Virus record (IMG/VR): IMGVR_UViG_2537561979_000007
Coordinates: 1 to 27,323 of that record
Length of the DNA stretch: 27,323 bases
Source: a virus
Taxonomy: Duplodnaviria; Heunggongvirae; Uroviricota; Caudoviricetes
Strand: one strand, 5' to 3'
In this document: positions 1 through 27,323 of the stretch, in pieces
Numbering within the stretch: position 1 is the stretch's first letter
Layout of the letters: each line of letters begins with the position of its first letter
Notes under the pieces: generated by a model
Database searches by the model: none
What the model saw: only the letters and a program-made list of their open reading frames with translations
What the model was told of the DNA's origin: nothing
Program-made: the position numbers and the translations under genes

Positions 1-1254
1 ATGCTGGAACAAATGGGCATTGCCGCGAAGCAAGCCTCGTATAAATTAGCGCAACTCTCCAGCCGCGAAAAAAATCGCGTGCTGGAAAAAATCGCCGATG
101 AACTGGAAGCACAAAGCGAAATCATCCTCAACGCTAACGCCCAGGATGTTGCTGACGCGCGAGCCAATGGCCTTAGCGAAGCGATGCTTGACCGTCTGGC
201 ACTGACGCCCGCACGGCTGAAAGGCATTGCCGACGATGTACGTCAGGTGTGCAACCTCGCCGATCCGGTGGGGCAGGTAATCGATGGCGGCGTACTGGAC
301 AGCGGCCTGCGTCTTGAGCGTCGTCGCGTACCGCTGGGGGTTATTGGCGTGATTTATGAAGCGCGCCCGAACGTGACGGTTGATGTCGCTTCGCTGTGCC
401 TGAAAACCGGTAATGCGGTGATCCTGCGCGGTGGCAAAGAAACGTGTCGCACTAACGCTGCAACGGTGGCGGTGATTCAGGACGCCCTGAAATCCTGCGG
501 CTTACCGGCGGGTGCCGTGCAGGCGATTGATAATCCTGACCGTGCGCTGGTCAGTGAAATGCTGCGTATGGATAAATACATCGACATGCTGATCCCGCGT
601 GGTGGCGCTGGTTTGCATAAACTGTGCCGCGAACAGTCGACGATCCCGGTGATCACAGGTGGTATAGGCGTATGCCATATTTACGTTGATGAAAGTGCAG
701 AGATCGCTGAAGCATTAAAAGTGATCGTCAACGCCAAAACTCAGCGTCCGAGCACATGTAATACGGTAGAAACGTTGCTGGTGAATAAAAACATCGCCGA
801 TAGCTTCCTGCCCGTATTAAGCAAACAAATGGCGGAAAGCGGCGTGACATTACACGCAGATGCAGCTGCGCTGACACAGTTGCAGGCAGGCCCCGCGAAG
901 GTGGTGGCGGTTAAAGCCGAAGAGTATGACGATGAGTTTCTGTCATTAGATTTGAACGTCAAAATCGTCAGCGATCTTGACGATGCCATCGCCCATATTC
1001 GTGAACACGGCACGCAACACTCCGATGCGATCCTGACCCGCGATATGCGCAACGCCCAGCGTTTTGTTAACGAAGTGGATTCGTCCGCTGTTTACGTTAA
1101 CGCCTCTACGCGTTTTACCGACGGCGGCCAGTTTGGACTGGGTGCGGAAGTGGCGGTAAGCACACAAAAACTGCACGCACGTGGCCCAATGGGGCTGGAA
1201 GCACTGACCACTTACAAGTGGATCGGCATTGGTGATTACACCATTCGTGCGTAA
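1..1254 (+). CDS. proA: gamma-glutamyl phosphate reductase ProA (complete, 417 aa)
   Basis: Full ORF from ATG at 1; sequence and length recognised as enterobacterial ProA; lies immediately upstream of thrW as in E. coli. Confidence 0.93.
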
Positions 1255-1368
1255 ATAAAACCGGGTGATGCAAAAGTAGCCATTTGATTCACAAGGCCAT
1301 TGACGCATCGCCCGGTTAGTTTTAACCTTGTCCACCGTGATTCACGTTCGTGAACATGTCCTTTCAGG

Positions 1369-1444
1369 GCCGATATAGCTCAGTTGGTAGAGCAGCGCAT
1401 TCGTAATGCGAAGGTCGTAGGTTCGACTCCTATTATCGGCACCA
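1369..1444 (+). tRNA. thrW: tRNA-Thr (anticodon CGU), 76 nt ending in CCA
   Basis: GCCGATATAGCTCAGTTGGTAGAGCAGCGCATTCGTAATGCG...GGTTCGACTCCTATTATCGGCACCA read directly; cloverleaf with CGT in the anticodon loop and a GGTTCGA T-arm. Confidence 0.95.
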
Positions 1445-1458
1445 TTTAAATCAATAAG

Positions 1459-2622
1459 TTACACATCATTAGTACCTTCCTTATTTTTTGACTGGGACAA
1501 ATTTGGGACCGATGGGTTCAGGATCGAGTCTATTTGCTGTGCGTGTTCGGTAAGGTGATTAGGTGCAAGGTGAGCATATCGACGAACCATTTCGATAGAC
1601 TCCCAGCCTCCCATTTCCTGTAACACTGACAACGGGACTCCGGCTTGAACCAGCCAACTTGCCCAGGTGTGTCTCAAGTCGTGAAATCTGAAATCATCAA
1701 TACCAGCCCGTCTCAGCGCCGCTTTCCAGGCTGTGTTTGCGTCATACCGCATCTTCCTTACTGTTGGCGCTTTCGTTCCGTCTGGTTTGGTACAGCTTTC
1801 CTTGTACACAAATACCCAACGGTGATGATTCCCGATTTGTTTTTTCAATACGCGACATGCAGTATCATTCAGCGCAACGCCAATTGCGCGGTTTGATTTA
1901 CTCTCTTCCGGGTTTATCCATGCCACCCGGCGCTGCATATCTATTTGTTGCCATTCAAGGTTGATGATGTTCGAGCGTCTTAAGCCTGTTGCCAGTGCAA
2001 ATTCAACAACAGACTTTAATGGCTCCGGACATTCATCAATCAGCCTTTGTGCTTCATGGGGCTCCAGCCAGCGGATCCGTTTATTCTTTGGTTGAGGCAC
2101 TTTAATAATTGGTGCCTTATCCAGCATTTTCCATTCACGCTCTGCGGCTCTTAGTAGGGCCTTTATAAATGAAAGATGCGTAGCCTTCGTTGCAACGGAC
2201 GCTGGTTTTGGCGTGTATCCTGGAACAGGTTTCCCTTTTTTTCTGCATGCTTCTGCCCTGAGTTTCCAGTTTTCCTCATGACGCCGGTTCGTCATTTTCT
2301 GCATTGCTGAATAAATTTTTGATTCAGTAATGTCTCTTAGTTGCATTCCTGCGAAATGTTGAAGCCAGAATCCGATCCGGCTTTTGTCATCGTCCAGTGA
2401 TTTTTTATGTGCTTTCTCTTCAAGCCACCTGACACACGCTTCCTCGAACGTTATATCAGGTATTTCACCAAGTTTGCTGACCCGCCATGCTTCAGCCTTT
2501 AGCTTGTCATGGAGTTCTGTCGCCTGCCTTTTGTCCTTTGTTCCAAGAGACTGTTTAAATCTTTTACCGTTCGGCAATGTGAAACTGGCGTACCATATTT
2601 CACCTCTGCGGAAGAGTGACAT
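1459..2622 (-). CDS. int: Phage tyrosine integrase (387 aa)
   Basis: C-terminal HDLRHTWAS...RRYAHL catalytic region typical of tyrosine recombinases; N-terminal arm-binding-like [14 protein letters not shown]; sits next to the tRNA. Confidence 0.9.
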
Positions 2623-2849
2623 TTTCTTTCCTCTGTTATGCCATCACCCGCGCTCACCTGGACAGTATGCAGCGGAGACTGAAGAGCCGCAATGCAGGCT
2701 TGTCGTGTTGTGAGGTAAGGAGATTTATTCTTAGTGGGATCTTTGCGTGTTGCCTGAAGACGCCCTGTGCGTATCCAGTTAATGGCAGTCGGTCTGGATA
2801 TCTTGAGAAAATGACAGGCCTCATCGAGTGTGAGGCTGTATGGCTCCAT
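2499..2849 (-). CDS. xis: Excisionase-like DNA-binding protein (Xis/AlpA-type), overlapping the int start
   Basis: In-frame ATG at 2847-2849 preceded by GAGGTG; N-terminal [31 protein letters not shown] resembles Xis/AlpA winged helix; TAATG overlap with the upstream gene. The 124-nt overlap with int is unusually long. Confidence 0.6.
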
Positions 2850-3154
2850 TATTTCACCTCTTGCTGTGACATTGTTGAAAAATGGATACCAGCTCGTTGC
2901 TGCCAGACGATCCAACCGAGAGTCATATCCCATGCCATGTATTCGTTATCGCCGTTTTTTGCTCTCCGACGATCTACTAAGTCACCGAAACGCTTTTCCA
3001 TGAATAATTCATAGGCTTCGCGTTCATCTGGCTCTACTTCCAGAGATACGAGTGCGATTTCATAAGCACGGCGCTCAATATCGTCTCGAACCTCTAGGCT
3101 GCTGATTCGTTCTTTGATTTCTTTAATCAGTTCTTTATTGGTAAATGTGGTCAT
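2849..3154 (-). CDS. Early-left hypothetical protein, YfdT-like (101 aa)
   Basis: ORF in the early-left operon; size and position match the YfdP-Q-R-S-T block of CPS-53-type prophages. Confidence 0.65.
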   Translation of the reverse strand: MTTFTNKELIKEIKERISSLEVRDDIERRAYEIALVSLEVEPDEREAYELFMEKRFGDLVDRRRAKNGDNEYMAWDMTLGWIVWQQRAGIHFSTMSQQEVK

Positions 3155-3516
3155 TATGCTCCAGCCTCCGGTGCTTTTGGCATTACTGCCCAGTGAGTGA
3201 TATTGACGTTTTCAAGGTCCCCGACCTGAAATGTCCACTGCCATTCTCCGGTTTCTTTTTGTCCCCAGGTGTACCAGAGAGAACGCCAGCCAATCAGCCA
3301 GCCTTCTCCATTAGCATCAAATAACAGAACACTTTCATTTGCTGGTGGCAGTTCAGCTGACACTGGTATTATTTTGTTTTCCAGTGCCGCACATTTAGCT
3401 TCAAGCGCGTCGAATTTACGTACCAGGTATTCAGCATCTGTTTCATTCACTTTCAGATCTCGCGGTACACATTTCCCGCGAAGAAACCCTTCCATTTCGA
3501 AAACATTCATGCGCAT
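3154..3516 (-). CDS. Early-left hypothetical protein, YfdS-like (120 aa)
   Basis: ORF overlapping its neighbours; size and order consistent with YfdS. Confidence 0.65.
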   Translation of the reverse strand: MRMNVFEMEGFLRGKCVPRDLKVNETDAEYLVRKFDALEAKCAALENKIIPVSAELPPANESVLLFDANGEGWLIGWRSLWYTWGQKETGEWQWTFQVGDLENVNITHWAVMPKAPEAGA

Positions 3517-4043
3517 TTGCGTAACTCCGATAACTCGTTGAAGCGTTCCATAAACATCCCGTAGGCATGGCCCGGTGCAAGTGGAATCACGTTGAACATC
3601 TCTGTTGCCGGGATACCTTCCAGTACAGGCCAGAAAGAGCCATCATCAAGCCCGAGATCGCGGCGTTCGGTTGCCAGCATGATGAGATCGGCATATTTCA
3701 CGGGCGTGCTCATAGCCTGAGGTAACCCGTATTTCTCACGGATTACGGCGTCTATTTTTTCTTCCATCCGTTTATAGTCAGGAAGGAGGCGTTTCAGTGG
3801 TGCGGGGATGTCCTGGCAATACGCTTCTGTTGCATCATGCATTAATGCTTCAAAAGCAAATTCCTGCGGTACCAGCATGCTGCAAAGCACCGCATGTTGG
3901 GCTACGCTATAGAAGTGTGAAAGGTGACCTGCAAAGCGGCAGATATTTGAAAGGGAAACCGCGATATCGTTAATAACGATGTCGTCTTTATTTATCTTGT
4001 CATAATAAAAATGCTTCCCGGAAAAAGTTTTAATAAATGACAT
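3507..4043 (-). CDS. yfdR: HD-domain phosphohydrolase (YfdR-like 5'-deoxynucleotidase family), 178 aa
   Basis: H...HD metal-binding motif (RFAGHLSH...LMHDATE); start chosen at MSFIKTF (ATG 4041-4043) with GGAG 7 nt upstream; the track ORF begins 9 codons earlier. Confidence 0.78.
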   Translation of the reverse strand: MSFIKTFSGKHFYYDKINKDDIVINDIAVSLSNICRFAGHLSHFYSVAQHAVLCSMLVPQEFAFEALMHDATEAYCQDIPAPLKRLLPDYKRMEEKIDAVIREKYGLPQAMSTPVKYADLIMLATERRDLGLDDGSFWPVLEGIPATEMFNVIPLAPGHAYGMFMERFNELSELRKCA

Positions 4044-4170
4044 TTTGTTCTCCACGTATATGCACTGCACCGCGCTGAATTCTGGTAAAAGGAAGCCCTC
4101 ACCATCCGGTGATTATTGAGTTAATTACGCTTCCATAAATGCCCCCGCAGGGGCATTTGCAGTAATGAAA

Positions 4171-4995
4171 TCAGGCGGTGAAAGTACCAATAAAGGTTTC
4201 TACTTTGCTGTTTTTGAATTTCTCAACAAGCAGATCACGAAATTCGTTAGCCATTTCTTCCTGCACCGCTTCCAGCTGAATAATGCGCAGAACCAGTACA
4301 GGACGATCGCCAGTGATAATGCTGAGGCGTAATTTAAACGGACGTTCTTTCAGACCTTCAAACGGAACGCATTTAAATTCAAATGCCACTGGCATAATGT
4401 CTTTGGTCTTCGCTTCGACAGACTCCATCAGGGAGCGTTTGCCGCTGAAGTCATTATCTTCAAAATCAGCGGTCTGGTTCGCTTCAATTGTGATTTTACG
4501 GATCGCCGCAGCCGCTTTGGTTGCCTGAATGGCGTCACCATTAGCATCAAAGCCCACAAGGTAGTCGGCCCAGTCTTCAATCCATTCTGCCAGTGACTTC
4601 TGGGAGTTACGCTCGCCGTTAACAGACAACAGGGTAGAGAACGGTGCTGTCTTTTTCAGTTTGAGAGTGGCGGTGTTATCTGCGTGACCTGGTTCATCAA
4701 TAGTCCCCAGGTTAAGCACACTGACGGCTTGCATATTATCGGCATCGATAAAGCAGCGGGTGCCTTCATCTGCAAGATCTTTAGAATAACGGGTAAAGTC
4801 ATCGATGCTGGCAGTGGAAAGCGCGCCACGGAAACGGAAGCGATTTAAATTAAATTTTTCCAGATCATGAATGCGGAAATTTTCAGGTAATGCCACTGCG
4901 TCGGCACCAATCTTACTGATAATTTCATTAACACCCTGAGCAGAAATAAGGGCATGGATTTGATTAATTGCGGTTGCGTCTAAGTTCTGAGACAT
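4171..4995 (-). CDS. yfdQ: YfdQ-like (DUF2303-type) phage protein, 274 aa
   Basis: Full ORF; sequence and length recognised as YfdQ-like; sits between the YfdP-like and YfdR-like genes. Confidence 0.75.
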
Positions 4996-5060
4996 AATAA
5001 GTCCTCACTATACAAAGATATTCAGTGATGAGATAAATAATCAGTTTATTAAGAACGATA

Positions 5061-5423
5061 TTAACGACCTGCTGCGCGGAGTTTTCCGTCAGGTTCACCG
5101 GCAAGAGTCAGTAATTGTCCCTGGTCTTCCTGCAGAATAGTCAGGCGACCACCGCGATTGACATACATCGGCGTTTCGGTAGTGTCTTCTTCGGAAATTT
5201 TCCCGCGGTTAGTTGGGCGAACATATGAGAGTTTGTGTTTGATTTTCACACGGTTCTCATCAAATGGTTCAATTTCCAGGTTGAGCGAGACCTTACCTTT
5301 GGTTTTCGTGTTCATCACACCGGAAGCGACTTCACTGAGAACTGCGCCGATTTTGGTTTCAAATACGCCGCCGTCCAGCTCCCCGATAAATGCCTGTACA
5401 TCAGTACTGCGTTCGCTAGCCAT
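5061..5423 (-). CDS. Early-left hypothetical protein, YfdP-like (120 aa)
   Basis: Start taken at MASERSTD (ATG 5421-5423) with GAGGAG 6 nt upstream; the longer track ORF (to 5744) has a junk-like Pro/Arg-rich N-terminal extension. Confidence 0.65.
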   Translation of the reverse strand: MASERSTDVQAFIGELDGGVFETKIGAVLSEVASGVMNTKTKGKVSLNLEIEPFDENRVKIKHKLSYVRPTNRGKISEEDTTETPMYVNRGGRLTILQEDQGQLLTLAGEPDGKLRAAGR

Positions 5424-5895
5424 TTTGCTGCTCCTCATCATATCGACCCTGCAAGGTCGGTTGGTTTCTCCACAAAACAGAGAAGAACACCTGCGGTGGC
5501 AGCCGCCCGGATGGATTGGGTTATGAGCCCGTCGTCCGGTGATGCTCTTCTCTGTTTTGTAAAAAGAACGGTACCAGCCGGAAGCAAGGGTACAAGCTGG
5601 TGGTACCGCCAGGACTACACACAGCATAAAGTTGTGGTGCCGGGTGCCTCCCTGTGCCTGGCGAAGGTTGCACACCAGGCGGGTGGGTATCCACAGAAGG
5701 TCGACTGTCAGCCTCAACCTTAACCCGCGTGCGCTGAGCCGCATTCACCACAACGCTAAGGATTCTCTCTGGTTGAAAATGCTTAGCTGTTATGTGCCTG
5801 CTTTTAGCCACATCAGGCGAGGTGGACCTAGTTATTCCCCAACAACAAGGATTTGGTTAATCTGGATATCCCCAACAACTAGCTGAGTATTCAAC

Positions 5896-6417
5896 GTGAT
5901 AGCTGAACTGTCTGCGGCTATGGCCGCTATAAAGGAGACTGCCGGTCTTGCTAAGGTTATTAATGACGCGAAAACGGATGCAGAAGTTAAAGCTGCAACC
6001 ATTGAACTCCAGAACAAACTAATCACGCTTCAGGCAGAATGCTTCTCTCTTGGCGATGCGATCCGCCTTCGTGATGAAGAGGTGATGCATCTCAAAGCAA
6101 AAATTGCAGAGTTTGAAGATTTTTGTGCCAAGGTAGAAGGATATGTCCTTGATCAGCTTGACTCTGGTGCTTTTGTTTACTCTAAAAATGAAATTGTGAG
6201 TGGAAAAGAAATAACTGTGCATCTGTGCCCACTTTGTTATTCCAAAAATATAAAATCGATACTTCATCCGCTTCCAGTAGGTAAAACTTCTCATTTTCTT
6301 ACAAGCCGTTGCCTTCACTGTGAAAATAAATTTCTTATGGAAAAAAATCCGATGTACGAACGACCAAGATCATTACGTGAGTTGGGGCGAGATCTGAATT
6401 CGCCTTGGATTCCTTAA
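5896..6417 (+). CDS. Hypothetical coiled-coil protein with C-terminal Cys4 zinc-ribbon-like motif (CPLC...CLHC), 173 aa
   Basis: ORF on the opposite strand to the surrounding early-left genes; own intrinsic terminator 40 nt downstream; start is GTG at 5896 or ATG at 5917, neither with a clear SD. Confidence 0.55.
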   Translation: MIAELSAAMAAIKETAGLAKVINDAKTDAEVKAATIELQNKLITLQAECFSLGDAIRLRDEEVMHLKAKIAEFEDFCAKVEGYVLDQLDSGAFVYSKNEIVSGKEITVHLCPLCYSKNIKSILHPLPVGKTSHFLTSRCLHCENKFLMEKNPMYERPRSLRELGRDLNSPWIP

Positions 6418-6445
6418 ATCTTGCATTGGTTGGATGATACCCAGA

Positions 6446-6457
6446 TTGTTAAAGAGC
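6446..6457 (-). promoter_or_regulatory. boxA-like element (GCTCTTTAACAA) on the leftward transcript; candidate nutL
   Basis: Reverse complement of 6446-6457 is an exact match to the rrn/lambdoid boxA core as I recall it (GCTCTTTAACAA), about 190 nt downstream of the OL operators and next to a hairpin. Confidence 0.4.
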
Positions 6458-6459
6458 TA

Positions 6460-6483
6460 AGCGTCCTGTAGGGCGCTTTTTTG
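6460..6483 (+). terminator. Intrinsic terminator after the 5896..6417 gene
   Basis: Hairpin AGCGTCCTGTAGGGCGCT followed by TTTTTT. Confidence 0.5.
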
Positions 6484-6655
6484 TTGCTAACGAATCATCC
6501 TGGACTTCATATGCCCCAGGCGGCTACTTCGTGGGCGTCCTGCCTGTTCGTTTTTGACATTTACTGACCGCTTACGACACATGCACCGTGCACCGTGTTG
6601 CAACCAGATTTTGTTGTAATCCTGTAGTTGGTCTGGAACAAAAGATAAAATTAAA

Positions 6656-6692
6656 TTGCGAGATATGCAAGTGGTGTTTGCGAGATATGCAA
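6656..6692. promoter_or_regulatory. Putative OL operators: two copies of TTGCGAGATATGCAA (6656-6670, 6678-6692)
   Basis: Two identical 15-bp sites with inverted TTGC/GCAA ends, 22 bp centre to centre, same architecture as the sites between cI and cro; TTGCAT -35-like hexamer on the minus strand overlaps them. Confidence 0.5.
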
Positions 6693-6746
6693 AATGATGG
6701 GTAATAAAAAGCCACCTTTCAGTGGCCGATGGATGGGATATTGAGG

Positions 6747-7439
6747 TTAATTATGTCTCTTAAGGGTTTGCGACTGACTGATTAAGACCTTTCCAAAGAC
6801 CATGAATCGGTGTTCGTTTTCGCTAGTAATTCCCCATTCACGGTAAATCTGGTTATCAGAAATCACCAGCAGTTTGTCAGGAATCATTTGAAGTCTTTTA
6901 ACGTATATTTTGTCATCAAAACCAAAGACATATATACCATCACCATCAAACTGATTGATGCTGACATCAACGAAGATGAGATCTCCTGGCTCAATGGTTG
7001 GACACATACTGTCCCCACGAACGTTGATAACTTTGATGTGATTGGCCGGTCGTCCGCCGAACATTGATACAGCATTATCAGTTCTGTATTCGATGGCATG
7101 AATCACATCAATGACATCACCGCCCTGGATAAGGCCATTTCCCGCACTGGCACTGATATCCAGCATTTCAATACGGAACACATCCTTCACCTGCGCAACA
7201 TCCTCATTATTACTGTTTTTATATACAGTATTACTTTTGAGGGCAGAGGTAAAGAGATCAGCAATATCAACACCTAAGCTCTTGGCAATATTACTCAGTG
7301 TTTGTTCGGTAAATTGTTTTTGCTTACCCGTTTCTAAGCGCGAGATGTTCGCCGCATCTACTCCTATTGCTTCAGCGAGATCGGCGATTTTCATGTTCTT
7401 CGCTTGGCGAAGTTGTCTGACTCGGTTTCCTATGTTCAT
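6747..7439 (-). CDS. CI-like repressor: N-terminal HTH plus C-terminal S24 (LexA-like) peptidase domain, 230 aa
   Basis: HTH (MKIADLAEAIGVDAANISRLETG); S24 motifs GDSMCPTI (Ser) and KRLQ (Lys); divergent from a cro-like gene with operators between. Confidence 0.88.
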   Translation of the reverse strand: MNIGNRVRQLRQAKNMKIADLAEAIGVDAANISRLETGKQKQFTEQTLSNIAKSLGVDIADLFTSALKSNTVYKNSNNEDVAQVKDVFRIEMLDISASAGNGLIQGGDVIDVIHAIEYRTDNAVSMFGGRPANHIKVINVRGDSMCPTIEPGDLIFVDVSINQFDGDGIYVFGFDDKIYVKRLQMIPDKLLVISDNQIYREWGITSENEHRFMVFGKVLISQSQTLKRHN

Positions 7440-7459
7440 GCGTTTATTACATTTCTTTA

Positions 7460-7522
7460 TTGCGTGATAAGCAAATCAACTTGCGCAAAATAATTGCGTG
7501 AAATAACATGCATAACGCGCAA
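7460..7522. promoter_or_regulatory. Putative OR operator cluster (TTGCGTGATAAGCAA, TTGCGCAA, TTGCGTG...CGCGCAA) with PR/PRM
   Basis: Repeated TTGCG/CGCAA half-sites in the 97-bp cI-cro intergenic region; same half-site as the OL copies. Confidence 0.5.
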
Positions 7523-7536
7523 TATTTGGAGGGTAT

Positions 7537-7797
7537 ATGCAATCACCATTACGAAATGTGCGTAAGGCGCATGGTTTCACTTTGCAGCATGTTGCTGCGG
7601 GTGTTCAAGTCAATCCAGCGACATTGAGTCGTATTGAGAGGCTGGAGCAGATTCCATCTATCGAGCTTGCAGAACGTTTAGCCAATTTTTTTAAGGGTGA
7701 AGTCAGCGAAATGCAGATTCTTTATCCGGCACGTTTTCAATCTAGCCAAAACCAGAATGGGTTTAAACCACAGGAACAGGAGGTGAACCGTGGGTAA
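7537..7797 (+). CDS. Cro-like HTH regulator (86 aa)
   Basis: GGAGGG SD then ATG; HTH-like segment FTLQHVAAGVQVNPATLSRIE; divergent from cI. Confidence 0.72.
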   Translation: MQSPLRNVRKAHGFTLQHVAAGVQVNPATLSRIERLEQIPSIELAERLANFFKGEVSEMQILYPARFQSSQNQNGFKPQEQEVNRG

Positions 7798-8347
7798 GCA
7801 TCACTGGAAAGTAGAAAAACAGCCTGAGTGGTACGTGAAAGCTGTCAGAAAAACTATCGCAGCGTTGCCGGGTGGTTACGCTGAAGCAGCTGACTGGCTG
7901 GATGTAACAGAGAACGCATTATTTAACCGCCTTCGTGCCGATGGCGATCAGATTTTCCCGCTGGGATGGGCAATGATTTTGCAACGTGCTGGTGGAACTC
8001 ACTTCATTGCTGACGCTGTGGCGCAGTCTGCAAATGGCGTCTTTGTGTCTCTTCCTGACGTCGAGGATGTGGACAACGCCGATATTAACCAGCGTCTGCT
8101 GGAAGTCATTGAACAGATCGGCAGTTATTCAAAACAGATTCGTTCAGCAATCGAAGACGGTGTAGTGGAACCGCATGAGAAGACAGCAATTAACGACGAG
8201 CTGTATCTCTCAATTTCGAAGCTGCAGGAGCATGCAGCACTTGTCTACAAAATTTTTTGCATTTCAGAAAGTAATGACGCCCGCGAGTGTGCAGCTCCGG
8301 GCGTCGTGGCGTCGATTGCTTCTGGTTGTGGAGAAACTAACGCATGA
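7790..8347 (+). CDS. CII-like / YdaT-family regulatory protein (185 aa)
   Basis: GTG start 6 nt after AGGAGG, overlapping the cro stop; family assignment is by position and vague recollection only. Confidence 0.55.
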
Positions 8348-8682
8348 ACAGTTTAACAACACACTACCGTCGCTCGCAACTGATTGCGCTTCCTGTACCG
8401 GGTGGAAAAGCGAAGGTGGAATATTGCTATGCAGTGAATGTACCAGGTGACAGGGAAATTGTAACCCACAGCTTTGCAGAGTGGGCTGTGGGTGATTTCA
8501 ACCGGCAGAAGGAGACAGTCCTTTGCGACAAGTTAACCGCTGGTTCAAAGATCACTACGGAGTGCCCGTCAGAGTCATTCGTTGGGAGCCGGAAACACAA
8601 CGGGTTATCTACCTCCGCGAAGGTTATGAGCATGAATGCTTCAGTCCGCTCGAACAGTTTCGTCGTAAATTCAGGGAAATAG
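8344..8682 (+). CDS. Hypothetical protein (112 aa); 3' half overlapped by a more protein-like alternate frame ending at 8702
   Basis: ATGA overlap with the upstream gene; C-terminal half is low-complexity, while frame 0 (8496-8702) encodes ...[37 protein letters not shown].... Confidence 0.4.
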
Positions 8683-8691
8683 AGGTCGGTC

Positions 8692-9633
8692 ATGAGCACT
8701 AAATTAACCGGCTATGTATGGGATGGTTGCGCTGCATCAGGCATGAAGTTATCCAGCGTGGCAATTATGGCCCGCCTGGCTGATTTCAGTAATGACGAAG
8801 GTGTGTGCTGGCCATCAATTGAAACCATTGCCCGTCAGATTGGCGCGGGGATGAGTACCGTTAGAACGGCTATCGCACGGCTGGAAGCAGAAGGCTGGTT
8901 AACGCGTAAGGCGCGTCGCCAGGGTAACCGCAATGCGTCGAATGTTTATCAGCTTAACGTTGCGAAGCTTCAGGCAGCGGCATTTTCTCAACTGTCAGAT
9001 TCTGACCCGTCAAAATCTGACGCATCAAAATCTGACCCGTCAAAATTTGATGCGTCGAAATCTGGCAAAAAAGCGGGTTTTCACCCGTCAGAATCTGGCG
9101 GGGATCCGTCAGTAAAATCAAAACATGATCCGTCAGATAAAAAAACTTCTCGTCCGGACGCTTCGCAACCGGACACGCAGACGGCTGAACAGGAGTTTTT
9201 AACTCGCCATCCTGATGCGGTTGTATTCAGCCCTAAAAAGCGCCAGTGGGGAACGCAGGATGATTTGACCTGCGCACAGTGGCTCTGGAAAAAAATCATC
9301 GCCCTGTACGAGCAGGCCGCCGAATGTGACGGCGAGGTGGTTCGTCCCAAAGAACCGAACTGGACAGCCTGGGCAAACGAAATTCGCCTGATGTGTGTGC
9401 AGGATGGTCGTACTCACAAACAAATCTGCGAGATGTACAGCCGCGTCAGCCGCGATCCGTTCTGGTGCCGTAACGTGCTCAGCCCGTCGAAGCTGCGGGA
9501 AAAATGGGATGAGCTTTCCCTGCGCTTATCGCCGTCCGTCAGCACGTACACCGAAAAACGCGAAGACCCGTACTTCAAATCCAGTTACGACAACGTGGAC
9601 TACAGCCAGATCCCGGCAGGATTCAGGGGGTGA
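8692..9633 (+). CDS. Replication initiator (lambda O-like), N-terminal HTH, 313 aa
   Basis: GAGGT SD; HTH-like N-terminus (SSVAIMARLADFSNDEGVCWPSIETIARQIGAGMSTVRTAIARLEAEGWL); iteron-like DNA repeats inside the linker-coding region. Confidence 0.68.
   Translation: MSTKLTGYVWDGCAASGMKLSSVAIMARLADFSNDEGVCWPSIETIARQIGAGMSTVRTAIARLEAEGWLTRKARRQGNRNASNVYQLNVAKLQAAAFSQLSDSDPSKSDASKSDPSKFDASKSGKKAGFHPSESGGDPSVKSKHDPSDKKTSRPDASQPDTQTAEQEFLTRHPDAVVFSPKKRQWGTQDDLTCAQWLWKKIIALYEQAAECDGEVVRPKEPNWTAWANEIRLMCVQDGRTHKQICEMYSRVSRDPFWCRNVLSPSKLREKWDELSLRLSPSVSTYTEKREDPYFKSSYDNVDYSQIPAGFRG
8994..9135. repeat. Iteron-like direct repeats (CCGTCAAAATCTGA variants, about 12-14 bp period) inside the O-like gene; putative origin
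   Basis: At least six tandem, degenerate copies read directly (ccgtcaaaatctgac / gcatcaaaatctgac / ccgtcaaaatttgat / gcgtcgaaatctggc / ccgtcagaatctggc / ccgtcagtaaaatca). Confidence 0.5.
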
Positions 9634-9635
9634 GC

Positions 9636-9965
9636 ATGAGTCTTTTGAATGACGTTCAGAAATTCATTGAAGCCCATCCGGGGTGTACTTCCGGAGACAT
9701 TGCGGATGCTTTTGCAGGTTACTCACGGCAGCGCGTTCTGCAGTCAGCAAGCAAGTTACGTCAGAGTGGGCGTGTGGCTCACCGTTGTGAAGGAGATACA
9801 CGCAGACATTTCCCGCGCCTGACTGAGAGAGCGCAGGAGCCGGAACCACAACCAGTTCGTGAAACCAGACCTGTGCGCAATTTCTATGTCGGCACTAACG
9901 ATCCCCGGGTGATTTTGTGCCTGACTCGCCAGGCGGAAAAACTGGTCAGGGAGATGGCGGCATGA
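9636..9965 (+). CDS. Hypothetical small protein, possibly winged-helix DNA-binding (109 aa)
   Basis: ATG at 9636 after AGGGGG; ATGA overlap with the next gene; no confident family. Confidence 0.5.
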   Translation: MSLLNDVQKFIEAHPGCTSGDIADAFAGYSRQRVLQSASKLRQSGRVAHRCEGDTRRHFPRLTERAQEPEPQPVRETRPVRNFYVGTNDPRVILCLTRQAEKLVREMAA

Positions 9966-10288
9966 CGACGTTAACTCAATGCCAGCAGCAGGTGCTGGAT
10001 ATGCTGATTTCTTACCAGAAAGAACGTGGCTTCCCGCCAACCAATCAGGAGGTGGCAACCATGCTGGGATACCGTTCAGTGAATGCAGCGGTGGAGCATC
10101 TTCGCGCACTGGAGAAAAAAGGCGTCATCACGATAAAGCGTGGCGTGGCCCGGGGGATCACGCTTCATACCGCGGTGAAGGACGACGACAGCGAGGCGGT
10201 CGGGATCATCCGCGCACTGCTTGCCGGTGAGGAGAACGCCAGGTTGCGTGCAGTCCACTGGTTACATGAGAGAGGCCTGAAAGTATGA
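9962..10288 (+). CDS. LexA N-terminal DNA-binding-domain homolog lacking the peptidase domain (108 aa)
   Basis: LTQCQQQVLDMLISYQKERGFPPTNQEVATMLGYRSVNAAVEHLRALEKKGVITIKRGVARGITL aligns by eye with the LexA N-terminal winged helix; no Ser/Lys S24 domain follows. Confidence 0.68.
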   Translation: MTTLTQCQQQVLDMLISYQKERGFPPTNQEVATMLGYRSVNAAVEHLRALEKKGVITIKRGVARGITLHTAVKDDDSEAVGIIRALLAGEENARLRAVHWLHERGLKV

Positions 10289-10674
10289 AGCTAATCCTGC
10301 CTTTCCCGCCCAGCGTGAACACGTACTGGCGACACCCCAACAAAGGGGCATTTTCTGGTAAGAGCCTGATAAGCGCGGCGGGGCGAAAATTTCAGAGCGC
10401 GGCGTGCGCAGCAATAGTTGAGCAGTTACGTCGTCTGCCAAAACCAACGTCGGCACCTGCTTCAGTGGAGATCGTGTTGTTTCCTCCAGATAACCGGATC
10501 CGCGATCTGGACAACTATAACAAGGCGCTGTTTGACGCCCTGACCCACGCGGGTGTGTGGGAAGACGACAGACAGGTGAAAAGAATGCTGGTTGAGTGGG
10601 GACCGGTTATCCCGAAAGGGAAGGTCGAGATCACTATCAGTAAGTATGAGAAACCGGCGGGTGCAGCCGCCTGA
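10285..10674 (+). CDS. rusA: Holliday-junction resolvase RusA (129 aa)
   Basis: RusA signature LPFPPSVNTYWRH ... RDLDNYNKALFDALTHAGVWEDD. Confidence 0.85.
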   Translation: MKLILPFPPSVNTYWRHPNKGAFSGKSLISAAGRKFQSAACAAIVEQLRRLPKPTSAPASVEIVLFPPDNRIRDLDNYNKALFDALTHAGVWEDDRQVKRMLVEWGPVIPKGKVEITISKYEKPAGAAA

Positions 10675-10693
10675 TTAAGAGGAGAAACGAAGT

Positions 10694-11491
10694 ATGAATA
10701 ATCTGATGGTCATTGATGGTATTGAAGTTCGTCGTGATGCTTATGGGCGTTACAGCCTGAACGATCTGCACAGGGCTGCCGGTTCTCTGGATAAGCATAA
10801 GCCTGCATTCTGGCTCCGCAATGAGCAAACTGAACGTTTAATAAGCGAGTTGCAGATTTGCAACTCGGTCAATATAGAGCCAGTTAACGTTATTCGTGGC
10901 GGAAATAACCAGGGGACGTATGTCTGCAAAGAACTGGTGTATGCCTATGCAATGTGGATCAGCCCGTCATTCCATCTGAAGGTGATCCGTATTTTCGATA
11001 TGGTAACCAGCACACCGGAAAAATTATCCGGGCAGGCTGCAGACAAGATGCAGGCTGGCGTGATCCTGCTGGACTTTATGCGCCGGGAATTAAACCTGTC
11101 TAACTCATCAGTGCTTGGAGCCTGTCAGAAGCTTCAGGAGGCTGTTGGCTTACCGAATCTGGCACCGCGCTATGCCATTGATGCTCCTGCTGACGCGCCT
11201 GATGGCTCAAGTCGCCCCACGCTGTCGCTGAGTGCACTGCTGAAACAGTATGGTATCCGCCTGACGGCTAATCAGGCATATCACCAGATGGCGAAGCTGG
11301 GGATCGTTGAACAACGTGAACGATACAGCCGTACCGCGATTAATAACATCAAAAAATTCTGGTCGCTGACGGCGAAAGGCTGCATGTTCGGCAAGAACAT
11401 CACCAGTCCGGCAAATCCGCGCGAGACGCAGCCACACTTCTTCGAATCCCGATTCCCTGAGCTGTTAAAGCTGCTCGATACCGTTCATTGA
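10694..11491 (+). CDS. KilA-N domain protein (265 aa)
   Basis: AGGAG SD; N-terminal KilA-N-like region (DLHRAAGSLDKHKPAFWLRNEQT...GTYVCKELVYAYAMWISPSFHLKVIRIFD). Confidence 0.75.
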   Translation: MNNLMVIDGIEVRRDAYGRYSLNDLHRAAGSLDKHKPAFWLRNEQTERLISELQICNSVNIEPVNVIRGGNNQGTYVCKELVYAYAMWISPSFHLKVIRIFDMVTSTPEKLSGQAADKMQAGVILLDFMRRELNLSNSSVLGACQKLQEAVGLPNLAPRYAIDAPADAPDGSSRPTLSLSALLKQYGIRLTANQAYHQMAKLGIVEQRERYSRTAINNIKKFWSLTAKGCMFGKNITSPANPRETQPHFFESRFPELLKLLDTVH

Positions 11492-11492
11492 G

Positions 11493-12488
11493 GTGACCGT
11501 GAGAGCACTACTGACCCCTGAAATTGCCCCGCGTATGGGGATCGTATTGTTCAGGCCTGGTTCAGAGCTGATGCCCTTGTTTATGCAGGGGCGTGTCCTG
11601 CTGGAGCCTGAGCCGGAACGTTATTCATCTTTCGCCAGTGGTGCCGTTCCGGCGGCATCACAACCACTGGCGGATGATCCTGCCATTCGGGCCGTGTTCC
11701 GCAATGAGGCAGTGATCCGTCGTGCTGGTGGCGTGGAATGTCTTGAAAGCTGGTTACTTCGTGAAAAAGGCTGCCAGTGGCCTCATTCCGACTGGCACAG
11801 CGAGAACATGACCACAATGCGACACGCGCCGGGCGCAATCCGTCTGTGCTGGCACTGCGATAACCAGCTGCGCGATCAGTTCACGGAACGGCTGGAATCA
11901 ATGGCAACGGATAACTGTGCCCGCTGGGTGTTATCTGTTGTGCGCCGTGATCTCGGTTTTGATGATAGTCACGTTGTGACAATGCCGGAACTGTGCTGGT
12001 GGCTGGTTCGTAATGACCTGGCGGATGCCTTACCGGAAAGTGCAGCCCGTAAGGCACTGAGATTACCGAAGCCTGTTGTGCCGTCTGTCACCCGGGAAAG
12101 TGACCTTGTGCCTTCGGTTCCTGCCACCAGCATCATCCAGGATAAGGCGAAAAAGGTGCTGGCGCTGAAAGTGGATCCGGAGTCGCCGGAGTCTTTTATG
12201 TTACGCCCAAAACGTCGCCGCTGGGTTAATGAAAAGTACACGCGCTGGGTTAAGACACAGCCGTGTGCATGTTGTGGAAAGCCCGCTGATGATCCCCACC
12301 ACCTGATAGGTTACGGTCAGGGTGGAATGGGAACAAAAGCGCATGACCTTTTTGTGTTGCCTTTGTGCAGAAAGCATCACGACGAGCTGCATGCGGATAC
12401 CGTGGCATTTGAAGAGAGGTATGGCTCCCAGCTGGAGCTGATATTTCGTTTTATCGATCGTGCGCTGGCAACTGGCGTGCTGGCCTGA
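11493..12488 (+). CDS. DUF968-type phage protein with C-terminal Cys/His HNH-like motif (331 aa)
   Basis: C-terminal CACCGKPADDPHHL...CRKHHDELH; Nin-region position. Start codon uncertain (GTG at 11493 or 11499). Confidence 0.62.
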   Translation: MTVRALLTPEIAPRMGIVLFRPGSELMPLFMQGRVLLEPEPERYSSFASGAVPAASQPLADDPAIRAVFRNEAVIRRAGGVECLESWLLREKGCQWPHSDWHSENMTTMRHAPGAIRLCWHCDNQLRDQFTERLESMATDNCARWVLSVVRRDLGFDDSHVVTMPELCWWLVRNDLADALPESAARKALRLPKPVVPSVTRESDLVPSVPATSIIQDKAKKVLALKVDPESPESFMLRPKRRRWVNEKYTRWVKTQPCACCGKPADDPHHLIGYGQGGMGTKAHDLFVLPLCRKHHDELHADTVAFEERYGSQLELIFRFIDRALATGVLA

Positions 12489-12505
12489 TTTTGTGGAGAA
12501 AGTTG

Positions 12506-12868
12506 ATGCGTGATATTCAAATGGTTCTGGATCGTTGGGGAGCATGGGCGGCGAGTGATAGTTCAGGAGTAGACTATTCTCCTATAGCTGCTGGGTTTAA
12601 AGGGCTTCTTCCCTATACAAGCAAAACACGTCAGGCTTGTTCAGATAGTGATGCATTAATTATTGAAGGTTGTCTTGCTCTTCTTAAAAAGCGAAAACCG
12701 TACGAGCATTCTTTGATTGTGGCCCATTACCTGTATGGCATCTCGAAAAGAAAGCTTGCAAGAGCTCGCAAAAAAGATGAGAAATTGATACGTATAGAGA
12801 TACAGATGGCTGAAGGGTTTATTGATGGATGCCTTTCAATGCTGGATGTTAAACTTGAAATGGAGTAG
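12506..12868 (+). CDS. Late-gene antiterminator Q, short QuuD-like type (120 aa)
   Basis: MRDIQMVLDRWGAWAAS...IAAGFKGLLP matches my recollection of short Q antiterminators; GGAG 8 nt before ATG 12506; position after the Nin block. Confidence 0.72.
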   Translation: MRDIQMVLDRWGAWAASDSSGVDYSPIAAGFKGLLPYTSKTRQACSDSDALIIEGCLALLKKRKPYEHSLIVAHYLYGISKRKLARARKKDEKLIRIEIQMAEGFIDGCLSMLDVKLEME

Positions 12869-12873
12869 AAAAA

Positions 12874-12893
12874 AGGGCATTTCTGCCCTTTTT
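12874..12893. terminator. Bidirectional intrinsic terminator between Q and the convergent cassette
   Basis: AGGGCA-TTTC-TGCCCT hairpin flanked by AAAAA on one side and TTTTT on the other. Confidence 0.5.
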
Positions 12894-13335
12894 AAATGTG
12901 GGGGAGTATCCAGTTTACTTTTCTCCATGTAAAGGCAAAAGTTATTACTGAAATGATAAGAAGAGATAAAGATTCGATAATTAAAATAAATTCTATTTTT
13001 TCTCCATGTAACAATGTCTTTTCATTGGCAAACATTGCTATCAAAGCAATAACGCATGCCGTAATTAAAGATGCACCTGCGGTTAATAGATTTACAATAA
13101 TAACTTGAAGTATGTTGTTGTTTTTTAATGCTTTTATTATTCCATTTGAGTTTTCGCTAGCAGCACTAAAAATTGATATTGTGGCTAAAATAAAACCAAA
13201 TAAAATACCGGATACAGTTGAAATAACCCCGGAGGCTGTAAGTATGTCAGCATGCCCCATCTGAGGGATATACCTCAGTAGGAACAAGGTGCAAAAAACA
13301 CTTACAATCAGGTTTCTTAAGTATTTCAATAACAT
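12892..13335 (-). CDS. Small integral membrane protein, about four predicted TM helices (147 aa); second gene of the AT-rich cassette
   Basis: Four long hydrophobic stretches; AAGAAGG SD; separated by 3 nt from the upstream gene; visibly AT-rich. Confidence 0.62.
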   Translation of the reverse strand: MLLKYLRNLIVSVFCTLFLLRYIPQMGHADILTASGVISTVSGILFGFILATISIFSAASENSNGIIKALKNNNILQVIIVNLLTAGASLITACVIALIAMFANEKTLLHGEKIEFILIIESLSLLIISVITFAFTWRKVNWILPHI

Positions 13336-13338
13336 ATC

Positions 13339-14279
13339 CTATACCTTCTTTTTGCTGATATCGTATTGCTTAAGGTATTCATTGTTATCAATTTTAGCAG
13401 AAATCATGGCTTGCAGAACATCACTATCAGTGCCATAACCATTAACGGTATATATGTTTTTTTCTGAAATGAGTACCTGATCAAGAAGACTTTGTTCAAC
13501 GGTATTTTTGGGCTGTGTTACTGCCGCTTTTTTTACAATTCCCGGCATTTTTTCAAGGAGTTCTTTAATACCATCCTTAACGAGATCTGATAAATAACCT
13601 TTGACTTTTACTCTCCCTGATGCACGTCCCCTTAGATTTAACTTGAGACGTGTTCCACCCAGCCCTACCATCATATTTACCAGTTCCTTAGAAAATGAAC
13701 TATTTAGCTGGTAATTTGTTGCATCAAAGTTCCTGGGAGCAGCCAGGACAATATCACAACTTCTCAAAGTACTTCCTGTTTCAAGTAGCTCTTTGACGCT
13801 CTCTTTTTTCCAGATGGCTTGGAATGAAAAGTTATTTCCAGGATTACCACTCTGGCTGTAAAGCAGATAAGCTAAATCCGATTCTTTCGGCCCAAGATGA
13901 TTTTGAGTTAATATTAAAATATCACTATCGTAATAATATAAAAAATAGGTTCTTTCGACTATGTATTTTTTATCATCTAGTGGTATGTTGTGCTCATTCC
14001 AGTATTCATCACCAATATAAGGAAGGAGATACTCTTCTCGTGAGCATGACATGTAGCCGAAGAAATATTTAGCTTTTGTATCTTTATTTATAAAAGCTAT
14101 TTTTAACTTTTTATTTCTATAGATGGTATCAAAATGATTATTCGTAACGGTTACGCAAGTATTATACAGATTTTCAATTGCTTGCTTAGCAACTGAATGG
14201 CTGCGGATAGTCCCAGAACTGCTGGTGTAAAAACCAATTTTAAGTTTTTTTGTTTCTTTGATTGCGCAATAGTAGCCAT
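13339..14279 (-). CDS. Hypothetical cytoplasmic protein, first gene of the AT-rich cassette; apparent frameshift at an A7 tract near the 5' end (313 aa if the tract were A8)
   Basis: ATG at 14277-14279 with AAGG SD opens an 11-codon frame that runs into an A7 run (plus-strand T7 at 14245-14251); the 237-aa body (track ORF 13339..14052) is open in the adjacent frame all the way up to that run. Confidence 0.5.
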
Positions 14280-14555
14280 GTTAAACCTTAGTATACTAAT
14301 AATTTCTTATGGATCTTTTTTTATATGGCTTTAATTTAGCAAAAAAAATTACCGCGGTCCGCAAATTTTATCTTAATCTGTTAAGAGTGGTTACTTCGCC
14401 ACACAGCTTAAACCCGCCGTCGAGCGGTTTTTTGTACCTGTAAACCTGGTGCAGTACAGTAAACACGCTGGTGGTCGTGAATACTGACTTTTTATCTTGC
14501 TGGCTTTTTAGACAAGAGTTATTGGTATGTCATGTTAACCAGAAGGGAAAAAGAC

Positions 14556-14759
14556 ATGCTAAAACAGCAAGATATGACAGAAACCGCCGCCGCAGTCCTT
14601 CATTTCTTACCTGCTGACAAGTGGGTAACGCCACGCACGATGACGAGAACTACCGGAGTAAGCGAAGCCCGGTGCCAGTTAATACTGACTCAGTTAGTTC
14701 TGGCGGGTCTGGCGAAGGATAACGGCGGGTACGGGAATAAATTCAGACGCTGCCAGTAA
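14556..14759 (+). CDS. Hypothetical small protein (67 aa from ATG 14556; track ORF begins at 14532)
   Basis: ORF upstream of the methyltransferase; GAAGGGA 8 nt before ATG 14556; no family recognised. Confidence 0.4.
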   Translation: MLKQQDMTETAAAVLHFLPADKWVTPRTMTRTTGVSEARCQLILTQLVLAGLAKDNGGYGNKFRRCQ

Positions 14760-14909
14760 TGGCGGTTTCCTGCTGTGAAAATGGGCGGCTGGTGGGTGTT
14801 GGTAGCACCTGCCAGCCATTCGCTCATGCTTACTGGTCACAAGCGAACCACGGCCCACTGCTTTAGCGCAAAAGCAGAGTGAGCCTACCAGAGTTACGCT
14901 TACTGATCC

Positions 14910-15962
14910 ATGAAAAATACTGTAAAAATAAACAGTGTTGATTTAATCAACTCTGATTGCCTGCATTTTATTCAGTCCCTGCCTGATGATTCCATTGACC
15001 TGATAGTTACCGATCCGCCGTACTTCAAAGTGAAGCCCAACGGCTGGGACAATCAGTGGAAAGGGGACGAAGATTACCTTAAGTGGCTGGACCACTGTCT
15101 GGCTCAGTTCTGGCGGGTGCTGAAACCTGCCGGAAGCCTTTACCTGTTCTGTGGACATCGCCTGGCATCTGATATCGAGATCATGATGCGTGAACGTTTC
15201 AACGTGCTTAACCATATCATCTGGGCGAAGCCGTCCGGACGTTGGAATGGGTGTAATAAAGAAAGTCTGCGCGCATATTTTCCTGCCACAGAGCGCGTTC
15301 TGTTTGCTGAACATTACCAGGGGCCATATCGCGGCAAAAGTGACGGCTATGCGGCAAAAGAAAGGGAACTCAAACAGCACATAATGGCACCGCTGATATC
15401 GTATTTCAGGGATGCTCGTGCCGAACTGGGTATAACGGCAAAACAAATTGCCGAAGCCACAGGTAAGAAAAATATGGTTTCCCACTGGTTTGGTGCCAGT
15501 CAGTGGCAGTTGCCGAATGAGGCTGACTATCGGAAGTTACAGGCACTGTTTTCTCGTATAGCGGCAGAGAAGTTTCAGGAACAACAACTGGAACAACCAC
15601 ACCACCAGCTGGTGGCATCTTATGATTCACTGAATCGCAAATATTCTGAATTGCTGGATGAGTTTAAATCTCTCCGGCGCTATTTCTCCGTATCAGTCTC
15701 CGTGCCTTATACCGATGTCTGGACGCATAAGCCCGTTCAGTTCTACCCGGGTAAACATCCGTGCGAGAAACCGGCGGATATGCTCCGGCAAATAATCAAT
15801 GCCAGTAGTCGACCTGGTGATCTGGTTGCTGATTTCTTTATGGGATCCGGTTCCACAATAAAAGCAGCAATGGCGCTGGGGCGTCGGGCGTTAGGTGTTG
15901 AACTTGAGTCAGAGCGGTTTAATCAGACGGTGAAAGAGGTAAGTGAACTGGTGGGGAAATAA
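14910..15962 (+). CDS. Orphan DNA methyltransferase, beta-class (DPPY motif IV before FxGxG motif I), probably N6-adenine (350 aa)
   Basis: DLIVTDPPY near the N-terminus and DFFMGSGST near the C-terminus; no adjacent restriction-endonuclease gene. Confidence 0.85.
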   Translation: MKNTVKINSVDLINSDCLHFIQSLPDDSIDLIVTDPPYFKVKPNGWDNQWKGDEDYLKWLDHCLAQFWRVLKPAGSLYLFCGHRLASDIEIMMRERFNVLNHIIWAKPSGRWNGCNKESLRAYFPATERVLFAEHYQGPYRGKSDGYAAKERELKQHIMAPLISYFRDARAELGITAKQIAEATGKKNMVSHWFGASQWQLPNEADYRKLQALFSRIAAEKFQEQQLEQPHHQLVASYDSLNRKYSELLDEFKSLRRYFSVSVSVPYTDVWTHKPVQFYPGKHPCEKPADMLRQIINASSRPGDLVADFFMGSGSTIKAAMALGRRALGVELESERFNQTVKEVSELVGK

Positions 15963-15969
15963 TTCTGGT

Positions 15970-15991
15970 GGCCACGTTGCGTGGCCTTTTT
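15970..15991 (+). terminator. Intrinsic terminator between the methyltransferase and holin (tR'-like position)
   Basis: Perfect 7-bp stem GGCCACG-TTG-CGTGGCC followed by TTTTT. Confidence 0.55.
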
Positions 15992-16038
15992 ATTTCCAAC
16001 ACAGCACCCGCAAATATCGCGAGGTGAGAGATGACGAA

Positions 16039-16374
16039 ATGCCTCATAACCCAAATACCTGGCCGGACTGGCTGGAGTTGTTTCAGAGCTGGTGGCGTGG
16101 AGACACACCGCTGGGCGCAGTGATTATGTCGATCGTTATGGCTGGCTTGCGCATTGCCTATTTTGGCGGTGGTGGTGGCTGGAAGCGAAAAACGCTCGAG
16201 ATTTTGCTCTGTGGTGCTCTGACGCTGACTTTTGCATCCGCTCTTGAGTATGTCGGATGGCCTAAATCACTATCTGTTGCCATTGGTGGTGGGGTGGGGC
16301 TGATCGGTGTTGATGCTATTCGTGGGGCTGCAATGAGAGTAATCGGTAACAAGTTTGGTGGCTCTAAGGAGTAA
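16039..16374 (+). CDS. Holin, lambda S-like (111 aa, three hydrophobic segments)
   Basis: In-frame ATG at 16039 after GAGGTGAG; three TM-like segments; directly upstream of the endolysin; the track ORF start at 15943 would span the terminator. Confidence 0.68.
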   Translation: MPHNPNTWPDWLELFQSWWRGDTPLGAVIMSIVMAGLRIAYFGGGGGWKRKTLEILLCGALTLTFASALEYVGWPKSLSVAIGGGVGLIGVDAIRGAAMRVIGNKFGGSKE

Positions 16375-16377
16375 TTT

Positions 16378-16854
16378 ATGCAGGTACTAAATTCCCAGCG
16401 TAAAGCTTTCCTCGATATGGTGGCATGGTCAGAAGGAACGGATAACGGGCGACAACCGACACGTAACCACGGTTATGATGTTATTGTCGGTGGAGAACTC
16501 TTCACTGATTACTCCGATCACCCTCGCAAACTTGTCAAGCTAAACTCCAAACTCAAATCAACAGCCGCCGGACGTTACCAGCTTCTTTCCCGTTGGTGGG
16601 ATGCTTACCGTAAACAGCTTGGTTTGAAAGACTTCTCCCCCAAAAGCCAGGACGCAGTGGCATTGCAGCAGATTAAAGAGCGTGGCGCTTTACCTATGAT
16701 TGATCGCGGTGATATCCGTCAGGCTATCGATCGTTGCAGCAATATCTGGGCTTCATTGCCGGGCGCTGGTTATGGTCAGTTCGAGCATAAGGCTGACAGC
16801 CTGATTGCAAAATTCAAAGAAGTTGGCGGAACGGTCAGAGAGATTGAAGTATGA
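16378..16854 (+). CDS. R: Endolysin, lambda R-type lytic transglycosylase (158 aa)
   Basis: Near-identical by recollection to lambda R (QRKAFLDMVAWSEGTDNGRQ...GYDVIVGGELFTDYSDHPRKLV...). Confidence 0.9.
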   Translation: MQVLNSQRKAFLDMVAWSEGTDNGRQPTRNHGYDVIVGGELFTDYSDHPRKLVKLNSKLKSTAAGRYQLLSRWWDAYRKQLGLKDFSPKSQDAVALQQIKERGALPMIDRGDIRQAIDRCSNIWASLPGAGYGQFEHKADSLIAKFKEVGGTVREIEV

Positions 16855-16889
16855 GCAGAGTCACCGCGATTATCTTCAGACCCATACTG

Positions 16890-17369
16890 ATATGCCCGGC
16901 AACGATGACCTGAAGGGCATTAACGTGAAATACCGTTATGAATTTACGGACACGCTGGGGCTGGTGACGTCATTCAGTTATGTCAATGCCAAAGATGAGC
17001 AAAAAAACGCATTACAGCGATACCCGCTGGCATGAAGATTCAGTGCGTAACCGCTGGTTCAGCATGATGGCGGGGCCGTCTGTACGCGTGAATGAATGGT
17101 TCAGTGCTTATGCGATGGCAGGTGTGGCTTACAGCCGTGTTTCAACTTTTTCCGGGGATTATCTCCGCGTAACTGACAGCAAGGGGAAAACGCACGATGT
17201 GCTGACTGGAAGTGATGACGGTCGCCACAGCAACACGTCTCTGGCGTGGGGGGCTGGCGTGCAGTTTAACCCGACCGAATCCGTGGCCATTGATATTGCT
17301 TATGAAGGCTCCGGCAGTGGTGACTGGCGCACTGACGGTTTCATCGTGGGTGTCGGTTATAAATTCTGA
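16890..17369 (+). pseudogene. lom: lom-like outer-membrane protein (Ail/Lom/PagC family), 5'-truncated and frameshifted at an A7 tract
   Basis: Lom-like strands (LKGINVKYRYEFTD ... DIAYEGSGSGDWRTDGFIVGVGYKF) split across two frames at the A7 run 17001-17007; no signal peptide; preceded by a 24-nt Rz start (ATGAGCAGAGTCACCGCGATTATC). Confidence 0.72.
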
Positions 17370-17395
17370 TTAGCCAGGTAACACAGTGTTATGAC

Positions 17396-17423
17396 AGCCC
17401 GCCGGTTCAGGCGGGCTTTTTTG
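17396..17423 (+). terminator. Intrinsic terminator after lom
   Basis: AGCCCGCC-GGTTCA-GGCGGGCT hairpin followed by TTTTTT. Confidence 0.7.
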
Positions 17424-17433
17424 TGGAGTGGAT

Positions 17434-19812
17434 ATGGCAGCAGTAAAAATCTCAGGTGTGCTGAAAGATGGTGCGGGAAAACCAATACAGAACTGCACTA
17501 TTCAACTGAAGGCAAAGCGTAACAGCACCACGGTACTGGTGAACACGGTGGCCTCTGAAAATCCGGATGAAGCCGGGCGTTACAGCATGGATGTTGAGCA
17601 TGGCCAGTACAGCGTCATCCTGCTGGTTGAAGGTTTTCCGCCTTCACATGCCGGGACCATTACCGTCTATGAAGGCTCCAGACCAGGTACGCTGAATGAT
17701 TTTCTCGGTGCCATGACGGAAGAGGATGTCATGCCGGAGGCATTGCGTCGTTTTGAGGCAATGGTGGAAGAAGTGGCACGCAACGCCGAAGCCGCCTCTC
17801 AGAGCGCAGCGGCGGCAAAGAAATCCGAAACTGCAGCGGCATCATCGAAGAACGCGGCGAAAACCTCAGAAACGAATGCAGCTAATAGTGCACAGGCGGC
17901 AGCGACCTCAAAGACTGCATCGGCAAACTCCGCGACAGCAGCCAAAAAATCAGAAACCAACGCGAAAAACAGTGAGACAGCCGCAAAGACGAGCGAAACC
18001 AACGCAAAGTCCAGCCAGACGGCAGCGAAAACCAGCGAAACGAATGCTAAAGCCAGTGAAACTGCGGCAAAAAACAGCCAGGCTGCAGCAGCTGAAAGCG
18101 AGAGCGCGGCAGCCGGTTCTGCGACTTCAGCAGCTGGATCAGCAACTGCTGCGGCTAACAGCCAGAAAGCTGCGAAGACGAGTGAAACTAACGCAAAGTC
18201 CAGCCAGACGGCAGCGAAGACCAGCGAAACGAATGCCAAAGCCAGTGAAACTGCGGCGAAAAGCAGTCAGGATGCAGCGGCCCAAAGCGAGAGTGCCGCA
18301 GCCAGTTCTGCAAGCGCGGCGGCTGCTTCTGCCACTGCATCAGCCAACAGTCAAAAAGCTGCAAAAACCAGTGAAACCAACGCAAAGGCGAGCGAGACTG
18401 CGGCGGCTAACTCGGCGAAAGCATCCGCTGCAAGCCAGACGGCTGCAAAAGCAAGTGAAGACGCAGCCAGAGAGTATGCAAGCCAGGCTGCGGAGCCGTA
18501 TAAACAAGTTTTGCAGCCGCTTCCCGATGTGTGGATACCGTTTAACGATTCACTGGATATGATTACGGGGTTTTCGCCGTCATATAAAAAGATTGTTATT
18601 GGTGATGATGAAATAACGATGCCTGGCGATAAGGTTGTAAAGTTTAAACGCGCATCGAAAGCAACCTATATTAATAAATCTGGTGTGCTGACAGAGGCTG
18701 CCATTGACGAGCCACGATTTGAACGTGATGGCCTGCTTATTGAGGGGCAAAGAACTAATCTTCTGCTTAATTCAACAAATCCATCTAAATGGAATAAGTC
18801 AGGCAATCTGGAACTCACAGAAATATCCACGGATTCTTTTAATTTTACTTATGGGAGATTTACTGTAAAAGATACTCTTATTGGTCAAACAAGTGCGATT
18901 AGTATCGTAACGGTTTCTGGCAGTAAAGGATTTGATGTCACAGGTGATGAAAAATATGTGACCATTTCATGCCGTGTCAGAAGTGATGTTGAAAATATAA
19001 GGTGTCGTTTAAGATTTGAACATCATGATGGTTCTACTTACACTTTTTTGGGAGATGCTTACCTCAATTTATCAACACTTGTAATTGATAAAACTGGTGG
19101 TGCAGCAAATCGTATTATTGCAAAGGCTGTAAAAGATGAGGCTACTGGTTGGATTTTCTATCAGGCTACAATTACTGCACTAGATACAGAGAGCATGATT
19201 GGTGCGATGGTTCAATACGCTCCAGTAAAAGGTTCAGACACAGCATCTGGAGACTATCTGGATATCGCAACTCCACAAGTGGAAGGTGGATCAAGTGCTT
19301 CGTCATTTATTGTAACTGATACAACTGCAAGCACCCGCGCAAGCGATATAGTTACAGTTCCAATTAAGAATAATCTTTATAGTCTTCCTTTTACAGTTCT
19401 GGTTGAGGTTCATAAAAACTGGAATAAAACACCAAATGCAGCACCGCGTGTTTTTGATACCGGCGGTCATCAAACCGGAGCGGCTATTATTCTTAGCTTC
19501 GGTTCTTCAGCAGATTACGACGGATTTCCTTATTGCGATATTGGAGGAGCTAACAGACGGGTAAACGAAAACGCATCGCTTGAAAAAATGGTTATGGGGA
19601 TGCGTGTAAAGTCAGATCAGTCTACGTGCTCAGTAAGTAACGGGCGTATATCCAGCGAAACAAAAACCACATGGTCTTATATTCAGAACACCGCAATTAT
19701 CCGTATTGGAGGCCAGACTACAGCCGGGTTACGTCATTTATTTGGTCATGTCAGGAATTTCAGAATATGGCACAAGGCATTGACTGATGCTCAGGTGGGG
19801 GAGTTAATCTAA
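17434..19812 (+). CDS. stf: Side tail fibre protein Stf: lambda-like N-terminus, Ala/Ser/Thr-rich repeat shaft, divergent AT-rich C-terminal receptor-binding domain (possibly LamG/ConA-like)
   Basis: N-terminal MAAVKISGVLKDGAGKPIQNCTIQLKA... resembles lambda Stf; start taken at ATG 17434 after GGAGTG; C-terminal third is visibly AT-rich. Confidence 0.82.
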   Translation: MAAVKISGVLKDGAGKPIQNCTIQLKAKRNSTTVLVNTVASENPDEAGRYSMDVEHGQYSVILLVEGFPPSHAGTITVYEGSRPGTLNDFLGAMTEEDVMPEALRRFEAMVEEVARNAEAASQSAAAAKKSETAAASSKNAAKTSETNAANSAQAAATSKTASANSATAAKKSETNAKNSETAAKTSETNAKSSQTAAKTSETNAKASETAAKNSQAAAAESESAAAGSATSAAGSATAAANSQKAAKTSETNAKSSQTAAKTSETNAKASETAAKSSQDAAAQSESAAASSASAAAASATASANSQKAAKTSETNAKASETAAANSAKASAASQTAAKASEDAAREYASQAAEPYKQVLQPLPDVWIPFNDSLDMITGFSPSYKKIVIGDDEITMPGDKVVKFKRASKATYINKSGVLTEAAIDEPRFERDGLLIEGQRTNLLLNSTNPSKWNKSGNLELTEISTDSFNFTYGRFTVKDTLIGQTSAISIVTVSGSKGFDVTGDEKYVTISCRVRSDVENIRCRLRFEHHDGSTYTFLGDAYLNLSTLVIDKTGGAANRIIAKAVKDEATGWIFYQATITALDTESMIGAMVQYAPVKGSDTASGDYLDIATPQVEGGSSASSFIVTDTTASTRASDIVTVPIKNNLYSLPFTVLVEVHKNWNKTPNAAPRVFDTGGHQTGAAIILSFGSSADYDGFPYCDIGGANRRVNENASLEKMVMGMRVKSDQSTCSVSNGRISSETKTTWSYIQNTAIIRIGGQTTAGLRHLFGHVRNFRIWHKALTDAQVGELI
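17998..18375 (+). repeat. In-frame tandem duplication (2 x 189 bp) in the stf shaft region
   Basis: aacgcaaagtccagccagacggcagcgaa... recurs 189 bp apart (from about 18001 and 18190), encoding two 63-aa TNAKSSQTAAKTSETNAKASETAAK... units. Confidence 0.6.
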
Positions 19813-20093
19813 TGAAAGATTTAACACTCAAATTTGTCGACAGGGCCGACTTTTCGGCCTTTATGGAGAGTATCGGCTATTATGATGATGAGTCGATGCA
19901 GGATGATATTCTTATTGACGTGATAGGTAACGTGTACAAAGAAACCGGAGAACTTACCGAAGATGGCGAGCCGGTATGTGTTAAGGAAGACGGATATTTT
20001 GTAAACGTGCGCATCATTAATGATGCAAAAAAATCGTCAATATTCGATAAATACGCGATTGTTGTTGAGCATCAACTTCGTGGCTGGATGTGA
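19812..20093 (+). CDS. Hypothetical protein between the tail-fibre genes, possibly a fibre assembly/chaperone protein (93 aa)
   Basis: TAATG overlap with the stf stop; function inferred from position only. Confidence 0.45.
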   Translation: MKDLTLKFVDRADFSAFMESIGYYDDESMQDDILIDVIGNVYKETGELTEDGEPVCVKEDGYFVNVRIINDAKKSSIFDKYAIVVEHQLRGWM

Positions 20094-20102
20094 GGGAGAC
20101 AA

Positions 20103-21143
20103 ATGGCTACATCGACAGTAATTCCTGAAGACATCAAAACGCTAAAATCCGACGTTAGCAAATTAAAAAACGATCAAGGAAGCTACGCAACAAAATCTTA
20201 TGTAGACAATAAAACAACATGGAATGGTTATTGCAATGTAATCTATGATCAAAAAACATTGCCAACAACTGGAACTATATTCAGCGGTAAGCTGCATTTG
20301 TCAAATAAGACTGGTGAAACGGAAAACGCTTATAGTGACATATATACCAGAAAAAATATTGATGGTACTAAAGATACAATGACGAGGATCGTCACACATA
20401 ACGGGACAAAAGGTATCTTTTGGGACTTTAGTGATCTTTACGGAGGAACTTTAATTTTCCCTGGCACTGCTGGTTATTTGAAAATGGGTAAGTGCCTCAT
20501 GTCCTATGGGGATCGTGTAGATAATGCCCTGATTAAATTTGATTATACAGACACATTACAGATCAAATATGCTAATCACGGGTCGACCATGACATTAAAC
20601 ACACAGGGAACCGCTTATGCTGGTGTTACTGCTAAATTGTGGGGCAACTCTAGCCGTCCGGTTGTTTATGAAGTCGGTGTTGATGGTGGCGCTTATATGT
20701 TCTATGCGCAGAAAAATACCGATAACACCTATATGTTAAGCGTTAATGGTGCATGTCATGCCACCGCATTTAACCAGCATTCCGACCGGGATCTGAAAGA
20801 CAACATTCAGGTGATCAATAATGCAACCGACCGCATCCGTAAAATGAACGGCTATACATACACGCTTAAAGAAAACGGTATGCCCTATGCTGGTGTCATT
20901 GCACAGGAAGCTCTGGAAGCAATCCCAGAAGTTGTAGGTTCCGCAATGAAATATCAGGACGGTGCAAGCGGATCGGAAGGTGAAGAAGGTGAACGTTATT
21001 ACACAGTAGATTATTCTGGTGTTACTGGCTTGCTTGTTCAGGTAGCCAGAGAGTCAGACGACAGAATAACAGCACTGGAAGAAGAAAATGCAGAATTAAA
21101 ACAAAGATTATCTGCAATTGAGGCGACGCTTGCGTCTAAATAA
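20103..21143 (+). CDS. Tail fibre/spike protein with C-terminal peptidase-S74-like intramolecular chaperone domain (346 aa)
   Basis: SDRDLKDNI followed by GVIAQE and a terminal coiled coil (ALEEENAELKQRL), as in self-cleaving fibre chaperone domains; GAGGGAG SD. Confidence 0.72.
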   Translation: MATSTVIPEDIKTLKSDVSKLKNDQGSYATKSYVDNKTTWNGYCNVIYDQKTLPTTGTIFSGKLHLSNKTGETENAYSDIYTRKNIDGTKDTMTRIVTHNGTKGIFWDFSDLYGGTLIFPGTAGYLKMGKCLMSYGDRVDNALIKFDYTDTLQIKYANHGSTMTLNTQGTAYAGVTAKLWGNSSRPVVYEVGVDGGAYMFYAQKNTDNTYMLSVNGACHATAFNQHSDRDLKDNIQVINNATDRIRKMNGYTYTLKENGMPYAGVIAQEALEAIPEVVGSAMKYQDGASGSEGEEGERYYTVDYSGVTGLLVQVARESDDRITALEEENAELKQRLSAIEATLASK

Positions 21144-21149
21144 TATTAA

Positions 21150-21172
21150 GGGGCCGAGCGCCCCGTTTTATT
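21150..21172 (+). terminator. Intrinsic terminator after the tail-fibre gene
   Basis: GGGGC-CGAGC-GCCCC hairpin followed by GTTTTATT. Confidence 0.5.
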
Positions 21173-21179
21173 GGGTAGG

Positions 21180-21479
21180 ATGAAAATGGATATAACACCT
21201 TTCCTTCATGCACTTTGTGCTGTGGCTGCGCAGGTACTGGTTGGTCTTTTTACCGGAAACTGGGCTTACGGGGCGATAGCCGGTTGTACGTTCTTCATTG
21301 CTCGTGAACATACCCAGGCAGAATATCGCTGGATTGAAATGTTCGGGCATGGCAAGCGTATGAATATGCCGTGGTGGGGTGGTTTTGATCCGCGCGTGTG
21401 GGATGTGGCAAGCCTGATGGATTTTTCTGTGCCGGTGGTGGCTTGTCTGCTGGTCTGGCTGTTGGTTAATCGTGGGTGA
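21180..21479 (+). CDS. Hypothetical small membrane protein (about 100 aa)
   Basis: ORF with two hydrophobic segments; start uncertain (TTG 21171 in the track, ATG at 21180 or 21186). Confidence 0.45.
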   Translation: MKMDITPFLHALCAVAAQVLVGLFTGNWAYGAIAGCTFFIAREHTQAEYRWIEMFGHGKRMNMPWWGGFDPRVWDVASLMDFSVPVVACLLVWLLVNRG

Positions 21480-21952
21480 AAAAGGGAGTTGTAAACGCAA
21501 CACAGGAAGAGGTGCCGCTTCAGGTTGCTGGGAATAAGCGCCGGGGTCTGTTAAATCATGCCAATACGCTAATCGAGCCAGATATTGAGTAGCCTGCAGT
21601 CCGTCATGGCGTAATCGTTTTGTGATATGCTGCACGCCGTATGCAAGGAGCATGATTGCGCTCGACTGGCGAGCGCTCGATAGTGCTACTATTGAATGAT
21701 TGCTAGTCTAGGCGGATTGTACTTAAGTAATATGACGGTTCAAGGCGTTTAATCTGAAACCAGCCACATATTAGCCTTTTCAAACATTTCCTGAACACTC
21801 AGGCTTACCTGCTCTTTCTCGTGCTTGCTGGCATTTGTGTTGAGCGCCGGTGAATACTCTTACTCAACACTCCCAGAATTATATCTGTTGCATCAGGCAG
21901 ACCATCAAAATTCTTTTGTCATAAACGAGTTCCACGAATAATGTGCCCTATG

Positions 21953-21971
21953 GTAGGGCACTATTGATATG
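21953..21971 (-). terminator. Putative terminator hairpin downstream of the minus-strand gene 22025..22819
   Basis: Perfect palindrome GTGCCCTA-TGG-TAGGGCAC, followed on the minus strand by ATTATT (weak U-tract). Confidence 0.4.
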
Positions 21972-22024
21972 AATGAGTAGCTAAAAAGATTTTTCGTTAT
22001 GTATTAATGTATCTGTCACTTATT

Positions 22025-22819
22025 TTATAGTAAAGATGATATGCCAGCAAGAAATGGAGTAAATACTGTAATGTGTGCAGATACATTATTAATAAAGTCC
22101 TTATATGCTTCTTTAAAACAGCCGCTTTGGTGACTGGCTGCCAGTGCCTGTACATTATCTATAAGGTGTGATTCTGTCGCGCCATCAAAGTTTTTCGATT
22201 TTATTGCCTCAATCATTTCATTAAATATTGTGGGCTCATTATAATTTGTCGTAGTAGTTGCCGTAGCACCTGAAGAATGTATATTGATACTAGAACCGGA
22301 AATTCCACTGACATGAATATTAGCTTCTTGTTTCATAAGAGGTAAACCATTCTCCATCTTGTATAGGTCACTATCTTGTAGCATCTGCAATGTGATACGT
22401 ACTGCTGCTAATAGTTGTTCTTGCTTTTTGAATAAGGAACACATCTGTTCTACAGACCAAAGCTGAACTGCATTTTCTTCGCATGTTTTTTTAGCTATAT
22501 TTGGCACTTCCGAATCATAATTACCATAAACCCAAGTGTCCTTGAATCTTTCGATAATAGCTGTCAACGTTGGAAATTTACTGAAATCACTATTAATGGA
22601 TAGTAACTCATCAGACATATAAAGTGCCATATCTCTGCCTTCCGCATATACTGCTTCCACTTTATTCCGTGTTGCAAATGGTATTCTTGAAATAAAACGA
22701 AAATCCTCTTCATTTTTTAAATGGACCCAGTCTTTATCAAAACGGCTAAATTCGTACCCTATCGATAACAGTCTACTTATATATTGGGCTACTGATTCCA
22801 AATCTTTTCTTATGTCCAA
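22025..22819 (-). CDS. Hypothetical protein, AT-rich orphan (264 aa from TTG 22819; 271 aa from TTG 22840)
   Basis: Long ORF with no in-frame ATG for about 70 codons; AGGAGT lies 6 nt before TTG at 22817-22819; terminator-like palindrome downstream; no family recognised. Confidence 0.55.
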   Translation of the reverse strand: MDIRKDLESVAQYISRLLSIGYEFSRFDKDWVHLKNEEDFRFISRIPFATRNKVEAVYAEGRDMALYMSDELLSINSDFSKFPTLTAIIERFKDTWVYGNYDSEVPNIAKKTCEENAVQLWSVEQMCSLFKKQEQLLAAVRITLQMLQDSDLYKMENGLPLMKQEANIHVSGISGSSINIHSSGATATTTTNYNEPTIFNEMIEAIKSKNFDGATESHLIDNVQALAASHQSGCFKEAYKDFINNVSAHITVFTPFLAGISSLL

Positions 22820-23289
22820 AGTATTACTCCTGCTTGTCAACCGAATCTGTCGGTTTTCTTACAAATGGCTTGTCTTTAAAGTTCTGATTAAAAAGACGCT
22901 AACCAATACTTAATAATACATGAAAAAAAAGCGCATAAGCTGGCTTTTTTATCAATCGGGAACTGCGGCCCCTTTGCGTATCCTTTTTTGTTTCTTCACC
23001 GTCTGGTCGGTGTTCTGCTGAGACTGCTAATTTCCTGTTTTTGCTAGTGCTGTCTTGGCACTGTCCATCGTGATTGGTGGACTGGTGAAGTTGAAACCGC
23101 AGACACGTCGTATGCAAGAACGTGCTGCGGCTGGCTGGTGAACTTCCGATAGTGCGAGTATTGAATGATTTACAGCCGTTATTGATTTTACATATTTTTT
23201 GTATGAAAGGATTAGCGCCTCCTCCCACCGATCCTCCATGACTTTACGCCACTGTCTCTAGGACTGCTATGTGCTAGGAACGGACATAG

Positions 23290-23652
23290 AAAACACGATG
23301 TTATAAGATTAGGTGCATCTATCCGATAGTATTCATTGGACGTGATGATCGTACTAAGCCGATCTCAAAGGAAAGCATTAATCAGGTAATTGAGCTATTA
23401 GGATAAAAAGGAAGGCTGACGGGGCATGGTTTTCGTCACACAATGAGTACCATTCTGCACGAAGAAGGATTCAACTCTGCATGTTTCGAAACACAACTTG
23501 CACATGTGGATAAGAACGCTATTCTCGGGGCTTACAATCATGCACAGTATTTGGAAGGGAGACAACAGATGATGCAGTGGTATAGTGAATACATAGATAG
23601 CTTGTCTAGAAATAGACTTCCGCAATTTTTTCTTCAAAAAAAGGCAGTATGA
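23290..23652 (+). pseudogene. C-terminal remnant of a P4-type tyrosine integrase (5'-truncated, in-frame stop at 23404)
   Basis: ...GRDDRTKPISKESINQVIELLG*KGRLTGHGFRHTMSTILHEEGFNSACFETQLAHVDKNAILGAYNHAQYLEGRQQMMQWY matches the C-terminal catalytic region of P4-type integrases by recollection (HGFRHT box, AYNHA Tyr box); about 280 N-terminal residues absent. Confidence 0.65.
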
Positions 23653-23714
23653 ACAATAAATCTAGTTGATGCATACAAAGGTTTATTGTCGATAGCAAGA
23701 GGAGCGTCAAAATC

Positions 23715-26700
23715 ATGAATGTACAGAAAACCAAATTTTCATCTAAAGAATTTCTAAGGCGCCGTCGCCCTGAAAAATTTTCTGATTCAACAATCAGAGA
23801 GACTGGTACTTTAGACAGAGTTGTACTGGAACACTTCCTCTCTACGCTAAATACAAGAAATCAAGAACTACAATTCGAAGATTTTGCAAAAAAAATATGT
23901 GAAAAAATAATTTGCCCTAATCTCCTTGAACAAACTGGCCCTGTAGCAGGGGGGGATGGTAAAACTGACACACAAACATTCCCTGTTTCAGAACAGAATA
24001 AGCTTCTTTGGTTCGAAGGCGTTAATGAAGCATCAAATAGAGAACGCTGGGCCTTTGCGGTAAGTACACGTAAAGACTGGAAGAAAAAATGCCATGAAGA
24101 TGTACTTAAGATAAAAGAAACAGAACGTGGGTATGCTAAAGTATTTTGCGTAACGAACCAGTCTGCAAAGTCCAATATTCGTTCAGAGGTTGAGGATACA
24201 CTAAAAACAAAAACTGGAATAGATGTTCGTATATTAGATATTAATTGGCTATTAGATCAAATTTACAAAAATAATTTTGAGCAATTGGCCATTGATTCAT
24301 TGTCAGTTCCAACGCAATATAAAAGAGAAGTTATTTTTGGAGAAAATGATTATAAAAAGCATAAAAAATATGAAGAGTTAACCGAGTATATTAGAGAGAA
24401 AATAAACCCTGCTGAAATTTCATATGAACAGGTGGATATTTTTTTAGAAATTGCAGAGTTAAGCGCTGAACTTGAGAAACCACTAATTGAAACACAAGGT
24501 CTATTTGAAAGAGCTATAAAAATATCAAAGAAATTCGGGACTAATCAACAATTGCTAGATGCGTATTATCAATATGCCTGGAAGTCTCATTTTTGGATGG
24601 AAGATTTTAATCTCTTTGAAGAAAATCTTCAATTTGCATATGAAAGTATTGCATCATCAACTAATTCCTCAAAATGGGAGAAAGTTTTAAATTTAGTAAC
24701 CGTTCATAAAAGTTATATTAGACTTAACAACGCAACATCTACAATCGATATTGAGAATATTGAACGTAACATGCTCGCTAAACTAGATGAGATAGCTGAC
24801 GATGAATCACGTCCCAGTAATGCACTCACAGCGAGAACTCACAAAGCTATTTATAAATTGACAACGTTTTCAGATGTAGAAGATGCTTCGGTTGTATTTG
24901 AAGAGTTACATGAAATTTTTAAAAATAGTGGAAATTTAATAGGCTATTCCTTTGAGAAGAACTTCCAACTTTTGAACGAACTGGATGACATTTTTTTCGA
25001 GGTAGATGCATATGAAAATTTATTAGACTATATGACTGAGCAATCTGCTGTTAGAGGTGGTGAAGTTAAAGGGGCATTATTAAATCTACGAAGAGGTATA
25101 AAGAGGATTCAAAATGGTCACCCTTATCAGGCAATCAAGTATTTAGGAAAATCATTTATACCACTCTATAAAGAGGAATCACGAGATAAATTTATATTAG
25201 CATTAAAAGCTATTGCTTATGCTTACGAATCCATTGGGTTGCTATGGAGTTCACGTTCATGCTTGCTTCTATCCGCTTCTTTGATTACAGATAACTACTG
25301 GAAGTATGATGAGATATCATTAAAGCAGGCTGAGATTTATTATAGTTTATGCCTGGCAGAAATAAAACTAGGGAAATTAGCACATGCTCTTTTATGGTAT
25401 GAACTGTTTTTAATAATTAACCAAAATATCAGTGATAGCTCGTTCGGCGATAAAGAAAATCAGCAAGTTGATTTTTACATAAGTCAACTCATTTTGAACA
25501 CTGACCTAAATGGAATAAATCGACAGAGTAATATTCCCGATGAACTCGATAGATTAGGTCTTTTTGTATCATCTGGATGTCTTAAATATGCTTTAGGTTA
25601 TATTGAAAATTTTGAACATGAGTACGAAGTTACTGCCGATAAAGATCATAATGATTTCTTGCAAAAAATACGTGACTTTGATGCTGGATTCAATAGTAAA
25701 GGCATAAAAGATAACTATGATAAACGAGGAATATATACATCTTTTATTTTTGGATGCACTATAGAAATTAACTTTCCGAATCGGTCACCATTTATAGAGT
25801 TTTCAACTAGTATCTTAGCGCTTTTAGAGAGTGCTTTTGCAACTTGTACGATTGATAACATCCATCTGAAAGAAGCATTTTTAATTATTGAAGTAATAGC
25901 AGATGATGAAGATGACTTCTCCTTATCACATGAAATAAATAGCAATAATGGAAAACTAAACCTTACTATAAATTGCAATGGTTTTGAAACAAGTGCATTT
26001 AGAGTCGATGTTCAACAAAAAATTACTAATGAATTCAAGAAAATAGTATTTGATCTTCTCCCTGAGTTATTTTTTATAAAAAATACAGAATACATTGAAA
26101 GAATGATATTCGAAGATGCTGCATTTGACAGAGCAATTAGTTTCGGTGCCTGTATCAAAGCTATTGAAAATGTTCTTGGAAATGATATTGATCAACAAAT
26201 TAAGAAAATTTATTCCACCAGTACTGAAAAGAAAACTTACCCTCTTTTAAGAGATAAACCCTGGGATAGTGAATTTCCAAAAGTGTTGGAGATCGAGGAT
26301 GTAAATGTTCCAACACCTGGTAAAGGAATAATGCCTGAAGAGGAACTTAATTCCGAAAATATAACGCATAAAGATTATTCAATACAAAGTCTAATCAAAC
26401 CTCGTCTATGGGATAGAACACGCTGGCAAGGAGTAGGCTTCGCTCAATTAAAATCGTGTTATCCAGGGTTATATCTATTATTTAAACACCCCGATATAGG
26501 TGAGGATATTTTTAAAGATCTTATATCATCAGTAGGCTTGGTAGATAGTAAAGCCAGATTACGGGTTTGTATTGTCAAGGGTATTTCAGTTAAAAACCCA
26601 AATCATTATAGAGTACTGATATCTGAAAATATGATGACAACGCCATTAACTAAAAGAATGACAATGATCAGTAGAATTAATACGATGACTCCTGATAGTA

Positions 26701-26966
26701 ACGTCAATTTAGAAAGATTTCTTGCTGCGTATCAGGCCTGTGGAAAATTCTATCTTGGATGTGATGCGATGTTAAAAAATATTGTTCCTGAGCATCCACA
26801 AAGAGATAGTTTAGGGATAGAAATGAGTACGTTAGATGTTAGGTGGGCTTGGGAAATTGGGTTAAATGATGTTGATTGTATTGGGGTTAATTTAAAAGAA
26901 GATGACCCCTATATTCCTAGTGATGTAGCTGAGATCCCATTATTGCAATTGATAAACAGTAAATAA
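23715..26966 (+). CDS. Large orphan protein (1083 aa): N-terminal Mrr-like PD-(D/E)xK nuclease-type motifs plus about 900-aa predominantly helical C-terminal region
   Basis: Uninterrupted 3.25-kb ORF, GAGGAG upstream, visibly AT-rich; N-terminal GGDGKTD ... AFAVSTRK ... KVFCVTNQS resembles the Mrr catalytic pattern (GDGGIDG ... QCK ... GVFITTSSF); no Walker A/B motifs. Confidence 0.8.
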   Translation: MNVQKTKFSSKEFLRRRRPEKFSDSTIRETGTLDRVVLEHFLSTLNTRNQELQFEDFAKKICEKIICPNLLEQTGPVAGGDGKTDTQTFPVSEQNKLLWFEGVNEASNRERWAFAVSTRKDWKKKCHEDVLKIKETERGYAKVFCVTNQSAKSNIRSEVEDTLKTKTGIDVRILDINWLLDQIYKNNFEQLAIDSLSVPTQYKREVIFGENDYKKHKKYEELTEYIREKINPAEISYEQVDIFLEIAELSAELEKPLIETQGLFERAIKISKKFGTNQQLLDAYYQYAWKSHFWMEDFNLFEENLQFAYESIASSTNSSKWEKVLNLVTVHKSYIRLNNATSTIDIENIERNMLAKLDEIADDESRPSNALTARTHKAIYKLTTFSDVEDASVVFEELHEIFKNSGNLIGYSFEKNFQLLNELDDIFFEVDAYENLLDYMTEQSAVRGGEVKGALLNLRRGIKRIQNGHPYQAIKYLGKSFIPLYKEESRDKFILALKAIAYAYESIGLLWSSRSCLLLSASLITDNYWKYDEISLKQAEIYYSLCLAEIKLGKLAHALLWYELFLIINQNISDSSFGDKENQQVDFYISQLILNTDLNGINRQSNIPDELDRLGLFVSSGCLKYALGYIENFEHEYEVTADKDHNDFLQKIRDFDAGFNSKGIKDNYDKRGIYTSFIFGCTIEINFPNRSPFIEFSTSILALLESAFATCTIDNIHLKEAFLIIEVIADDEDDFSLSHEINSNNGKLNLTINCNGFETSAFRVDVQQKITNEFKKIVFDLLPELFFIKNTEYIERMIFEDAAFDRAISFGACIKAIENVLGNDIDQQIKKIYSTSTEKKTYPLLRDKPWDSEFPKVLEIEDVNVPTPGKGIMPEEELNSENITHKDYSIQSLIKPRLWDRTRWQGVGFAQLKSCYPGLYLLFKHPDIGEDIFKDLISSVGLVDSKARLRVCIVKGISVKNPNHYRVLISENMMTTPLTKRMTMISRINTMTPDSNVNLERFLAAYQACGKFYLGCDAMLKNIVPEHPQRDSLGIEMSTLDVRWAWEIGLNDVDCIGVNLKEDDPYIPSDVAEIPLLQLINSK

Positions 26967-27170
26967 AATGTTTGCCAAGAATACCGCCTCTTAAGGGGCG
27001 GGTTCTAAACAAATCTTTAGCCTCTTCACTAATGCTATTAGTGTTATCGCTTTTACAATAAATTGCCGACCTGCCCCCATTGCTTAACACACATCGAAGT
27101 AAGTATGCATTCCGAACTTCCGCCCCTCGCTCATAACAGACATTCACTACAGTTATGGTAGAAGGTATGT

Positions 27171-27323
27171 ATGCTGATTGGGGAAAGTGTGAAAGAAAAG
27201 AAGACTGCTGCGCTGTTTGTCGTCACGTTTATCTTCATTGGCTATGCAAGTCATAATACAAGGTGGGACAAAACTGAGACACATAAGGCCTCACAATGGC
27301 TTGCAAGGCTTTACATGTTTTGA
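27171..27323 (+). CDS. Possible small membrane protein (50 aa), ending at the window edge
   Basis: ATG 7 nt after GAAGG; one hydrophobic helix (AALFVVTFIFIGYA); stop codon is the last three bases of the window; short ORF, low confidence. Confidence 0.3.
   Translation: MLIGESVKEKKTAALFVVTFIFIGYASHNTRWDKTETHKASQWLARLYMF

Follow-up and report, generated by a model that had tools for sequence, protein, structure and literature searches.

Among the small RNAs of lambdoid prophages, KilS and DicF are known from the early-left region, and STnc100 and PasD from the late region. DicF, which lies in the early-left dicB operon of the Qin prophage, is reportedly made by termination and RNase processing. 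The put RNA is built from two stem-loops of about 35 nt, about 70 nt in all, and the RNase III site of the lambda N leader and the sib retroregulator are further elements with which a structured phage leader can be compared. STnc100 (RF02076), which is the same RNA as EcOnc27, and its relative PasD are prophage-borne sRNAs that bind Hfq, are abundant and measure about 170-210 nt (PMC12711010, PMC5331693, PMC8550237). PasD2 is part of the most abundant CsrA-bound RNA pair in EPEC (bioRxiv 10.64898/2026.08.12.744399). KilS (b4833), from the K-12 Rac prophage, is a Northern-validated, Hfq-associated RNA with its own mapped TSS and an RNase E site at 1418471, just 5' of its seed stretch (PMC8175672). 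In K-12 RIL-seq tables, 'ymfH' of the e14 prophage is an sRNA candidate scoring like dicF (PMC8175672). STnc100/EcOnc27/PasD, KilS, DicF and the 'ymfH' candidate have so far been treated separately; the locus described here links them.

We analysed a stretch of viral DNA of 27,323 nt (the window), which is a lambdoid prophage of the SfV/e14/CPS-53 type adjoining a tRNA gene. Positions 5424-5895, between yfdP and the oppositely oriented gene 5896-6417 (Table 1), are most likely the non-coding leader of the leftward, minus-strand early operon yfdP-yfdQ-yfdR…xis-int. The AUG of yfdP is at 5423, and yfdQ and yfdR also lie on the minus strand, in agreement with the initial annotation, which had assigned the region to the early-left operon. 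Exact copies of the CI operator motif TTGCG(A/T)GATA(A/T)GCAA number only three, at 6656, at 6678 and as OR at 7460-7474, and the two copies of the inferred OL stand just left of the cI terminator. By eye, a leftward promoter candidate (-35 TTGCAT, 17-nt spacer, -10 TATCTT) is found about 0.9 kb upstream of the structured core described below; a sigma-70 consensus scan of positions 5000-7700 reported no promoter, this candidate PL included. If the candidate is PL, its transcript would reach the element 0.7-1.2 kb from the start, as part of an untranslated leader antisense to gene 5896.

Of 5426 complete E. coli genomes, 2859 carry DNA similar to positions 5400-5920 (at least 80% covered in 1320), and so do phages SfV, SfII, SfIV, ST64B, mEp460_4F5 and Cronobacter phage phiES15. 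The genomic matches are either unannotated or carry a hypothetical or 'frameshifted' protein; RefSeq annotates the copy in K-12 e14 as the ORF ymfH ('protein YmfH'), that of strain Z247 as a 'frameshifted hypothetical protein'. At every locus examined, the element is placed between the inferred OL/PL and the first early-left gene. Only its last 63 nt, including the proximal yfdP leader, are present in K-12 CPS-53; pawZ, considered as a possible sRNA of that prophage, proved to be a tRNA remnant at attR.

Table 1. Coordinates of the elements in and around the yfdP leader of the window.
Feature	Positions	Strand	Basis or remark
yfdP	5061-5423	-	first early-left gene; matches phrog_204
proximal yfdP leader	5424-5467	-	GUGGAGAAAC, small hairpin GACCUUGCAGGGUC, Shine-Dalgarno GAGGAG at 5431-5436
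hairpin-2 (15-bp inverted repeat)	5468-5562	-	~20-bp stem, three-way junction
hairpin-2 apex CGGGCUCAUAACCC	5518-5531	-	exact 14-nt copy of initiator-tRNA anticodon stem-loop
intrinsic terminator	5559-5612	-	stem CGGUACCACCAGC…GCUGGUACCG (GGTACC dyad), then UUCUUUUU
single-stranded linker UUUAUGCUGUGUGUAGUC, candidate sRNA seed	5613-5630	-	KilS identity
STnc100-like structured core	5628-5758	-	Rfam RF02076 match, own model R1, covariation
conserved 38-nt 'box' CCACCUCGCCUGAUGUGGCUAAAAGCAGGCACAUAAC	5788-5825	-	start of homology to other phages
two TCCCCAACAAC direct repeats	5836-5879	+	upstream region of gene 5896-6417
gene, phrog_1244	5896-6417	+	between yfdP and CI-like repressor gene
inferred OL/PL	6637-6692	-	two exact CI-operator copies TTGCGAGATATGCAA, 6656-6670 and 6678-6692
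CI-like repressor gene	6747-7439	-	
cro-like gene	7537-7797	+	

The initial annotation had proposed a structured RNA centred on two dyads. A structured, conserved RNA including an sRNA-type module is indeed present, but its main element is neither dyad: it is the core, a 130-nt multi-helix element that the first reading had missed. When both strands of the whole region are folded, the minus strand is the more stable relative to shuffled sequences (z = -4.99 vs z = -2.12 for the plus strand). The core comprises a 9-bp closing helix (GUUGUGGUG/CACCACAAC), the junction GGUGAAU, a hairpin UGCG-GCUCAG-CGCA, two variable arms and a hairpin CAGGG-AGGCA-CCCGG. The Rfam covariance search suggested at the outset does yield a match to STnc100 on the minus strand in a permissive scan (5559-5782, model positions 1-206, 35.4 bits, E 5.3e-6), although this score lies below the curated gathering cut-off of 47 bits; at curated thresholds, Rfam reports only the tRNA at 1369-1441 in the whole window. 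Sub-threshold STnc100 matches of 29-41 bits are found at the same position in SfV, ST64B, phiES15, sal3, mEp460_4F5 and e14.

To describe the core on its own terms, we built a covariance model (R1) from eight cores and searched it against loci retrieved with a motif pattern. The pattern scan is loose and gives many chance matches in GC-rich genomes; only enterobacterial loci confirmed by the covariance model were kept. R1 scores the window core at 145.5 bits, as a single copy in 27 kb with none in the rightward operon. It has 59 matches, which include the canonical STnc100 of 933W and of three other phages, with 30-41 bits (E 5e-8 to 5e-5) for the canonical copies. Hence, R1 and RF02076 detect each other's sequences in both directions. 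Across 57 distinct sequences, 90.2% of the pair cells are paired (34-46% in slid controls), 30 of the 37 pairs show compensatory changes on both sides, and the covariation score is 0.419 compared with at most 0.08 in slid controls; none of 500 shuffles reaches the observed values. These pairing, covariation and shuffle results demonstrate that the core is a genuine structured RNA, with selection acting on its structure. Frequent G-U pairs in the core identify the minus strand as the functional one. The helices covary, while the junction and loop sequences GGUGAAUGCGGCU.AGCGCA and GGAGGCACC are near-invariant, and the family consensus contains the near-invariant hairpin UGCG-GCUNAG-CGCA and a second hairpin CC(G/U)GG-AGGCA-CC(C/A)GG. 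Folded as a single sequence, the core shows no exceptional stability (z -1.28), and the minimum-energy fold differs from the consensus.

STnc100 and the window element share the closing helix, GGUGAAU, the arms, the CCGGGAGGCACCCGG hairpin, which adjoins the 3' strand of the closing helix in both, the linker and an intrinsic terminator. However, the interior arms are unrelated in sequence, and the canonical STnc100 resides in the late operon after Q, stx (stx2B) or tRNA genes, whereas the window copy is part of an early-left leader. Directly downstream of the core follow UUUAUGCUGUGUGUAGUCCUGG, the GGTACC dyad and then UUCUUUUU. This dyad had been noticed before and is perfect over 8 nt (CGGTACCA at 5569-5576, TGGTACCG at 5601-5608). 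The terminator that it forms coincides with the terminator part of the STnc100 model and is most likely both the 3' end of an sRNA and a barrier before yfdP. Homologues have different terminator stems, each followed by a U-run. The window terminator carries a 3-nt insertion in its 5' arm that is missing from 29 close variants and that weakens the stem to -16.9 kcal/mol from about -21 kcal/mol.

The linker between core and terminator relates the element to KilS. A stretch of 21 nt, UGCUGUGUGUAGUCCUGGCGG, is identical between the window and K-12 KilS, and the hairpin of the terminator that comes next, with its U-run, is similar in both. From these ~21 identical nucleotides and the similar hairpin, seed and terminator can be called homologous to KilS, even though KilS as a BLAST query did not retrieve the SfV-type copies, there being too little similarity beyond the seed. 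Moreover, (A)UUGCUGUGUGUAG is retained in phiES15, phiNP and Rac-type loci despite differing adjacent hairpins, which is the behaviour of an sRNA seed. Both RNAs have the conserved seed beside a U-run terminator in the leader of the first early-left gene (kilR in Rac, yfdP in the window), the same box upstream and an STnc100-like core adjacent. KilS differs in being 98 nt long with only a short 5' hairpin and in having the core downstream, between kilS and kilR, whereas in the window the full core precedes the seed within the same RNA. In pairing with the 3' end of yncL, the RIL-seq partner of KilS, the seed region of KilS outperforms 99% of shuffled seeds; within the window, no targets of the seed were found. 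The seeds of PasD as described differ from that of the window, and PasB was rejected as the identity of the seed module because its probe sequence and its size of 83 nt do not fit.

The window element therefore has an STnc100 fold and a KilS seed, yet stays below the Rfam cut-offs for STnc100 and DicF, and known sRNA families account for most of it. We consider it probable that core, seed and terminator form one composite small RNA, an Hfq-type sRNA whose terminator also acts as a termination barrier. Expression, Hfq binding, targets and processing of the window RNA are here inferred by analogy with the described relatives. Transcripts starting from PL after loss of the repressor, from a local promoter, or from both would mostly stop at the terminator and give a stable sRNA of about 200-270 nt. 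By analogy with KilS and DicF, this sRNA would bind Hfq and might undergo trimming by RNase E at a site immediately 5' of the seed, placed as in KilS; UGCUGUGUGUAG would serve to base-pair with mRNAs of the host or the phage. Expression of the downstream early-left genes (yfdP…int) would be limited by the terminator as well. RNA that reads through it would carry hairpin-2, whose duplex of about 20 bp might be cleaved by RNase III or protect the 5' end of the yfdP message.

Hairpin-2 contains the 15-nt perfect inverted repeat that the initial annotation had located at 5472-5486 and 5546-5560 and that extends to 25-nt arms of 84% complementarity (5472-5496/5536-5560). As minus-strand RNA, it forms about 20 continuous pairs, G-U pairs included, with a dG of -47.8 kcal/mol and a z of -7.3; none of 200 shuffles is as stable. 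Placed after the terminator and before the yfdP ribosome-binding site, hairpin-2 is confined to read-through transcripts. Conservation of the stem with compensatory changes, proposed as a check, was borne out for the outer stem in ST64B and phiNP, and two further loci (L150 and L240) keep this stem with a different sequence. These homologous stems were compared by hand; MAFFT and RNAalifold did not align them. No Rfam family matches hairpin-2. It is a candidate RNase III or stability element, and it could serve as the processing site that had been raised as a possibility. In this respect, it resembles the RNase III site of the lambda N leader and sib, as a long near-perfect duplex in the PL transcript before the first gene; in e14, the duplex is located immediately before xis-int. 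Unlike the lambda elements, to which it has no sequence relation, hairpin-2 has a branched apex with a tRNA-like loop.

The apex matches positions 29-42 of K-12 metY, and 16 of 17 positions agree when the flank is included. A tRNA match of 14 nt was reached by none of 2000 shuffles of the region. The 7-nt apex loop is unpaired in the predicted fold, and the motif is conserved in ST64B, phiNP, L150 and L240, where the stem sequence is not. ARAGORN found no tRNA in positions 5200-6100. In one phage, cores are interleaved with tRNA genes, and T-arm-like hairpins occur near the element.

The arrangement of these modules differs between loci. In most of the other variants, at least 30 distinct ones, the core ends 24-60 nt before a start codon with no terminator between, and the gene that follows is dicB (Qin), kilR (Rac), a Rha/Ash protein gene, yfdP (Buttiauxella) or another small ORF; in e14, the core copy adjoins xisE-intE. 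A KilS/DicF-type module is often upstream, not downstream, of the core in those loci. Since the modules are reordered between loci, the region is best described as a mosaic of portable RNA modules. DicF resembles the window element in that it lies beside an STnc100-like core and in that its hairpin begins with UUGGCGGUAUCAGUUUU, similar to UGGCGGUACCAG in the window, but it has another seed and the reverse order of modules. The DicF model (RF00039) gives no match up to E 10 in positions 5300-6000 and 5440-5640, which rules out membership of the window element in this family; the e14 copy scores 28.5 bits compared with a cut-off of 48 bits. STnc100, KilS, DicF and 'ymfH' appear to be shuffled combinations of a core, a seed with terminator and a long hairpin that head prophage early-left operons. 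Our literature search returned no description of a sub-threshold early-left branch of STnc100 or of its identity with 'ymfH', and none of a modular link between STnc100, KilS and DicF or of an initiator-tRNA mimic. As the core stands before kilR and dicB and by xisE-intE in K-12, a role in the control of division inhibitors or excision is testable there.

The composite sRNA has to be weighed against a core that acts in cis. Such a leader core would regulate the first early-left gene at the level of translation, stability or termination, for instance through a bound protein such as CsrA or Hfq, through sensing of a ligand or tRNA, or through protection of the long untranslated leader from Rho, and any sRNA would be a by-product. 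We regard this as unlikely on balance but as a serious alternative, because the steady placement before a start codon without a terminator, which includes dicB and kilR in K-12, fits a role in cis better than one in trans and so keeps this reading alive. The near-invariant junctions and loops among covarying helices are a pattern typical of a binding site, the relative PasD2 is found with CsrA (bioRxiv 10.64898/2026.08.12.744399), and the position of the PL candidate implies a long and untranslated leader. In the window, however, the core is 205 nt from yfdP, and this interval holds the terminator and the 95-nt hairpin. Canonical STnc100 and PasD stand alone as sRNAs, each ending in its own terminator, inspection did not reveal any conserved alternative base-pairing that involves the terminator or the Shine-Dalgarno sequence, and Rfam riboswitch and leader families gave no match. 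In a broader version, which we hold to be rather improbable, core and hairpin-2 would together constitute a widespread, unrecognised class of tRNA-associated cis elements heading lambdoid early-left operons, in which the core binds a protein or the polymerase and hairpin-2 mimics initiator tRNA. The invariant junctions and loops, the fixed position before start codons, the conserved metY copy, the tRNA-interleaved cores and the T-arm-like hairpins allow for such a class. If it exists, the core would gate toxic or excision genes (kil, dicB, rha/ash, yfdP, xis-int), and hairpin-2 would be a sensor or decoy for the 30S P site with IF3, for MetRS, or for an anticodon nuclease such as VapC.

Other explanations fare less well beside the composite sRNA. 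The initial annotation had also considered a put-like element and a regulator-binding array. Binding of regulators to the repeats or dyads as DNA, at a divergent promoter region, is improbable. Both TCCCCAACAAC copies are located where they had been reported (5836-5846 and 5869-5879, with a spacing of 33 bp or three helical turns, close to gene 5896 on its upstream side) and extend to 14 nt at 93%; they are unchanged in an unrelated O157 prophage whose surroundings are 15% diverged, and the nearby box is much more conserved than its flanks. Yet about 0.6 exact 11-mer pairs at this spacing are expected in 27 kb by a rough estimate, so the pair is not rare, near-matches are not clearly enriched (12 found vs 6.8 expected), and the repeats resemble no CI operator, while RNA helices with G-U pairs and covariation account for the dyads. 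The repeats are absent from SfV, e14 and ST64B, which carry the RNA, and they occur with the box upstream of the gene-5896 homologue in the O157 prophage, which has no core. Thus, they are a module of the neighbouring cassette and belong with gene 5896, not with the RNA.

Processive antitermination would give the element yet another function: like put, the nascent RNA would let the polymerase pass the terminators before yfdP…int and replace N. Passing terminators ahead of the early-left genes is a concrete problem for SfV/e14-type phages, which appear to lack an N gene, and no N-like ORF was found between the inferred PL and yfdP. As in HK022, a structured nascent RNA is made in an early operon of a lambdoid phage without N function; it lies 59 nt upstream of an intrinsic terminator and accompanies the head of the early-left operon whatever gene comes next. 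A lambda-type nut site would consist of boxA and a boxB hairpin downstream of PL, with an N gene following. On the minus strand at 6446-6457, beside a hairpin downstream of the PL candidate, GCUCUUUAACAA matches the rrn-type boxA consensus; this motif is absent from SfV, ST64B and e14. Nevertheless, a put-like function is very improbable. The window has one copy and none in its rightward operon, whereas HK022 has two (putL and putR), the HK022 immunity region gives no match to the model, and a 130-nt multi-way junction is a different fold from two short stem-loops. Furthermore, the DicF and KilS terminators of Qin and Rac are upstream of the core and beyond its action, and canonical copies are found in late operons that already have Q. 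A protein-coding gene, be it YmfH-like as annotated for K-12 e14 or a YfdP extended at its N terminus, is hardly credible despite the RefSeq names of the e14 and Z247 copies and open minus-strand frames of 96 and 227 codons. Variable sites in the two long minus-strand ORFs are spread over codon positions 1/2/3 as 26/24/31 and 30/35/37, without a third-position bias, and 30 close variants differ by indels of 1, 8 and 20 nt besides 114 variable sites. Relative to the window, the frame is broken in ST64B, e14 and mEp460_4F5, the ORFs of the region have no match in Pfam or NCBIfam, and variation tracks base-pairing instead. The region is non-coding, as its junk-like ORFs had suggested, and reading it as RNA corrects the present annotation as nothing, as a hypothetical or 'frameshifted' protein, or as ymfH.

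The box upstream of the core is a candidate transcript 5' end, promoter or recognition site. A sigma-54 promoter was rejected, because SfV and e14 have a 1-nt insertion that disrupts the GG-N10-GC spacing; for sigma-70, the consensus scan gave none near the box, and weak matches are visible by eye only (TTAACC, 18 nt, AATAAC). Sequence shared with SfV, mEp460_4F5, e14, phiES15, sal3 and Rac begins at the box, which is 97% identical in Cronobacter phage phiES15, in which the remainder is about 75% identical.

Unannotated STnc100-like cores, the multi-helix RNA element found in the yfdP leader of the window, are also present in the Qin and Rac prophages of E. coli K-12 MG1655, ending 24 nt before the start codon of dicB and 29 nt before that of kilR, respectively. 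Elsewhere, the structured RNA is overlain by protein annotation, namely by the CDS ymfH in K-12 e14 (L007 3002-3313) and by a PGAP 'frameshifted hypothetical protein' in comparison locus L001 (4039-4349), and both of these are most likely annotation artefacts.

Features of the window and of the K-12 prophages
Feature	Locus	Position	Strand	Remark
STnc100-like core	K-12 MG1655 Qin (L017)	2951-3085		dicF-dicB intergenic; unannotated
STnc100-like core	K-12 MG1655 Rac (L260)	3760-3895		kilS-kilR intergenic; unannotated
boxA-like motif GCUCUUUAACAA	window	6446-6457	minus	
173-aa gene, phrog_1244 match (unknown function)	window	5896-6417	plus	opposite to RNA
15-bp motif TTGCG(A/T)GATA(A/T)GCAA	window	6656-6670, 6678-6692, 7460-7474		three exact copies

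Within the window RNA, the long hairpin carries at its apex (5518-5531, minus strand) an exact 14-nt match to the initiator-tRNA (metY) anticodon stem-loop, and this copy is kept in distant phages. The stem of the terminator hairpin has 3 nt inserted in its 5' arm (~5600-5604); this insertion occurs in none of the 29 close variants and weakens the hairpin (-16.9 vs. ~-21 kcal/mol).

The three copies of the 15-bp motif are probably CI operators, the first two forming an OL1/OL2 pair and the third an OR site, and a candidate leftward promoter overlaps the predicted OL pair. The inferred PL lies ~180 nt upstream of the boxA-like motif GCUCUUUAACAA, and the motif is directly 3' of a hairpin (6459-6478, minus strand). 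It agrees with the rrn-type boxA consensus and could shield the long untranslated leader against Rho. The motif is also carried by the near-identical strain Z247 and is absent in SfV, ST64B, and e14. The product of the gene on the opposite strand has two C-terminal CxxC pairs; the gene and the TCCCCAACAAC repeats are found together in a Rac-like O157 prophage and behave as a mobile cassette.

In IMG/VR UViG_2645727555_000005 (L240 3472-5045, minus strand), four tRNA genes and three STnc100-like cores are interspersed on the same strand, and in phage L015 a tRNA-Met gene is followed by three tandem STnc100 copies. T-arm-like hairpins (CTGGTTCGATTCCAG, GTCCGTTCAATTCGGAC), absent from the window, precede the core in L008 (~2400-2497) and lie just upstream of it in L110, L117, L011, and L009. 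The mEp460, Stx2a_WGPS2, and Stx2c phages (L006 2351-2492, L011, L012) retain the closing helix, GGUGAAUGCG, and the terminator with a different core interior, scoring 26 bits with R1, the covariance model built here from eight homologous cores. An ORF annotated on the other strand, gp37, overlaps this region and may be spurious in these phages.

What the first reader, a model, noticed from the sequence alone, without database searches (positions are those of the whole stretch)
5896..6484. Oppositely oriented gene embedded in the leftward early operon beside the immunity region
The 173-aa ORF (coiled-coil N-terminus, C-terminal CPLC...CLHC ribbon) is on the plus strand while all flanking early-left genes are on the minus strand, and it has its own intrinsic terminator. 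The slot next to cI is where lambdoid phages carry rexAB/sieB-type exclusion genes and where an N-like antiterminator is expected but was not found. Candidate lysogen-expressed moron (superinfection exclusion, defence or regulatory).
Basis: partly seen in the sequence, partly recalled or inferred. Interest (0 to 1): 0.5.

Follow-up and report, generated by a model that had tools for sequence, protein, structure and literature searches.

The report
Prophage Rip1-family pore-forming phage defence gene

Summary
The ORF (5896-6417, +, GTG start, 173 aa), its terminator (6459-6484) and its reversed orientation among minus-strand genes are all confirmed. Comparison with SfII and SfV bounds a 663-bp insert (5826-6488) between yfdP and cI of a thrW-integrated, SfV-like and apparently defective E. 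coli prophage.

The protein has no Pfam, NCBIfam or PADLOC match, but it is a clear homologue of Rip1 ('ring interacting pore 1'). A family profile hits PDB 9oox (phage HK446 Rip1 bound to T6 small terminase) at E=2.7e-20. The AlphaFold model (pLDDT 92) matches 9oox with Foldseek probability 1.00. It shares phrog_1244 with HK446 Rip1 and Pseudomonas JBD30 gp30. All four zinc-ribbon cysteines are invariant.

HK446 rip1 is likewise reversed inside the leftward early operon. The most likely function is therefore an abortive, pore-forming defence triggered by rings of phage small terminase or portal protein. Expression, trigger and phenotype of this allele (25-30% identical to the studied proteins) are inferred, not shown.

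One side observation may be new. A roughly 100-nt upstream leader is better conserved than the gene, and it also precedes ECs1072-family genes in the same slot.

Novelty: new member of a known kind. Interest is modest.

The parts
5826..6488 (+). Insert that differs from the SfII and SfV genomes. It holds the distal leader (both repeats), the rip1-like ORF and the terminator.
   Evidence: blastn homology to SfII (L001) and SfV (L002) runs up to window 5825 and resumes at 6489. The stretch is 100% identical in E. coli WCHEC020031 and at least 80% covered in 367 of 5426 complete E. coli genomes.
5794..5825 (.). Conserved 32-bp block, gtGCCTGcttttagCCACatCAGGCgagGTGG, at the left edge of the variable slot. 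It contains two interleaved short inverted repeats.
   Evidence: The block is present upstream of rip1 in window, PhiR49_1, HK446, vB_EcoM-689R2 and IMG/VR loci, and also in SfII and SfV, which lack rip1. Of its cells, 98.5% are paired, against 13.6-47.5% in the slid controls. Two pairs show compensatory changes, in 1 and 3 sequences. Its function is unknown.
5837..5846 (+). Leader direct repeat 1, CCCCAACAAC.
   Evidence: The CCCC core and most other positions are conserved across 22 distinct upstream sequences. In HK446 and 689R2 both repeat copies are changed in concert to CCCCTACAG.
5858..5863 (+). TAATCT, a -10-like hexamer lying between the two repeats. It is a candidate promoter element only.
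   Evidence: The aligned position reads TAAAAT in HK446 and TAATAT in 689R2. No -35 match is present, and the site was not reported by the promoter scan. This is inference.
5870..5879 (+). Leader direct repeat 2, CCCCAACAAC, 33 nt after repeat 1.
   Evidence: In ECs1072-type loci the gene-specific sequence begins right after this repeat.
5896..6417 (+). rip1-like coding sequence, 173 aa, GTG start, with GAG at 5885-5887 as a weak Shine-Dalgarno.
5899..6132 (+). N-terminal helical half (helices aa 2-24 and 28-79), corresponding to the pore-forming helical part of Rip1.
   Evidence: AlphaFold2 model with pLDDT 92. Residues 1-24 are Ala/Gly-rich and mildly hydrophobic, as in HK446 Rip1 and JBD30 gp30. 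The role is taken from the review's description of Rip1 (PMC13434031).
6145..6345 (+). C-terminal beta-rich domain (aa 84-150) with a four-cysteine zinc ribbon: C111 at 6226-6228, C114 at 6235-6237, C139 at 6310-6312, C142 at 6319-6321. This is the presumed ring-binding sensor.
   Evidence: The cysteines are invariant in A1 and A2. The domain aligns to 9oox chains L and M. In several alleles it is the most divergent part, at 51-60% aa identity against 83-100% for the helices.
6459..6484 (+). Intrinsic terminator of the insert.
6656..6692 (.). Context: two copies of the operator TTGCGAGATATGCAA (OL), marking the leftward early promoter, which converges on rip1.
   Evidence: Repeat family D1 also has a copy in the cI-cro intergenic region at 7460-7474. 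The promoter position, about 6642-6670 on the minus strand, was read by eye and is an inference.
6747..7439 (-). Context: cI-type repressor (HTH plus Peptidase_S24).
   Evidence: In 62 of 80 IMG/VR rip1 loci a repressor homologue lies on the opposite strand within 2.5 kb downstream.

Best explanation
The gene encodes a Rip1-family ('ring interacting pore') protein, a single-protein, prophage-borne abortive-infection defence.

Proposed course of events:
1. In the lysogen, where cI holds the convergent leftward promoter shut, the gene is transcribed from its conserved leader, and the protein sits harmlessly in the cytoplasm.
2. When another phage infects and makes its ring-shaped packaging proteins late in infection (small terminase or portal), the C-terminal zinc-ribbon/beta domain binds around that ring.
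3. This templates a roughly 12-mer of Rip1 whose N-terminal helices bundle into a pore in the inner membrane.
4. The cell is permeabilised before virions are finished, so no progeny are released.

Shown here: family membership by sequence, fold and PHROG; conserved cysteines; insert anatomy; purifying selection; a position equivalent to that of the characterised HK446 gene.

Taken from the literature on HK446 and Pseudomonas Rip1: the trigger, stoichiometry, pore formation and phenotype.

Inferred for this allele: expression in the lysogen, which phages trigger it, and silencing by antisense early transcription after induction.
For: Homology to Rip1:
- A profile of 43 family members hits PDB 9oox chain L, 'ring interacting pore 1 (Rip1)', at E=2.7e-20 over residues 5-151. 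The single sequence gives E=1.8e-9.
- BLASTP gives 25% identity to HK446 Rip1 (E=2e-13) and 30% to JBD30 gp30 (E=3e-20), both nearly full length.
- The AlphaFold2 model (pLDDT 92) finds only 9oox at E<=1e-3 in the PDB. That entry is titled 'Escherichia phage HK446 Rip1 in complex with the Enterobacteria phage T6 small terminase'. Foldseek probability is 1.00 and TM is 0.56/0.73.
- The window protein, HK446 Rip1, JBD30 gp30, and the 689R2 and PhiR49_1 homologues all match phrog_1244 above all else, and for the last four it is the only family matched.
- Four cysteines are invariant.

Position and orientation:
- HK446 rip1 is on the opposite strand inside the PL operon, just past N.
- JBD30 gp30 is reversed between gp29 and the large terminase gene.
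- The 689R2 and PhiR49_1 homologues are reversed next to the repressor.

Literature:
- The mechanism of Rip1 is summarised in PMC13434031 section 5, PMC12908700 and PMC13601566.
- JBD30 gp30 is listed as a phage-resistance moron in PMC11445458.

Selection:
- dN/dS is 0.17-0.26.
- The putative sensor domain is more variable than the helices, as expected for a part that tracks variable phage proteins.
Against: - Identity to the two studied proteins is only 25-30%, so trigger specificity and even activity could differ.
- No sigma-70 promoter was detected, and I have no transcript data for this locus.
- A simple hydrophobic-moment test did not show the N-terminal helix to be significantly amphipathic. 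The same is true of HK446 Rip1 and JBD30 gp30 under that test.
- The primary paper (Patel et al. 2026) could not be read. The mechanism rests on a review, a meeting report and the PDB title.
- The host prophage appears defective, so the gene could be unexpressed cargo.
Confidence: 0.75

Rival explanations
1. It is a classical superinfection-exclusion protein that blocks entry or injection of phage DNA, rather than acting late and killing the cell.
For: The JBD30 genome table in PMC11445458 describes the homologue gp30 as a moron that 'blocks phage genome injection', citing Tsao et al. 2018. The slot next to cI is where exclusion genes are often found.
Against: - The protein has no predicted transmembrane segment (maximum Kyte-Doolittle 19-residue mean 1.06) and no signal peptide.
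- The later work summarised in PMC13434031 reports escape mutations in portal and small terminase, a 12:11 Rip1-terminase complex and liposome leakage. These are late, cytoplasmic events.
- The solved complex is with a small terminase.
Confidence: 0.06
2. The gene is intact but silent or decaying cargo of a defective prophage and has no present function in this host.
For: The prophage appears to lack terminase, portal, capsid and tail-shaft genes. No consensus promoter was found.
Against: - The insert is 100% identical in another strain and is present in 367 of 5426 complete E. coli genomes.
- dN/dS is 0.17-0.26.
- The leader is conserved above the level of synonymous sites.
- A defence gene is exactly what tends to be retained in domesticated prophages. 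That last point is general knowledge, not tested here.
Confidence: 0.1
3. It is a zinc-ribbon regulatory protein, binding nucleic acid or acting as an anti-repressor, that takes part in the prophage's own lysis-lysogeny control.
For: It has a coiled helix plus a CxxC...CxxC ribbon next to the immunity region. There are weak sub-threshold hits to zinc-ribbon regulators: CdsZ at E=0.11 and McsA-like 8wtb at E=0.24.
Against: - Those hits are far below threshold, whereas the Rip1 matches are highly significant.
- Homologues sit in quite different places, such as between the terminase genes of Pseudomonas Mu-like phages. That fits a portable accessory gene, not a core regulator.
- The slot holds unrelated genes in sister phages.
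Confidence: 0.03

Closest known systems
Rip1 of Escherichia phage HK446 (HK446_037, AFH20665.1; PDB 9oox, complex with T6 small terminase)
   Same: - Same PHROG, phrog_1244.
- Near full-length homology, with the same fold in the model.
- The four cysteines are conserved.
- Similar size, 164 against 173 aa.
- Both lie in an E. coli temperate-phage genome, on the strand opposite to the leftward early operon, preceded by the same conserved block and a two-repeat leader.
   Different: - Only 25% identical.
- HK446 has about 10 extra N-terminal residues and an ATG start.
- Its leader repeats read CCCCTACAG instead of CCCCAACAAC.
- It lies downstream of N in a lambda/HK97-like phage, rather than directly beside the operators and cI of an SfV-like prophage.
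- The trigger of the window allele is unknown.
JBD30 gp30 / DMS3 / D3112 orf25 homologues of Pseudomonas casadabanviruses, the Pseudomonas Rip1 type
   Same: 30% identity over 152 residues. Same PHROG. Reversed orientation relative to the neighbours. Described as a phage-resistance moron.
   Different: [quoted passage not shown] Equating gp30 with the published Pseudomonas Rip1 is my inference from position and homology. The paper itself was not readable.
Tab/anti-Tab of Pseudomonas phage JBD26 (PMC10884400)
   Same: A prophage-expressed, reversed moron that acts on a late virion-assembly component of the invader, with death of the infected cell. It occupies the slot that rip1 occupies in JBD30-type phages.
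   Different: Tab is an unrelated 83-residue protein. It blocks tail assembly through the tape-measure protein, does not form a pore, and is paired with an anti-Tab gene. No partner gene is evident beside the window gene.
Lambda RexAB (and SieB), the classical immunity-region exclusion genes
   Same: They work alike in outline. Each is carried next to the repressor, expressed from the prophage, and aborts infection by compromising the membrane. This rests on established knowledge of RexAB, not on a test here.
   Different: There is no sequence relationship (no Pfam match). Rip1 is a single soluble protein rather than a sensor plus membrane channel, has no transmembrane segment, and is transcribed against cI rather than with it.

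Membership tests
Rip1 (ring interacting pore 1) anti-phage defence family | Significant, near full-length sequence homology to an experimentally characterised Rip1 | tested here: met
   The profile against 9oox_L gives E=2.7e-20 over residues 5-151. phmmer gives E=1.8e-9. BLASTP to HK446_037 gives 25% identity and E=2e-13. BLASTP to JBD30 gp30 gives 30% and E=3e-20.
Rip1 (ring interacting pore 1) anti-phage defence family | Same remote-homology cluster as the characterised members | tested here: met
   The window protein (E=2.7e-52), HK446 Rip1 (2.2e-53) and JBD30 gp30 (2.7e-61) all match phrog_1244 over its whole length.
Rip1 (ring interacting pore 1) anti-phage defence family | Two-part fold: an N-terminal long helical part and a C-terminal ring-contacting domain | tested here: met
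   The AlphaFold2 model has pLDDT 92, helices 2-24 and 28-79, and a beta domain at 84-150. Foldseek finds 9oox_M at probability 1.00, TM 0.56/0.73, 123 columns, and nothing else at E<=1e-3.
Rip1 (ring interacting pore 1) anti-phage defence family | Conserved CxxC...CxxC cysteines in the C-terminal domain | tested here: met
   C111, C114, C139 and C142 are invariant in A1, which includes JBD30 and 689R2, and in A2 with 43 sequences. They align to the cysteines of HK446 Rip1. That this motif defines the family is my reading of the alignments, not a published criterion I could check.
Rip1 (ring interacting pore 1) anti-phage defence family | Amphipathic N-terminal helix able to enter the membrane | tested here: inconclusive
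   Residues 1-24 are Ala/Gly-rich and mildly hydrophobic (H 0.29-0.40), but the helical hydrophobic moment is no higher than in shuffles (0.19 against 0.16; 36% of shuffles reach it). HK446 Rip1 and JBD30 gp30 give similar hydrophobicity and moment profiles.
Rip1 (ring interacting pore 1) anti-phage defence family | Encoded in a prophage as a separate, usually reversed, accessory gene | tested here: met
   The 5826-6488 insert has its own terminator and lies between minus-strand genes. The same arrangement is seen in HK446, JBD30, 689R2 and PhiR49_1. A repressor lies on the opposite strand downstream in 62 of 80 IMG/VR loci.
Rip1 (ring interacting pore 1) anti-phage defence family | Harmless alone; oligomerises (about 12-mer) around phage small terminase or portal rings; forms a pore; abolishes phage yield | not testable with these tools
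   Known for HK446 and Pseudomonas Rip1 only through PMC13434031, PMC12908700 and the 9oox title.
RexAB / SieB immunity-region exclusion proteins | Sequence membership in those families, and membrane-spanning segments for RexB and SieB | tested here: not met
   No Pfam-A family reached even E=1e-3. There was no PADLOC hit of note and no transmembrane-like segment.
Moron in the sense of Juhala et al. 2000: an added gene with its own promoter and terminator | Discrete insertion relative to sister genomes, own terminator, own promoter | tested here: inconclusive
   The insertion boundaries and terminator are met. The promoter is not demonstrated: there is only a -10-like hexamer between conserved repeats.

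The most novel reading that the evidence does not exclude
The roughly 100-nt leader is a portable control module. It consists of a block with two interleaved stems plus two 10-nt direct repeats around a -10-like hexamer, and it serves whichever defence gene occupies this prophage slot (Rip1 alleles or ECs1072-family proteins). On this reading the module keeps the gene on in the lysogen. Convergent early transcription from the de-repressed leftward promoter switches it off on induction, which gives the prophage self-immunity without an anti-defence gene. It would follow that the ECs1072 family is an uncharacterised anti-phage defence.
Probability: 0.2. Interest if true: 0.55.

Novelty: new member of a known kind. 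Interest (0 to 1): 0.3.

Why it matters
It puts a name and a testable mechanism on a 'hypothetical protein' (WP_000559913.1) carried by about 7% of complete E. coli genomes.

It shows that Rip1-type genes in enterobacteria cluster beside the prophage repressor in many alleles whose putative sensor domain varies. That is a ready-made series for mapping which terminase or portal rings each allele recognises.

The shared leader points to a common expression module for alternative cargo genes in one prophage hotspot, which could be used to find further defence genes.

For phage therapy and phage-host prediction, such alleles are candidate determinants of late-stage infection failure that receptor-based predictions miss.

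Tried and rejected
- Pfam, NCBIfam and PADLOC scans of the protein gave nothing usable. The hits were coiled-coil noise only: DUF641 at E=0.0036, and a typeIV_DinG fragment at E=0.023.
- The sigma-70 promoter scan over 5000-7700 returned no site. My hand searches for -35/-10 pairs in 5770-5895 found only a -10-like TAATCT with a poor -35, so I do not claim a promoter.
- Rfam at gathering threshold found only tRNA-Thr. At the E-value threshold the leader itself matched nothing. The neighbouring STnc100 hit is sub-threshold and on the other strand.
- The hydrophobic-moment test of the N-terminal helix was not significant.
- Patel et al. 2026 (doi 10.1038/s41586-025-10075-1) and Tsao et al. 2018 (PMC6199475) are not held. 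Searches for phrog_1244, HK446 with Rip1, and ECs1072 added almost nothing.
- The Fc02 'overlapping exclusion genes' paper concerns a different phage group and different genes, so I dropped it.
- The RNAalifold consensus of the leader gave only the first stem of the block plus a weak second helix with no covariation. The interleaved-stem reading rests on two compensatory pairs only and is not established.
- The antisense ORF 6019-6318 (99 aa) inside the gene was set aside, because all conservation is in the plus-strand frame.

Full report
**Observation**

The window holds an ORF at 5896-6417 on the plus strand (173 aa, GTG start). RefSeq annotates the same gene, with the same length and start position, in other E. 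coli genomes as WP_000559913.1, 'hypothetical protein'.

Its neighbours are on the minus strand. To the left are yfdP (5061-5423; the longer mechanical ORF to 5744 is an artefact), yfdQ (4171-4995) and an HD-domain yfdR-like gene. To the right is a cI-type repressor with HTH and Peptidase_S24 domains (6747-7439), followed by cro (7537-7797, +) and a CII-like gene.

A terminator-like hairpin with a T-run follows the ORF at 6459-6484. It folds at -15.6 kcal/mol, z = -2.2 against shuffles.

The ORF is a real gene:
- It matches a PHROG at E=2.7e-52.
- It has 167 close relatives in the 90%-clustered protein set.
- It has 808 relatives among 50%-identity cluster representatives.
- Its alleles evolve with dN/dS of 0.17-0.26.

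**Setting**

proA and tRNA-Thr(CGT) at the left end, an integrase, and the yfdT-yfdP block place this in a thrW-integrated prophage of the SfV/SfII kind.

blastn against SfII and SfV shows homology up to window 5825 and again from 6489. The stretch 5826-6488 (663 bp) is thus a discrete insert. SfII and SfV carry unrelated fillers of about 500 bp in its place, and phiSTEC1575-Stx2k has small minus-strand ORFs there.

Two copies of TTGCGAGATATGCAA at 6656-6692 match a copy in the cI-cro intergenic region. This marks the left operator. The leftward early promoter must therefore fire from about 6640 towards the insert, convergent with the gene. The position of that promoter is my reading, not a tool result.

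**Identity**

Pfam, NCBIfam and PADLOC give nothing. The following do identify the protein:
- tblastn against phage genomes finds relatives at 58% identity in the same slot of E. coli phages PhiR49_1 and PhiR29, at 45% in Klebsiella phages, and at about 30% in Pseudomonas Mu-like phages (DMS3, JBD30, D3112 orf25, MP38).
- A profile built from 43 relatives hits one solved structure, PDB 9oox chain L, 'ring interacting pore 1 (Rip1)', at E=2.7e-20. The single sequence gives E=1.8e-9.
- The AlphaFold2 model (pLDDT 92; helices 2-24 and 28-79, then a beta domain at 84-150) finds only 9oox in the PDB at E<=1e-3. That entry is titled 'Escherichia phage HK446 Rip1 in complex with the Enterobacteria phage T6 small terminase'. 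Foldseek probability is 1.00 and TM is 0.56/0.73.
- BLASTP identity is 25% to HK446 Rip1 and 30% to JBD30 gp30.
- All of these proteins fall in phrog_1244.
- The four cysteines C111, C114, C139 and C142 are invariant across the family alignments.

**What Rip1 does (from papers, not tested here)**

A 2026 review (PMC13434031, section 5) summarises Patel et al., Nature 651:1060:
- Rip1 is a prophage protein found between the terminase genes of a P. aeruginosa prophage.
- It is harmless alone.
- Escape mutants map to the portal (Pseudomonas phages) or the small terminase (E. coli phages).
- Twelve Rip1 subunits encircle an 11-mer small terminase ring.
- The N-terminal part is an amphipathic helix and the C-terminal half contacts the ring.
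- The complex forms a pore that leaks liposomes and perforates cells, causing premature lysis.
- Relatives are widespread in proteobacteria, mostly in prophages.

A meeting report and a 2026 Nature Communications paper agree on these points. The JBD30 genome table lists gp30 (164 aa) as a resistance moron, with an older attribution to blocked DNA injection. The same terminase slot holds the unrelated Tab/anti-Tab pair in JBD26.

**Position parallels**

In HK446 the characterised gene (HK446_037) lies on the opposite strand within the leftward early operon just after N. In vB_EcoM-689R2 and PhiR49_1 the homologue is reversed beside the repressor. In JBD30 it is reversed within the late operon.

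Among 80 IMG/VR loci with a homologue, 62 have a cI/LexA-type repressor on the opposite strand within 2.5 kb downstream. The same rip1 allele is found with at least three immunity types.

**Most likely mechanism for this gene**

By homology, the protein waits in the cytoplasm of the lysogen. Its zinc-ribbon/beta domain binds rings of small terminase or portal made late by an invading phage. The templated oligomer inserts its N-terminal helices as a pore, and the infection aborts.

- Shown: homology, fold, conserved motif, insert anatomy, purifying selection.
- Literature-based: trigger, stoichiometry, pore.
- Inferred for this allele: expression, trigger range, and the idea that convergent early transcription after induction dampens the gene.

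Two observations fit the model. In several alleles the C-terminal domain is much more divergent than the helices, at 51-60% against 83-100% aa identity. Also, the resident prophage appears to lack terminase, portal, capsid and tail-shaft genes: holin and endolysin are followed directly by a truncated lom and tail-fibre genes. Self-triggering is therefore not an issue here.

Three points weigh against over-confidence. Identity to the studied proteins is 25-30%. No consensus promoter was found. My hydrophobic-moment test of the N-terminal helix was not significant, for this protein and for the two studied ones alike.

**The leader**

About 100 nt upstream of the start codon are conserved across 22 distinct loci. 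The elements are:
- a 32-bp block (5794-5825) with two interleaved short inverted repeats;
- two direct repeats, CCCCAACAAC, at 5837-5846 and 5870-5879;
- TAATCT at 5858-5863, lying between the repeats;
- GAG, followed by the GTG start.

The leader is better conserved than the coding sequence: 93% against 65% nt in one allele, 91% against 68% in another, and 66% against 52% for HK446. In HK446 and 689R2 both repeat copies read CCCCTACAG, a concerted change. The block's pairs hold in 98.5% of cells, with two compensatory pairs, which is weak evidence.

A scan of IMG/VR for the repeat module was capped at 120 stretches. It found 83 loci with both block and repeats. About half carry a Rip1 homologue right after the module. 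At least 33 instead carry a 144-148-aa ECs1072-family protein (NCBIfam NF033230, function unknown), in the same yfdP...cI slot and with the same immunity types.

SfII and SfV keep only the block, followed by other small plus-strand ORFs. The leader therefore looks like a shared expression module for alternative cargo. I could not find this described, but I could not read the primary Rip1 paper either.

**Verdict**

The gene is an untested, divergent member of an already described family, so the novelty class is 'new member of a known kind'. The insert is present in 367 of 5426 complete E. coli genomes.

Interest is modest at 0.3, because the founding paper already reports wide distribution in prophages. 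The leader/cargo observation is the only part that may be new.

Noticed in passing
window 5559-5782 (-): There is a sub-threshold but full-length Rfam match to the prophage sRNA family STnc100 (RF02076; 35.4 bits against a gathering score of 47; E about 4e-6; model positions 1-206). It lies in the GC-rich stretch between yfdP and the rip1 leader. PGAP calls this stretch a 'frameshifted hypothetical' pseudogene. A 2026 preprint relates STnc100 to the PasD sRNAs of pathogenic E. coli prophages.
   Followed up: partly
window 5794-5895; loci L091-L208: The leader (conserved block plus two CCCCAACAAC repeats) precedes Rip1 alleles in some prophages. In others it precedes a 144-148-aa ECs1072-family protein (NCBIfam NF033230, function unknown), in the same yfdP...cI slot. 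It behaves as a shared expression module with exchangeable cargo. ECs1072 itself is detectably expressed in uninduced E. coli O157 Sakai (PMC2241611), but I did not check that Sakai carries this leader.
   Followed up: partly
window 5794-5825: The 32-bp block GCCTG..CCAC..CAGGC..GGTGG has two interleaved stems, in pseudoknot order. Compensatory changes occur in 1 and 3 of 22 sequences. It marks the left edge of the variable slot even in phages without rip1 (SfII, SfV). Which strand acts, and what the block does, are unknown.
   Followed up: partly
window 1369-21143: The prophage at thrW looks defective. The order is integrase through the Q-like antiterminator (12491-12868), a methyltransferase (14910-15962), holin (15943-16374) and endolysin (16378-16854). 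These are followed directly by a truncated lom (16980-17369) and tail-fibre genes (17428-21143). No terminase, portal, capsid or tail-shaft genes were found among the ORFs of 90 aa or more that I scanned.
   Followed up: partly
window 12892-14052 (-): A second reversed two-gene unit lies just after the Q-like gene. It encodes a 237-aa DUF6731 protein (phrog_7651) and a 147-aa protein (phrog_8552). Both are of unknown function and have no PADLOC hit. This may be another accessory or defence insert.
   Followed up: no
window 21168-26966: Several ORFs beyond the tail-fibre genes have no Pfam, PHROG or PADLOC match: 21168-21653 (-), 22025-22840 (-) and a 1083-aa ORF at 23715-26966 (+). A fourth, 22899-23228 (-), was scanned only against PHROGs and has no match there.
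   Followed up: no
L002 (phage SfV, U82619.2), locus 3862-4107 (+): An unannotated plus-strand ORF of about 81 aa, with a good Shine-Dalgarno, starts right after the conserved block in SfV. The record instead annotates a minus-strand orf33 further right in the same slot (4025-4321), overlapping the end of this ORF. SfII has a 63-aa plus-strand ORF (SfII_36) in the equivalent place.
   Followed up: no
window 6656-6692 and 7460-7510: The operator family is TTGCGAGATATGCAA, with two exact copies left of cI and related copies between cI and cro. The leftward early promoter is therefore convergent with rip1. The rip1 terminator has only a weak T-tract when read from the other side.
   Followed up: partly
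IMG/VR loci L010-L089: Two rip1 alleles only 58% identical in protein occupy identical flanks (yfdP 100% identical, leader 93%) in E. coli prophages. Each is combined with three different repressor types. This indicates frequent recombination at this slot.
   Followed up: partly

Follow-up and report, generated by a model that had tools for sequence, protein, structure and literature searches.

A LexA-type winged-helix protein without an autocleavage domain, encoded in the nin region of lambda-like prophages

The lexN locus and its conservation

The window analysed here is a 27,323-nt stretch of a tailed phage (IMG/VR record IMGVR_UViG_2537561979_000007) that corresponds to a lambda-like prophage. 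In the delayed-early nin region of this prophage, within the pR operon, lies a small gene, here named lexN, encoding a 108-amino acid protein (LexN) with a LexA N-terminal domain. The main genes and signals of the locus are as follows.

6747..7439, minus strand: cI immunity repressor gene, with HTH_3 and Peptidase_S24 domains (PF00717, E=6e-19)
9630..9965, plus strand: upstream open reading frame, translationally coupled to lexN; a PerC/YfdN-like gene fused to the last dam codons (phrog_1324/phrog_23071; blastn against SfII)
9949..9954, plus strand: Shine-Dalgarno sequence GGGAGA, 7 nt 5' of the lexN ATG, as read from the sequence
9962..10288, plus strand: lexN, ATG start, stop codon included
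10285..10674, plus strand: rusA (Holliday-junction resolvase), translationally coupled downstream of lexN (PF05866, E=1.3e-14)
11493..12488, plus strand: DUF968/HNH-type nuclease gene (PF06147, E=9.8e-81; phrog_96 HNH endonuclease)

The lexN start codon shares an ATGA with the stop codon of the upstream open reading frame, and its own stop codon shares another with the start of rusA. Compared with phage SfII, 794 bp have been deleted here, and the upstream fusion is the remnant of this event, as revealed by blastn, with window positions 9500-9945 matching SfII 31450-31895 and positions 9930-10400 matching SfII 32690-33160. Both SfII and SfV present the gene order PerC-dam-lexN-rusA, and the lexN Shine-Dalgarno sequence falls within the last 32 nt left of the otherwise deleted dam gene. 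The cI protein is 99.5% identical to that of SfII, a Q antiterminator for late transcription is already present in this phage, and an Rfam search of the window returned only tRNA.

The arrangement downstream of lexN is deeply conserved. In 98-100% of loci, and in the majority of divergent relatives, rusA is a neighbour of lexN; the most constant syntenic partner is the DUF968 gene, which is found in 100% of lexN loci, including those of relatives at 42-52% identity. It is also present, with a DUF968 annotation, in the Klebsiella phage that carries a lexN homologue, and the lexN homologue of an Edwardsiella phage is followed immediately by a gene similar in size to the DUF968 gene. The relationship is asymmetric, with DUF968 occurring also without lexN and lexN always occurring with DUF968. 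As a whole, the lexN-rusA-(KilA-N)-DUF968 block is maintained from 98% down to 42% identity, whereas variation is seen in the genes upstream and in the Q allele.

Public collections contain an identical protein under the name 'LexA family transcriptional regulator [Escherichia coli]', and the gene, annotated as "LexA family transcriptional regulator", occurs in 41% of complete E. coli genomes (2233 of 5426). It is among the commonest E. coli prophage genes and already annotated (PMC8136144), so that it does not stand as the new find for which it had been taken when read from the sequence alone. At least ten enterobacterial genera harbour full-length homologues (41-68% identity), and a tail-less 71-amino acid homologue is encoded by Edwardsiella phage EPP-1. 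Across 91 distinct alleles, the variant codons, 59 of them synonymous and 26 nonsynonymous, yield a pN/pS of ~0.14, and residues 23-51 show no amino acid change at all. Because of this low pN/pS and the existence of full-length homologues in many genera, lexN is a real gene under purifying selection. In the literature searched, with incomplete coverage, the enterobacterial protein was not the subject of any functional study.

Domain architecture and DNA-contact residues of LexN

Profile searches and an AlphaFold (AF2) model divide LexN into a DNA-binding domain, a linker, and a C-terminal module.

9962..10165, plus strand: LexA-type winged helix-turn-helix (three helices and a beta-hairpin wing), residues 1-68 (PF01726 and AF2 model)
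10079..10117, plus strand: recognition helix VNAAVEHLRALEK, residues 40-52, directly preceded by S39 and in register with PNAAEEHLKALAR of E. coli LexA
10166..10183, plus strand: flexible linker, residues 69-74 (pLDDT <50 for residues 71-75)
10184..10270, plus strand: family-specific helical hairpin, residues 75-103 (helices 75-88 and 93-103; pLDDT ~90), a putative dimerisation or partner-binding module

The sequence-only reading had identified the protein by eye as a LexA N-terminal winged helix, and the profile search proposed with it bears this out. [quoted passage not shown] The best Foldseek matches of the AF2 model are 3JSO, 1JHH, and 1LEA, and its N-terminal domain superposes on chains of DNA-bound E. 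coli LexA (3JSO/3JSP) with an rmsd of 0.9-1.0 Å over 67-69 residues at 50-51% identity, the LexN side of this match being a predicted AlphaFold structure, not a solved one. Residues 1-68 are modelled with a pLDDT of ~90 as helices 6-22, 28-35, and 40-52 and strands 56-58 and 66-68.

The absence of the autocleavage domain, also part of the sequence-only reading, was confirmed as well. Peptidase_S24 (PF00717) was not detected in LexN by Pfam profile search and the chain ends at residue 108; likewise, the protein does not reach a full-length match to the lexA equivalog TIGR00498, scoring 70.7 bits where 110.95 would be required and covering only profile positions 1-91 of 203. LexN and the E. coli LexA N-terminal domain (PF01726; 1LEA, 3JSO) thus share the same fold, with 50% identity, in-register alignment, and a linker following the domain. 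LexN differs from E. coli LexA in its phage nin-region location, in carrying V44 in place of E44, in its 30-residue helical hairpin, and in lacking the S24 peptidase/dimerisation domain with Ser119 and Lys156, which leaves no basis for RecA*-dependent self-cleavage. Since the cI of this phage itself combines HTH_3 and S24 domains, LexN is a separate protein from the immunity repressor and, as had been suggested, additional to it.

Family members differ in the length and sequence of the linker, while the hairpin displays a conserved pattern (EAVxxIRALL...ARxRAxxWL) in which L86, L87, A97, and L101 are invariant or nearly so. Neither LexA nor gp6, a truncated LexA homologue of phage GIL01, possesses this hairpin. 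LexA dimerises via its C-terminal domain, and the LexN hairpin, which takes the place of the S24 domain, most likely mediates homodimerisation.

The residues of LexA that contact DNA bases are S39, N41, A42, E44, and E45 (PMC3091678). Sequence alignment indicates that LexN keeps four of these five (S39, N41, A42, and E45), with valine at position 44, and that it also retains the wing residues R64-G65-I66 of LexA. The helix-3 signature, SxNAAxEHL(K/R)AL, is of the gamma-proteobacterial LexA type, and we propose that the LexN winged helix was captured from a gamma-proteobacterial lexA. No nonsynonymous polymorphism was detected in the recognition helix among the 91 alleles. Within the broader family, E44 is kept in no member, the Klebsiella clade has lost E45, and a Citrobacter clade has lost both A42 and E45; specificity is therefore not uniformly LexA-like family-wide.

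SOS boxes in the prophage and in related loci

The scan for SOS boxes proposed with the sequence-only reading located two exact CTGT-N8-ACAG matches in the prophage, both of them candidate LexN targets.

7211..7230, no strand assigned: SOS box TACTGTTTTTATATACAGTA, within the part of cI that encodes the hinge (codons 70-77), PSSM score 27.0
14918..14937, no strand assigned: SOS box TACTGTAAAAATAAACAGTG, spanning codons 3-9 in a late-region N6/N4 DNA methyltransferase gene (14910..15962), PSSM score 22.3

Both scores exceed the maximum of 21.7 obtained in 200 shuffles, with a PSSM built from 21 E. coli operators, of which umuDC alone was verified; the exact CTGT-N8-ACAG matches are independent of this PSSM. 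The reverse complement of the box inside cI is identical at 20 of 20 positions to the K-12 umuDC operator. The second box is present in all 79 methylase loci and is kept, in a form nearer to the consensus, in a Kosakonia homologue with 81% amino acid identity.

Several observations at related loci are compatible with an SOS-box target for the family. When CTGT..ACAG palindromes with spacings of 0-20 were counted in 14 diverse lexN-bearing loci, N8 was the most enriched spacing (10 observed vs 4.6±1.8). Strong SOS boxes also lie upstream of the gene cluster containing the lexN homologue in Edwardsiella phage EPP-1 and in Enterobacter TMH.L2, where the box is located at -534, immediately downstream of TTGCAA-16-TAATAA. 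In two distant lineages, the sequence presents the arrangement that would be expected for LexA-type autoregulation. An SOS box was, on the other hand, missing within 10 kb in 6 of 10 divergent lexN loci, and none was found in mEp390.

Controls do not tie the boxes to lexN. Prophages without lexN also carry SOS boxes (32%, vs 51% for lexN carriers). With lambdoid loci anchored on Q, strong boxes were found in 18 of 34 loci with lexN and 4 of 13 without it, a difference that is not significant among loci that are not independent; when loci were anchored on DUF968, the corresponding counts were 29 of 58 and 11 of 34, again not significant and drawn from loci that are not phylogenetically independent. 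The absence of lexN from the lexN-negative loci was confirmed by HMM. Co-occurrence at the boxes themselves (lexN in 95-100% of methylase-anchored and cI-anchored loci, with counts of 66 of 68 and 59 of 62, respectively) was discarded as specific evidence; rusA, DUF968, and PerC are as frequent as lexN at these loci, and the pattern is therefore one of linkage within a conserved block of genes. No specific cis association of lexN with SOS boxes emerges from these controls, and host LexA is sufficient to explain the boxes.

The search for other operators, which covered alternative half-site spacings and de novo palindromes, revealed no conserved non-SOS palindrome. A screen for palindromes with 5-nt half-sites around lexN in 11 divergent loci yielded only GGTTGCnnnGCAACC, located inside homologous O-like coding DNA, and this candidate was rejected.

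Candidate functions and significance

The reading that we tentatively prefer, and to which we grant somewhat less than an even chance, is that LexN acts as a RecA-insensitive LexA-type binder at CTGT-N8-ACAG operators during lytic growth. LexN would be expressed as a delayed-early gene and would dimerise through its hairpin, with the winged helix borne on a flexible linker. Following SOS induction and cleavage of host LexA, it would take over CTGT-N8-ACAG operators as a RecA-proof surrogate, not amenable to inactivation by RecA* because it has no catalytic Ser/Lys domain, and would re-close SOS-controlled promoters of host and phage; in the window, its phage targets would be the two SOS boxes, within cI and at the beginning of the methylase gene in the late region. 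That LexN dimerises and is specific for SOS boxes, as well as the timing of its expression and any effect on physiology, is inferred. [quoted passage not shown] The LexN arrangement can be likened by its architecture to these laboratory-made, RecA-insensitive repressors of CTGT-N8-ACAG operators, of which it would be a natural, phage-borne counterpart. Non-cleavable LexA is also the product of lexA(Ind-) alleles. A more elaborate form of the proposal, which we consider doubtful, holds that the surrogate would shut host recA, sulA, umuDC, and colicin genes, rival LexA-controlled prophages, and the phage operators, reducing the SOS signal to a short pulse and insulating the induced cell; here, one of the phage targets would be a umuDC-type operator/promoter within cI that may drive an SOS-inducible C-terminal repressor fragment devoid of its HTH.

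The closest tested analogue of LexN, and the only truncated LexA homologue tested, is gp6 of the Bacillus thuringiensis tectivirus GIL01, which binds a non-LexA palindrome, GaCACAnnTGTGaC, at position -43.5 of the late promoter P3 and activates transcription (PMC6182141). Like lexN, gp6 is a phage early gene encoding a LexA-type winged helix without a cleavage domain, in a phage genome that contains host LexA boxes. It differs from LexN in its size (66 amino acids), in lacking the C-terminal hairpin, in its diverged recognition helix (SHKTAHRYL, with K38) as opposed to the LexA-like helix of LexN, and in its provenance from a tectivirus of the Firmicutes instead of a lambdoid phage. The two proteins align with a BLASTP E-value of 0.004 and about 35% identity, while LexN and E. 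coli LexA show 44% in the same three-way alignment. The greater proximity of LexN to E. coli LexA than to gp6 points to independent captures.

The gp6 precedent lends weight to the best-placed alternative, in which LexN is a LexA-derived phage transcription factor that activates or represses a phage promoter through an operator of its own, with no action on SOS boxes. The constant departure from LexA at position 44 and the clade-specific variation at positions 42 and 45 are what would be expected if specificity co-evolves with phage sites, and in many prophages with lexN the vicinity of the gene is free of SOS boxes. Yet the palindrome searches uncovered no other conserved operator, the only enriched spacing of CTGT..ACAG is N8, and the half-site screen left nothing beyond the palindrome in O-like coding DNA. 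Furthermore, the recognition helix of the E. coli clade is much nearer to LexA than the gp6 helix is, and late transcription, the process controlled by gp6, is already served here by Q. We regard an operator of its own as somewhat unlikely.

Less probable still, and in our view unlikely, is a role in which LexN is not mainly a transcription factor and instead assists, by binding DNA, the recombination and nuclease genes of the nin region (RusA, DUF968/HNH), or mimics a nucleoid protein in the manner of NinH and Fis. This view draws on the depth of the lexN-rusA-(KilA-N)-DUF968 synteny, on the translational coupling to rusA in the window, and on the fact that lexN never occurs without DUF968, but in mosaic phages synteny can mean common descent and not common function. 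A direct fusion of a LexA winged helix to a DUF968 HNH domain does exist in a metagenomic protein (P0158), although this is a singleton from one contig that may stem from a chance deletion and is kept as a lead only. There is also a precedent in lambda NinH, a homodimeric nin-region mimic of the host protein Fis that binds and bends DNA with little specificity (PMC7166090). NinH and LexN are both small nin-region proteins that copy the DNA-binding portion of a global regulator of the host, the homodimer being a feature of NinH, but NinH has a Fis-type HTH in place of the LexA winged helix and shows no sequence relation to LexN. The strict base-reading residues and invariant helices 2-3 of LexN argue instead for sequence-specific recognition.

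Interference with host proteins, whether by the heterodimerisation with host LexA that had been suggested from the sequence or by using the LLAGE motif to engage RecA* or an S24 protease as a decoy or pseudo-substrate, is very improbable. Nothing in LexN resembles the C-terminal dimerisation and catalytic domain of LexA, its last 35 residues forming an unrelated helical hairpin, and heterodimerisation accordingly finds no support. The LLAGE motif (residues 86-90) does align with the LexA cleavage region VAAGE (Ala84-Gly85), but its AG is unconserved in other clades (ANE, ERE, TRK, SGG, DDQ, and others) and polymorphic among E. coli alleles (A88V, G89D), and with no catalytic domain in the protein A88-G89 was rejected as a retained cleavage site. 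Lastly, the notion of a functionless, decaying remnant of a captured lexA, for which the resemblance to a truncated host gene, the non-essential region, and the deletion of the adjacent dam gene could be invoked, is effectively refuted by the conservation data: the low pN/pS, a conserved C-terminal module of its own, homology maintained across many genera, the survival of the gene and its ribosome-binding site through the dam deletion, and its presence in 41% of complete E. coli genomes.

Should LexN instead recognise a site of its own or serve in recombination, lexN is still an abundant, conserved, and uncharacterised gene of the nin region. If it binds SOS operators, ~40% of sequenced E. coli strains would harbour a phage switch capable of overriding the SOS response free of RecA control. 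Such a switch would have a bearing on the induction kinetics of prophages and of Shiga toxin, lexN being found in many Stx2 phages, as well as on competition among co-resident SOS-inducible elements and on SOS-dependent mutagenesis under antibiotics. It would also represent, after GIL01 gp6, a second independent domestication by phages of the DNA-binding half of LexA.

Prophage context and conservation of lexN

The window covers the left-hand portion of a lambdoid prophage that sits at tRNA-Thr(CGT), a location that we take to be thrW, where Shigella serotype-converting phages attach. Its immunity and early regions are almost identical to those of Shigella phage SfII, with cI at 99.5% identity. 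The integrase is assigned from synteny with SfV and SfII, and the late-promoter region is placed, as we read it, after the reverse-strand morons.

1-1254, host ORF of 417 aa adjoining the prophage, which we take to be proA
1369-1444, tRNA-Thr(CGT)
1459-2622, putative integrase
6747-7439, minus strand, cI, with HTH and S24 (LexA/cI autocleavage peptidase) domains
7537 (start), cro, right of cI
7790 (start), cII, CP76-type
8692-9633, O-like/DnaD-like initiator
9630-9965, 111-aa ORF directly upstream of lexN
9962-10288, plus strand, lexN
10285-10674, rusA, directly downstream of lexN
10694 (start), KilA-N protein
11493 (start), DUF968/HNH gene
12491 (start), Q
12892-14052, minus strand, two moron genes between Q and the late-promoter region
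Between the late-promoter region and the methyltransferase gene, 67-aa ORF
14910 (start), N6/N4 methyltransferase, followed by holin and lysis genes

A ribosome-binding site (GGGAGA) precedes lexN, and because the gene overlaps both its neighbours through ATGA, we place it in the rightward delayed-early operon. The gene order in SfII and SfV is PerC-dam-lexN-rusA; relative to SfII (L002 31896-32689), 794 bp have been lost here, with a 16-bp overlap at the junction. The deletion truncates the PerC/YfdN-like gene at its end and takes nearly the whole of dam, leaving the 111-aa ORF as a fusion; lexN and the last 32 nt of dam, ribosome-binding site included, are spared. The same dam-less arrangement is also annotated in many E. 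coli genomes. Upstream, the replication module appears to have one protein only, which is O-like/DnaD-like and contains low-complexity DPSKSDASKS repeats, with no partner gene of P, DnaB or DnaC type after it; homologues of this gene in divergent relatives contain a conserved palindrome, GGTTGCnnnGCAACC, that is possibly origin-related. The moron pair, whose products are a membrane-like protein of 147 aa and a DUF6731 protein of 237 aa, gave no PADLOC match, and in other phages its slot is filled by different reverse-strand genes, some preceded by an SOS box.

lexN is a genuine gene, under selection and widespread. Its 91 distinct alleles vary synonymously at 59 codons and nonsynonymously at 26 (pN/pS about 0.14), with no nonsynonymous change in residues 23-51, the HTH region. 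Of 5426 complete E. coli genomes 2233 carry it, and it turns up in at least 585 IMG/VR contigs and 61 GenBank phage records, among them SfV (orf42), SfII, SfIV, cdtI, mEp460 and numerous Stx2a, Stx2c and Stx2k phages. Relatives of full length that share 41-68% identity, every one with the C-terminal tail, come from Citrobacter, Salmonella, Cronobacter, Atlantibacter, Klebsiella, Enterobacter, Kosakonia and Buttiauxella. This abundant gene has been annotated before: its product is named "LexA family transcriptional regulator" by NCBI and "transcriptional repressor" by PHROGs, and a survey of Stx phages lists the lexN-type gene as a pfam01726 pham (PMC8136144). No functional test of an enterobacterial lexN protein was found in the literature searched.

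A LexA-type winged helix with a C-terminal tail

The sequence-only reading had described the 108-aa product as a LexA N-terminal winged helix without an S24 domain, additional to cI and potentially able either to occupy SOS boxes or to heterodimerize with host LexA. Profile searches bear out the first part: residues 1-65 cover the entire Pfam LexA_DNA_bind profile (E=2.9e-19), no S24 domain was detected, and the cI of the same prophage has its own HTH and S24 domains. In the PDB, phmmer matches the E. coli LexA DNA-binding domain (E=6.8e-16, 2-70 on 2-70), and only the first 91 of 203 positions of the lexA equivalog model are matched, with a score below cutoff. An AlphaFold2 model from 19 family members (mean pLDDT 85.7) comprises a winged helix (residues 1-68, pLDDT about 90), a disordered linker (71-75) and a confident two-helix hairpin (75-88 and 93-103), and the N-terminal domain of the model fits LexA in its DNA complex (3JSO) at 0.9-1.0 Å. 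That part of the reading, a LexA-type DNA binder separate from cI that cannot be cleaved, holds up; heterodimerization with LexA found no support. An LLAGE motif aligned with the LexA cleavage site was rejected as a retained site, being unconserved across clades and polymorphic within E. coli.

LexA contacts DNA through S39, N41, A42, E44 and E45 of helix 3 (PMC3091678). Here lexN reads S39-V-N41-A42-A-V44-E45-H-L-R-A-L against S-P-N-A-A-E-E-H-L-K-A-L in LexA. E44 is kept in no member of the wider family, the Klebsiella-type clade has L or T in place of E45, and one Citrobacter clade carries T42/G45; all members keep K53 and the wing residues R64-G65-I66. The tail follows a conserved pattern, EAVxxIRALL...ARxRAxxWL, and since a 30-residue hairpin alone cannot bury its hydrophobic face, we infer that lexN probably dimerizes through a four-helix bundle. 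In LexA two-hybrid systems, the LexA DNA-binding domain joined to any dimerizing partner represses at CTGT-N8-ACAG operators (PMC12430536); a DNA-binding domain, linker and small dimerizer combined in one natural protein would yield a repressor that activated RecA cannot remove. Many database proteins (P0132, P0133, P0148, P0152-P0156 and others) carry two tandem LexA_DNA_bind domains and no S24 in one chain, another route to an uncleavable LexA-like dimer.

SOS boxes in the window and in related loci

The suggestion that lexN occupies SOS boxes called for a scan of the prophage, which returned two exact CTGT-N8-ACAG sites in the window, scored with a matrix of 21 E. coli operators (the umuDC operator among them verified); the best score in 200 window shuffles was 21.7.

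7211-7230, box 1, hinge-coding part of cI (codons 70-77), matrix score 27.0
14918-14937, box 2, codons 3-9 of the late N6/N4 methyltransferase gene, matrix score 22.3

The reverse complement of box 1 matches the K-12 umuDC operator, checked in the genome, at 20/20 positions, and the box is kept in 80/80 cI loci, with variants differing only at spacer positions or the outermost base. Around it on the minus strand (7188-7253), a -35 TTTACC (7253-7248), 17 nt and a -10 TACTGT (7230-7225) are arranged, by our own reading, as in the umuDC promoter (TTGATC, 17 nt, TACTGT); downstream, GAGGA (7205-7201) is followed after 10 nt by an in-frame GTG (7190, Val84 of cI). This putative promoter could drive an SOS-inducible, HTH-less C-terminal cI fragment of about 147 aa, UmuD-like and with the Ala-Gly site. 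Box 2 was found in 79/79 methylase loci examined and persists in a Kosakonia homologue (81% amino-acid identity), where its changes are toward consensus; equivalents lie at 34170-34189 in L001 and 6794-6813 in L250. Box 2 may serve as a roadblock or as operator for a promoter further upstream. The 150-nt non-coding leader that separates the 67-aa ORF from the methylase gene (14760-14909) shows about 90% conservation from E. coli to Kosakonia and holds two hairpins (14787-14817, 14858-14877), with no Rfam match.

Other loci carry a promoter-like SOS site that lies after rusA and before a variant KilA-N gene, or SOS boxes upstream of reverse-strand morons, and in two distant lineages, Enterobacter TMH.L2 and Edwardsiella phage EPP-1, a box precedes a cluster with a lexN homologue. 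Strong boxes in the nin/Q regions of relatives are as follows.

9438-9486, L256
8231-8250, L164
10725-10784, L013
3994-4013, L163
14349-14368, L020

Some nin/Q-region boxes of related prophages adjoin promoter-like hexamers. The distribution of sites suggests that host LexA may directly control parts of the early-right region, independently of cI.

Strong boxes occurred in 18 of 34 Q-anchored loci with lexN and 4 of 13 without it, and in 29 of 58 and 11 of 34 DUF968-anchored loci, respectively, the lack of any homologue of the LexA N-terminal domain in the lexN-negative lambdoid loci having been checked by HMM. Dependence of box-bearing modules on lexN was rejected: rusA, DUF968 and PerC are equally frequent in those loci (94-100%), so the association is with the conserved block and not with lexN. 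No SOS box lies within 10 kb in 6 of 10 divergent lexN loci, nor in mEp390. With boxes in lexN-negative loci and none near many lexN genes, host LexA fully explains them; they are compatible with lexN action without being evidence for it. If the SOS box is the general target of lexN, that target would have to be mainly the host regulon.

Candidate roles of lexN

Occupation of SOS boxes by lexN is the best single hypothesis, if a tentative one that falls somewhat short of an even chance. A role as a recombination accessory stays alive beside it: lexN-rusA-DUF968 synteny is very stable, lambda NinH, a nin-region mimic of Fis (PMC7166090), offers a conceptual parallel, and in one metagenomic protein of 240 aa (P0158, a singleton from one contig) a LexA-type winged helix replaces the N-terminal ~190 residues of DUF968 and joins directly to its C-terminal HNH part. 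This fusion could reflect a chance deletion, or it could point to a functional tie of lexN with DUF968.

The closest tested case is GIL01 gp6, a 66-aa truncated LexA homologue that activates the late promoter and binds there, at -43.5, to a palindrome of its own (PMC6182141). It is only a distant relative of the lexN protein (BLASTP E=0.004), has a diverged recognition helix and, unlike lexN, lacks a C-terminal tail. The two appear to be independent domestications of the LexA DNA-binding half, gp6 from Firmicutes and lexN from gamma-proteobacteria, and lexN represents a phage-borne truncated LexA homologue with a distinct architecture.

Follow-up and report, generated by a model that had tools for sequence, protein, structure and literature searches.

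Rex of phage lambda is the oldest known abortive-infection system; to our knowledge, neither its trigger nor its channel mechanism has been settled. The number of Rex-like systems described so far has been put at only five (PMC12894663, 2026). The Rex mechanism that we refer to below is taken from published work on lambda and on a prophage pair of Pseudomonas putida (PMC11077077; PMC12894663). In the P. putida pair both genes are required for defence, the sensor binds DNA, and excess sensor halts growth and makes the cells leaky, both effects requiring the membrane protein (PMC12894663). Rex-like pairs of actinophages exclude heterotypic phages, and some of them lie away from the repressor gene (PMC11077077, PMC12894663). 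As the position of these pairs varies, location 3' of cI is not a strict criterion for assignment to the class.

Here we analyze a two-gene cassette in a stretch of viral DNA of 27,323 nucleotides (IMGVR_UViG_2537561979_000007), which we call the window. Comparison of protein families indicates that the cassette is probably a divergent two-gene phage exclusion (abortive infection) system of the RexAB class, in which the large protein, a member of DUF6731, would be a remote homologue of RexA and the small one a remote homologue of RexB.

Organization of the cassette and its prophage

A preliminary description of the window, made from the sequence alone, had pointed to an AT-rich insert that converges with Q and carries its own ribosome-binding sites and a bidirectional terminator. 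The GC content is indeed 0.28-0.42 over 12850-14350, compared with 0.51-0.59 upstream and about 0.47-0.51 downstream. Two co-oriented genes on the minus strand face the plus-strand Q gene (Table 1), with purine-rich ribosome-binding motifs, GAAGG/AGGA located 5' of the small gene and AAGG 5' of the large gene. The large gene ends in a stop codon located 3 nt before the ATG of the small gene. The hairpin between the cassette and Q has a predicted folding energy of about -13 kcal/mol on either strand (-13.4 kcal/mol, z -4.4, on the minus strand; -13.0 kcal/mol, z -3.3, on the plus strand), and a T-run follows the stem on each strand. It is absent from the output of a consensus terminator scan. 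A bidirectional terminator is a plausible reading of this hairpin, which could end the transcription of both Q and the cassette.

The right edge of the cassette-specific DNA lies at ∼14373-14411; from there on, thousands of E. coli genomes match the window. In the AT-rich region upstream of the large gene, a standard scan of the minus strand found no sigma-70 consensus site, and a relaxed promoter scan of the region returned weak candidates only. The best of these, a possible extended -10 element (TGcTAAATT, 14341-14333, minus strand), is itself a weak candidate, and no convincing site was found. Just beyond the cassette, about 3,000 E. coli genomes, K-12 (577222-577277) among them, share a 56-nt segment (14378-14433) at 96% conservation; it holds a terminator-like hairpin with a T-run on the plus strand (14416-14428). 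This segment may be a late-promoter or leader-terminator region served by Q.

With Q on one side and the methylase and lysis genes on the other, the cassette is not in the immunity-operon position 3' of cI. The prophage that carries it is defective: the holin gene and a following 158-aa ORF are succeeded by a truncated lom and the tail-fibre genes, with no terminase, head or tail genes between them (15943-19812). The left end of the window (1-2622) looks like a chromosome-prophage junction, with an aldehyde-dehydrogenase-family gene (possibly proA), a tRNA gene and an integrase gene. Past the tail-fibre genes, the region 21168-26966 contains three sizeable ORFs without a Pfam family, which could be cargo or effector genes. 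The holin ORF opens with a GTG inside the 3' end of the methylase gene, and its Pfam match begins at residue 35; the true start of the holin probably lies further downstream.

Table 1. Coordinates of the cassette and of surrounding features in the window.
Feature	Position	Strand	Remarks
tRNA-Thr (CGT)	1369-1444
Tyrosine integrase gene	1459-2622	-
CI gene	6747-7439		far from the cassette
Q gene	12491-12868	+	PF06530
Intrinsic-terminator-like hairpin, bidirectional, AAAAAGGGCA-GAAA-TGCCCTTTTT	12870..12893		between the stops of Q and the membrane gene
rexB-like gene, intact, 147 aa, four-helix inner-membrane protein (predicted)	12892..13335	-	ORF, hydropathy, model
rexA-like gene, DUF6731 (PF20505), frameshifted	13339..14279	-	313 aa if A8
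237-aa residual ORF	13339..14052	-	start is native Met77
42-aa ORF left by the frameshift	14151..14279	-	residues 1-11 native, remainder out of frame
A7 homopolymer	14245..14251	-	codons 10-12 (KKQKK region); one base less than in-frame A8
Cassette-specific AT-rich upstream region	14280..14377	-	presumed to bear the promoter; from flank comparison with other E. coli genomes
Small ORF, then N6/N4 DNA methylase	14910-15962		beyond the cassette, on the far side from Q
Holin gene	15943-16374	opposite to cassette	PF05106
lom, N-terminally truncated	16980-17369		matches Ail_Lom positions 77-199
Tail-fibre genes	17428-19812, 20103-21143
ORF, 161 aa	21168-21653	-	no Pfam family
ORF, 271 aa	22025-22840	-	no Pfam family
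ORF, 1083 aa	23715-26966	+	no Pfam family

The large gene is frameshifted in the window

The large protein belongs to DUF6731 (PF20505), which it matches over residues 34-260 with 40 bits (gathering cut-off 27, E 4e-10); 21 of its 37 close homologues also exceed the threshold of this family. Searches of both cassette proteins against NCBIfam, PHROGs, PADLOC and Pfam returned DUF6731 and two PHROGs of unknown function, and nothing else.

The preliminary description gave the large gene a soluble product of ∼313 aa. This could not be upheld: no such open frame is present in the window, where the 941 nt from 14279 to 13339 are split into ORFs of 42 and 237 aa. The A-tract near the 5' end of the gene had been seen at that stage, yet a 313-aa protein was still described. 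With seven adenines the tract is one base short of A8, so the gene is frameshifted and its frame breaks after codon 11; adding one A restores the 313-aa frame. The A-tract is the sole indel between the window and intact copies. Public data contain 116 contigs with the exact 313-aa (A8) protein, 5 with an annotated 237-aa A7 product and 1 with an A9-type product that starts at TTG. Among twelve near-identical relatives sampled at the tract, ten have A8; A7 is found in the window and in the pig strain ETEC1738. The cassette of strain ETEC4079 has the same length as that of the window, without an indel, and must therefore also be A7. In strain ETEC1706 (NZ_CP122904) a near-identical cassette is another base shorter (1387 nt), and its membrane-gene ORF is annotated into Q; this one-base loss reflects either continued decay or a homopolymer error affecting that series of assemblies.

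According to the secondary structure of the model, the 237-aa ORF is devoid of strand 1, helix 1 and strands 2-4 of the globular domain. Residues R14, G16 and F17, which are invariant or nearly so in the alignment, lie in the lost segment. With the conserved N-terminal strand, the helix and another three strands stripped by the frameshift, the sensor in the window is most likely inactive, and in this defective prophage it is probably switched off or decaying. The sensor being out of frame (A7, not A8) and the prophage being without head and tail genes, the copy in the window most likely makes the membrane protein only and is not an active two-component system, barring a sequencing error or a slippage reversion. 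The A7 itself may be a real mutation or a homopolymer sequencing error.

These observations bear on a competing reading, in which the copy in the window is a decaying remnant: a real, inactivating frameshift in a defective prophage would leave at most the membrane protein supplied on its own. We consider this quite possible, if somewhat short of probable. The sharing of A7 by the window, ETEC1738 and ETEC4079 against the common A8, the independence of the five contigs on which the A7 product is annotated, the conserved structural elements held by the lost 76 N-terminal residues, and a prophage in which, head and tail genes being absent, the lysis genes abut the truncated lom, all favour it. 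Against it, the large gene has no stop or indel other than the tract, its remaining differences from intact alleles being single substitutions, and the membrane gene is intact. Moreover, homopolymer length is a classic error of sequencing and assembly, and ETEC1706, from the same series, has another 1-nt difference. For lambda RexB without its partner, RexA-independent activities have been reported, e.g. interference with ClpP-dependent proteolysis.

The same tract could also be taken for a phase-variable contingency switch, in which slippage between A7, A8 and A9 toggles a costly sensor in the population and leaves the membrane gene constantly expressed. Three tract lengths do occur among near-identical alleles, A9 regains the frame via an upstream TTG start, and the extreme 5' end of a gene is the usual site of such switches. 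The strong dominance of A8 (116 contigs against 5 with A7 and 1 with A9) makes a switch unlikely; the more distant alleles keep the lysines without a long homopolymer, with variable K/R/Q in the protein alignment, and part of the length variation is explained by sequencing error. A run of 7-8 adenines is short for efficient slippage. In its full form, to which we likewise assign little probability, this reading would have E. coli prophages of the cdtI type gate the sensor by a 5' poly-A contingency tract within an unrecognised proteobacterial Rex branch of 240 clusters, with lysogens switching between full abortive infection (A8) and a RexB-like state only (A7/A9).

The small gene encodes a predicted four-helix membrane protein

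The second product was described as a 147-aa protein with four hydrophobic helices, encoded 3 nt after the large gene, and two predictions agree with this. Kyte-Doolittle analysis finds four hydrophobic segments, and the AlphaFold model (pLDDT 83.7, pTM 0.74) has long helices at residues 2-22, 28-62, 75-102 and 114-146. In the family alignment the conserved residues are H28, LFGF, K71, G87, C94 and W137. The charge distribution suggests an N-in/C-in topology, by which the conserved K-rich loop between helices 2 and 3 (IIKALKNNN) is predicted to be cytoplasmic. RexB is an inner-membrane protein of about 144 aa with four transmembrane helices, encoded directly after a RexA-type gene; the 147-aa protein corresponds to it in size, helix number and gene position, and its location in the inner membrane is predicted from the sequence.

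No family in Pfam, NCBIfam or PADLOC matches the 147-aa protein. It corresponds to phrog_8552, of unknown function, in PHROGs, and a Foldseek search of BFVD gave no match with a name. In strains GPEC389, K_EC180 and ETEC4079 the RefSeq annotation shortens the membrane gene to 122 aa, with an internal start at Met26, although the 147-aa ORF is intact in all of them. Since the first hydrophobic helix is kept across the family, the long form is probably correct.

The two genes are conserved as a pair

Homologues of the large protein (35-87% identity) occur in Escherichia, Citrobacter, Pectobacterium, Cronobacter, Pantoea, Yersinia, Serratia, Xenorhabdus and Vibrio, and those of the small protein share 24-72% identity. 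They always occur as a pair, from which we conclude that both genes of the cassette are real. In the loci fetched from Pectobacterium, E. coli (an allele of 44% identity), Vibrio, Pantoea and Xenorhabdus, a membrane gene of 143-150 aa lies directly 3' of the large gene. At all 14 of the 14 distant DUF6731 loci in IMG/VR, a multi-helix partner of 138-170 aa follows immediately downstream, often overlapping the stop codon. Conservation of the pair reaches from Enterobacterales as far as Vibrio and Pseudomonas phages. A profile search covering 1.84 billion representatives yielded 240 DUF6731 clusters at 50% identity; a scan of genome contigs recovered 3 loci only. In BFVD, both proteins have their best viral fold match, A0A8S5S8L2 for the large and A0A8S5S8H0 for the small one, in one uncultured phage (Siphoviridae sp. 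ctylc9), which suggests another copy of the pair in that phage.

The genomic contexts of the pair vary. In lambdoid prophages it occupies the slot between Q and the lysis genes. The Vibrio pair is in an island beside a resolvase gene, without lysis genes, and the Pantoea pair is at a prophage end. In Pseudomonas phage AUS531phi and the IMG/VR loci L065, L076 and L077, the pair directly follows a CI-type repressor gene (HTH and Peptidase_S24) on the same strand.

These contexts also bear on the idea that lysis is timed by the small protein, as a membrane protein of the holin or antiholin type. Proximity to the holin gene, small size and several helices are in its favour. The small gene and the holin gene, however, lie on different strands, the small gene being in AT-rich DNA with a terminator of its own, and the same pair is found beside repressor genes and in the Vibrio island. 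The small protein has no significant match to holin, antiholin or spanin families, and we regard a role in lysis timing as highly improbable.

Within E. coli the cassette is mobile, patchy and allelic. A near-identical cassette is present in 25 of 5,426 complete E. coli genomes, and a version of the cassette is detectable at the DNA level in only 54 of them. The proposal that the cassette occupies a moron slot is corroborated by other E. coli strains, in which the same flanks hold either an allele of the pair with 44% identity or an unrelated gene. Strain AR_0151 (NZ_CP021691; positions 1028-2440 of our locus L081) carries the second allele in the slot between Q and the methylase gene, with flanks 97% identical to those of the window. 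Its large and small proteins are 44% and 50% identical to those of the window. This pair is annotated as hypothetical only, and its large protein falls below the Pfam threshold for DUF6731. Strain 1532MA has a different Q type and an unrelated gene at the position of the cassette.

Profile comparisons link both proteins to RexA and RexB

Standard family models do not place the cassette among Rex systems. Neither the large protein nor any of 37 relatives matched the RexA family (PF15969) in Pfam at E<=10, neither the small protein nor 12 relatives matched the RexB family (PF15968) at the same limit, and the two window proteins had no RexA or RexB match in PADLOC. The positive controls were recovered in both collections: lambda RexA scored 327 and 364 bits, and lambda RexB 305 and 202 bits, in Pfam and PADLOC, respectively. 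The search against defence-system profiles that the preliminary description called for thus yielded nothing in PADLOC for either protein of the window.

Profile-profile comparison links both families to Rex. A DUF6731 profile of 169 sequences aligned with the RexA family over 256 columns (residues 11-306 against 2-272) with an HHalign probability of 84% (E 7.5e-6), and with 92% (E 5e-7) when the RexA profile was widened with more divergent relatives. A reversed and 20 shuffled templates gave at most 0.7%. The family of the small protein (24 sequences) aligned with the RexB family, the profile of which was built from sequences beside RexA genes, with 94.2% (E 1e-7; residues 19-108 against RexB 26-113). 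This alignment spans helices 2-3 and the loop between them (87 columns), and in global mode the probability was 91.7% over 134 columns. As membrane proteins can inflate profile scores, we ran controls for this comparison as well; reversed and column-shuffled profiles reached at most 1.9%.

Both links emerged only once each family was widened. HHalign with enterobacterial sequences only gave no significant match to lambda RexA or the RexA family (probability 1-1.5%), so that at the sequence level the link to RexA is carried by the broad family profile. Likewise, a narrow alignment of the partner family gave no significant match to lambda RexB, and the enterobacterial profile, when searched against PDB sequences, found neither RexA nor any other relevant entry. 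In the alignment with RexA, the invariant DUF6731 motif NHLGPKxxDL is placed opposite GPTTSDL of RexA; the register is uncertain around the RexA DNA-binding residues R219/K221. The predicted structure of the large protein shows the elements of the RexA fold: a split globular domain with a 7-stranded sheet, and an inserted beta/alpha dimerisation domain.

Taken as profile evidence, these results point to a common ancestry with RexA and RexB that profile-profile comparison can detect. The likeness to RexA/RexB, originally guessed from gene order and sizes, is accordingly supported by family-profile homology of both genes and not by layout alone.

An alternative would take the large protein for an RdgC-like modulator of DNA transactions or of a developmental switch (recombination or the lysis-lysogeny decision), a role that RexA can have without RexB. 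The large protein scores far higher with RexA than with RdgC (12.5 against 7.2), the strict coupling to a RexB-like membrane protein would be left without explanation, and the pair in the window is far from the immunity region; we find this alternative very improbable. A plain RdgC reading was set aside, since the match to RexA is much stronger and the membrane partner is coupled. We also considered and set aside a toxin-antitoxin reading.

The searched literature has no mention of DUF6731, PF20505 or the protein accessions. The genes of the cassette correspond to orf54 and orf53 of phage cdtI, where they are annotated as hypothetical. We recovered the sensor gene of the P. putida pair, PP_5643, from IMG/VR by its native GTG-start pattern (locus L079, 573-1565; KT2440 prophage P1). 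Its product, RexApp, was rejected as a candidate member of DUF6731, as it matches neither DUF6731 nor RexA in Pfam and has no match to the DUF6731 profiles. It matches the PADLOC candidate PDC-M53A with E 8e-157, whereas the window proteins match nothing in that collection; PDC-M53A hence corresponds to a RexAB-type system. Given that Pfam, PADLOC and the searched literature do not cover the window family as Rex-like and that the P. putida gene is unrelated to it at the sequence level, the family is, as judged from its profiles, a further and previously unrecognised Rex-like branch.

Discussion

If the cassette is a Rex-type exclusion module, its action can be outlined by analogy with the lambda, P. 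putida and actinophage systems. The large protein would be cytoplasmic and, as a dimer, would be bound to DNA in the manner of an RdgC-type clamp. It would act as a sensor that detects a product of the infecting phage or a DNA-protein intermediate of its replication or recombination. The activated sensor would then switch on the four-helix membrane protein, oligomers of which would render the inner membrane leaky, so that membrane potential and ATP drop. The ensuing growth arrest would abort the infecting phage. In the window the module is carried as a moron that separates Q from the late or lysis genes; it runs on the opposite strand and has a bidirectional terminator and expression signals of its own.

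The roles of the two proteins could in principle be reversed, as in the pair gp30/gp31 of mycobacteriophage Butters, where a cytoplasmic toxin is restrained by the membrane protein. Such logic is documented for one Rex-like pair (PMC12894663), and a frameshift that turns off the sensor gene would be a way to shed a toxic gene. In lambda, CarolAnn, Sbash and P. putida, however, the membrane protein is the effector, and both genes of the present family are kept together at every sampled locus. By sequence, reversed roles are not separable from the exclusion module outlined above; we think them quite improbable.

Assignment to the Rex class gives a testable function to DUF6731, the partner of which is an unnamed membrane protein family, and would tie both to the oldest known system of abortive infection. 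The branch would add a Rex-like system in E. coli, Pectobacterium, Vibrio and Pseudomonas phages that the RexAB models of PADLOC miss. The diverged pair is native to E. coli, and its natural alleles of 44-87% identity in one slot would provide a comparative system for the essential features of RexA and RexB.

The fold of RdgC and Chl4-Iml3 (CENP-N/L) sets itself apart from the cassette: the match of the large protein to it is much weaker than to RexA, and proteins of this fold have another role and no membrane partner. RexABpp of P. putida prophage P1 (PP_5643/PP_5644) belongs to a separate lineage, and its partner protein has ∼185 aa. The actinophage pairs Sbash gp30/31, CarolAnn gp44/43 and Butters gp30/31, which we compare by their descriptions, resemble the cassette as distant RexA/RexB-like pairs of temperate phages; they differ in that their hosts belong to another phylum and, in Butters, in the reversal of roles.

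The closest counterpart is lambda RexAB (PDB 8TWQ). The sequence identity to it is ∼14%, and the Pfam and PADLOC models of RexA and RexB miss the cassette; the large protein is 34 residues longer than RexA, and its gene is frameshifted in the window. The pair in the window is on the opposite strand in the moron slot between Q and the lysis genes and not in a cI operon, and its regulation must therefore differ from that of lambda rexAB. The cI-rexA-rexB layout is shared by the other DUF6731 pairs that directly follow cI. In both systems, two adjacent co-oriented genes are carried by a prophage, a cytoplasmic protein being encoded first and a four-helix membrane protein of ∼145 aa second, with the same order and spacing and with comparable sizes (279/144 aa in lambda, 313/147 aa in the A8 cassette), and the profile of the large protein aligns with that of RexA over nearly its full length.

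Follow-up and report, generated by a model that had tools for sequence, protein, structure and literature searches.

The prophage integrated at thrW of E. coli TA007 very probably carries the scar of one recent, microhomology-mediated internal deletion of ~20.8 kb, which it shares with E. coli TA008; the parent was a lambdoid, mEp460-like prophage, and its exact identity and the deletion size were derived from mosaic relatives, no sequenced intact phage having both arms more than 97% identical. The window (the whole stretch of DNA analysed, 27,323 nucleotides) comes from the 2011 draft scaffold GL872109.1 of TA007. In the proposed mechanism, a single deletion would have joined nt 25 of the spanin gene Rz to codon 35 of lom at the motif TATCT. 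The segment lost would comprise the remainder of Rz, Rz1, cos, Nu1, both terminase functions, the genes for the portal, the protease/scaffold, the decoration and capsid proteins, and all the tail genes through J. These genes form one contiguous block (Rz-cos-Nu1...J-lom) on the integrated map. The event would most simply have been RecA-independent illegitimate recombination at short homology; because the repeats lie 21 kb apart, breakage followed by microhomology-assisted end joining is more likely than replication slippage.

The join can be read directly from the letters of the window as ...GAGATTGAAGTATGAGCAGAGTCACCGCGATTATCTTCAGACCCATACTGATATGCC..., just after the endolysin gene R. The stop codon of R (TGA, 16852-16854) overlaps the start codon of Rz (ATG, 16851-16853). 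The Rz remnant (16851-16875, plus strand; ATGAGCAGAGTCACCGCGATTATCT) is composed of the ATG, seven more codons (MSRVTAII in translation) and one base. The alignments showed that its 25 nt exactly match the beginning of Rz in lambda, mEp460_4F5 and OZ038884, the last of which is a chromosome encoding an R protein identical to that of the window. In a BLAST comparison that was independent of these alignments, the left arm ends at 16875 and the right arm begins at 16871. The alignments and the overlap of the BLAST arms place the deletion junction in a 5-bp microhomology, TATCT, at 16871-16875. The motif is present in both parental sequences: Rz reads ...GATTATCT and then CCGCTC, and lom reads ...GGGTATCT and then TCAGAC. 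For random joins, an overlap of at least 5 bp has a computed P of ~0.005 (~0.5%).

Past the junction, the Rz frame runs through 12 junk codons to a TGA at 16911-16913. The resulting chimeric ORF of 20 codons (16851-16913, plus strand; translation MSRVTAIIFRPILICPATMT*) is a by-product of the out-of-frame join; lom is out of frame with Rz, and therefore no Rz-Lom fusion protein is produced. The junction is not a chance resemblance, because 25 nt of exact Rz and ~500 nt of near-identical lom directly follow an R gene whose product is 93% identical to lambda R. The first-pass annotation had described about eight Rz codons followed, within 16851-16910, by the interior of a lom gene lacking its signal peptide. 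This description was exact: 25 nt of Rz are left, lom is entered at codon 35, the chimeric ORF stops at 16911-16913, and alignment to R-Rz and lom gave overlapping homologies at 16871-16875.

The lom remnant (16871-17369, plus strand) comprises codons 35-199 and the stop codon, as supported by alignment, tblastn and the Pfam Ail_Lom matches of the called fragments. From 16871 it reads Tyr-Leu-Gln-Thr-His-Thr-Asp-Met, and the 34 codons that are gone include the start codon, the signal peptide and the beginning of the mature protein. Over 499 nt, the remnant differs from the intact lom of E. coli 7/2 by two substitutions and one inserted A (99.4% identity), and it is 98% identical to the lom of phage PhiR47_1. 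The tblastn search with lom matched residues 35-82 and 75-199 in two frames of the window. This is due to one additional A in the A run at 17001-17007 (A7) of TA007, which splits the remnant into two ORFs (16805-17035 and 16980-17369). The same run is A6 in TA008, E. coli 7/2 and PhiR47_1, and the lom remnant of TA008 is one ORF of 174 aa. The additional A is probably a homopolymer sequencing error of the 2011 draft. The frameshift was also considered as a sign of age; this was ruled out, given that TA008 lacks it and that TA007 has a second ORF-breaking homopolymer difference.

The Lom barrel domain is still recognised on the called fragments (PF06316/PF13505). An Ail/Lom outer-membrane beta-barrel protein is marked by a complete ORF, an N-terminal signal peptide and an eight-stranded barrel; here codons 1-34 are deleted, and the TA007 copy is frameshifted. 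The remnant would thus be a pseudogene whose product could not be exported. After lom is a predicted intrinsic terminator (hairpin and T-run; 17396-17417, plus strand) found by the terminator scan. It is conserved from the intact phages and is annotated at the same position in mEp460.

The extent of the loss was measured on the intact thrW prophage of E. coli SCEC020023, in which the two breakpoints are 20,846 bp apart (1115-21960 of that locus, reverse complement). The annotated order in this prophage is Rz, DUF1398, YlcI, Nu1 (nohD), terminase, W, portal, S49 protease, D, E, FI, FII, Z, U, V, G, T, H, M, L, K, I, J, lom and stf. The tblastn searches of the window with the SCEC020023 proteins matched only S, R, the lom remnant and the N-terminus of Stf; no match was found in the window for Nu1, A, W, B, C, D, E, FI, FII, Z, U, V, G, T, H, M, L, K, I, J or Rz. 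Moreover, the ORF inventory from the integrase to the right boundary leaves no space for the missing morphogenesis genes. The element measures ~21.8 kb, compared with ~42.6 kb for the intact parent.

The spanin genes and the packaging site were also lost. In lambda, Rz1 starts 220 nt into Rz, which is 196 nt past the break, and therefore both spanin genes are deleted. A two-component Rz/Rz1 spanin consists of a full i-spanin, which has an N-terminal transmembrane domain and periplasmic coiled coils, and an o-spanin lipoprotein encoded by an embedded gene; only 8 codons of Rz are left in the window. A cosN-like site (AGGCGGCGACCT) followed by a lambda-like cosB is located in the SCEC020023 interval that corresponds to the deletion, and no lambda cosN was found in the window within 1 mismatch. 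Two matches with 2 mismatches (at 17897, in the stf repeats, and at 3215) were dismissed, since they lack a cosB context.

The element shows the features of a defective lambdoid prophage. It is integrated at an att site, encodes a phage integrase and has host genes on either side. Its genes follow the lambda order (int, immunity, replication, Q, S, R ... lom, stf), as assigned by PHROG and Pfam and by 96-98% DNA identity to lambdoid phages. The genes indispensable for virions are missing: 20 packaging, head and tail proteins have no tblastn match, and there is no cos. The element would thus be unable to build virions, and cos-based packaging by a helper phage would be impossible. The first-pass annotation had claimed that everything from Rz through J is absent and that the prophage cannot form particles alone, and the tblastn searches and the ORF inventory bear out the first statement and support the second. 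Its further claim, that lysis genes and tail fibres are retained, holds for the holin, the endolysin and two fibre genes; both spanin genes, however, are deleted.

The junction was examined in other genomes. TA008 (ADKA01000014.1), which was sequenced and assembled separately, has a junction that is identical base for base. The two strains were compared over two stretches of ~750 and 310 bp (~1.06 kb in total), in which they differ only in two homopolymer runs (17001-17007 and 14245-14251). The second run is in the DUF6731 gene and has a length of 7 in TA007 versus 8 in TA008; the ORF is broken in TA007 only, and encodes 313 aa in TA008. Both of the ORF-breaking differences of TA007 are probably draft sequencing errors. 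TA007 and TA008 appear to be near-identical, and so they represent independent assemblies but not evolutionarily independent witnesses.

The junction search found no other copy in 5,426 complete E. coli genomes, among the GTDB species representatives (one genome per species), or in the JGI metagenome contigs. Among 24 contigs encoding the identical R protein, R is followed by a 152-aa Rz (PF03245) in 22, and by Ail_Lom only in TA007 and TA008. The deletion is therefore private to one lineage. It is also recent, as judged from three observations: both arms are nearly identical to intact phages, no other decay is seen, and the join is confined to TA007 and TA008.

The genes that remain in the prophage are intact. 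The integration site is the thrW gene for tRNA-Thr (CGU) at 1369-1444 (plus strand), which was identified by ARAGORN and Rfam and forms the left attachment end; it was the only match in the Rfam scan of the whole window. The proA gene (1-1254) lies just upstream, and a full-length tyrosine integrase (1459-2622, minus strand) follows, with matches to PHROG integrase families and annotation as a tyrosine recombinase in the relatives. NCTC9041 and SCEC020023 have the same annotated arrangement (proA-thrW-integrase). The intact immunity region includes a CI-like repressor with HTH and S24 peptidase domains (6747-7439, minus strand; Pfam HTH/Peptidase_S24), a Cro-like protein (7537-7797) and a CII-like protein (7790-8347), and an O-like replication initiator is encoded at 8692-9633; all four have full-length coverage of their PHROG profiles. 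RusA, KilA-N, DUF968/HNH and an orphan type II methyltransferase are also kept, with end-to-end PHROG/Pfam profile matches. A 227-aa ORF at 5061-5744 (minus strand) corresponds to a gene that is annotated as yfdP plus a separate frameshifted hypothetical in NCTC9041, SCEC020023 and FCI54; the gene may be whole in TA007 and disrupted in many other genomes.

The late region begins with a Q-type antiterminator (12491-12868, plus strand; phrog_79, PF06530). Q drives the late operon, which now runs into the junction. Between Q and the methyltransferase is a two-gene cargo (12892-14279, minus strand), encoding a 147-aa protein (phrog_8552) and the DUF6731 protein, for which no PADLOC or NCBIfam matches were found. 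The same slot in the thrW relatives contains an ATP-dependent nuclease (NCTC9041), a KAP NTPase (VTB97432v) or other hypotheticals (SCEC020023 and FCI54), and it appears to be a hotspot of variable accessory or defence genes. The orphan type II N6/N4 DNA methyltransferase (14910-15962; PF01555, PADLOC MTase_II) is located directly upstream of the holin gene, within the late region, and is conserved in mEp460-like phages and thrW prophages. Apart from the methyltransferase, the PADLOC and NCBIfam searches of the unannotated cargo genes gave only one marginal PADLOC match (E = 0.0017), to a 271-aa ORF at 22025-22840.

The lysis genes that are left encode an intact holin S of the lambda family (111 aa; 16039-16374, plus strand; PF05106, phrog_126), which is 99% identical to the SCEC020023 holin, and an intact endolysin R (158 aa; 16378-16854, plus strand; phrog_90), whose identity to lambda R extends over all 158 aa. 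The endolysin has no Pfam match (E <= 0.01) and no NCBIfam match (E <= 0.001), and its RefSeq homologues are labelled as glycoside hydrolase family 24; the missing matches probably reflect the libraries or filters and not the biology of the protein. Downstream of lom, the Stf-like side tail fibre is an intact ORF of 794 aa (17428-19812, plus strand; PF08400, with phrog_1419 matched over 1-793 of 793). Nested tandem repeats with periods of 21, 42 and 189 nt occupy 17934-18405 of stf and encode an Ala/Ser/Thr/Lys-rich ‘SETNAK...’ region, at which the TA007 gene caller mis-split stf into a 427-aa call and a reverse 146-aa call. A 93-aa ORF (19812-20093) precedes the second tail fibre, which is intact (346 aa; 20103-21143, plus strand) and has a C-terminal S74 intramolecular chaperone domain (PF13884, with phrog_4563 matched over 1-346 of 346).

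The right limit of the prophage-derived DNA is approximately at 23100-23245, where the match to the prophage of strain 7/2 stops (23245), and from 23100 on the flank is 99.5% identical to the DNA that follows the intact thrW prophage in strain 6409. Beyond this boundary are an integrase remnant (23398-23637) and a gene for a 1083-aa protein (23715-26966). This protein has no Pfam, NCBIfam or PADLOC match and is not in phage records; members of its 90%-identity cluster are from Salmonella, Klebsiella oxytoca, Enterobacter hormaechei and Cronobacter. The integrase remnant and the 1083-aa gene appear to be left over from an older island at thrW. The flanks are ordinary chromosome: proBA-thrW lies to the left of the element, and its right side leads to the pao operon, yagU and ecpD. 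Contiguous structural genes, which would have contradicted the loss put forward in the first-pass annotation, were looked for on both sides; and since both flanks are ordinary chromosome, no structural genes are contiguous with the element.

No attR, as a repeat of at least 12 nt of the thrW 3' region, was found in the window. A direct repeat of the thrW 3' end (attR) is located at the equivalent of 27410-27434, just past the window end and after the 1083-aa gene, and no att copy was found at the right boundary of the prophage itself (~23245). The position of attR only after the 1083-aa gene suggests that a single att pair encloses both the prophage and the older remnant. Judging from this arrangement, independent excision of the prophage may be impossible. 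Moreover, given the lack of an att copy at its own right boundary, more than one rearrangement may have shaped the element.

Could the join be an error of assembly, in which the lysis region of one prophage was wrongly connected to the lom region of another in a chimeric contig? TA007 is a draft scaffold with apparent homopolymer errors, and similar lambdoid prophages usually occur several times in an E. coli genome (the median number of matching places was 2). The identical junction in TA008, however, makes misassembly very unlikely, and it answers the artefact objection that the first-pass annotation had left standing. Repeat-induced errors fall inside long shared repeats, whereas the 5 bp shared at the joint are too short; the window has no Ns, and the element has the expected thrW chromosomal surroundings on both sides. 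The probability of an artefact is therefore close to negligible. A deletion across two tandem or different lambdoid prophages at thrW (or one that was partly replaced), from the Rz of the first to the lom of the second, is also improbable. Besides one morphogenesis module, such an event would take out an internal att site and the early region of the second phage. The best matches of the two arms do differ: that of the left arm is the thrW prophage of SCEC020023 (97.5%, up to 16875), whose lom/stf is only 89.5% identical to the window, and that of the right arm (97.1%) is a prophage of strain 7/2 at another site, adjoining sitABCD. Tandem integrative elements also occur at thrW in several strains. 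However, the mosaicism of lambdoid phages predicts different best matches for each arm within one phage, and mEp460-type phages have the MTase-holin-R-Rz cassette and the lom-stf arm in a single genome. A deletion within one prophage needs fewer assumptions and gives a parent of normal size (~42.6 kb); the product and its biology are identical under either reading.

The element might also be regarded as streamlined by functional selection, either as a satellite that hijacks helper capsids or as a domesticated cassette for lysis and tail fibres. All of its remaining genes are intact, including Q, the holin, the endolysin and two tail-fibre genes; the thrW prophages of NCTC9041 and FCI54 also lack morphogenesis genes and have distal fibre genes; and the lysis module of DLP12 has host-level effects (PMC7918800). 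The satellite form, on the other hand, is at odds with the deletion of cos, which leaves helper terminases without a cutting target, and with the absence of small-terminase, capsid-remodelling or other satellite hallmark genes. The loss of the spanins degrades the lysis module rather than refining it; the junction is out of frame and yields junk ORFs only; and the element is confined to one lineage, in which nothing points to spread or long-term retention. The three thrW deletions moreover have different endpoints, as random decay predicts. There is thus very little likelihood of selected streamlining, and it is highly doubtful that a Q-controlled holin-endolysin-tail-fibre cassette was retained and exploited by the host lineage. 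If it were, the cassette could allow altruistic lysis or the release of vesicles upon SOS induction, with no phage being produced, or its intact side tail fibres could be supplied to co-resident or superinfecting lambdoid phages through recombination or phenotypic mixing; the repeated loss of morphogenesis genes with the fibres spared (NCTC9041, FCI54 and TA007/TA008) would then reflect selection and not chance. Other categories of element were rejected. A phage satellite (PICI, P4-like or cf-PICI) does not agree with the lack of cosN within 1 mismatch and of ORF matches to terminase-small or capsid-related proteins. In a tailocin or gene transfer agent V, G, T, H, M, L, K, I and J would not all be missing, as they are here together with the capsid genes, only the fibre genes being left. 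An inversion or translocation is contradicted by the same orientation of the Rz and lom remnants, and no reciprocal joint is found in the element.

With a single internal deletion as the preferred explanation, several consequences can be suggested from the gene content and established lambda biology. Immunity and SOS inducibility are probably kept, as the CI-like S24 repressor, Cro, the CII-like and O-like proteins and Q are full length. The holin and endolysin would probably still be expressed from the late operon if the prophage is induced. Spanins are necessary for disruption of the outer membrane (PMC5295617, PMC6139136); without Rz/Rz1, this disruption is expected to be poor and lysis inefficient. 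The deletion is probably neutral, or mildly advantageous through disarming the prophage. It is a known sort of event in a new instance, and its importance is mainly for annotation, with no new biological question raised. For example, prophage predictors that call this ~22-kb element incomplete would be responding to a real cause, which is a caution, and the junction is usable as a marker of the TA007/TA008 lineage.

Illegitimate recombination at short homology, or microhomology-assisted end joining, is known in E. coli from lacI deletion spectra, the formation of lambda bio transducing phages, and alternative end joining. The TA007 endpoints are similar in that they lie at a 5-bp direct repeat of which one copy is retained; whereas the spacing of 21 kb is long for slippage. 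The intact relatives mEp460/mEp460_4F5, PhiR47_1 and the SCEC020023 thrW prophage share the lambda gene order, with a left arm (MTase, holin, R and Rz start) that is 96-97.5% identical and a lom-stf arm that is 92-98% identical. Unlike TA007, they still have the ~21 kb that extend from Rz codon 9 to lom codon 34, and they are or appear to be particle-forming.

Deletion is the standard route by which lambdoid prophages reach a cryptic, ‘grounded’ state (PMC6379469), and the TA007 element is a base-pair-resolved example of such grounding by one deletion, as ordinary decay. The DLP12 prophage of E. coli K-12 is also lambdoid and has one internal deletion of head and tail genes, with a lysis cassette (essD, rrrD) upstream and tail-fibre-related genes downstream. 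The scar in K-12 is the place where nohD-aaaD' (a terminase remnant) abuts tfaD. The breakpoints of DLP12 are inside the terminase on the left and in the fibre-assembly region on the right, whereas those of TA007 are 25 nt into Rz, which is unusually early for a left break, and in lom. DLP12 keeps the spanin pair rzpD/rzoD, bor and Nu1 (nohD); TA007, in contrast, lacks the spanins, cos and Nu1, and has both fibre genes intact. DLP12 is also old and more decayed, with IS5 and pseudogenes, whereas the TA007 element looks recent.

The thrW prophages of NCTC9041 and FCI54 are similar to that of TA007 in their proA-thrW site, integrase, early region, architecture of the MTase and lysis genes, and internal loss of morphogenesis genes. 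The joint between Rz and lom is in neither of them. In NCTC9041 (21678-22618 of its locus), an HNH remnant is joined to the C-terminus of a gp53-like fibre, and Rz/Rz1 are kept. FCI54 has two smaller deletions, from a terminase remnant to an S49 protease remnant (21734-23074 of its locus) and from a head-tail joining gene to a tail protein remnant (25300-26823). On these sequences, the thrW prophages of this family have decayed independently at least three times, and together with NCTC9041 and FCI54 the TA007 junction provides a data point for the deletion spectra of decaying thrW prophages.

Follow-up and report, generated by a model that had tools for sequence, protein, structure and literature searches.

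A candidate single-gene phage-defence protein of modular build, carried as cargo at the end of an Escherichia coli prophage

One of the closest described systems to the gene discussed here is AbiTii, described by Anantharaman et al. (2013, PMC3710099) as an N-terminal domain of about 180 aa that is found in fusions with c2405-family HEPN domains. In AbiJ and AbiTii systems, as in the family described below, a non-catalytic N-terminal domain (about 100-180 aa) is followed by interchangeable C-terminal effectors (HEPN, TIR or REase domains), and in both cases the system consists of a single polypeptide that is carried on mobile elements (PMC3710099). Another example is Bab/Agp of E. coli ECOR25, an amyloid-signalling abortive-infection (Abi) system that is carried as cargo in a prophage hotspot (bioRxiv 10.1101/2024.11.07.622273). 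Bab combines a small helical domain and a terminal hydrophobic helix with a short Gly/Ser/Asn-rich, beta-prone motif beside it, and by this description the target protein is similar to it. The target gene lies on the minus strand at 22025..22819 of the window, by which is meant the whole 27,323-nt stretch of DNA that was analysed (IMG/VR record IMGVR_UViG_2537561979_000007), and its sequence and that of its relatives are best read as those of a probable phage-defence gene of the abortive-infection type, which stands alone and which the prophage carries as cargo.

The target coding sequence (795 bp, TTG start, TAA stop) encodes a protein of 264 aa that is identical to E. coli WP_000354607.1, a 'hypothetical protein' in RefSeq. 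In the ORF list the same frame is longer (22025..22840, minus strand, 271 aa), starting from an upstream TTG, and the original prediction had left the length at 264-271 aa with a TTG start and a good Shine-Dalgarno sequence. Both signals are confirmed, and the 264-aa start is taken to be correct because an AGGAG read from the sequence at 22827..22831 (minus strand) is spaced 7 nt 5' of the TTG at 22817-22819, because the RefSeq gene is also 795 bp long, and because homologues from many genera share a common start residue (M-[DE]-[IV]-R-K-D). The statement that some 70 codons pass without an ATG matches the 271-aa frame; in the 264-aa numbering the first internal Met is codon 64. The ORF has a GC content of 35.6% (GC3 27.5%), whereas the prophage part of the window (1-21000) has 47.6%. 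This bears out the predicted difference in composition from the neighbouring phage genes and marks the target, at the end of the prophage, as cargo of foreign composition. A terminator-like palindrome had also been predicted downstream, and a hairpin is indeed present at 21943..21961 on the minus strand (GTGCCCTACCATAGGGCAC; 8-bp stem, 64 nt past the target stop); its T-tail is poor, however, and the palindrome is no evidence on its own, because one such site was found around the target and 1.1 are expected from shuffled sequences. No sigma-70-like site was found directly upstream of the gene, and the region 21400-23800 contains no tandem repeats and no Rfam families above threshold.

The window begins with proA, followed by the tRNA-Thr gene thrW (1369-1444), an integrase and a lambdoid prophage whose tail-fibre genes occupy 17428-21143. 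Between these and the target gene lie a small membrane protein gene with a match to phrog_1443 and a DinI-like pseudogene, and beyond the target gene come the C-terminal remnant of a P4-type integrase (23443-23652) and an AT-rich ORF of 1083 aa, so that the gene does sit between a tail-fibre end and an integrase remnant, as had been read from the sequence. The block 20398-23245 is 98% identical to the prophage end found in extraintestinal pathogenic E. coli (ExPEC) strains, in which the target lies directly downstream of sitD and in the same orientation, at a Rac-like site beside uspF-ompN. In the window the sitD-distal intergenic sequence is kept and the sit genes are absent, and from 23097 on the window matches strain 6409, in which this DNA comes after another tail-fibre module. 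The target gene was found in 105 of the 5426 complete E. coli genomes, in one copy each, at 99% identity or more and in full length in all but one (104/105); at the loci examined it is located just downstream of sitD in nearly all carriers. Because this placement is nearly constant, hitch-hiking of the target is possible. In ExPEC strains the gene directly follows the sitABCD operon for iron/manganese uptake at a prophage end, so that, if the defence reading is right, a locus linked to virulence could be passed on together with a putative phage-resistance gene. The gene is also present in four IMG/VR contigs, and tblastn gave no match to it among the 50,697 sequenced phages of INPHARED or in the plasmids of PLSDB.

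The neighbouring 1083-aa ORF was considered as a partner by analogy with Agp and was rejected, as it is not inherited together with the target, which lies beside sitD instead at the loci examined. No TPR, GreAB or PIN matches were found in this ORF, and its N-terminus is not amyloid-like; a likeness seen by eye between that N-terminus (GDGKTD) and the C-terminal domain of one class of target relatives (the P0153 class) received no support from HMM comparison.

The target ORF is a real, conserved gene. Full-length homologues form 85 clusters by sequence search and 115 by profile search, nearly all of them 261-268 aa long, and the N-domain superfamily described below extends to as many as 1379 cluster representatives, so the earlier label of 'orphan' does not hold. 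The hosts are gamma- and beta-proteobacteria, including Escherichia, Enterobacter, Klebsiella, Serratia, Edwardsiella, Vibrio, Pseudoalteromonas, Marinomonas, Pseudomonas, Stutzerimonas, Celerinatantimonas and Delftia as well as uncultured beta-proteobacteria. An alignment of 33 diverse sequences has 28 invariant columns, the three pairs of homologues with unsaturated dS give dN/dS values of 0.18-0.21, and the gene is under purifying selection. Start codons at 21 family loci are TTG (6), GTG (9) and ATG (6), and this bias towards weak starts (15/21) is what would be expected of a protein that does harm at high levels. When the target was searched against Pfam, NCBIfam, PHROGs and PADLOC there was no significant match, in agreement with the prediction of no recognisable catalytic motif; weak matches to MethyTransf_Reg (15-18 bits), XopF1, SflA (in the PDB), TCAD9 and AbiJ_NTD5 were treated as noise. 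A literature search by accession number found no paper that mentions the protein.

The AF2 model of the whole target, built with the family alignment, has a mean pLDDT of 83.6 and begins with an all-alpha domain of aa 1-160 (22340..22819, minus strand; block means of pLDDT 87-97), which is the predicted sensor or regulatory module. Its motifs are IRxD, W-HLKNxEDF, E..Y..GRD, FN...PT, M..LF..Q and LYKxENG. A profile search of 1.8 billion cluster representatives gave 1379 matches at E<=1e-3, of which 620 lie at E<=1e-10. Most of the best 150 of the 1379 align through aa 1-160 alone; among them are many proteins of 200-740 aa in which this match is N-terminal, with C-terminal parts that fall into at least 35 unrelated classes. 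Across these classes R4, L17, Y58, G61 and M126 are invariant and about 18 further positions are conserved at 90% or more; between distant architectures the N-domain keeps 26-43% identity, with about 20 near-invariant residues that are mostly charged. In the roughly 30 proteins scanned, the N-domain region has no significant match in Pfam or PADLOC. Profile searches of the PDB with the N-domain and with the C-terminal module found nothing, and a fold search with the N-domain found no similarity to known sensor domains.

The domains joined to this N-domain in other proteins bear on its role. They include TIR_2/SEFIR domains (P0165, P0238 and P0198, the last with a receiver domain in front as well), a TIR of the CAP12/Pycsar type (P0163), a PNP_UDP_1 phosphorylase (P0217), CHAT proteases (P0187 and P0252) and a phage tail-collar domain (P0157), while the C-terminus of P0141 has weak, below-threshold matches to LRV repeats. 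In PADLOC, the partner C-termini match Thoeris ThsB, Argonaute-associated TIR, RT-TIR, SAVED-TIR, SAVED-CHAT, the CBASS PN-superfamily effector and PDC-S35, and the C-terminal domain of the P0153 class matches PDC-S54 (E 1e-74). A transmembrane-like segment is present in 29 of 77 C-terminal extensions behind the N-domain. By these matches, the partner repertoire is one of defence effector types.

In the target itself, the N-domain is followed by a beta-prone linker rich in Ser, Gly, Asn and Thr (aa 161-196, 22232..22339, minus strand), which ends in IHVSGISGSSINIHSSGATATTTTNYNEP and is modelled at a pLDDT of 31-40, with low confidence over aa 163-194 and short strands only. Its pattern is conserved in the family and Ser182 is invariant. 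The Thr/Ser-rich patch of the original prediction is present within it as a Ser/Thr/Gly/Asn-rich segment at aa 183-196 (SGATATTTTNYNEP), but it is more than low complexity, as it belongs to a conserved linker that accompanies the C-terminal bundle into other proteins. This bundle (aa 197-264, 22028..22231, minus strand) consists of four helices, is small, and is the predicted effector or assembly module; its fold is generic and without a catalytic motif, and its invariant residues are F199, Y239, F242 and H249. The protein ends in a tail, VSAHITVFTPFLAGISSLL (aa 246-264, 22028..22084, minus strand), which is its sole hydrophobic stretch. The Kyte-Doolittle mean of the tail (1.53 for all 19 aa, 1.8 for the last 15) is borderline for membrane insertion, and in the AF2 monomer model the tail is packed into the bundle.

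The linker and bundle together form a C-module with a second setting: in proteins of about 190 aa it follows another, unrelated N-domain, which measures about 90 aa and, by its sequence, is apparently beta-rich. From these architectures the N-domain and the C-module are shuffled independently of each other. Apparent cases in which the C-module stands alone, at about 104 aa, are open to doubt, as the one that was checked (P0261) is an artefact of gene calling, because a full-length ORF is intact at that locus. The C-module also aligns with the C-terminal third of PADLOC PDC-M14B (aa 163-251 against profile positions 149-239 of 267, E 1.7e-3), a weak match that was seen in 8 of 33 family members.

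At the position of the linker, some sister proteins contain what by eye resemble RHIM-like cores (NISGPANVQIGDYNQQ, NSPANVQIGNQNTQ, ANVQIGDYN, ANVQIGNQN and NFQGIxGNV), which are followed by glycine-rich hydrophobic ends. The core pattern was found in 8 of 77 extensions where 1.4 are expected from shuffled sequences, but this is a weak test of enrichment, because the pattern was chosen after the sequences had been viewed and five of the eight belong to the same class. The target linker has no G-phi-Q-phi-G core of the RHIM, PP or BASS3 kind and no match to Pfam RHIM; one relative of the C-module was scored by the Pfam RHIM model, below its threshold (17.9 against 20 bits).

A genome scan for relatives of the target gene was seeded with the closer alignment A1, and the placement of the family beside mobile-element and defence genes is recurrent, as a qualitative pattern rather than an enrichment statistic. 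In Pseudomonas veronii the relative resides in a P4-like satellite, beside genes annotated with Pfam as gop, Beta_protein and P4 cII types, and two further loci have a primase-type neighbour in common with this satellite. Relatives in lambdoid prophages are located between the replication genes and the Q antiterminator or at the prophage ends, and one relative is carried by an integrative conjugative element (ICE). Among the neighbours are Wadjet JetABC in P. putida KT2440, a 613-aa reverse transcriptase together with a SMEK-domain gene in E. coli, a Phd/CcdB toxin-antitoxin pair in Delftia and, in an Edwardsiella prophage, a DUF4145 (HEPN) gene and an AAA_15/AAA_21 ATPase pair, all between int and the repressor. 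When neighbours were compared by clustering rather than annotation across 34 family loci, no conserved neighbour was found, nor a second N-domain gene nearby. Upstream and downstream ORFs have no similarity from one locus to another, with no conserved adjacent gene of antitoxin size and no conserved downstream gene of the immunity type, even among members with the same C-module, and Pfam gave no match to secretion-associated domains in the target or the relatives scanned.

We infer an anti-phage role for the target, a division into sensor and effector modules, oligomerisation and a membrane target, and consider the chance about even that it is a single-chain mobile defence protein in which the N-domain would sense, the C-module would provide the output, and the output would be an assembly-driven attack on the membrane. 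The N-domain is assigned to sensing or regulation and the C-module to output because a constant N-domain precedes changing TIR, CHAT, PNP and membrane modules in solitary, mobile genes, a pattern characteristic of sensor-effector defence proteins made of one polypeptide. To this extent the predicted accessory gene of the abortive-infection or toxin-like kind is partly supported, by those fusions and by the defence and mobile-element hotspots that lack a conserved partner, while its function is read from them by inference. An assembly-driven membrane attack is suggested because the C-terminus is the sole hydrophobic stretch of the protein, is buried in the monomer model, and is preceded by a conserved beta-prone segment before the bundle, by analogy with Bab/Agp; the membrane is thus possibly the target of this protein. 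The effector assignment of its own C-module is weak and the least certain part of the reading.

In this proposed mechanism, the weak TTG start would keep the level of the protein low in the resting lysogen and the protein would be inactive, with its hydrophobic last helix packed inside the bundle. Upon infection by another phage, a cue would act on the N-domain, self-association through the beta-prone linker would follow, and the C-terminal helices would then be freed into the inner membrane, whereupon membrane integrity would collapse and the infection would be aborted. Where the N-domain is joined to TIR, CHAT, PNP or transmembrane modules in sister proteins, it would activate those outputs in place of the bundle. 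A stronger version, in which a sensor, a RHIM- or BASS-like motif and a latent membrane bundle would form an all-in-one beta-assembly switch on one chain, a proteobacterial counterpart to the amyloid signalling of HET-S/NWD2, RIPK and Bab/Agp, with the same N-domain driving other outputs in many phyla, seems quite unlikely, and the amyloid-like reading, which draws on analogy, is a lead and not a finding.

The part of this reading that concerns the membrane has a direct competitor, in which the protein still serves defence or conflict but its C-terminal bundle acts in assembly or as an adaptor, bringing in a partner whose gene lies elsewhere, and is no membrane effector itself. The small size and generic four-helix fold of the bundle, its want of a catalytic motif and the borderline hydrophobicity of the tail are all consistent with such an adaptor, as is the PADLOC entry PDC-M14, a multi-gene candidate whose B protein weakly shares the module; we nevertheless regard it as unlikely, since the 34 loci have no conserved neighbour and sister proteins hold true effectors (TIR, CHAT, PNP and transmembrane modules) at the same position. 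A selfish role for the gene is decidedly unlikely; as a toxin, an addiction module or a means of competition between elements it would keep the prophage stable or shut out rivals, with any anti-phage effect incidental. Its positions as mobile-element cargo, the weak start codons that suggest toxicity and the one member beside a Phd/CcdB pair would agree with this, but no antitoxin-sized neighbour is conserved, no repeat RNA or Rfam family lies nearby, and the partner domains of the N-domain are effectors of phage defence. That the ORF is a functionless passenger or was mis-called has a negligible chance and is effectively refuted by conservation: the gene is rare and nearly invariant in E. coli and has no promoter-like site directly upstream, but its full-length frame is kept across genera with a dN/dS of about 0.2 and dozens of invariant residues, and its AF2 models are confident.

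Two further alternatives concern what the modules are. The N-domain might be a receptor for a nucleotide second messenger, making the protein an 'orphan' effector for a signal that the phage or some other system would supply in trans; the output types behind it (TIR of the CAP12/Pycsar type, CHAT like that of SAVED-CHAT, the PN-superfamily effector and transmembrane segments) are the ones that CBASS, Pycsar and type III CRISPR place after SAVED, CARF and cNMP sensors, and the near-invariant R4, D6, R16, K35, E38, D39, E55, Y58, R62, N76, Q133, Y153 and E156 suggest a pocket. The conserved charged residues fit ligand binding or catalysis at least as well as the sensing of a phage protein, and their conservation, unusually strong for a sensor of phage proteins, suits a conserved ligand or host factor better than a fast-evolving phage protein. 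This lends the receptor explanation some weight, although it seems improbable given that no candidate cyclase recurs among the clustered neighbours of the 34 loci and that the fold search returned no similarity to known sensor domains. Alternatively, the C-terminal bundle could be a degenerate c2405-type, HEPN-like RNase with a conserved His and no Arg, behind an AbiTii-like N-domain. UniProt A0A376LPF7, from the same 90%-identity cluster as the target, is named 'AbiTii domain-containing protein', AbiTii-c2405 HEPN fusions with a 'conserved H but lacks R' have been described (Anantharaman et al., 2013, PMC3710099), and the invariant His249 opens the last helix of the four-helix bundle within N-x3-H. 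AbiTii domains, placed N-terminal to HEPN domains of the c2405 or Ymh type, have a highly conserved Glu; in the target family E38, E55 and E156 are conserved, and the bundle has the invariant His and no Arg. Even at E<=10, Pfam AbiTii (PF18864) matched neither the target nor its 32 aligned homologues nor P0277, which carries the UniProt label, and the Pfam AbiJ_NTD models have no significant match to the target either. The Rx4-6H motif at the start of the last core helix, which together with a HEPN fold serves as the sign of membership among HEPN RNases, is absent from the target. A candidate for c2405 itself in CFT073, chosen by its position seven genes after tcpC together with a weak DUF4145 match and an HhH domain, shares no similarity with the target family by hhalign or hmmsearch, and is likewise unmatched by Pfam AbiTii; because of this last result the AbiTii negative is not decisive, as the model may be narrow. 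An RNase of this kind is judged highly improbable, and an assembly-driven membrane attack by a single-chain defence protein is the reading that we prefer.

If this reading is true, a large family of sensor domains, with 1379 cluster representatives at E<=1e-3, has a member in the window. Neither Pfam nor PADLOC (v2) has a model of the domain, its structure has yet to be solved, and bacteria would be using it in front of TIR, CHAT, PNP and membrane effectors in an interchangeable way. The gene would then add a new single-gene defence family to the prophage repertoire of E. coli, and an E. coli protein of 264 aa would offer an easy entry to the question of what the conserved domain senses.

A conserved adjacent antitoxin gene is expected in type II toxin-antitoxin systems, and none is found beside the target family, while the tandem-repeat antitoxin RNA expected in type III systems and AbiQ/ToxIN is absent from 21400-23800. 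Polymorphic toxins have a secretion-linked N-domain and a downstream immunity gene, neither of which was found for the target family. PDC-M14 is a multi-gene candidate in which PDC-M14A is the partner of PDC-M14B, whereas the target is solitary, with a partial, weak match to PDC-M14B and no conserved partner; the PDC-M14B and PDC-S54 profiles do not contain the target N-domain, both PADLOC entries are uncharacterised, and a literature search found no paper that mentions PDC-M14 or PDC-S54. Closer in kind are the sensor-effectors of CBASS, Pycsar and type III CRISPR, in which a SAVED, CARF or cNMP domain is joined to a TIR, CHAT, PNP, nuclease or TM output; the target superfamily resembles them in attaching the same repertoire of outputs to one conserved domain. 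The target N-domain is, however, unrelated to SAVED, CARF and cNMP-binding domains by sequence and by fold search, and no conserved neighbour of the signal-enzyme type was found.

Among systems that work through beta-assembly, HET-S (HeLo and a prion motif) and the RHIM proteins of metazoa would have a concept in common with the target by analogy, namely a beta-assembly motif that controls a latent helical membrane domain, but they differ in that the target linker lacks the Q-phi-G core. In amyloid signalling pairs the same motif is located at the termini of two products of adjacent genes, while in the target the motif is internal and there is no second member. The same holds for Bab/Agp, whose proposed output of membrane damage after beta-assembly is the output that, by analogy, may apply to the target: here the motif is internal to one chain without a partner, and the order is reversed, with the motif followed by the bundle and then the hydrophobic helix. 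AbiTii may differ in that its domain is described as alpha+beta, while the target N-domain is modelled as all-alpha with a beta-prone stretch of low confidence after it. With or without the label, the architectural logic of the target is that of the AbiTii type, and the target gene is, rather than a categorically new system, an uncharacterised member of a large, modular, defence-like family of the Abi-type sensor-effector kind.

As a whole, the region forms an array of islands set in tandem at the tRNA-Thr gene thrW, downstream of proA, where a 52-bp stretch (1399-1450) overlaps the 3' end of thrW (feature region 1369-1450). In E. coli strain 6409, whose genome matches the window from 23097 on, a further copy of this thrW-end repeat lies between the 1083-aa gene, which it closely follows, and the intact integrase of a P4-like satellite; the counterpart of this second repeat would fall just past the end of the window. 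From the prophage to the integrase remnant in the window, no internal copy of the 52-bp repeat was found.

The DNA upstream of the target gene (22900-23245) corresponds to the intergenic region found downstream of sitD in ExPEC genomes, and within it lies an A/T hairpin followed by a T-run (~22921-22950). The locus lacks the sit operon, although the intergenic sequence downstream of it is present. A recombination junction is marked by the segment 23097-23245, which the sit-linked context shares with that of strain 6409.

Directly after the P4-type integrase remnant lies an AT-rich (33% GC) ORF of 1083 aa (23715-26966, plus strand), for which searches of Pfam, NCBIfam, PHROG, PADLOC and PDB sequences returned nothing significant. 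The DNA that carries it (23100-27323) is covered to at least 80% in 23 complete E. coli genomes, and the annotated layout around the ORF in strain 6409 is the same as in the window. The ORF shows no co-inheritance with the target gene and may represent one more cargo or defence gene. By eye, its N-terminus resembled the C-terminal domain of the P0153 class, a sister architecture of the target family, a likeness for which HMM comparison gave no support. A second AT-rich patch (12500-14500, 34-38% GC), with minus-strand ORFs at 12892-13335 and 13339-14052, lies within the prophage and looks like another cargo insertion. The AT skew is very strong (0.30-0.53) at 17500-18500, inside the gene for a 794-aa tail protein (17428-19812), where a repetitive segment may account for it.

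Among related proteins, RHIM/BASS-like cores were recognised by eye in nine (P0237, P0161, P0236, P0148, P0139, P0204, P0207, P0251 and P0273), examples being NISGPANVQIGDYNQQ and NFQGI[LMW]GNV. These cores are placed between the conserved N-domain and a Gly-rich hydrophobic C-terminus; in P0273, the only one of the nine with a Pfam RHIM match, which is below threshold, the core stands behind another N-domain.

In an uncultured gammaproteobacterium (locus L030, 7001-9135), the family gene occurs as two ORFs 1.3 kb apart, one encoding the N-domain (7001-7480) and the other the C-module (8782-9135), a split that was probably caused by an insertion. Across 21 target-family loci (within L002-L052), non-ATG starts are the majority, with nine GTG and six TTG codons alongside six ATG. 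This share is far above the level usual in bacteria, and the bias suggests selection for low translation.

Follow-up and report, generated by a model that had tools for sequence, protein, structure and literature searches.

The b region of lambdoid phages, situated between the tail-fibre genes and attP/attR, houses "moron" cargo, examples being sitABCD in phage 21 and ea47, ea31, and ea59 in lambda. Integrases of the P4/CP4-57 type, which belong to tRNA-associated islands and satellites, are built from three domains, Arm-DNA-bind_3, Phage_int_M, and Phage_integrase (PRK09692). Defence hotspots of P2-like phages and P4-like satellites are the subject of Rousset et al. 2022 (PMC9122126). Among proteins compared with the cargo gene discussed below, Avs4 unites a nuclease with a STAND NTPase and a TPR sensor, while Upx joins an N-terminal sensor to a C-terminal PD-(D/E)xK nuclease and has no NTPase (PMC13601566).

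The stretch of DNA analysed here, hereafter the window, comprises 27,323 nucleotides of a tailed-phage record (IMGVR_UViG_2537561979_000007) and holds a resident thrW prophage together with a cassette whose parts are listed in Table 1. The cassette resembles lambdoid moron cargo in its conserved b-region flanks, its foreign composition, its own terminator hairpin, and the variable content of its slot, but differs in carrying the integrase stub of another element and in being absent from every sequenced free phage (among deposited phage genomes, none carries ORF1083). The presence of an integrase stub within the cargo reveals an origin in a tRNA-targeting islet. This stub matches the last third of the P4/CP4-57-type family, but it holds only 110 of 407 codons, is interrupted by an internal TAA, and lacks both the first catalytic Arg and the DNA-binding domains. 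As in the hotspots treated by Rousset et al. (PMC9122126), the slot is fixed in position and variable in content, with sister elements holding restriction-modification (RM), AbiTii, or TrlF-family ATPase genes; unlike in those elements, it is formed here by the b region of lambdoid thrW prophages; its occupant, ORF1083, is a candidate defence gene. We consider it likely, at a probability of about 0.8, that the stub is an inert relic travelling with the cargo gene, and that the cassette is b-region cargo of the prophage, enclosed by the thrW/thrW' repeats.

Table 1. Features of the thrW prophage, the cassette, and its flanks, in window coordinates.
Feature	Position	Strand	Remarks
thrW, tRNA-Thr(CGT), attL side of the prophage	1369..1444	+	ARAGORN
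Intact integrase of the lambdoid prophage, adjoining thrW	1459..2622	-	Pfam Phage_integrase, full profile, E = 3.3e-48
Truncated lom	16980-17369		matches only profile positions 75-199
Left flank, last phage DNA before the cassette	23097..23277	.	87% identical to lambda/HK629/HK630
Imported cassette (filler, stub, ORF1083, terminator hairpin, ~150-nt tail)	23271..27146	+	~3.9 kb
Filler between phage DNA and stub	23271..23319	.	in Kluyvera; absent from the Photorhabdus integrase and lambdoid phages
Integrase pseudogene stub	23320..23652	+	final 110 of the 407 codons of a P4-like integrase; TAA 23404-23406
Promoter-like site GAGACA-16-TATAGT with upstream TG	23559..23586	+	inside the stub; ORF1083 starts ~130 nt further on; weak lead
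ORF1083	23715..26966	+	1083 aa; candidate defence gene
ORF1083 regions (residues)			PD-(D/E)xK-fold N-terminal, 1-207; TPR-like middle, 210-655; alpha/beta C-terminal, 660-1083
GC-rich hairpin CCGCCTCTTAAGGGGCGG	26984..27001	.	just past the ORF1083 stop; terminator-like; kept in all related loci
Right flank, lambdoid b-region end	27127..27323	+	91.5% identical to phage 21 positions 26952-27151

The stub is confirmed, far beyond chance, as a genuine dead C-terminal remnant of a P4-like integrase of the Arm-DNA-bind_3 type. The translation of the frame ending at 23652 contains YPIVFIGRDDRTKPISKESINQVIELLG, a stop, and then KGRLTGHGFRHTMSTILHEEGFNSACFETQLAHVDKNAILGAYNHAQYLEGRQQMMQWYSEYIDSLSRNRLPQFFLQKKAV before the final stop; within the latter part, KGRLTGHGFRHTMSTILHEEGF follows directly on the first stop, LAHVDKNAILGAYNHAQYLEGR lies further along, and KKAV closes the frame. 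It matches Pfam Phage_integrase over profile positions 95-170 of 172 only (E = 5.2e-10) and NCBIfam NF007246/PRK09692, the P4/CP4-57-like integrase, over positions 305-395 of 413 (E = 1.4e-19), in agreement with the initial annotation, which had recognised a C-terminal P4-family fragment with an in-frame TAA at 23404. Alignment with the intact 407-aa integrase of Photorhabdus places the stub at residues ~297-407 with 87% amino-acid identity. The TAA at 23404-23406 stands in place of TAT (Tyr) in the intact relatives and interrupts the frame. Detectable integrase homology begins at 23320 rather than 23290, and the DNA to the left of ~23277 is all of lambdoid phage origin; the C-terminal remnant comprises 110 codons, and the sequence at 23271-23319 is unrelated filler. 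About 72% of the integrase is missing at the N-terminal side, and filler and lambdoid sequence occupy the DNA where that part would lie, just as the loss of the N-terminal two-thirds to unrelated sequence had been described.

Aligned with intact relatives, the stub retains the box II motif HGFRH, the histidine of LAH, and the invariant AYNH Tyr, which we take to be the nucleophile. Absent from the stub is the first catalytic Arg (TGVRTxELR motif), which the intact proteins carry upstream of the point, near residue 297 of 407, where the alignment begins. The Arm-DNA-bind_3 and Phage_int_M domains, both DNA-binding, were not found in the window fragment and are present in the intact integrases of Photorhabdus, Kluyvera, Rahnella, and the satellite of strain 6409. 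The stub cannot recombine DNA. The remnant itself is ordinary and is already annotated in RefSeq as an integrase pseudogene; PGAP calls the identical stretch in strains 6409 and EC21Z-063 a [quoted passage not shown]. Against the Photorhabdus integrase, dN/dS of the stub is 0.12 (109 codons), and that of ORF1083 is 0.14; the stub value bears no sign of long neutral decay, being dominated by the functional period and uninformative on age.

The window runs from proA through thrW, the intact prophage integrase, and lambdoid early and lysis genes to the tail-fibre genes. The same arrangement of thrW and integrase occurs in 960 complete E. coli genomes, and the right-end repeat of strains 6409, WP4-S18-ESBL-08, and TUM10008 consists of the last 45 nt of thrW. 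The prophage in the window is defective: directly after the endolysin (16378-16854) come a lom gene that has lost its N-terminal part and the tail-fibre genes. It has no terminase, head, or tail-shaft genes, of which strain 6409 has the full set at the same locus; lacking head and tail-shaft genes, the window prophage cannot now move the cassette.

Lambdoid DNA borders the cassette on both sides. The match of the left flank to lambda, HK629, and HK630 spans about 23097-23287, b-region sequence that in those phages has ea47 on one side and ea31 on the other, and the same sequence is found downstream of the tail-fibre genes in e14-like and ST131-type lambdoid prophages. The right flank, which also matches many lambda hybrids, carries a 50-aa small membrane-protein ORF (27171-27323); its counterpart in phage 21 is CPT_21_32, the last gene of the b region, ~180 nt before icd'/attP/int. 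In WP4-S18-ESBL-08, TUM10008, and 6409, this right-flank segment precedes the 45-nt thrW copy. The thrW prophage of WP4-S18-ESBL-08 has the same integrase and terminates with 45 nt that duplicate the thrW 3' end, the segment homologous to window 27138-27323 sitting ~70 nt upstream of this duplicate. Strain 6409, which is 99.5% identical to the window over 23097-27323, has its attR-type 45-nt thrW copy (locus L001, 12294-12338) 67 nt past the window-equivalent end. From thrW to thrW', the 6409 element measures 46.4 kb, cassette included, and its lambdoid gene set is complete (terminase, portal, capsid, tail, J, lom, stf, tfa).

Since the window ends before attR, the position of that site is taken from strains 99.5% identical over 23097-27323. 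Within the window, a search for thrW-derived att copies (at most 3 mismatches in 25 nt) matched only thrW itself; no copy lies between the tail-fibre genes and the stub, and the only partial copy in 6409 follows the cassette and the lambdoid flank. With both flanks lambdoid and the 6409 att copy located after the cassette, the stub and ORF1083 lie inside the prophage b region, within what would be its attachment repeats, and in the genome of the window the prophage probably runs past both to a thrW copy just outside. This arrangement contradicts the initial annotation, which had placed the stub downstream of the prophage as the mark of a second element. A true second tandem thrW element does begin in strain 6409, ~67 nt past the window-equivalent end (L001, 12294-20227). 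It comprises a 45-nt thrW copy, an intact 404-aa P4-like integrase, DUF6387, HTH, antirepressor, and ash-family genes, and a TOPRIM/DUF927 primase, and is a P4-like satellite or PICI-type island. The tandem array proposed for thrW thus does occur in related strains, but the second element of that array opens, with an intact integrase, only past the window end.

The composition of the cassette sets it apart, with a GC content of 34.5% against 47% in the prophage and 54% in the core flank. In a MAFFT alignment, lambdoid identity stops at ~23277 on the left and Kluyvera identity starts at ~23271, so that ~7 nt are shared. On the right, identity to the Kluyvera locus L013 continues to 27146 and lambdoid identity starts at ~27120-27127, giving an overlap of ~23 nt in which the Kluyvera and lambdoid sequences are ~83% similar. 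Beyond the shared block, the Kluyvera flanks have no similarity to the window, and the proposal that these outer flanks are diverged lambdoid DNA was rejected (z = 0.9, -1.2, and 0.3). The junction features and the composition are compatible with short-homology or illegitimate recombination having inserted the block or exchanged it for other DNA. With the lambdoid-like patch of ~23 nt also present at the right end of Kluyvera L013, the transfer may have run from island to phage or from phage to island.

The origin of the stub was traced by scanning one genome per species for homologues of ORF1083. Homologues with 80-98% amino-acid identity were identified in Kluyvera, Rahnella, a Serratia MAG, Snodgrassella, and Photorhabdus. 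Integrase sequence and ORF1083 are linked in six of the seven related loci (five other genera), which upholds the earlier statement that a large gene follows directly downstream; the exception is Snodgrassella (L016), where homology covers the ORF alone, from 23711. In Photorhabdus akhurstii (L017), tRNA-Sec (6467-6561) is followed by the integrase (6715-7938) and, 62 nt after it, by ORF1083 (8001-11252). This 407-aa integrase is intact, with Arm-DNA-bind_3, Phage_int_M, and Phage_integrase domains, and window 23320-27012 shares 93% nucleotide identity with the locus.

Kluyvera has the order thrW, a different intact integrase of 411 aa, the truncated stub, and ORF1083. The truncation point, the filler of ~45 nt, and the TAA are identical there, and no phage is present; nucleotide identity to the Kluyvera thrW islands reaches 97.6-97.7% (L012 over 23265-27116, L013 over 23265-27146). 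Given that the same truncation, filler, and TAA occur in phage-free Kluyvera, the decay predates the presence of the cassette in the phage and was not caused by its integration, which overturns the earlier suggestion that integration of the lambdoid phage had eroded the integrase. Rahnella and Serratia carry a shorter stub (from 23492) after another intact integrase, beside tRNA-Arg(TCT). Downstream of the Kluyvera, Rahnella, Serratia, and Photorhabdus cassettes, no repeats of tRNA 3' ends were found within 8 kb. Among 5,426 complete E. coli genomes, no intact integrase copy is closer than ~81% at the nucleotide level, and the closest sampled intact E. coli copy (~81%, MSB1_9D) adjoins tRNA-Sec. 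The ancestral integrase lineage is accordingly linked to tRNA-Sec rather than to thrW; the view that the island was originally adjacent to thrW is not supported, the closest intact relatives being at tRNA-Sec and no thrW att copy separating phage from stub.

As a separate observation, the intact P4-like integrases at L013 (6214-7449), L014 (6503-7711), and L017 (6715-7938) share 59-63% mutual identity and adjoin Thr, Arg, and Sec tRNA genes, respectively, each upstream of the same cargo gene. In two of these three loci, a stub of the Photorhabdus-type integrase intervenes before the cargo gene, a pattern that suggests integrase replacement around conserved cargo.

Under the reading of the stub as a hitch-hiking relic, the ancestral unit would have been a minimal tRNA-targeting islet composed of a P4-like integrase, ORF1083, and a terminator, which survives intact at tRNA-Sec of Photorhabdus akhurstii. 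In another lineage, the integrase would have lost its first ~296 codons and gained a TAT-to-TAA stop, and the already dead stub would then have moved with ORF1083 as one block of ~3.9 kb. This block would have entered the non-essential b region of a thrW lambdoid prophage, between the tail-fibre genes and attR, joined to the phage DNA at short patches of similarity, of ~7 nt at its left end and ~23 nt at its right end. The stub would serve at most as spacer or promoter sequence for ORF1083, and ORF1083 would be the functional part, with a predicted nuclease fold and TPR but no NTPase, putatively acting as a single-protein defence expressed from the lysogen. What the comparisons establish directly is what the stub is and where it ends, that both flanks are lambdoid, where att lies in a nearly identical strain, that Kluyvera has the same truncation, and that Photorhabdus keeps the intact parent; the direction and mechanism of capture, any promoter role, and the defence function are what we infer.

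An account close to the initial annotation, in which an older thrW island of integrase and cargo was displaced by the integrating lambdoid phage and its integrase eroded in place to leave a tandem array, is very improbable. Related strains do have tandem arrays at thrW, in which a P4-like satellite whose integrase is intact comes after a prophage, Kluyvera does hold the stub and ORF1083 in a thrW island, and integrase followed by cargo is the ancestral order. Nevertheless, lambdoid b-region DNA follows the cassette and a thrW copy comes only afterwards, no att remnant separates phage from stub, truncation and TAA are already found in phage-free Kluyvera, the nearest intact relatives are at tRNA-Sec, and at least two additional deletions or rearrangements would be required. 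Aberrant excision offers another route. In lambda-gal-type capture, DNA from the integrase-proximal side is placed into the b region; a phage lodged at the distal att of an integrase-ORF1083 island could in this way have taken ORF1083 with the 3' part of the integrase, creating the truncation. The order predicted by such an event (b-left, integrase C-terminus only, cargo, att, phage integrase) is the order observed, and the left junction does have merely ~7 nt of microhomology. Two features make this route improbable: a stub cut at the identical point and preceded by the identical filler adjoins a different integrase in Kluyvera, so the truncation either came before the phage junction or arose independently of it, and lambdoid DNA at 27127-27323 lies between the cassette and attR, which a simple event would have removed.

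A further question is whether the stub has been kept because it is useful, either through its 3' ~160-330 nt as a promoter or 5' leader of ORF1083 or through a 69-codon ORF (23443-23652) as a small protein. We regard such usefulness as unlikely, though with a real chance of being true. Although their upstream partners differ, Kluyvera, Rahnella, Serratia, and E. coli all retain sequence from the integrase 3' end ahead of ORF1083, and the promoter-like site, with its extended -10, falls in the part of the stub also kept in Rahnella and Serratia (from 23492). However, a promoter consensus scan of the region returned no more sites than expected from shuffled sequence, the Snodgrassella homologue shares the ORF alone, and in E. 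coli E308 the gene is fused to a truncated tail-fibre gene 24 nt before its ATG.

The cassette is found in ~20 of the 5,426 complete E. coli genomes. A left junction at window 23097 is common to 17 carriers, and 13 continue to the end of the window; other carriers display secondary decay, including IS insertions. In EC21Z-063 and E308, a deletion joins window ~27160 to the truncated primase of the downstream satellite. In the O155 strain NWU_3 (L009, 8985-12621), the stub and ORF1083 lie beside mscS, far from proA-thrW, and ORF1083 is split in two; this relocation may reflect either a problem of the assembly or a large rearrangement. At the position of the cassette, sister thrW prophages hold a TrlF-family ATPase or RM with DUF6650/AbiTii, and phage 21 carries sitABCD. 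The b region of thrW lambdoid prophages thus behaves like a variable accessory or defence slot; a literature search returned no description of this slot or of defence in thrW prophages.

Several further features of the window prophage deserve mention. An imperfect 45-nt direct repeat (21657-21701 and 23126-23170, 76% identity) brackets an AT-rich segment of 1.47 kb, in which a 271-aa ORF (22025-22840, minus strand) has as its sole family match a weak one to PADLOC PDC-M14B (E = 0.0017). Because DNA to the left of 23097 is missing from strains such as 6409, this segment looks like a second b-region insert. Between the Q antiterminator and the lysis genes (12892-14052) lie two minus-strand ORFs of 147 and 237 aa that match PHROGs, function not known. 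Sister thrW prophages carry at this position a cytosine methyltransferase and an ATP-dependent nuclease (L005) or a 1050-aa metallophosphoesterase (L027, 22572-25724), which suggests that the Q/lysis interval is a second variable cargo slot. Within the 794-aa tail-fibre gene, arrays repeating every 21 nt and a duplicated stretch of 189 nt (81% identity) at 17849-18459 imply that part of the protein is repetitive and heptad-like. At 8980-9102, within a 313-aa ORF (8692-9633), a 15-nt unit (TCAAAATCTGACNCN) occurs six times; these copies look like replication-origin iterons in a lambda O-like gene. Additionally, a palindromic 15-mer, TTGCGAGATATGCAA, is present in three copies (6656-6692 and 7460-7474) flanking a minus-strand repressor-like gene (6747-7439); these are probably operator sites.

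The uncharacterised gene ORF1083, a predicted nuclease-TPR gene, is the most interesting item at the locus. It had been called an orphan, yet at least 760 homologues exist, of full length (~1085 aa) and 42-56% identity across Gammaproteobacteria, with members at 27-30% identity on plasmids of Agrobacterium, Nostoc, Cohnella, and Cupriavidus. Sequence searches against Pfam, PADLOC, NCBIfam, and PDB gave no usable match, and none was found to Upx in either PADLOC-DB, where Upx is presumably represented, or PDB, which contains the Upx structure 9wuf. A literature search with the RefSeq protein accession of ORF1083 returned no description.

The AlphaFold2 model of ORF1083 (pLDDT 84.6, pTM 0.72) consists of an alpha/beta N-domain, a TPR-like solenoid, and an alpha/beta C-terminal region. 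A fold search with the full-length model retrieved generic TPR matches only; the nuclease fold, a restriction-endonuclease-like alpha/beta core, was seen once the N-terminal domain was modelled separately. E55, D81, D85, K125, and an Mrr-like GGDGKTD loop are invariant in the family, but the third strand of the predicted N-domain has no clear (D/E)xK, no canonical (D/E)xK triad was identified, and the pLDDT of the GGDGKTD loop is below 50. No Walker A motif (GxxxxGK[ST]) was found in ORF1083, a lone loose match at residue 473 lying in a TPR helix and not being conserved. The assignment of ORF1083 as a STAND/Avs protein was rejected, there being no P-loop and no PADLOC or Pfam match. Unlike Avs4, ORF1083 is without the STAND module, and it has no sequence similarity to Avs4 or to Upx, from which it also differs in its reversed domain order. 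By analogy of domains, its nearest functional counterparts appear to be Avs4 and the NTPase-less Upx, with ORF1083 assigned to neither family.

Neighbourhoods of related genes extend this picture. In Vibrio parahaemolyticus, a distant homologue lies between SIR2+DUF87 (SIR2+HerA-like) genes and AbiH, and in Citrobacter another is situated beside TerB/BrxD-like ATPase/helicase genes; in Serratia plymuthica, the gene of this family is a solitary insertion. From the predicted fold and these neighbourhoods, ORF1083 is a plausible candidate anti-phage defence gene. Tentatively, and at somewhat less than even odds, it may found an undescribed, widespread family of single-protein defence, with an Mrr/PD-(D/E)xK-like nuclease, a TPR sensor, a novel C-terminal domain, and no NTPase, that spreads as a cassette with its dead stub between tRNA islets (tRNA-Sec, -Thr, and -Arg, with different integrases) and the lambdoid b region.

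The locus map is corrected by this analysis, with the cassette to be annotated as phage cargo and not as a second island, a change whose own stakes are small. An integrase stub may be a hitch-hiking scar of the origin of the cargo and not necessarily the boundary of an element, which calls for caution in island-calling based on remnants. ORF1083, conserved across several phyla, provides a well-defined and cheap candidate for a new NTPase-less nuclease-TPR immune protein.

Follow-up and report, generated by a model that had tools for sequence, protein, structure and literature searches.

A candidate single-gene phage-defence protein with a predicted Mrr-like nuclease fold and a TPR-like region encoded in Escherichia coli

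Introduction

The window analysed here is a stretch of 27,323 nucleotides that covers positions 1 to 27,323 of the IMG/VR virus record IMGVR_UViG_2537561979_000007 (Caudoviricetes). It contains an AT-rich open reading frame (ORF) for a protein of 1083 residues, which raises the question of what a protein of this size, located next to the remains of an integrase gene, contributes to its carrier. In an earlier note, made from the sequence alone, the protein was described as an orphan composed of an Mrr-like nuclease-type N-terminus and a large helical remainder, and a function as a single-protein defence system was proposed. In this study, we summarize a computational analysis of the ORF, of the predicted domains of the protein, and of the loci in which its homologs are found. 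The interpretation of the earlier note is supported in that it agrees with every computational test run, the defence function itself being deduced from the genomic context. On the basis of this genomic association, we regard the protein as a strong candidate for a new single-gene phage-defence protein.

The open reading frame and the protein family

The ORF is real and not a product of chance. It runs without interruption from ATG to stop, as had been described, and the probability of 1083 stop-free codons at its composition is about 1e-40, while the remaining five frames across the same interval contain 43-151 stops each. Its GC content is 0.333 compared with about 0.50 for the prophage body. 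The positions of the gene, of the predicted domains of its product, and of the neighbouring features are listed in Table 1; the boundary at position ~23097 represents the junction with the prophage of the window. The host of the gene is E. coli, and the protein corresponds to the entries EGB67664.1/OSL80499.1 and, as near-identical RefSeq copies from other E. coli strains, to WP_039268304.1, all of which carry the label "hypothetical protein".

Table 1 Features of the locus, with positions given in the numbering of the window
Feature	Position	Strand	Remarks
Approximate left boundary of the segment shared at ~99.5% with other E. coli genomes	23097		
Tyrosine integrase pseudogene stub, C-terminal end only	23320..23652	+	Mapped from RefSeq annotation of L001
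Shine-Dalgarno sequence AGGAG	23700..23704	+	10 nt 5' of ATG, read from sequence
Complete ORF, 1083 aa + stop	23715..26966	+	GC 0.333
N-terminal domain, aa 1-207, predicted Mrr-like PD-(D/E)xK fold	23715..24335	+	
GGDGKTD motif, residues 79-85 (G79, D81, K83, D85)	23949..23969	+	
S117-T-R-K-D-W-K-K-K125-C-H-E-D129 motif	24063..24101	+	
Helical-repeat (TPR-like) region, aa 208-660, putative scaffold or sensor	24336..25694	+	
C-terminal alpha/beta region, aa 661-1083, putative target-recognition module	25695..26963	+	

The designation as an orphan had to be abandoned. At least 760 clusters at 90% identity match the whole protein, and 1066 representatives at 50% identity match the N-terminal domain alone. 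All full-length members listed are about 1060-1140 residues long, and a large family of fixed architecture is thereby indicated at the level of sequence comparison. Members occur in E. coli, Salmonella, Klebsiella, Enterobacter, Vibrio, Pseudomonas, and beyond, and every named one is annotated as "hypothetical". The statement that the protein matches no family that can be named proved correct: searches of Pfam, NCBIfam, PADLOC, and PHROGs gave zero significant matches, and querying the PDB sequences, first by the protein and also by the family profile, gave zero matches at E ≤ 10. In PADLOC-DB v2.0.0, a 2023 release that a newer catalogue already listing the family might supersede, zero families were matched at E ≤ 1. 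Likewise, no recurrent family emerged when 45 divergent full-length members and 28 N-terminal domains were scanned against Pfam, and literature searches by accession, by a nuclease-TPR name, and by the thrW hotspot returned nothing on this protein family.

The N-terminal domain

The N-terminal domain is the most conserved portion of the family. In the predicted structure, its alpha-beta-beta-beta-alpha-beta core can be superimposed on the Mrr, MspJI, and FokI catalytic domains, the best structural matches being the catalytic domains of AspBHI and MspJI and the Mrr_cat protein AF1548. By this predicted fold, the domain would belong to the Mrr-like branch of the PD-(D/E)xK superfamily, and no non-defence family claims the protein. 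The three motifs quoted in the earlier note were located at residues 79-85 (GGDGKTD), 113-120 (AFAVSTRK), and 142-150 (KVFCVTNQS). Although the members compared are only 25-40% identical, five residues of the domain (D81, D85, S117, K125, and D129) are invariant in 99 of 99 members, which is the pattern expected of an active site; K83 is found in 97 and E55 in 91 of the 99. The spacing of GDGKTD is identical to that of GDGGID in EcoKMrr, and D81 and D85 are putative metal-binding acidic residues. The most conserved motif (residues 74-97) is modelled at a pLDDT below 50, so that GGDGKTD falls in a low-pLDDT loop.

At the sequence level, the relationship to Mrr is much less apparent. The Pfam family Mrr_cat (PF04471) did not match the protein of the window, its gathering threshold not being reached, and it appeared weakly in two of 28 N-terminal domains with a best, non-significant E value of 0.027; it was nevertheless the only nuclease family of Pfam to appear. 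Alignment of the N-terminal domain profile by hhalign with EcoKMrr and with a shallow Mrr profile did not reach significance (Prob 0.3%), the Mrr profile having little power because the search for Mrr homologs gave only sequences that are at least 74% identical. The assignment as Mrr-like thus stands with respect to the predicted fold, but not with respect to significant Mrr_cat sequence homology, and the canonical lysine is not conserved in the subfamily. Position 119, the equivalent of the lysine in the QxK motif of Mrr, is occupied by arginine in the protein of the window and by glutamine, arginine, or asparagine across its subfamily, while lysine is found in 69 of 99 divergent members. On strand beta-3, the invariant S117 is located where Mrr has glutamine or glutamate, and judging from the conservation pattern, K125 together with D129 on the next helix may replace the missing motif lysine. 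Catalysis would consequently call for a rearranged site, unless the domain is non-catalytic.

The latter case would make the protein a scaffold or regulator in which an inactive nuclease-like fold binds DNA or a ligand within a TPR adaptor unrelated to immunity. Such a role would agree with the loss of the (D/E/Q)xK lysine in the subfamily, with the failure to match active nuclease families significantly, and with the position of some homologs among housekeeping genes, those of Snodgrassella and Ferrimonas lying between such genes with defence neighbours absent. We consider it highly improbable, since the invariant residues described above show the pattern expected of an active site and the patchy, horizontally transferred occurrence of the gene in defence islands and mobile elements argues against a housekeeping role.

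The helical-repeat and C-terminal regions

The remaining 900 residues or so had been described as predominantly helical. In the AF2 model, this applies to residues 208-660, which form helical repeats with zero beta-strands, but not to residues 661-1083, which are mixed alpha/beta. Fold searches with the full-length model returned TPR matches only. The reported lack of Walker, helicase, and methyltransferase motifs was accurate as far as domains are concerned: no ATPase, helicase, or methyltransferase domain was detected by Pfam, in the AF2 domain plan, or in the 45 divergent members, and Pfam and PADLOC gave no match to a P-loop, NACHT, or AAA family. A literal Walker-A string, AIKYLGKS, is nevertheless present at residues 473-480; as it forms part of a predicted helix and is present in just 13 of the 99 members, a hidden P-loop was rejected.

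The C-terminal region contains the invariant residues G680, E705, R806, W899, W904, Y965, and R987 and is the fastest-evolving part of the protein, selection on it being relaxed about twofold relative to the nuclease and TPR parts. A relaxed C-terminal region next to a conserved remainder is as expected for an evolving sensor joined to a conserved effector. Alternatively, the protein might be a Type IV modification-dependent restriction endonuclease, in which the C-terminal region reads a modified base, with W899, W904, Y965, and R987 possibly lining a flipped-base pocket, and the TPR region serves as spacer or oligomerisation scaffold. The modification-dependent nature of the enzymes providing the best structural matches, the weak appearance of Mrr_cat, and the occurrence as a single-gene unit within restriction and defence islands all fit such an enzyme. 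The architecture of the protein, however, makes this assignment unlikely: SRA, Mrr_N/winged-helix, EVE/PUA, and other DNA-reader families of Pfam went undetected in all 45 divergent members, the domain order is reversed with respect to Mrr, MspJI, and AspBHI (reader N-terminal, nuclease C-terminal), and the C-terminal region is more acidic (61 D+E) than basic (47 K+R). In addition, a TPR array of 450 residues is typical of protein-protein recognition, and none is known among Type IV enzymes.

Genomic context

The integrase remnant that had been noted directly upstream of the gene was confirmed: the ORF at 23443..23652 shares 71% identity with residues 349-407 of an integrase that is intact at 411 residues, and the same stub is annotated as tyrosine recombinase pseudogene in other strains (RefSeq). 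An integrase of its own precedes the gene in Kluyvera, Rahnella, Serratia, and Photorhabdus, where the gene is the first cargo or the only one, and of this integrase just a stub is left in the window. When the flanking ORFs of 28 loci were clustered, the integrase was the only recurrent neighbour, and the gene is therefore solitary, without a conserved partner. A Ser/Thr kinase was considered as such a partner and rejected, the neighbouring kinases of Citrobacter and Microbulbifer not being orthologous.

The individual loci revealed a recurrent closeness of the gene to defence systems and to cargo sites of mobile elements in unrelated genomes. Neighbours of the homologs include Gabija (GajA/GajB), HsdR of type I restriction-modification, a Mokosh-like helicase, and GAP1/EAD1 with a PNP effector, as well as Shango (SngABC), SIR2-HerA, and AbiH. 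One homolog is cargo of a type I-F CAST Tn7 and another adjoins Tn3, and the gene is also found at the edge of satellite-like islands of the type integrase-DUF6387-AlpA-DUF927/P4-primase. Among 185,579 species representatives, 25 carry the gene, one of them a betaproteobacterium with a copy at 80% identity, and dS values with respect to copies in other genera are 0.07-0.23. The gene is horizontally mobile, and the horizontally acquired context described previously is borne out by the difference in GC content, by this patchy distribution, and by the mobile-element and defence-island neighbours. A search for a thrW att repeat that would mark the end of the island found none. An origin as a phage-encoded gene was rejected, as the sole "phage" match was an unverified contig resembling a conjugative or integrative element and no PHROG matched.

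The position as island cargo also raises the possibility that the protein serves the island rather than the host, either as a weapon in competition between elements, for example against helper phages, competing phages, or islands that contend for the same att site, or as a toxin that stabilises the island in the genome by addiction. Its location after its own integrase, at the edge of satellite-like islands, within Tn7, and beside Tn3 would suit this function, as would the sporadic inactivation of some copies by IS903B or frameshift, which is expected for a costly gene. We nevertheless judge it quite improbable. No conserved antitoxin or immunity partner was present among the flanking ORFs of the 28 loci, the E. 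coli gene has stayed intact despite decay of the integrase in most of 23 genomes, and purifying selection acts on the ORF as a whole (dN/dS 0.11-0.16 overall), which suggests a host benefit independent of island mobility. Moreover, this function overlaps mechanistically with defence.

Proposed role and mechanism

An unnamed protein that combines a nuclease fold with repeats and resides on mobile islands beside anti-phage systems is a strong defence candidate. As the best explanation, we consider it somewhat more probable than not that the protein is a stand-alone, NTPase-independent immune sensor-effector directed against phages or other invading DNA and that it is all that a small integrase island carries as cargo. 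At rest, the nuclease would be kept inactive by the repeat array together with the C-terminal region. A ligand from the phage, most likely one of its conserved proteins, would lift this inhibition on binding to the TPR/C-terminal sensor, probably by oligomerisation that pairs the nuclease domains; oligomerisation is proposed because nuclease domains of the FokI/Mrr type must dimerise to cut. The activated nuclease would then degrade DNA and the infection would be aborted. Permuted PD-(D/E)xK sites are known from enzymes of the Cfr10I/NgoMIV type, and a permuted variant of this kind, with S117 on beta-3 and K125/D129 on the helix that comes next, probably takes the place of a canonical (D/E)xK here.

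A more far-reaching version, which we put forward tentatively and hold to be possible rather than probable, is that the family represents an unrecognised, widespread class of NTPase-independent bacterial pattern-recognition receptors, in which a TPR array and a C-terminal sensor of novel fold would bind a conserved phage protein directly and thereby activate a permuted-site Mrr-like nuclease. If true, such proteins would amount to "Avs without the STAND engine", and ATP-driven oligomerisation would be dispensable for TPR-based phage sensing.

Confirmation of the defence function would convert a family of more than 1000 sequence clusters from "hypothetical protein" into a named single-gene immune system and would provide the second or third example of sensor-effector immunity free of a STAND NTPase, after Upx and DSR2. 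It would also make the gating of a restriction-type nuclease by a TPR sensor accessible to study in a compact system, define S117...K125...D129 as a new active-site variant in the Mrr-like branch, and be relevant to the host range in phage therapy of Enterobacteriaceae as well as to defence-annotation pipelines, which currently miss the family.

Comparison with known systems

Among the known systems, the Type IV enzymes Mrr, MspJI, and AspBHI (PDB 4oc8, 4f0p; Mrr_cat PF04471, 1y88) resemble the protein in the nuclease-like fold, from which it differs, besides the reversed domain order, by S117 in place of Q/E, the non-conserved motif lysine, the large TPR insert, and the lack of a recognisable DNA-reader domain. 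Avs/AVAST proteins that carry an N-terminal Mrr-like nuclease (e.g. Avs4, PDB 8dgf) have the same plan of an N-terminal effector and a C-terminal TPR-type sensor in one polypeptide. They contain, however, a central STAND NTPase with Walker A and B motifs, for which the strand-free region 208-660 leaves no place, whereas the protein described here has an additional alpha/beta C-terminal region of 420 residues and neither a PADLOC match nor detectable sequence homology to Avs.

Closer parallels are provided by two systems without an NTPase. Upx consists of a PD-(D/E)xK nuclease and a large sensor, lacks an NTPase, and senses the phage terminase; its nuclease is C-terminal and its sensor beta-rich (PMC13601566). 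The present protein is likewise a single polypeptide with a PD-(D/E)xK nuclease fold and a large unannotated sensor without STAND NTPase, but its nuclease-like domain is N-terminal, its sensor is composed of a TPR array and an alpha/beta region, and it has no PADLOC match. DSR2 is a precedent for an NTPase-free effector-sensor protein (PMC11850899, PMC10981675). Its effector is a SIR2 NADase and its C-terminal region a solenoid, in contrast to the nuclease fold and the alpha/beta region found here, and the present protein gave no match to the SIR2 family in Pfam or PADLOC and no sequence or PADLOC match to DSR2. Both proteins nevertheless share an N-terminal effector, a helical middle part, and a C-terminal recognition domain, which are combined within about 1000 residues and encoded by a single gene.

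Genomic context of the target ORF

The prophage of the window is integrated at thrW, since a minus-strand integrase gene immediately follows this tRNA gene; a repeat of the thrW 3′ end of at least 12 nt, sought further along the window as the far prophage attachment site, was not found. The integrase is followed by a lambdoid-type prophage with tail-fibre genes at its end, and then by a segment that is about 99.5% identical to other E. coli genomes and consists of the target gene preceded by an integrase pseudogene stub. Three further loci are listed in the table. The two adjacent ORFs of low GC content (about 0.36), of 146 aa (phrog_8552) and 236 aa (DUF6731, phrog_7651), belong to families that do not assign a function and have no PADLOC match; the pair looks like an accessory or moron locus. 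The 271-aa ORF, also with a GC content of about 0.36, matches nothing in Pfam, PHROG or PADLOC and is missing from the E. coli genomes sharing the target module. The 346-aa ORF of the tail-fibre region carries a Peptidase_S74 intramolecular chaperone domain (endosialidase-type) at its C-terminus.

Features of the window and of the target protein
Feature	Window position	Strand	Residues	Remarks
proA	start of window
tRNA-Thr(CGT) gene (thrW)	1369-1444
Prophage integrase	1459-2622	-		directly after thrW
Low-GC ORF pair	12892-14052	-		within prophage
346-aa ORF	20103-21143	+		tail-fibre region
271-aa ORF	22025-22840	-		between tail-fibre genes and segment shared with other E. coli genomes
Start of shared segment	~23097
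Shine-Dalgarno sequence				AGGAG, 10 nt upstream of target ATG
Target ORF	23715-26966	+	1-1083	ATG start, 1083 codons
N-domain			1-207	alpha/beta (AlphaFold2)
Repeat region			208-660	all-helical (AlphaFold2)
C-terminal region			661-1083	alpha/beta (AlphaFold2)
Most conserved stretch	23934-24005		74-97	TGPxGGGDxKxDxETxPV
Mrr-like motifs			79-85, 113-120, 142-150
Walker-A-like string	25131-25154		473-480	AIKYLGKS

The target ORF has the position and length that the earlier note gave, and its GC content of 0.333, compared with about 0.50 in the neighbouring prophage body, bears out the AT-richness described there. At this composition a stop is expected about every 12 codons, so that 1083 codons without one have a chance probability of about 1e-40; each of the other five frames contains 43-151 stops. 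The target is a real and functional feature, and exactly this protein is known from E. coli TA008/TA007 as a "hypothetical protein" (EGB67664.1/OSL80499.1). Of 5426 complete E. coli genomes only 23 have the gene in full length, in most cases in the same thrW/proA region; in the NWU strains the same module of stub, target gene and second integrase lies elsewhere, near mscS. Downstream of the gene, other E. coli genomes have either an intact integrase-DUF6387-HTH...TOPRIM/DUF927-primase island or a truncated P4-family primase. IS903B splits the gene in strain TF5 (L041), a frameshift does so in the NWU strains (NWU_3 being locus L011), and the copies at L022, L030, L035 and L036 are likewise split or truncated, so that the gene is sporadically inactivated; in two further IS-carrying strains the element lies outside the ORF.

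Predicted structure and nuclease-like site

An AlphaFold2 model built from a 45-sequence alignment is confident (mean pLDDT 84.9, pTM 0.72) and divides the protein into three regions. The proposal that everything behind the N-terminus is predominantly helical holds for the repeat region, in which the model has no beta-strand, and fails for the C-terminal region, which is mixed alpha/beta. The three motifs quoted as Mrr-like (GGDGKTD, AFAVSTRK and KVFCVTNQS) are all present. Pfam Mrr_cat matched only 2 of 28 N-domains (best E 0.027), hhalign of the N-domain against EcoKMrr and the Mrr profile gave no significant score, and the relationship to Mrr is not significant at the sequence level; the target belongs to the PD-(D/E)xK superfamily, Mrr-like branch, only by structure, judged by its model. 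The best fold matches, the catalytic domains of AspBHI and MspJI and the Mrr_cat protein AF1548, would by their identity suit a Type IV modification-dependent restriction enzyme, a reading that we consider unlikely, as the target has a TPR array and a reversed domain order, and Pfam scans of 45 divergent members found no reader domain.

Conservation of the site was counted over 99 members of the family whose identity to the window protein is only 25-56%. All of them have D81, D85, S117, K125 and D129; K83 occurs in 97 members and E55 in 91. In alignments made by eye, F54-E55 matches the FE in Mrr helix 1, G80-D81-G-K83-T-D85 is spaced as the Mrr sequence G-D-G-G-I-D, and Mrr VYVQAKRW is similar to the family consensus FAFSAKKxW. 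Position 119, the +2 lysine site, is K in only 69 of these divergent members, and the whole subfamily of the window protein, which itself has R119, shows Q, R or N there; hence, to judge from the alignment, the canonical (D/E/Q)xK is not conserved in the family, unlike K125 and D129 of the next helix. Enzymes of the Cfr10I/NgoMIV type have a spatially permuted site with a serine at the beta-3 position and a helix that supplies the missing residue, and by analogy we infer a putative site of this kind for the target. Set beside these invariant residues, a protein acting as a non-catalytic scaffold appears highly improbable. Residues 74-97, where conservation across the family is highest, are an oddity in that they form the lowest-confidence segment of both AlphaFold models (pLDDT <50-63); they are a glycine-rich loop of the putative active site, probably mobile and beyond placement by AlphaFold2, and the predicted site geometry is tentative.

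Absence of an NTPase and of partner genes

None of the family scans gave a P-loop, helicase or methyltransferase family, in agreement with the earlier reading. A literal Walker A string, which that reading had not recognised, does exist, but the match is a chance one and not a P-loop, because it is located within a predicted helix and occurs in only 13 of the 99 members, most of which have R instead of K.

When all flanking ORFs of 28 non-redundant loci were clustered, no neighbour family recurred except a tyrosine integrase, which flanks the homolog in 11 loci; the target is a single-gene unit. Ser/Thr kinases adjoin the gene in two genomes, but are not orthologous to each other and were rejected as partners. 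The homologs of Kluyvera, Rahnella, Serratia and Photorhabdus are directly preceded, on the same strand, by an intact integrase of 402-411 aa. The 69-aa ORF upstream of the target, rightly recognized as an integrase remnant, matches the final 59 residues of the Kluyvera integrase with 71% identity; it is therefore what is left of the integrase of a minimal island that was the gene's own.

Pairwise comparison with five orthologs gave dN/dS values of 0.11-0.16 for the whole ORF, a sign of purifying selection; with the nearly identical Kluyvera copy excluded, the ranges were 0.08-0.09 for the N-domain, 0.08-0.10 for the helical region and 0.16-0.24 for the C-terminal region. By these rates the entire protein is functional. 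Evolution is about twice as fast in the C-terminal region, a pattern that fits a conserved effector joined to a recognition module that is being driven to diversify.

Family size, spread and neighbourhoods

The designation "orphan" has to be abandoned, as a search of 5.8 billion protein clusters yielded at least 760 homologs. The 120 listed come from Enterobacterales, Aeromonas, Vibrionaceae, Shewanella, Pseudoalteromonas, Halomonas, Acinetobacter and others, are almost all 1070-1100 aa long, bear the name "hypothetical" or the generic "tetratricopeptide repeat protein" and have no precomputed Pfam domain. Used in an exhaustive HMMER search, the N-domain profile (A2) matched 1066 representatives of 50%-identity clusters, of which 441 had E <= 1e-30. 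As the best 150 of the 1066 have the N-domain at the extreme N-terminus of proteins of about 1060-1140 aa or are shorter entries, probably fragments, the architecture is fixed and the family large; named examples extend to Pseudomonas and Verrucomicrobiota. Carriers number only 25 among 185,579 species-representative genomes. Identity to the E. coli copy is 97-98% in Kluyvera, 94% in Photorhabdus, 90% in Rahnella, 83% in Serratia and 80% in the betaproteobacterium Snodgrassella alvi. The low dS values against the E. coli copy (0.07 for Kluyvera, 0.23 for Photorhabdus, 0.34 for Rahnella) and the low GC content indicate recent horizontal transfer.

Judged locus by locus, the family is strongly associated with defence islands and with the cargo of mobile elements. 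In an Aliivibrio sp. (L003, MAJS01000006.1, 1-15000) the homolog is cargo of a type I-F CRISPR-associated Tn7-like transposon, flanked by TniQ/Csy2/Csy3 and TniB/TnsB/TnsA; the same cargo region holds genes for a VspR-like regulator and a ResIII helicase. The homolog lies between SIR2-HerA and AbiH in Vibrio parahaemolyticus, directly adjoins a complete Gabija (GajA, GajB) in Rahnella and Serratia, and follows a complete Shango (SngABC) in Citrobacter; nearby are a type I R-M HsdR in Halomonas, a Mokosh-like helicase in Pseudocolwellia and GAP1-N1/EAD1 with a PNP effector in Psychrobacter, and a Tn3 transposase adjoins it in Marinicella. In Pectobacterium, Microbulbifer and E. coli the gene is located at the edge of integrase-DUF6387-AlpA-DUF927-primase islands. 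The reading of the target as an island-borne inter-element weapon or addiction factor seems to us distinctly improbable. A few copies, in Snodgrassella and Ferrimonas, lie between housekeeping genes; the copy of Snodgrassella alvi (L016, 10001-13264) lies between dnaX and the threonine dehydratase gene, with no integrase among the five ORFs called on each side. The only match in the phage database (L039, MT836254.1, "Bacteriophage sp.", unverified) was rejected as a phage; with DUF4099/DUF3945, MutS_I and glucosaminidase genes and, 3′ of the homolog, a cluster of trypsin-like protease, DUF1848 and NERD/UvrD-helicase genes, it looks like an integrative/conjugative element with defence cargo.

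Proposed function and comparison with known systems

Starting from the modelled fold, the invariant site, the lack of an NTPase, the solitary and mobile gene, its defence context and purifying selection, we somewhat favour an immune sensor-effector that acts on its own. In this model the Mrr-like nuclease would be kept off through autoinhibition by the TPR array and the C-terminal region; binding of a ligand of phage origin, most probably a protein, would release the nuclease domains or pair them by oligomerisation, and these would then degrade DNA, so that the infection would be aborted.

The literature searched mentions neither the target accessions nor an equivalent architecture, and the family is absent from PADLOC-DB (2023), Pfam (2025) and NCBIfam (2026), in line with the earlier view that the protein belongs to no named one. 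Every testable sequence-profile feature that defines Avs, Upx or DSR2 failed in the target, as did the NTPase (STAND) feature on the structure model, and the target is therefore not a member of these families. It is a horizontally mobile gene of a large unnamed family in which, judged by the model, a restriction-enzyme-like nuclease fold is joined to a TPR/novel-fold sensor and an ATPase is absent. It is a well-supported, directly testable defence candidate, best classed as such with the single-protein sensor-effector systems. Avs proteins with Mrr-like effectors resemble it functionally, but are defined by the STAND NTPase that it is missing. Upx (PMC13601566) likewise joins a PD-(D/E)xK nuclease to a big sensor and has no NTPase, but its domain order is opposite and its sensor different. 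DSR2 (PMC11850899, PMC10981675) shares the N-terminal effector, the helical middle part and the C-terminal domain, whereas the effector itself is different. Given these three systems the target is no conceptual surprise; its most unusual traits are the putative NTPase-free TPR sensing and the putative non-canonical active site.
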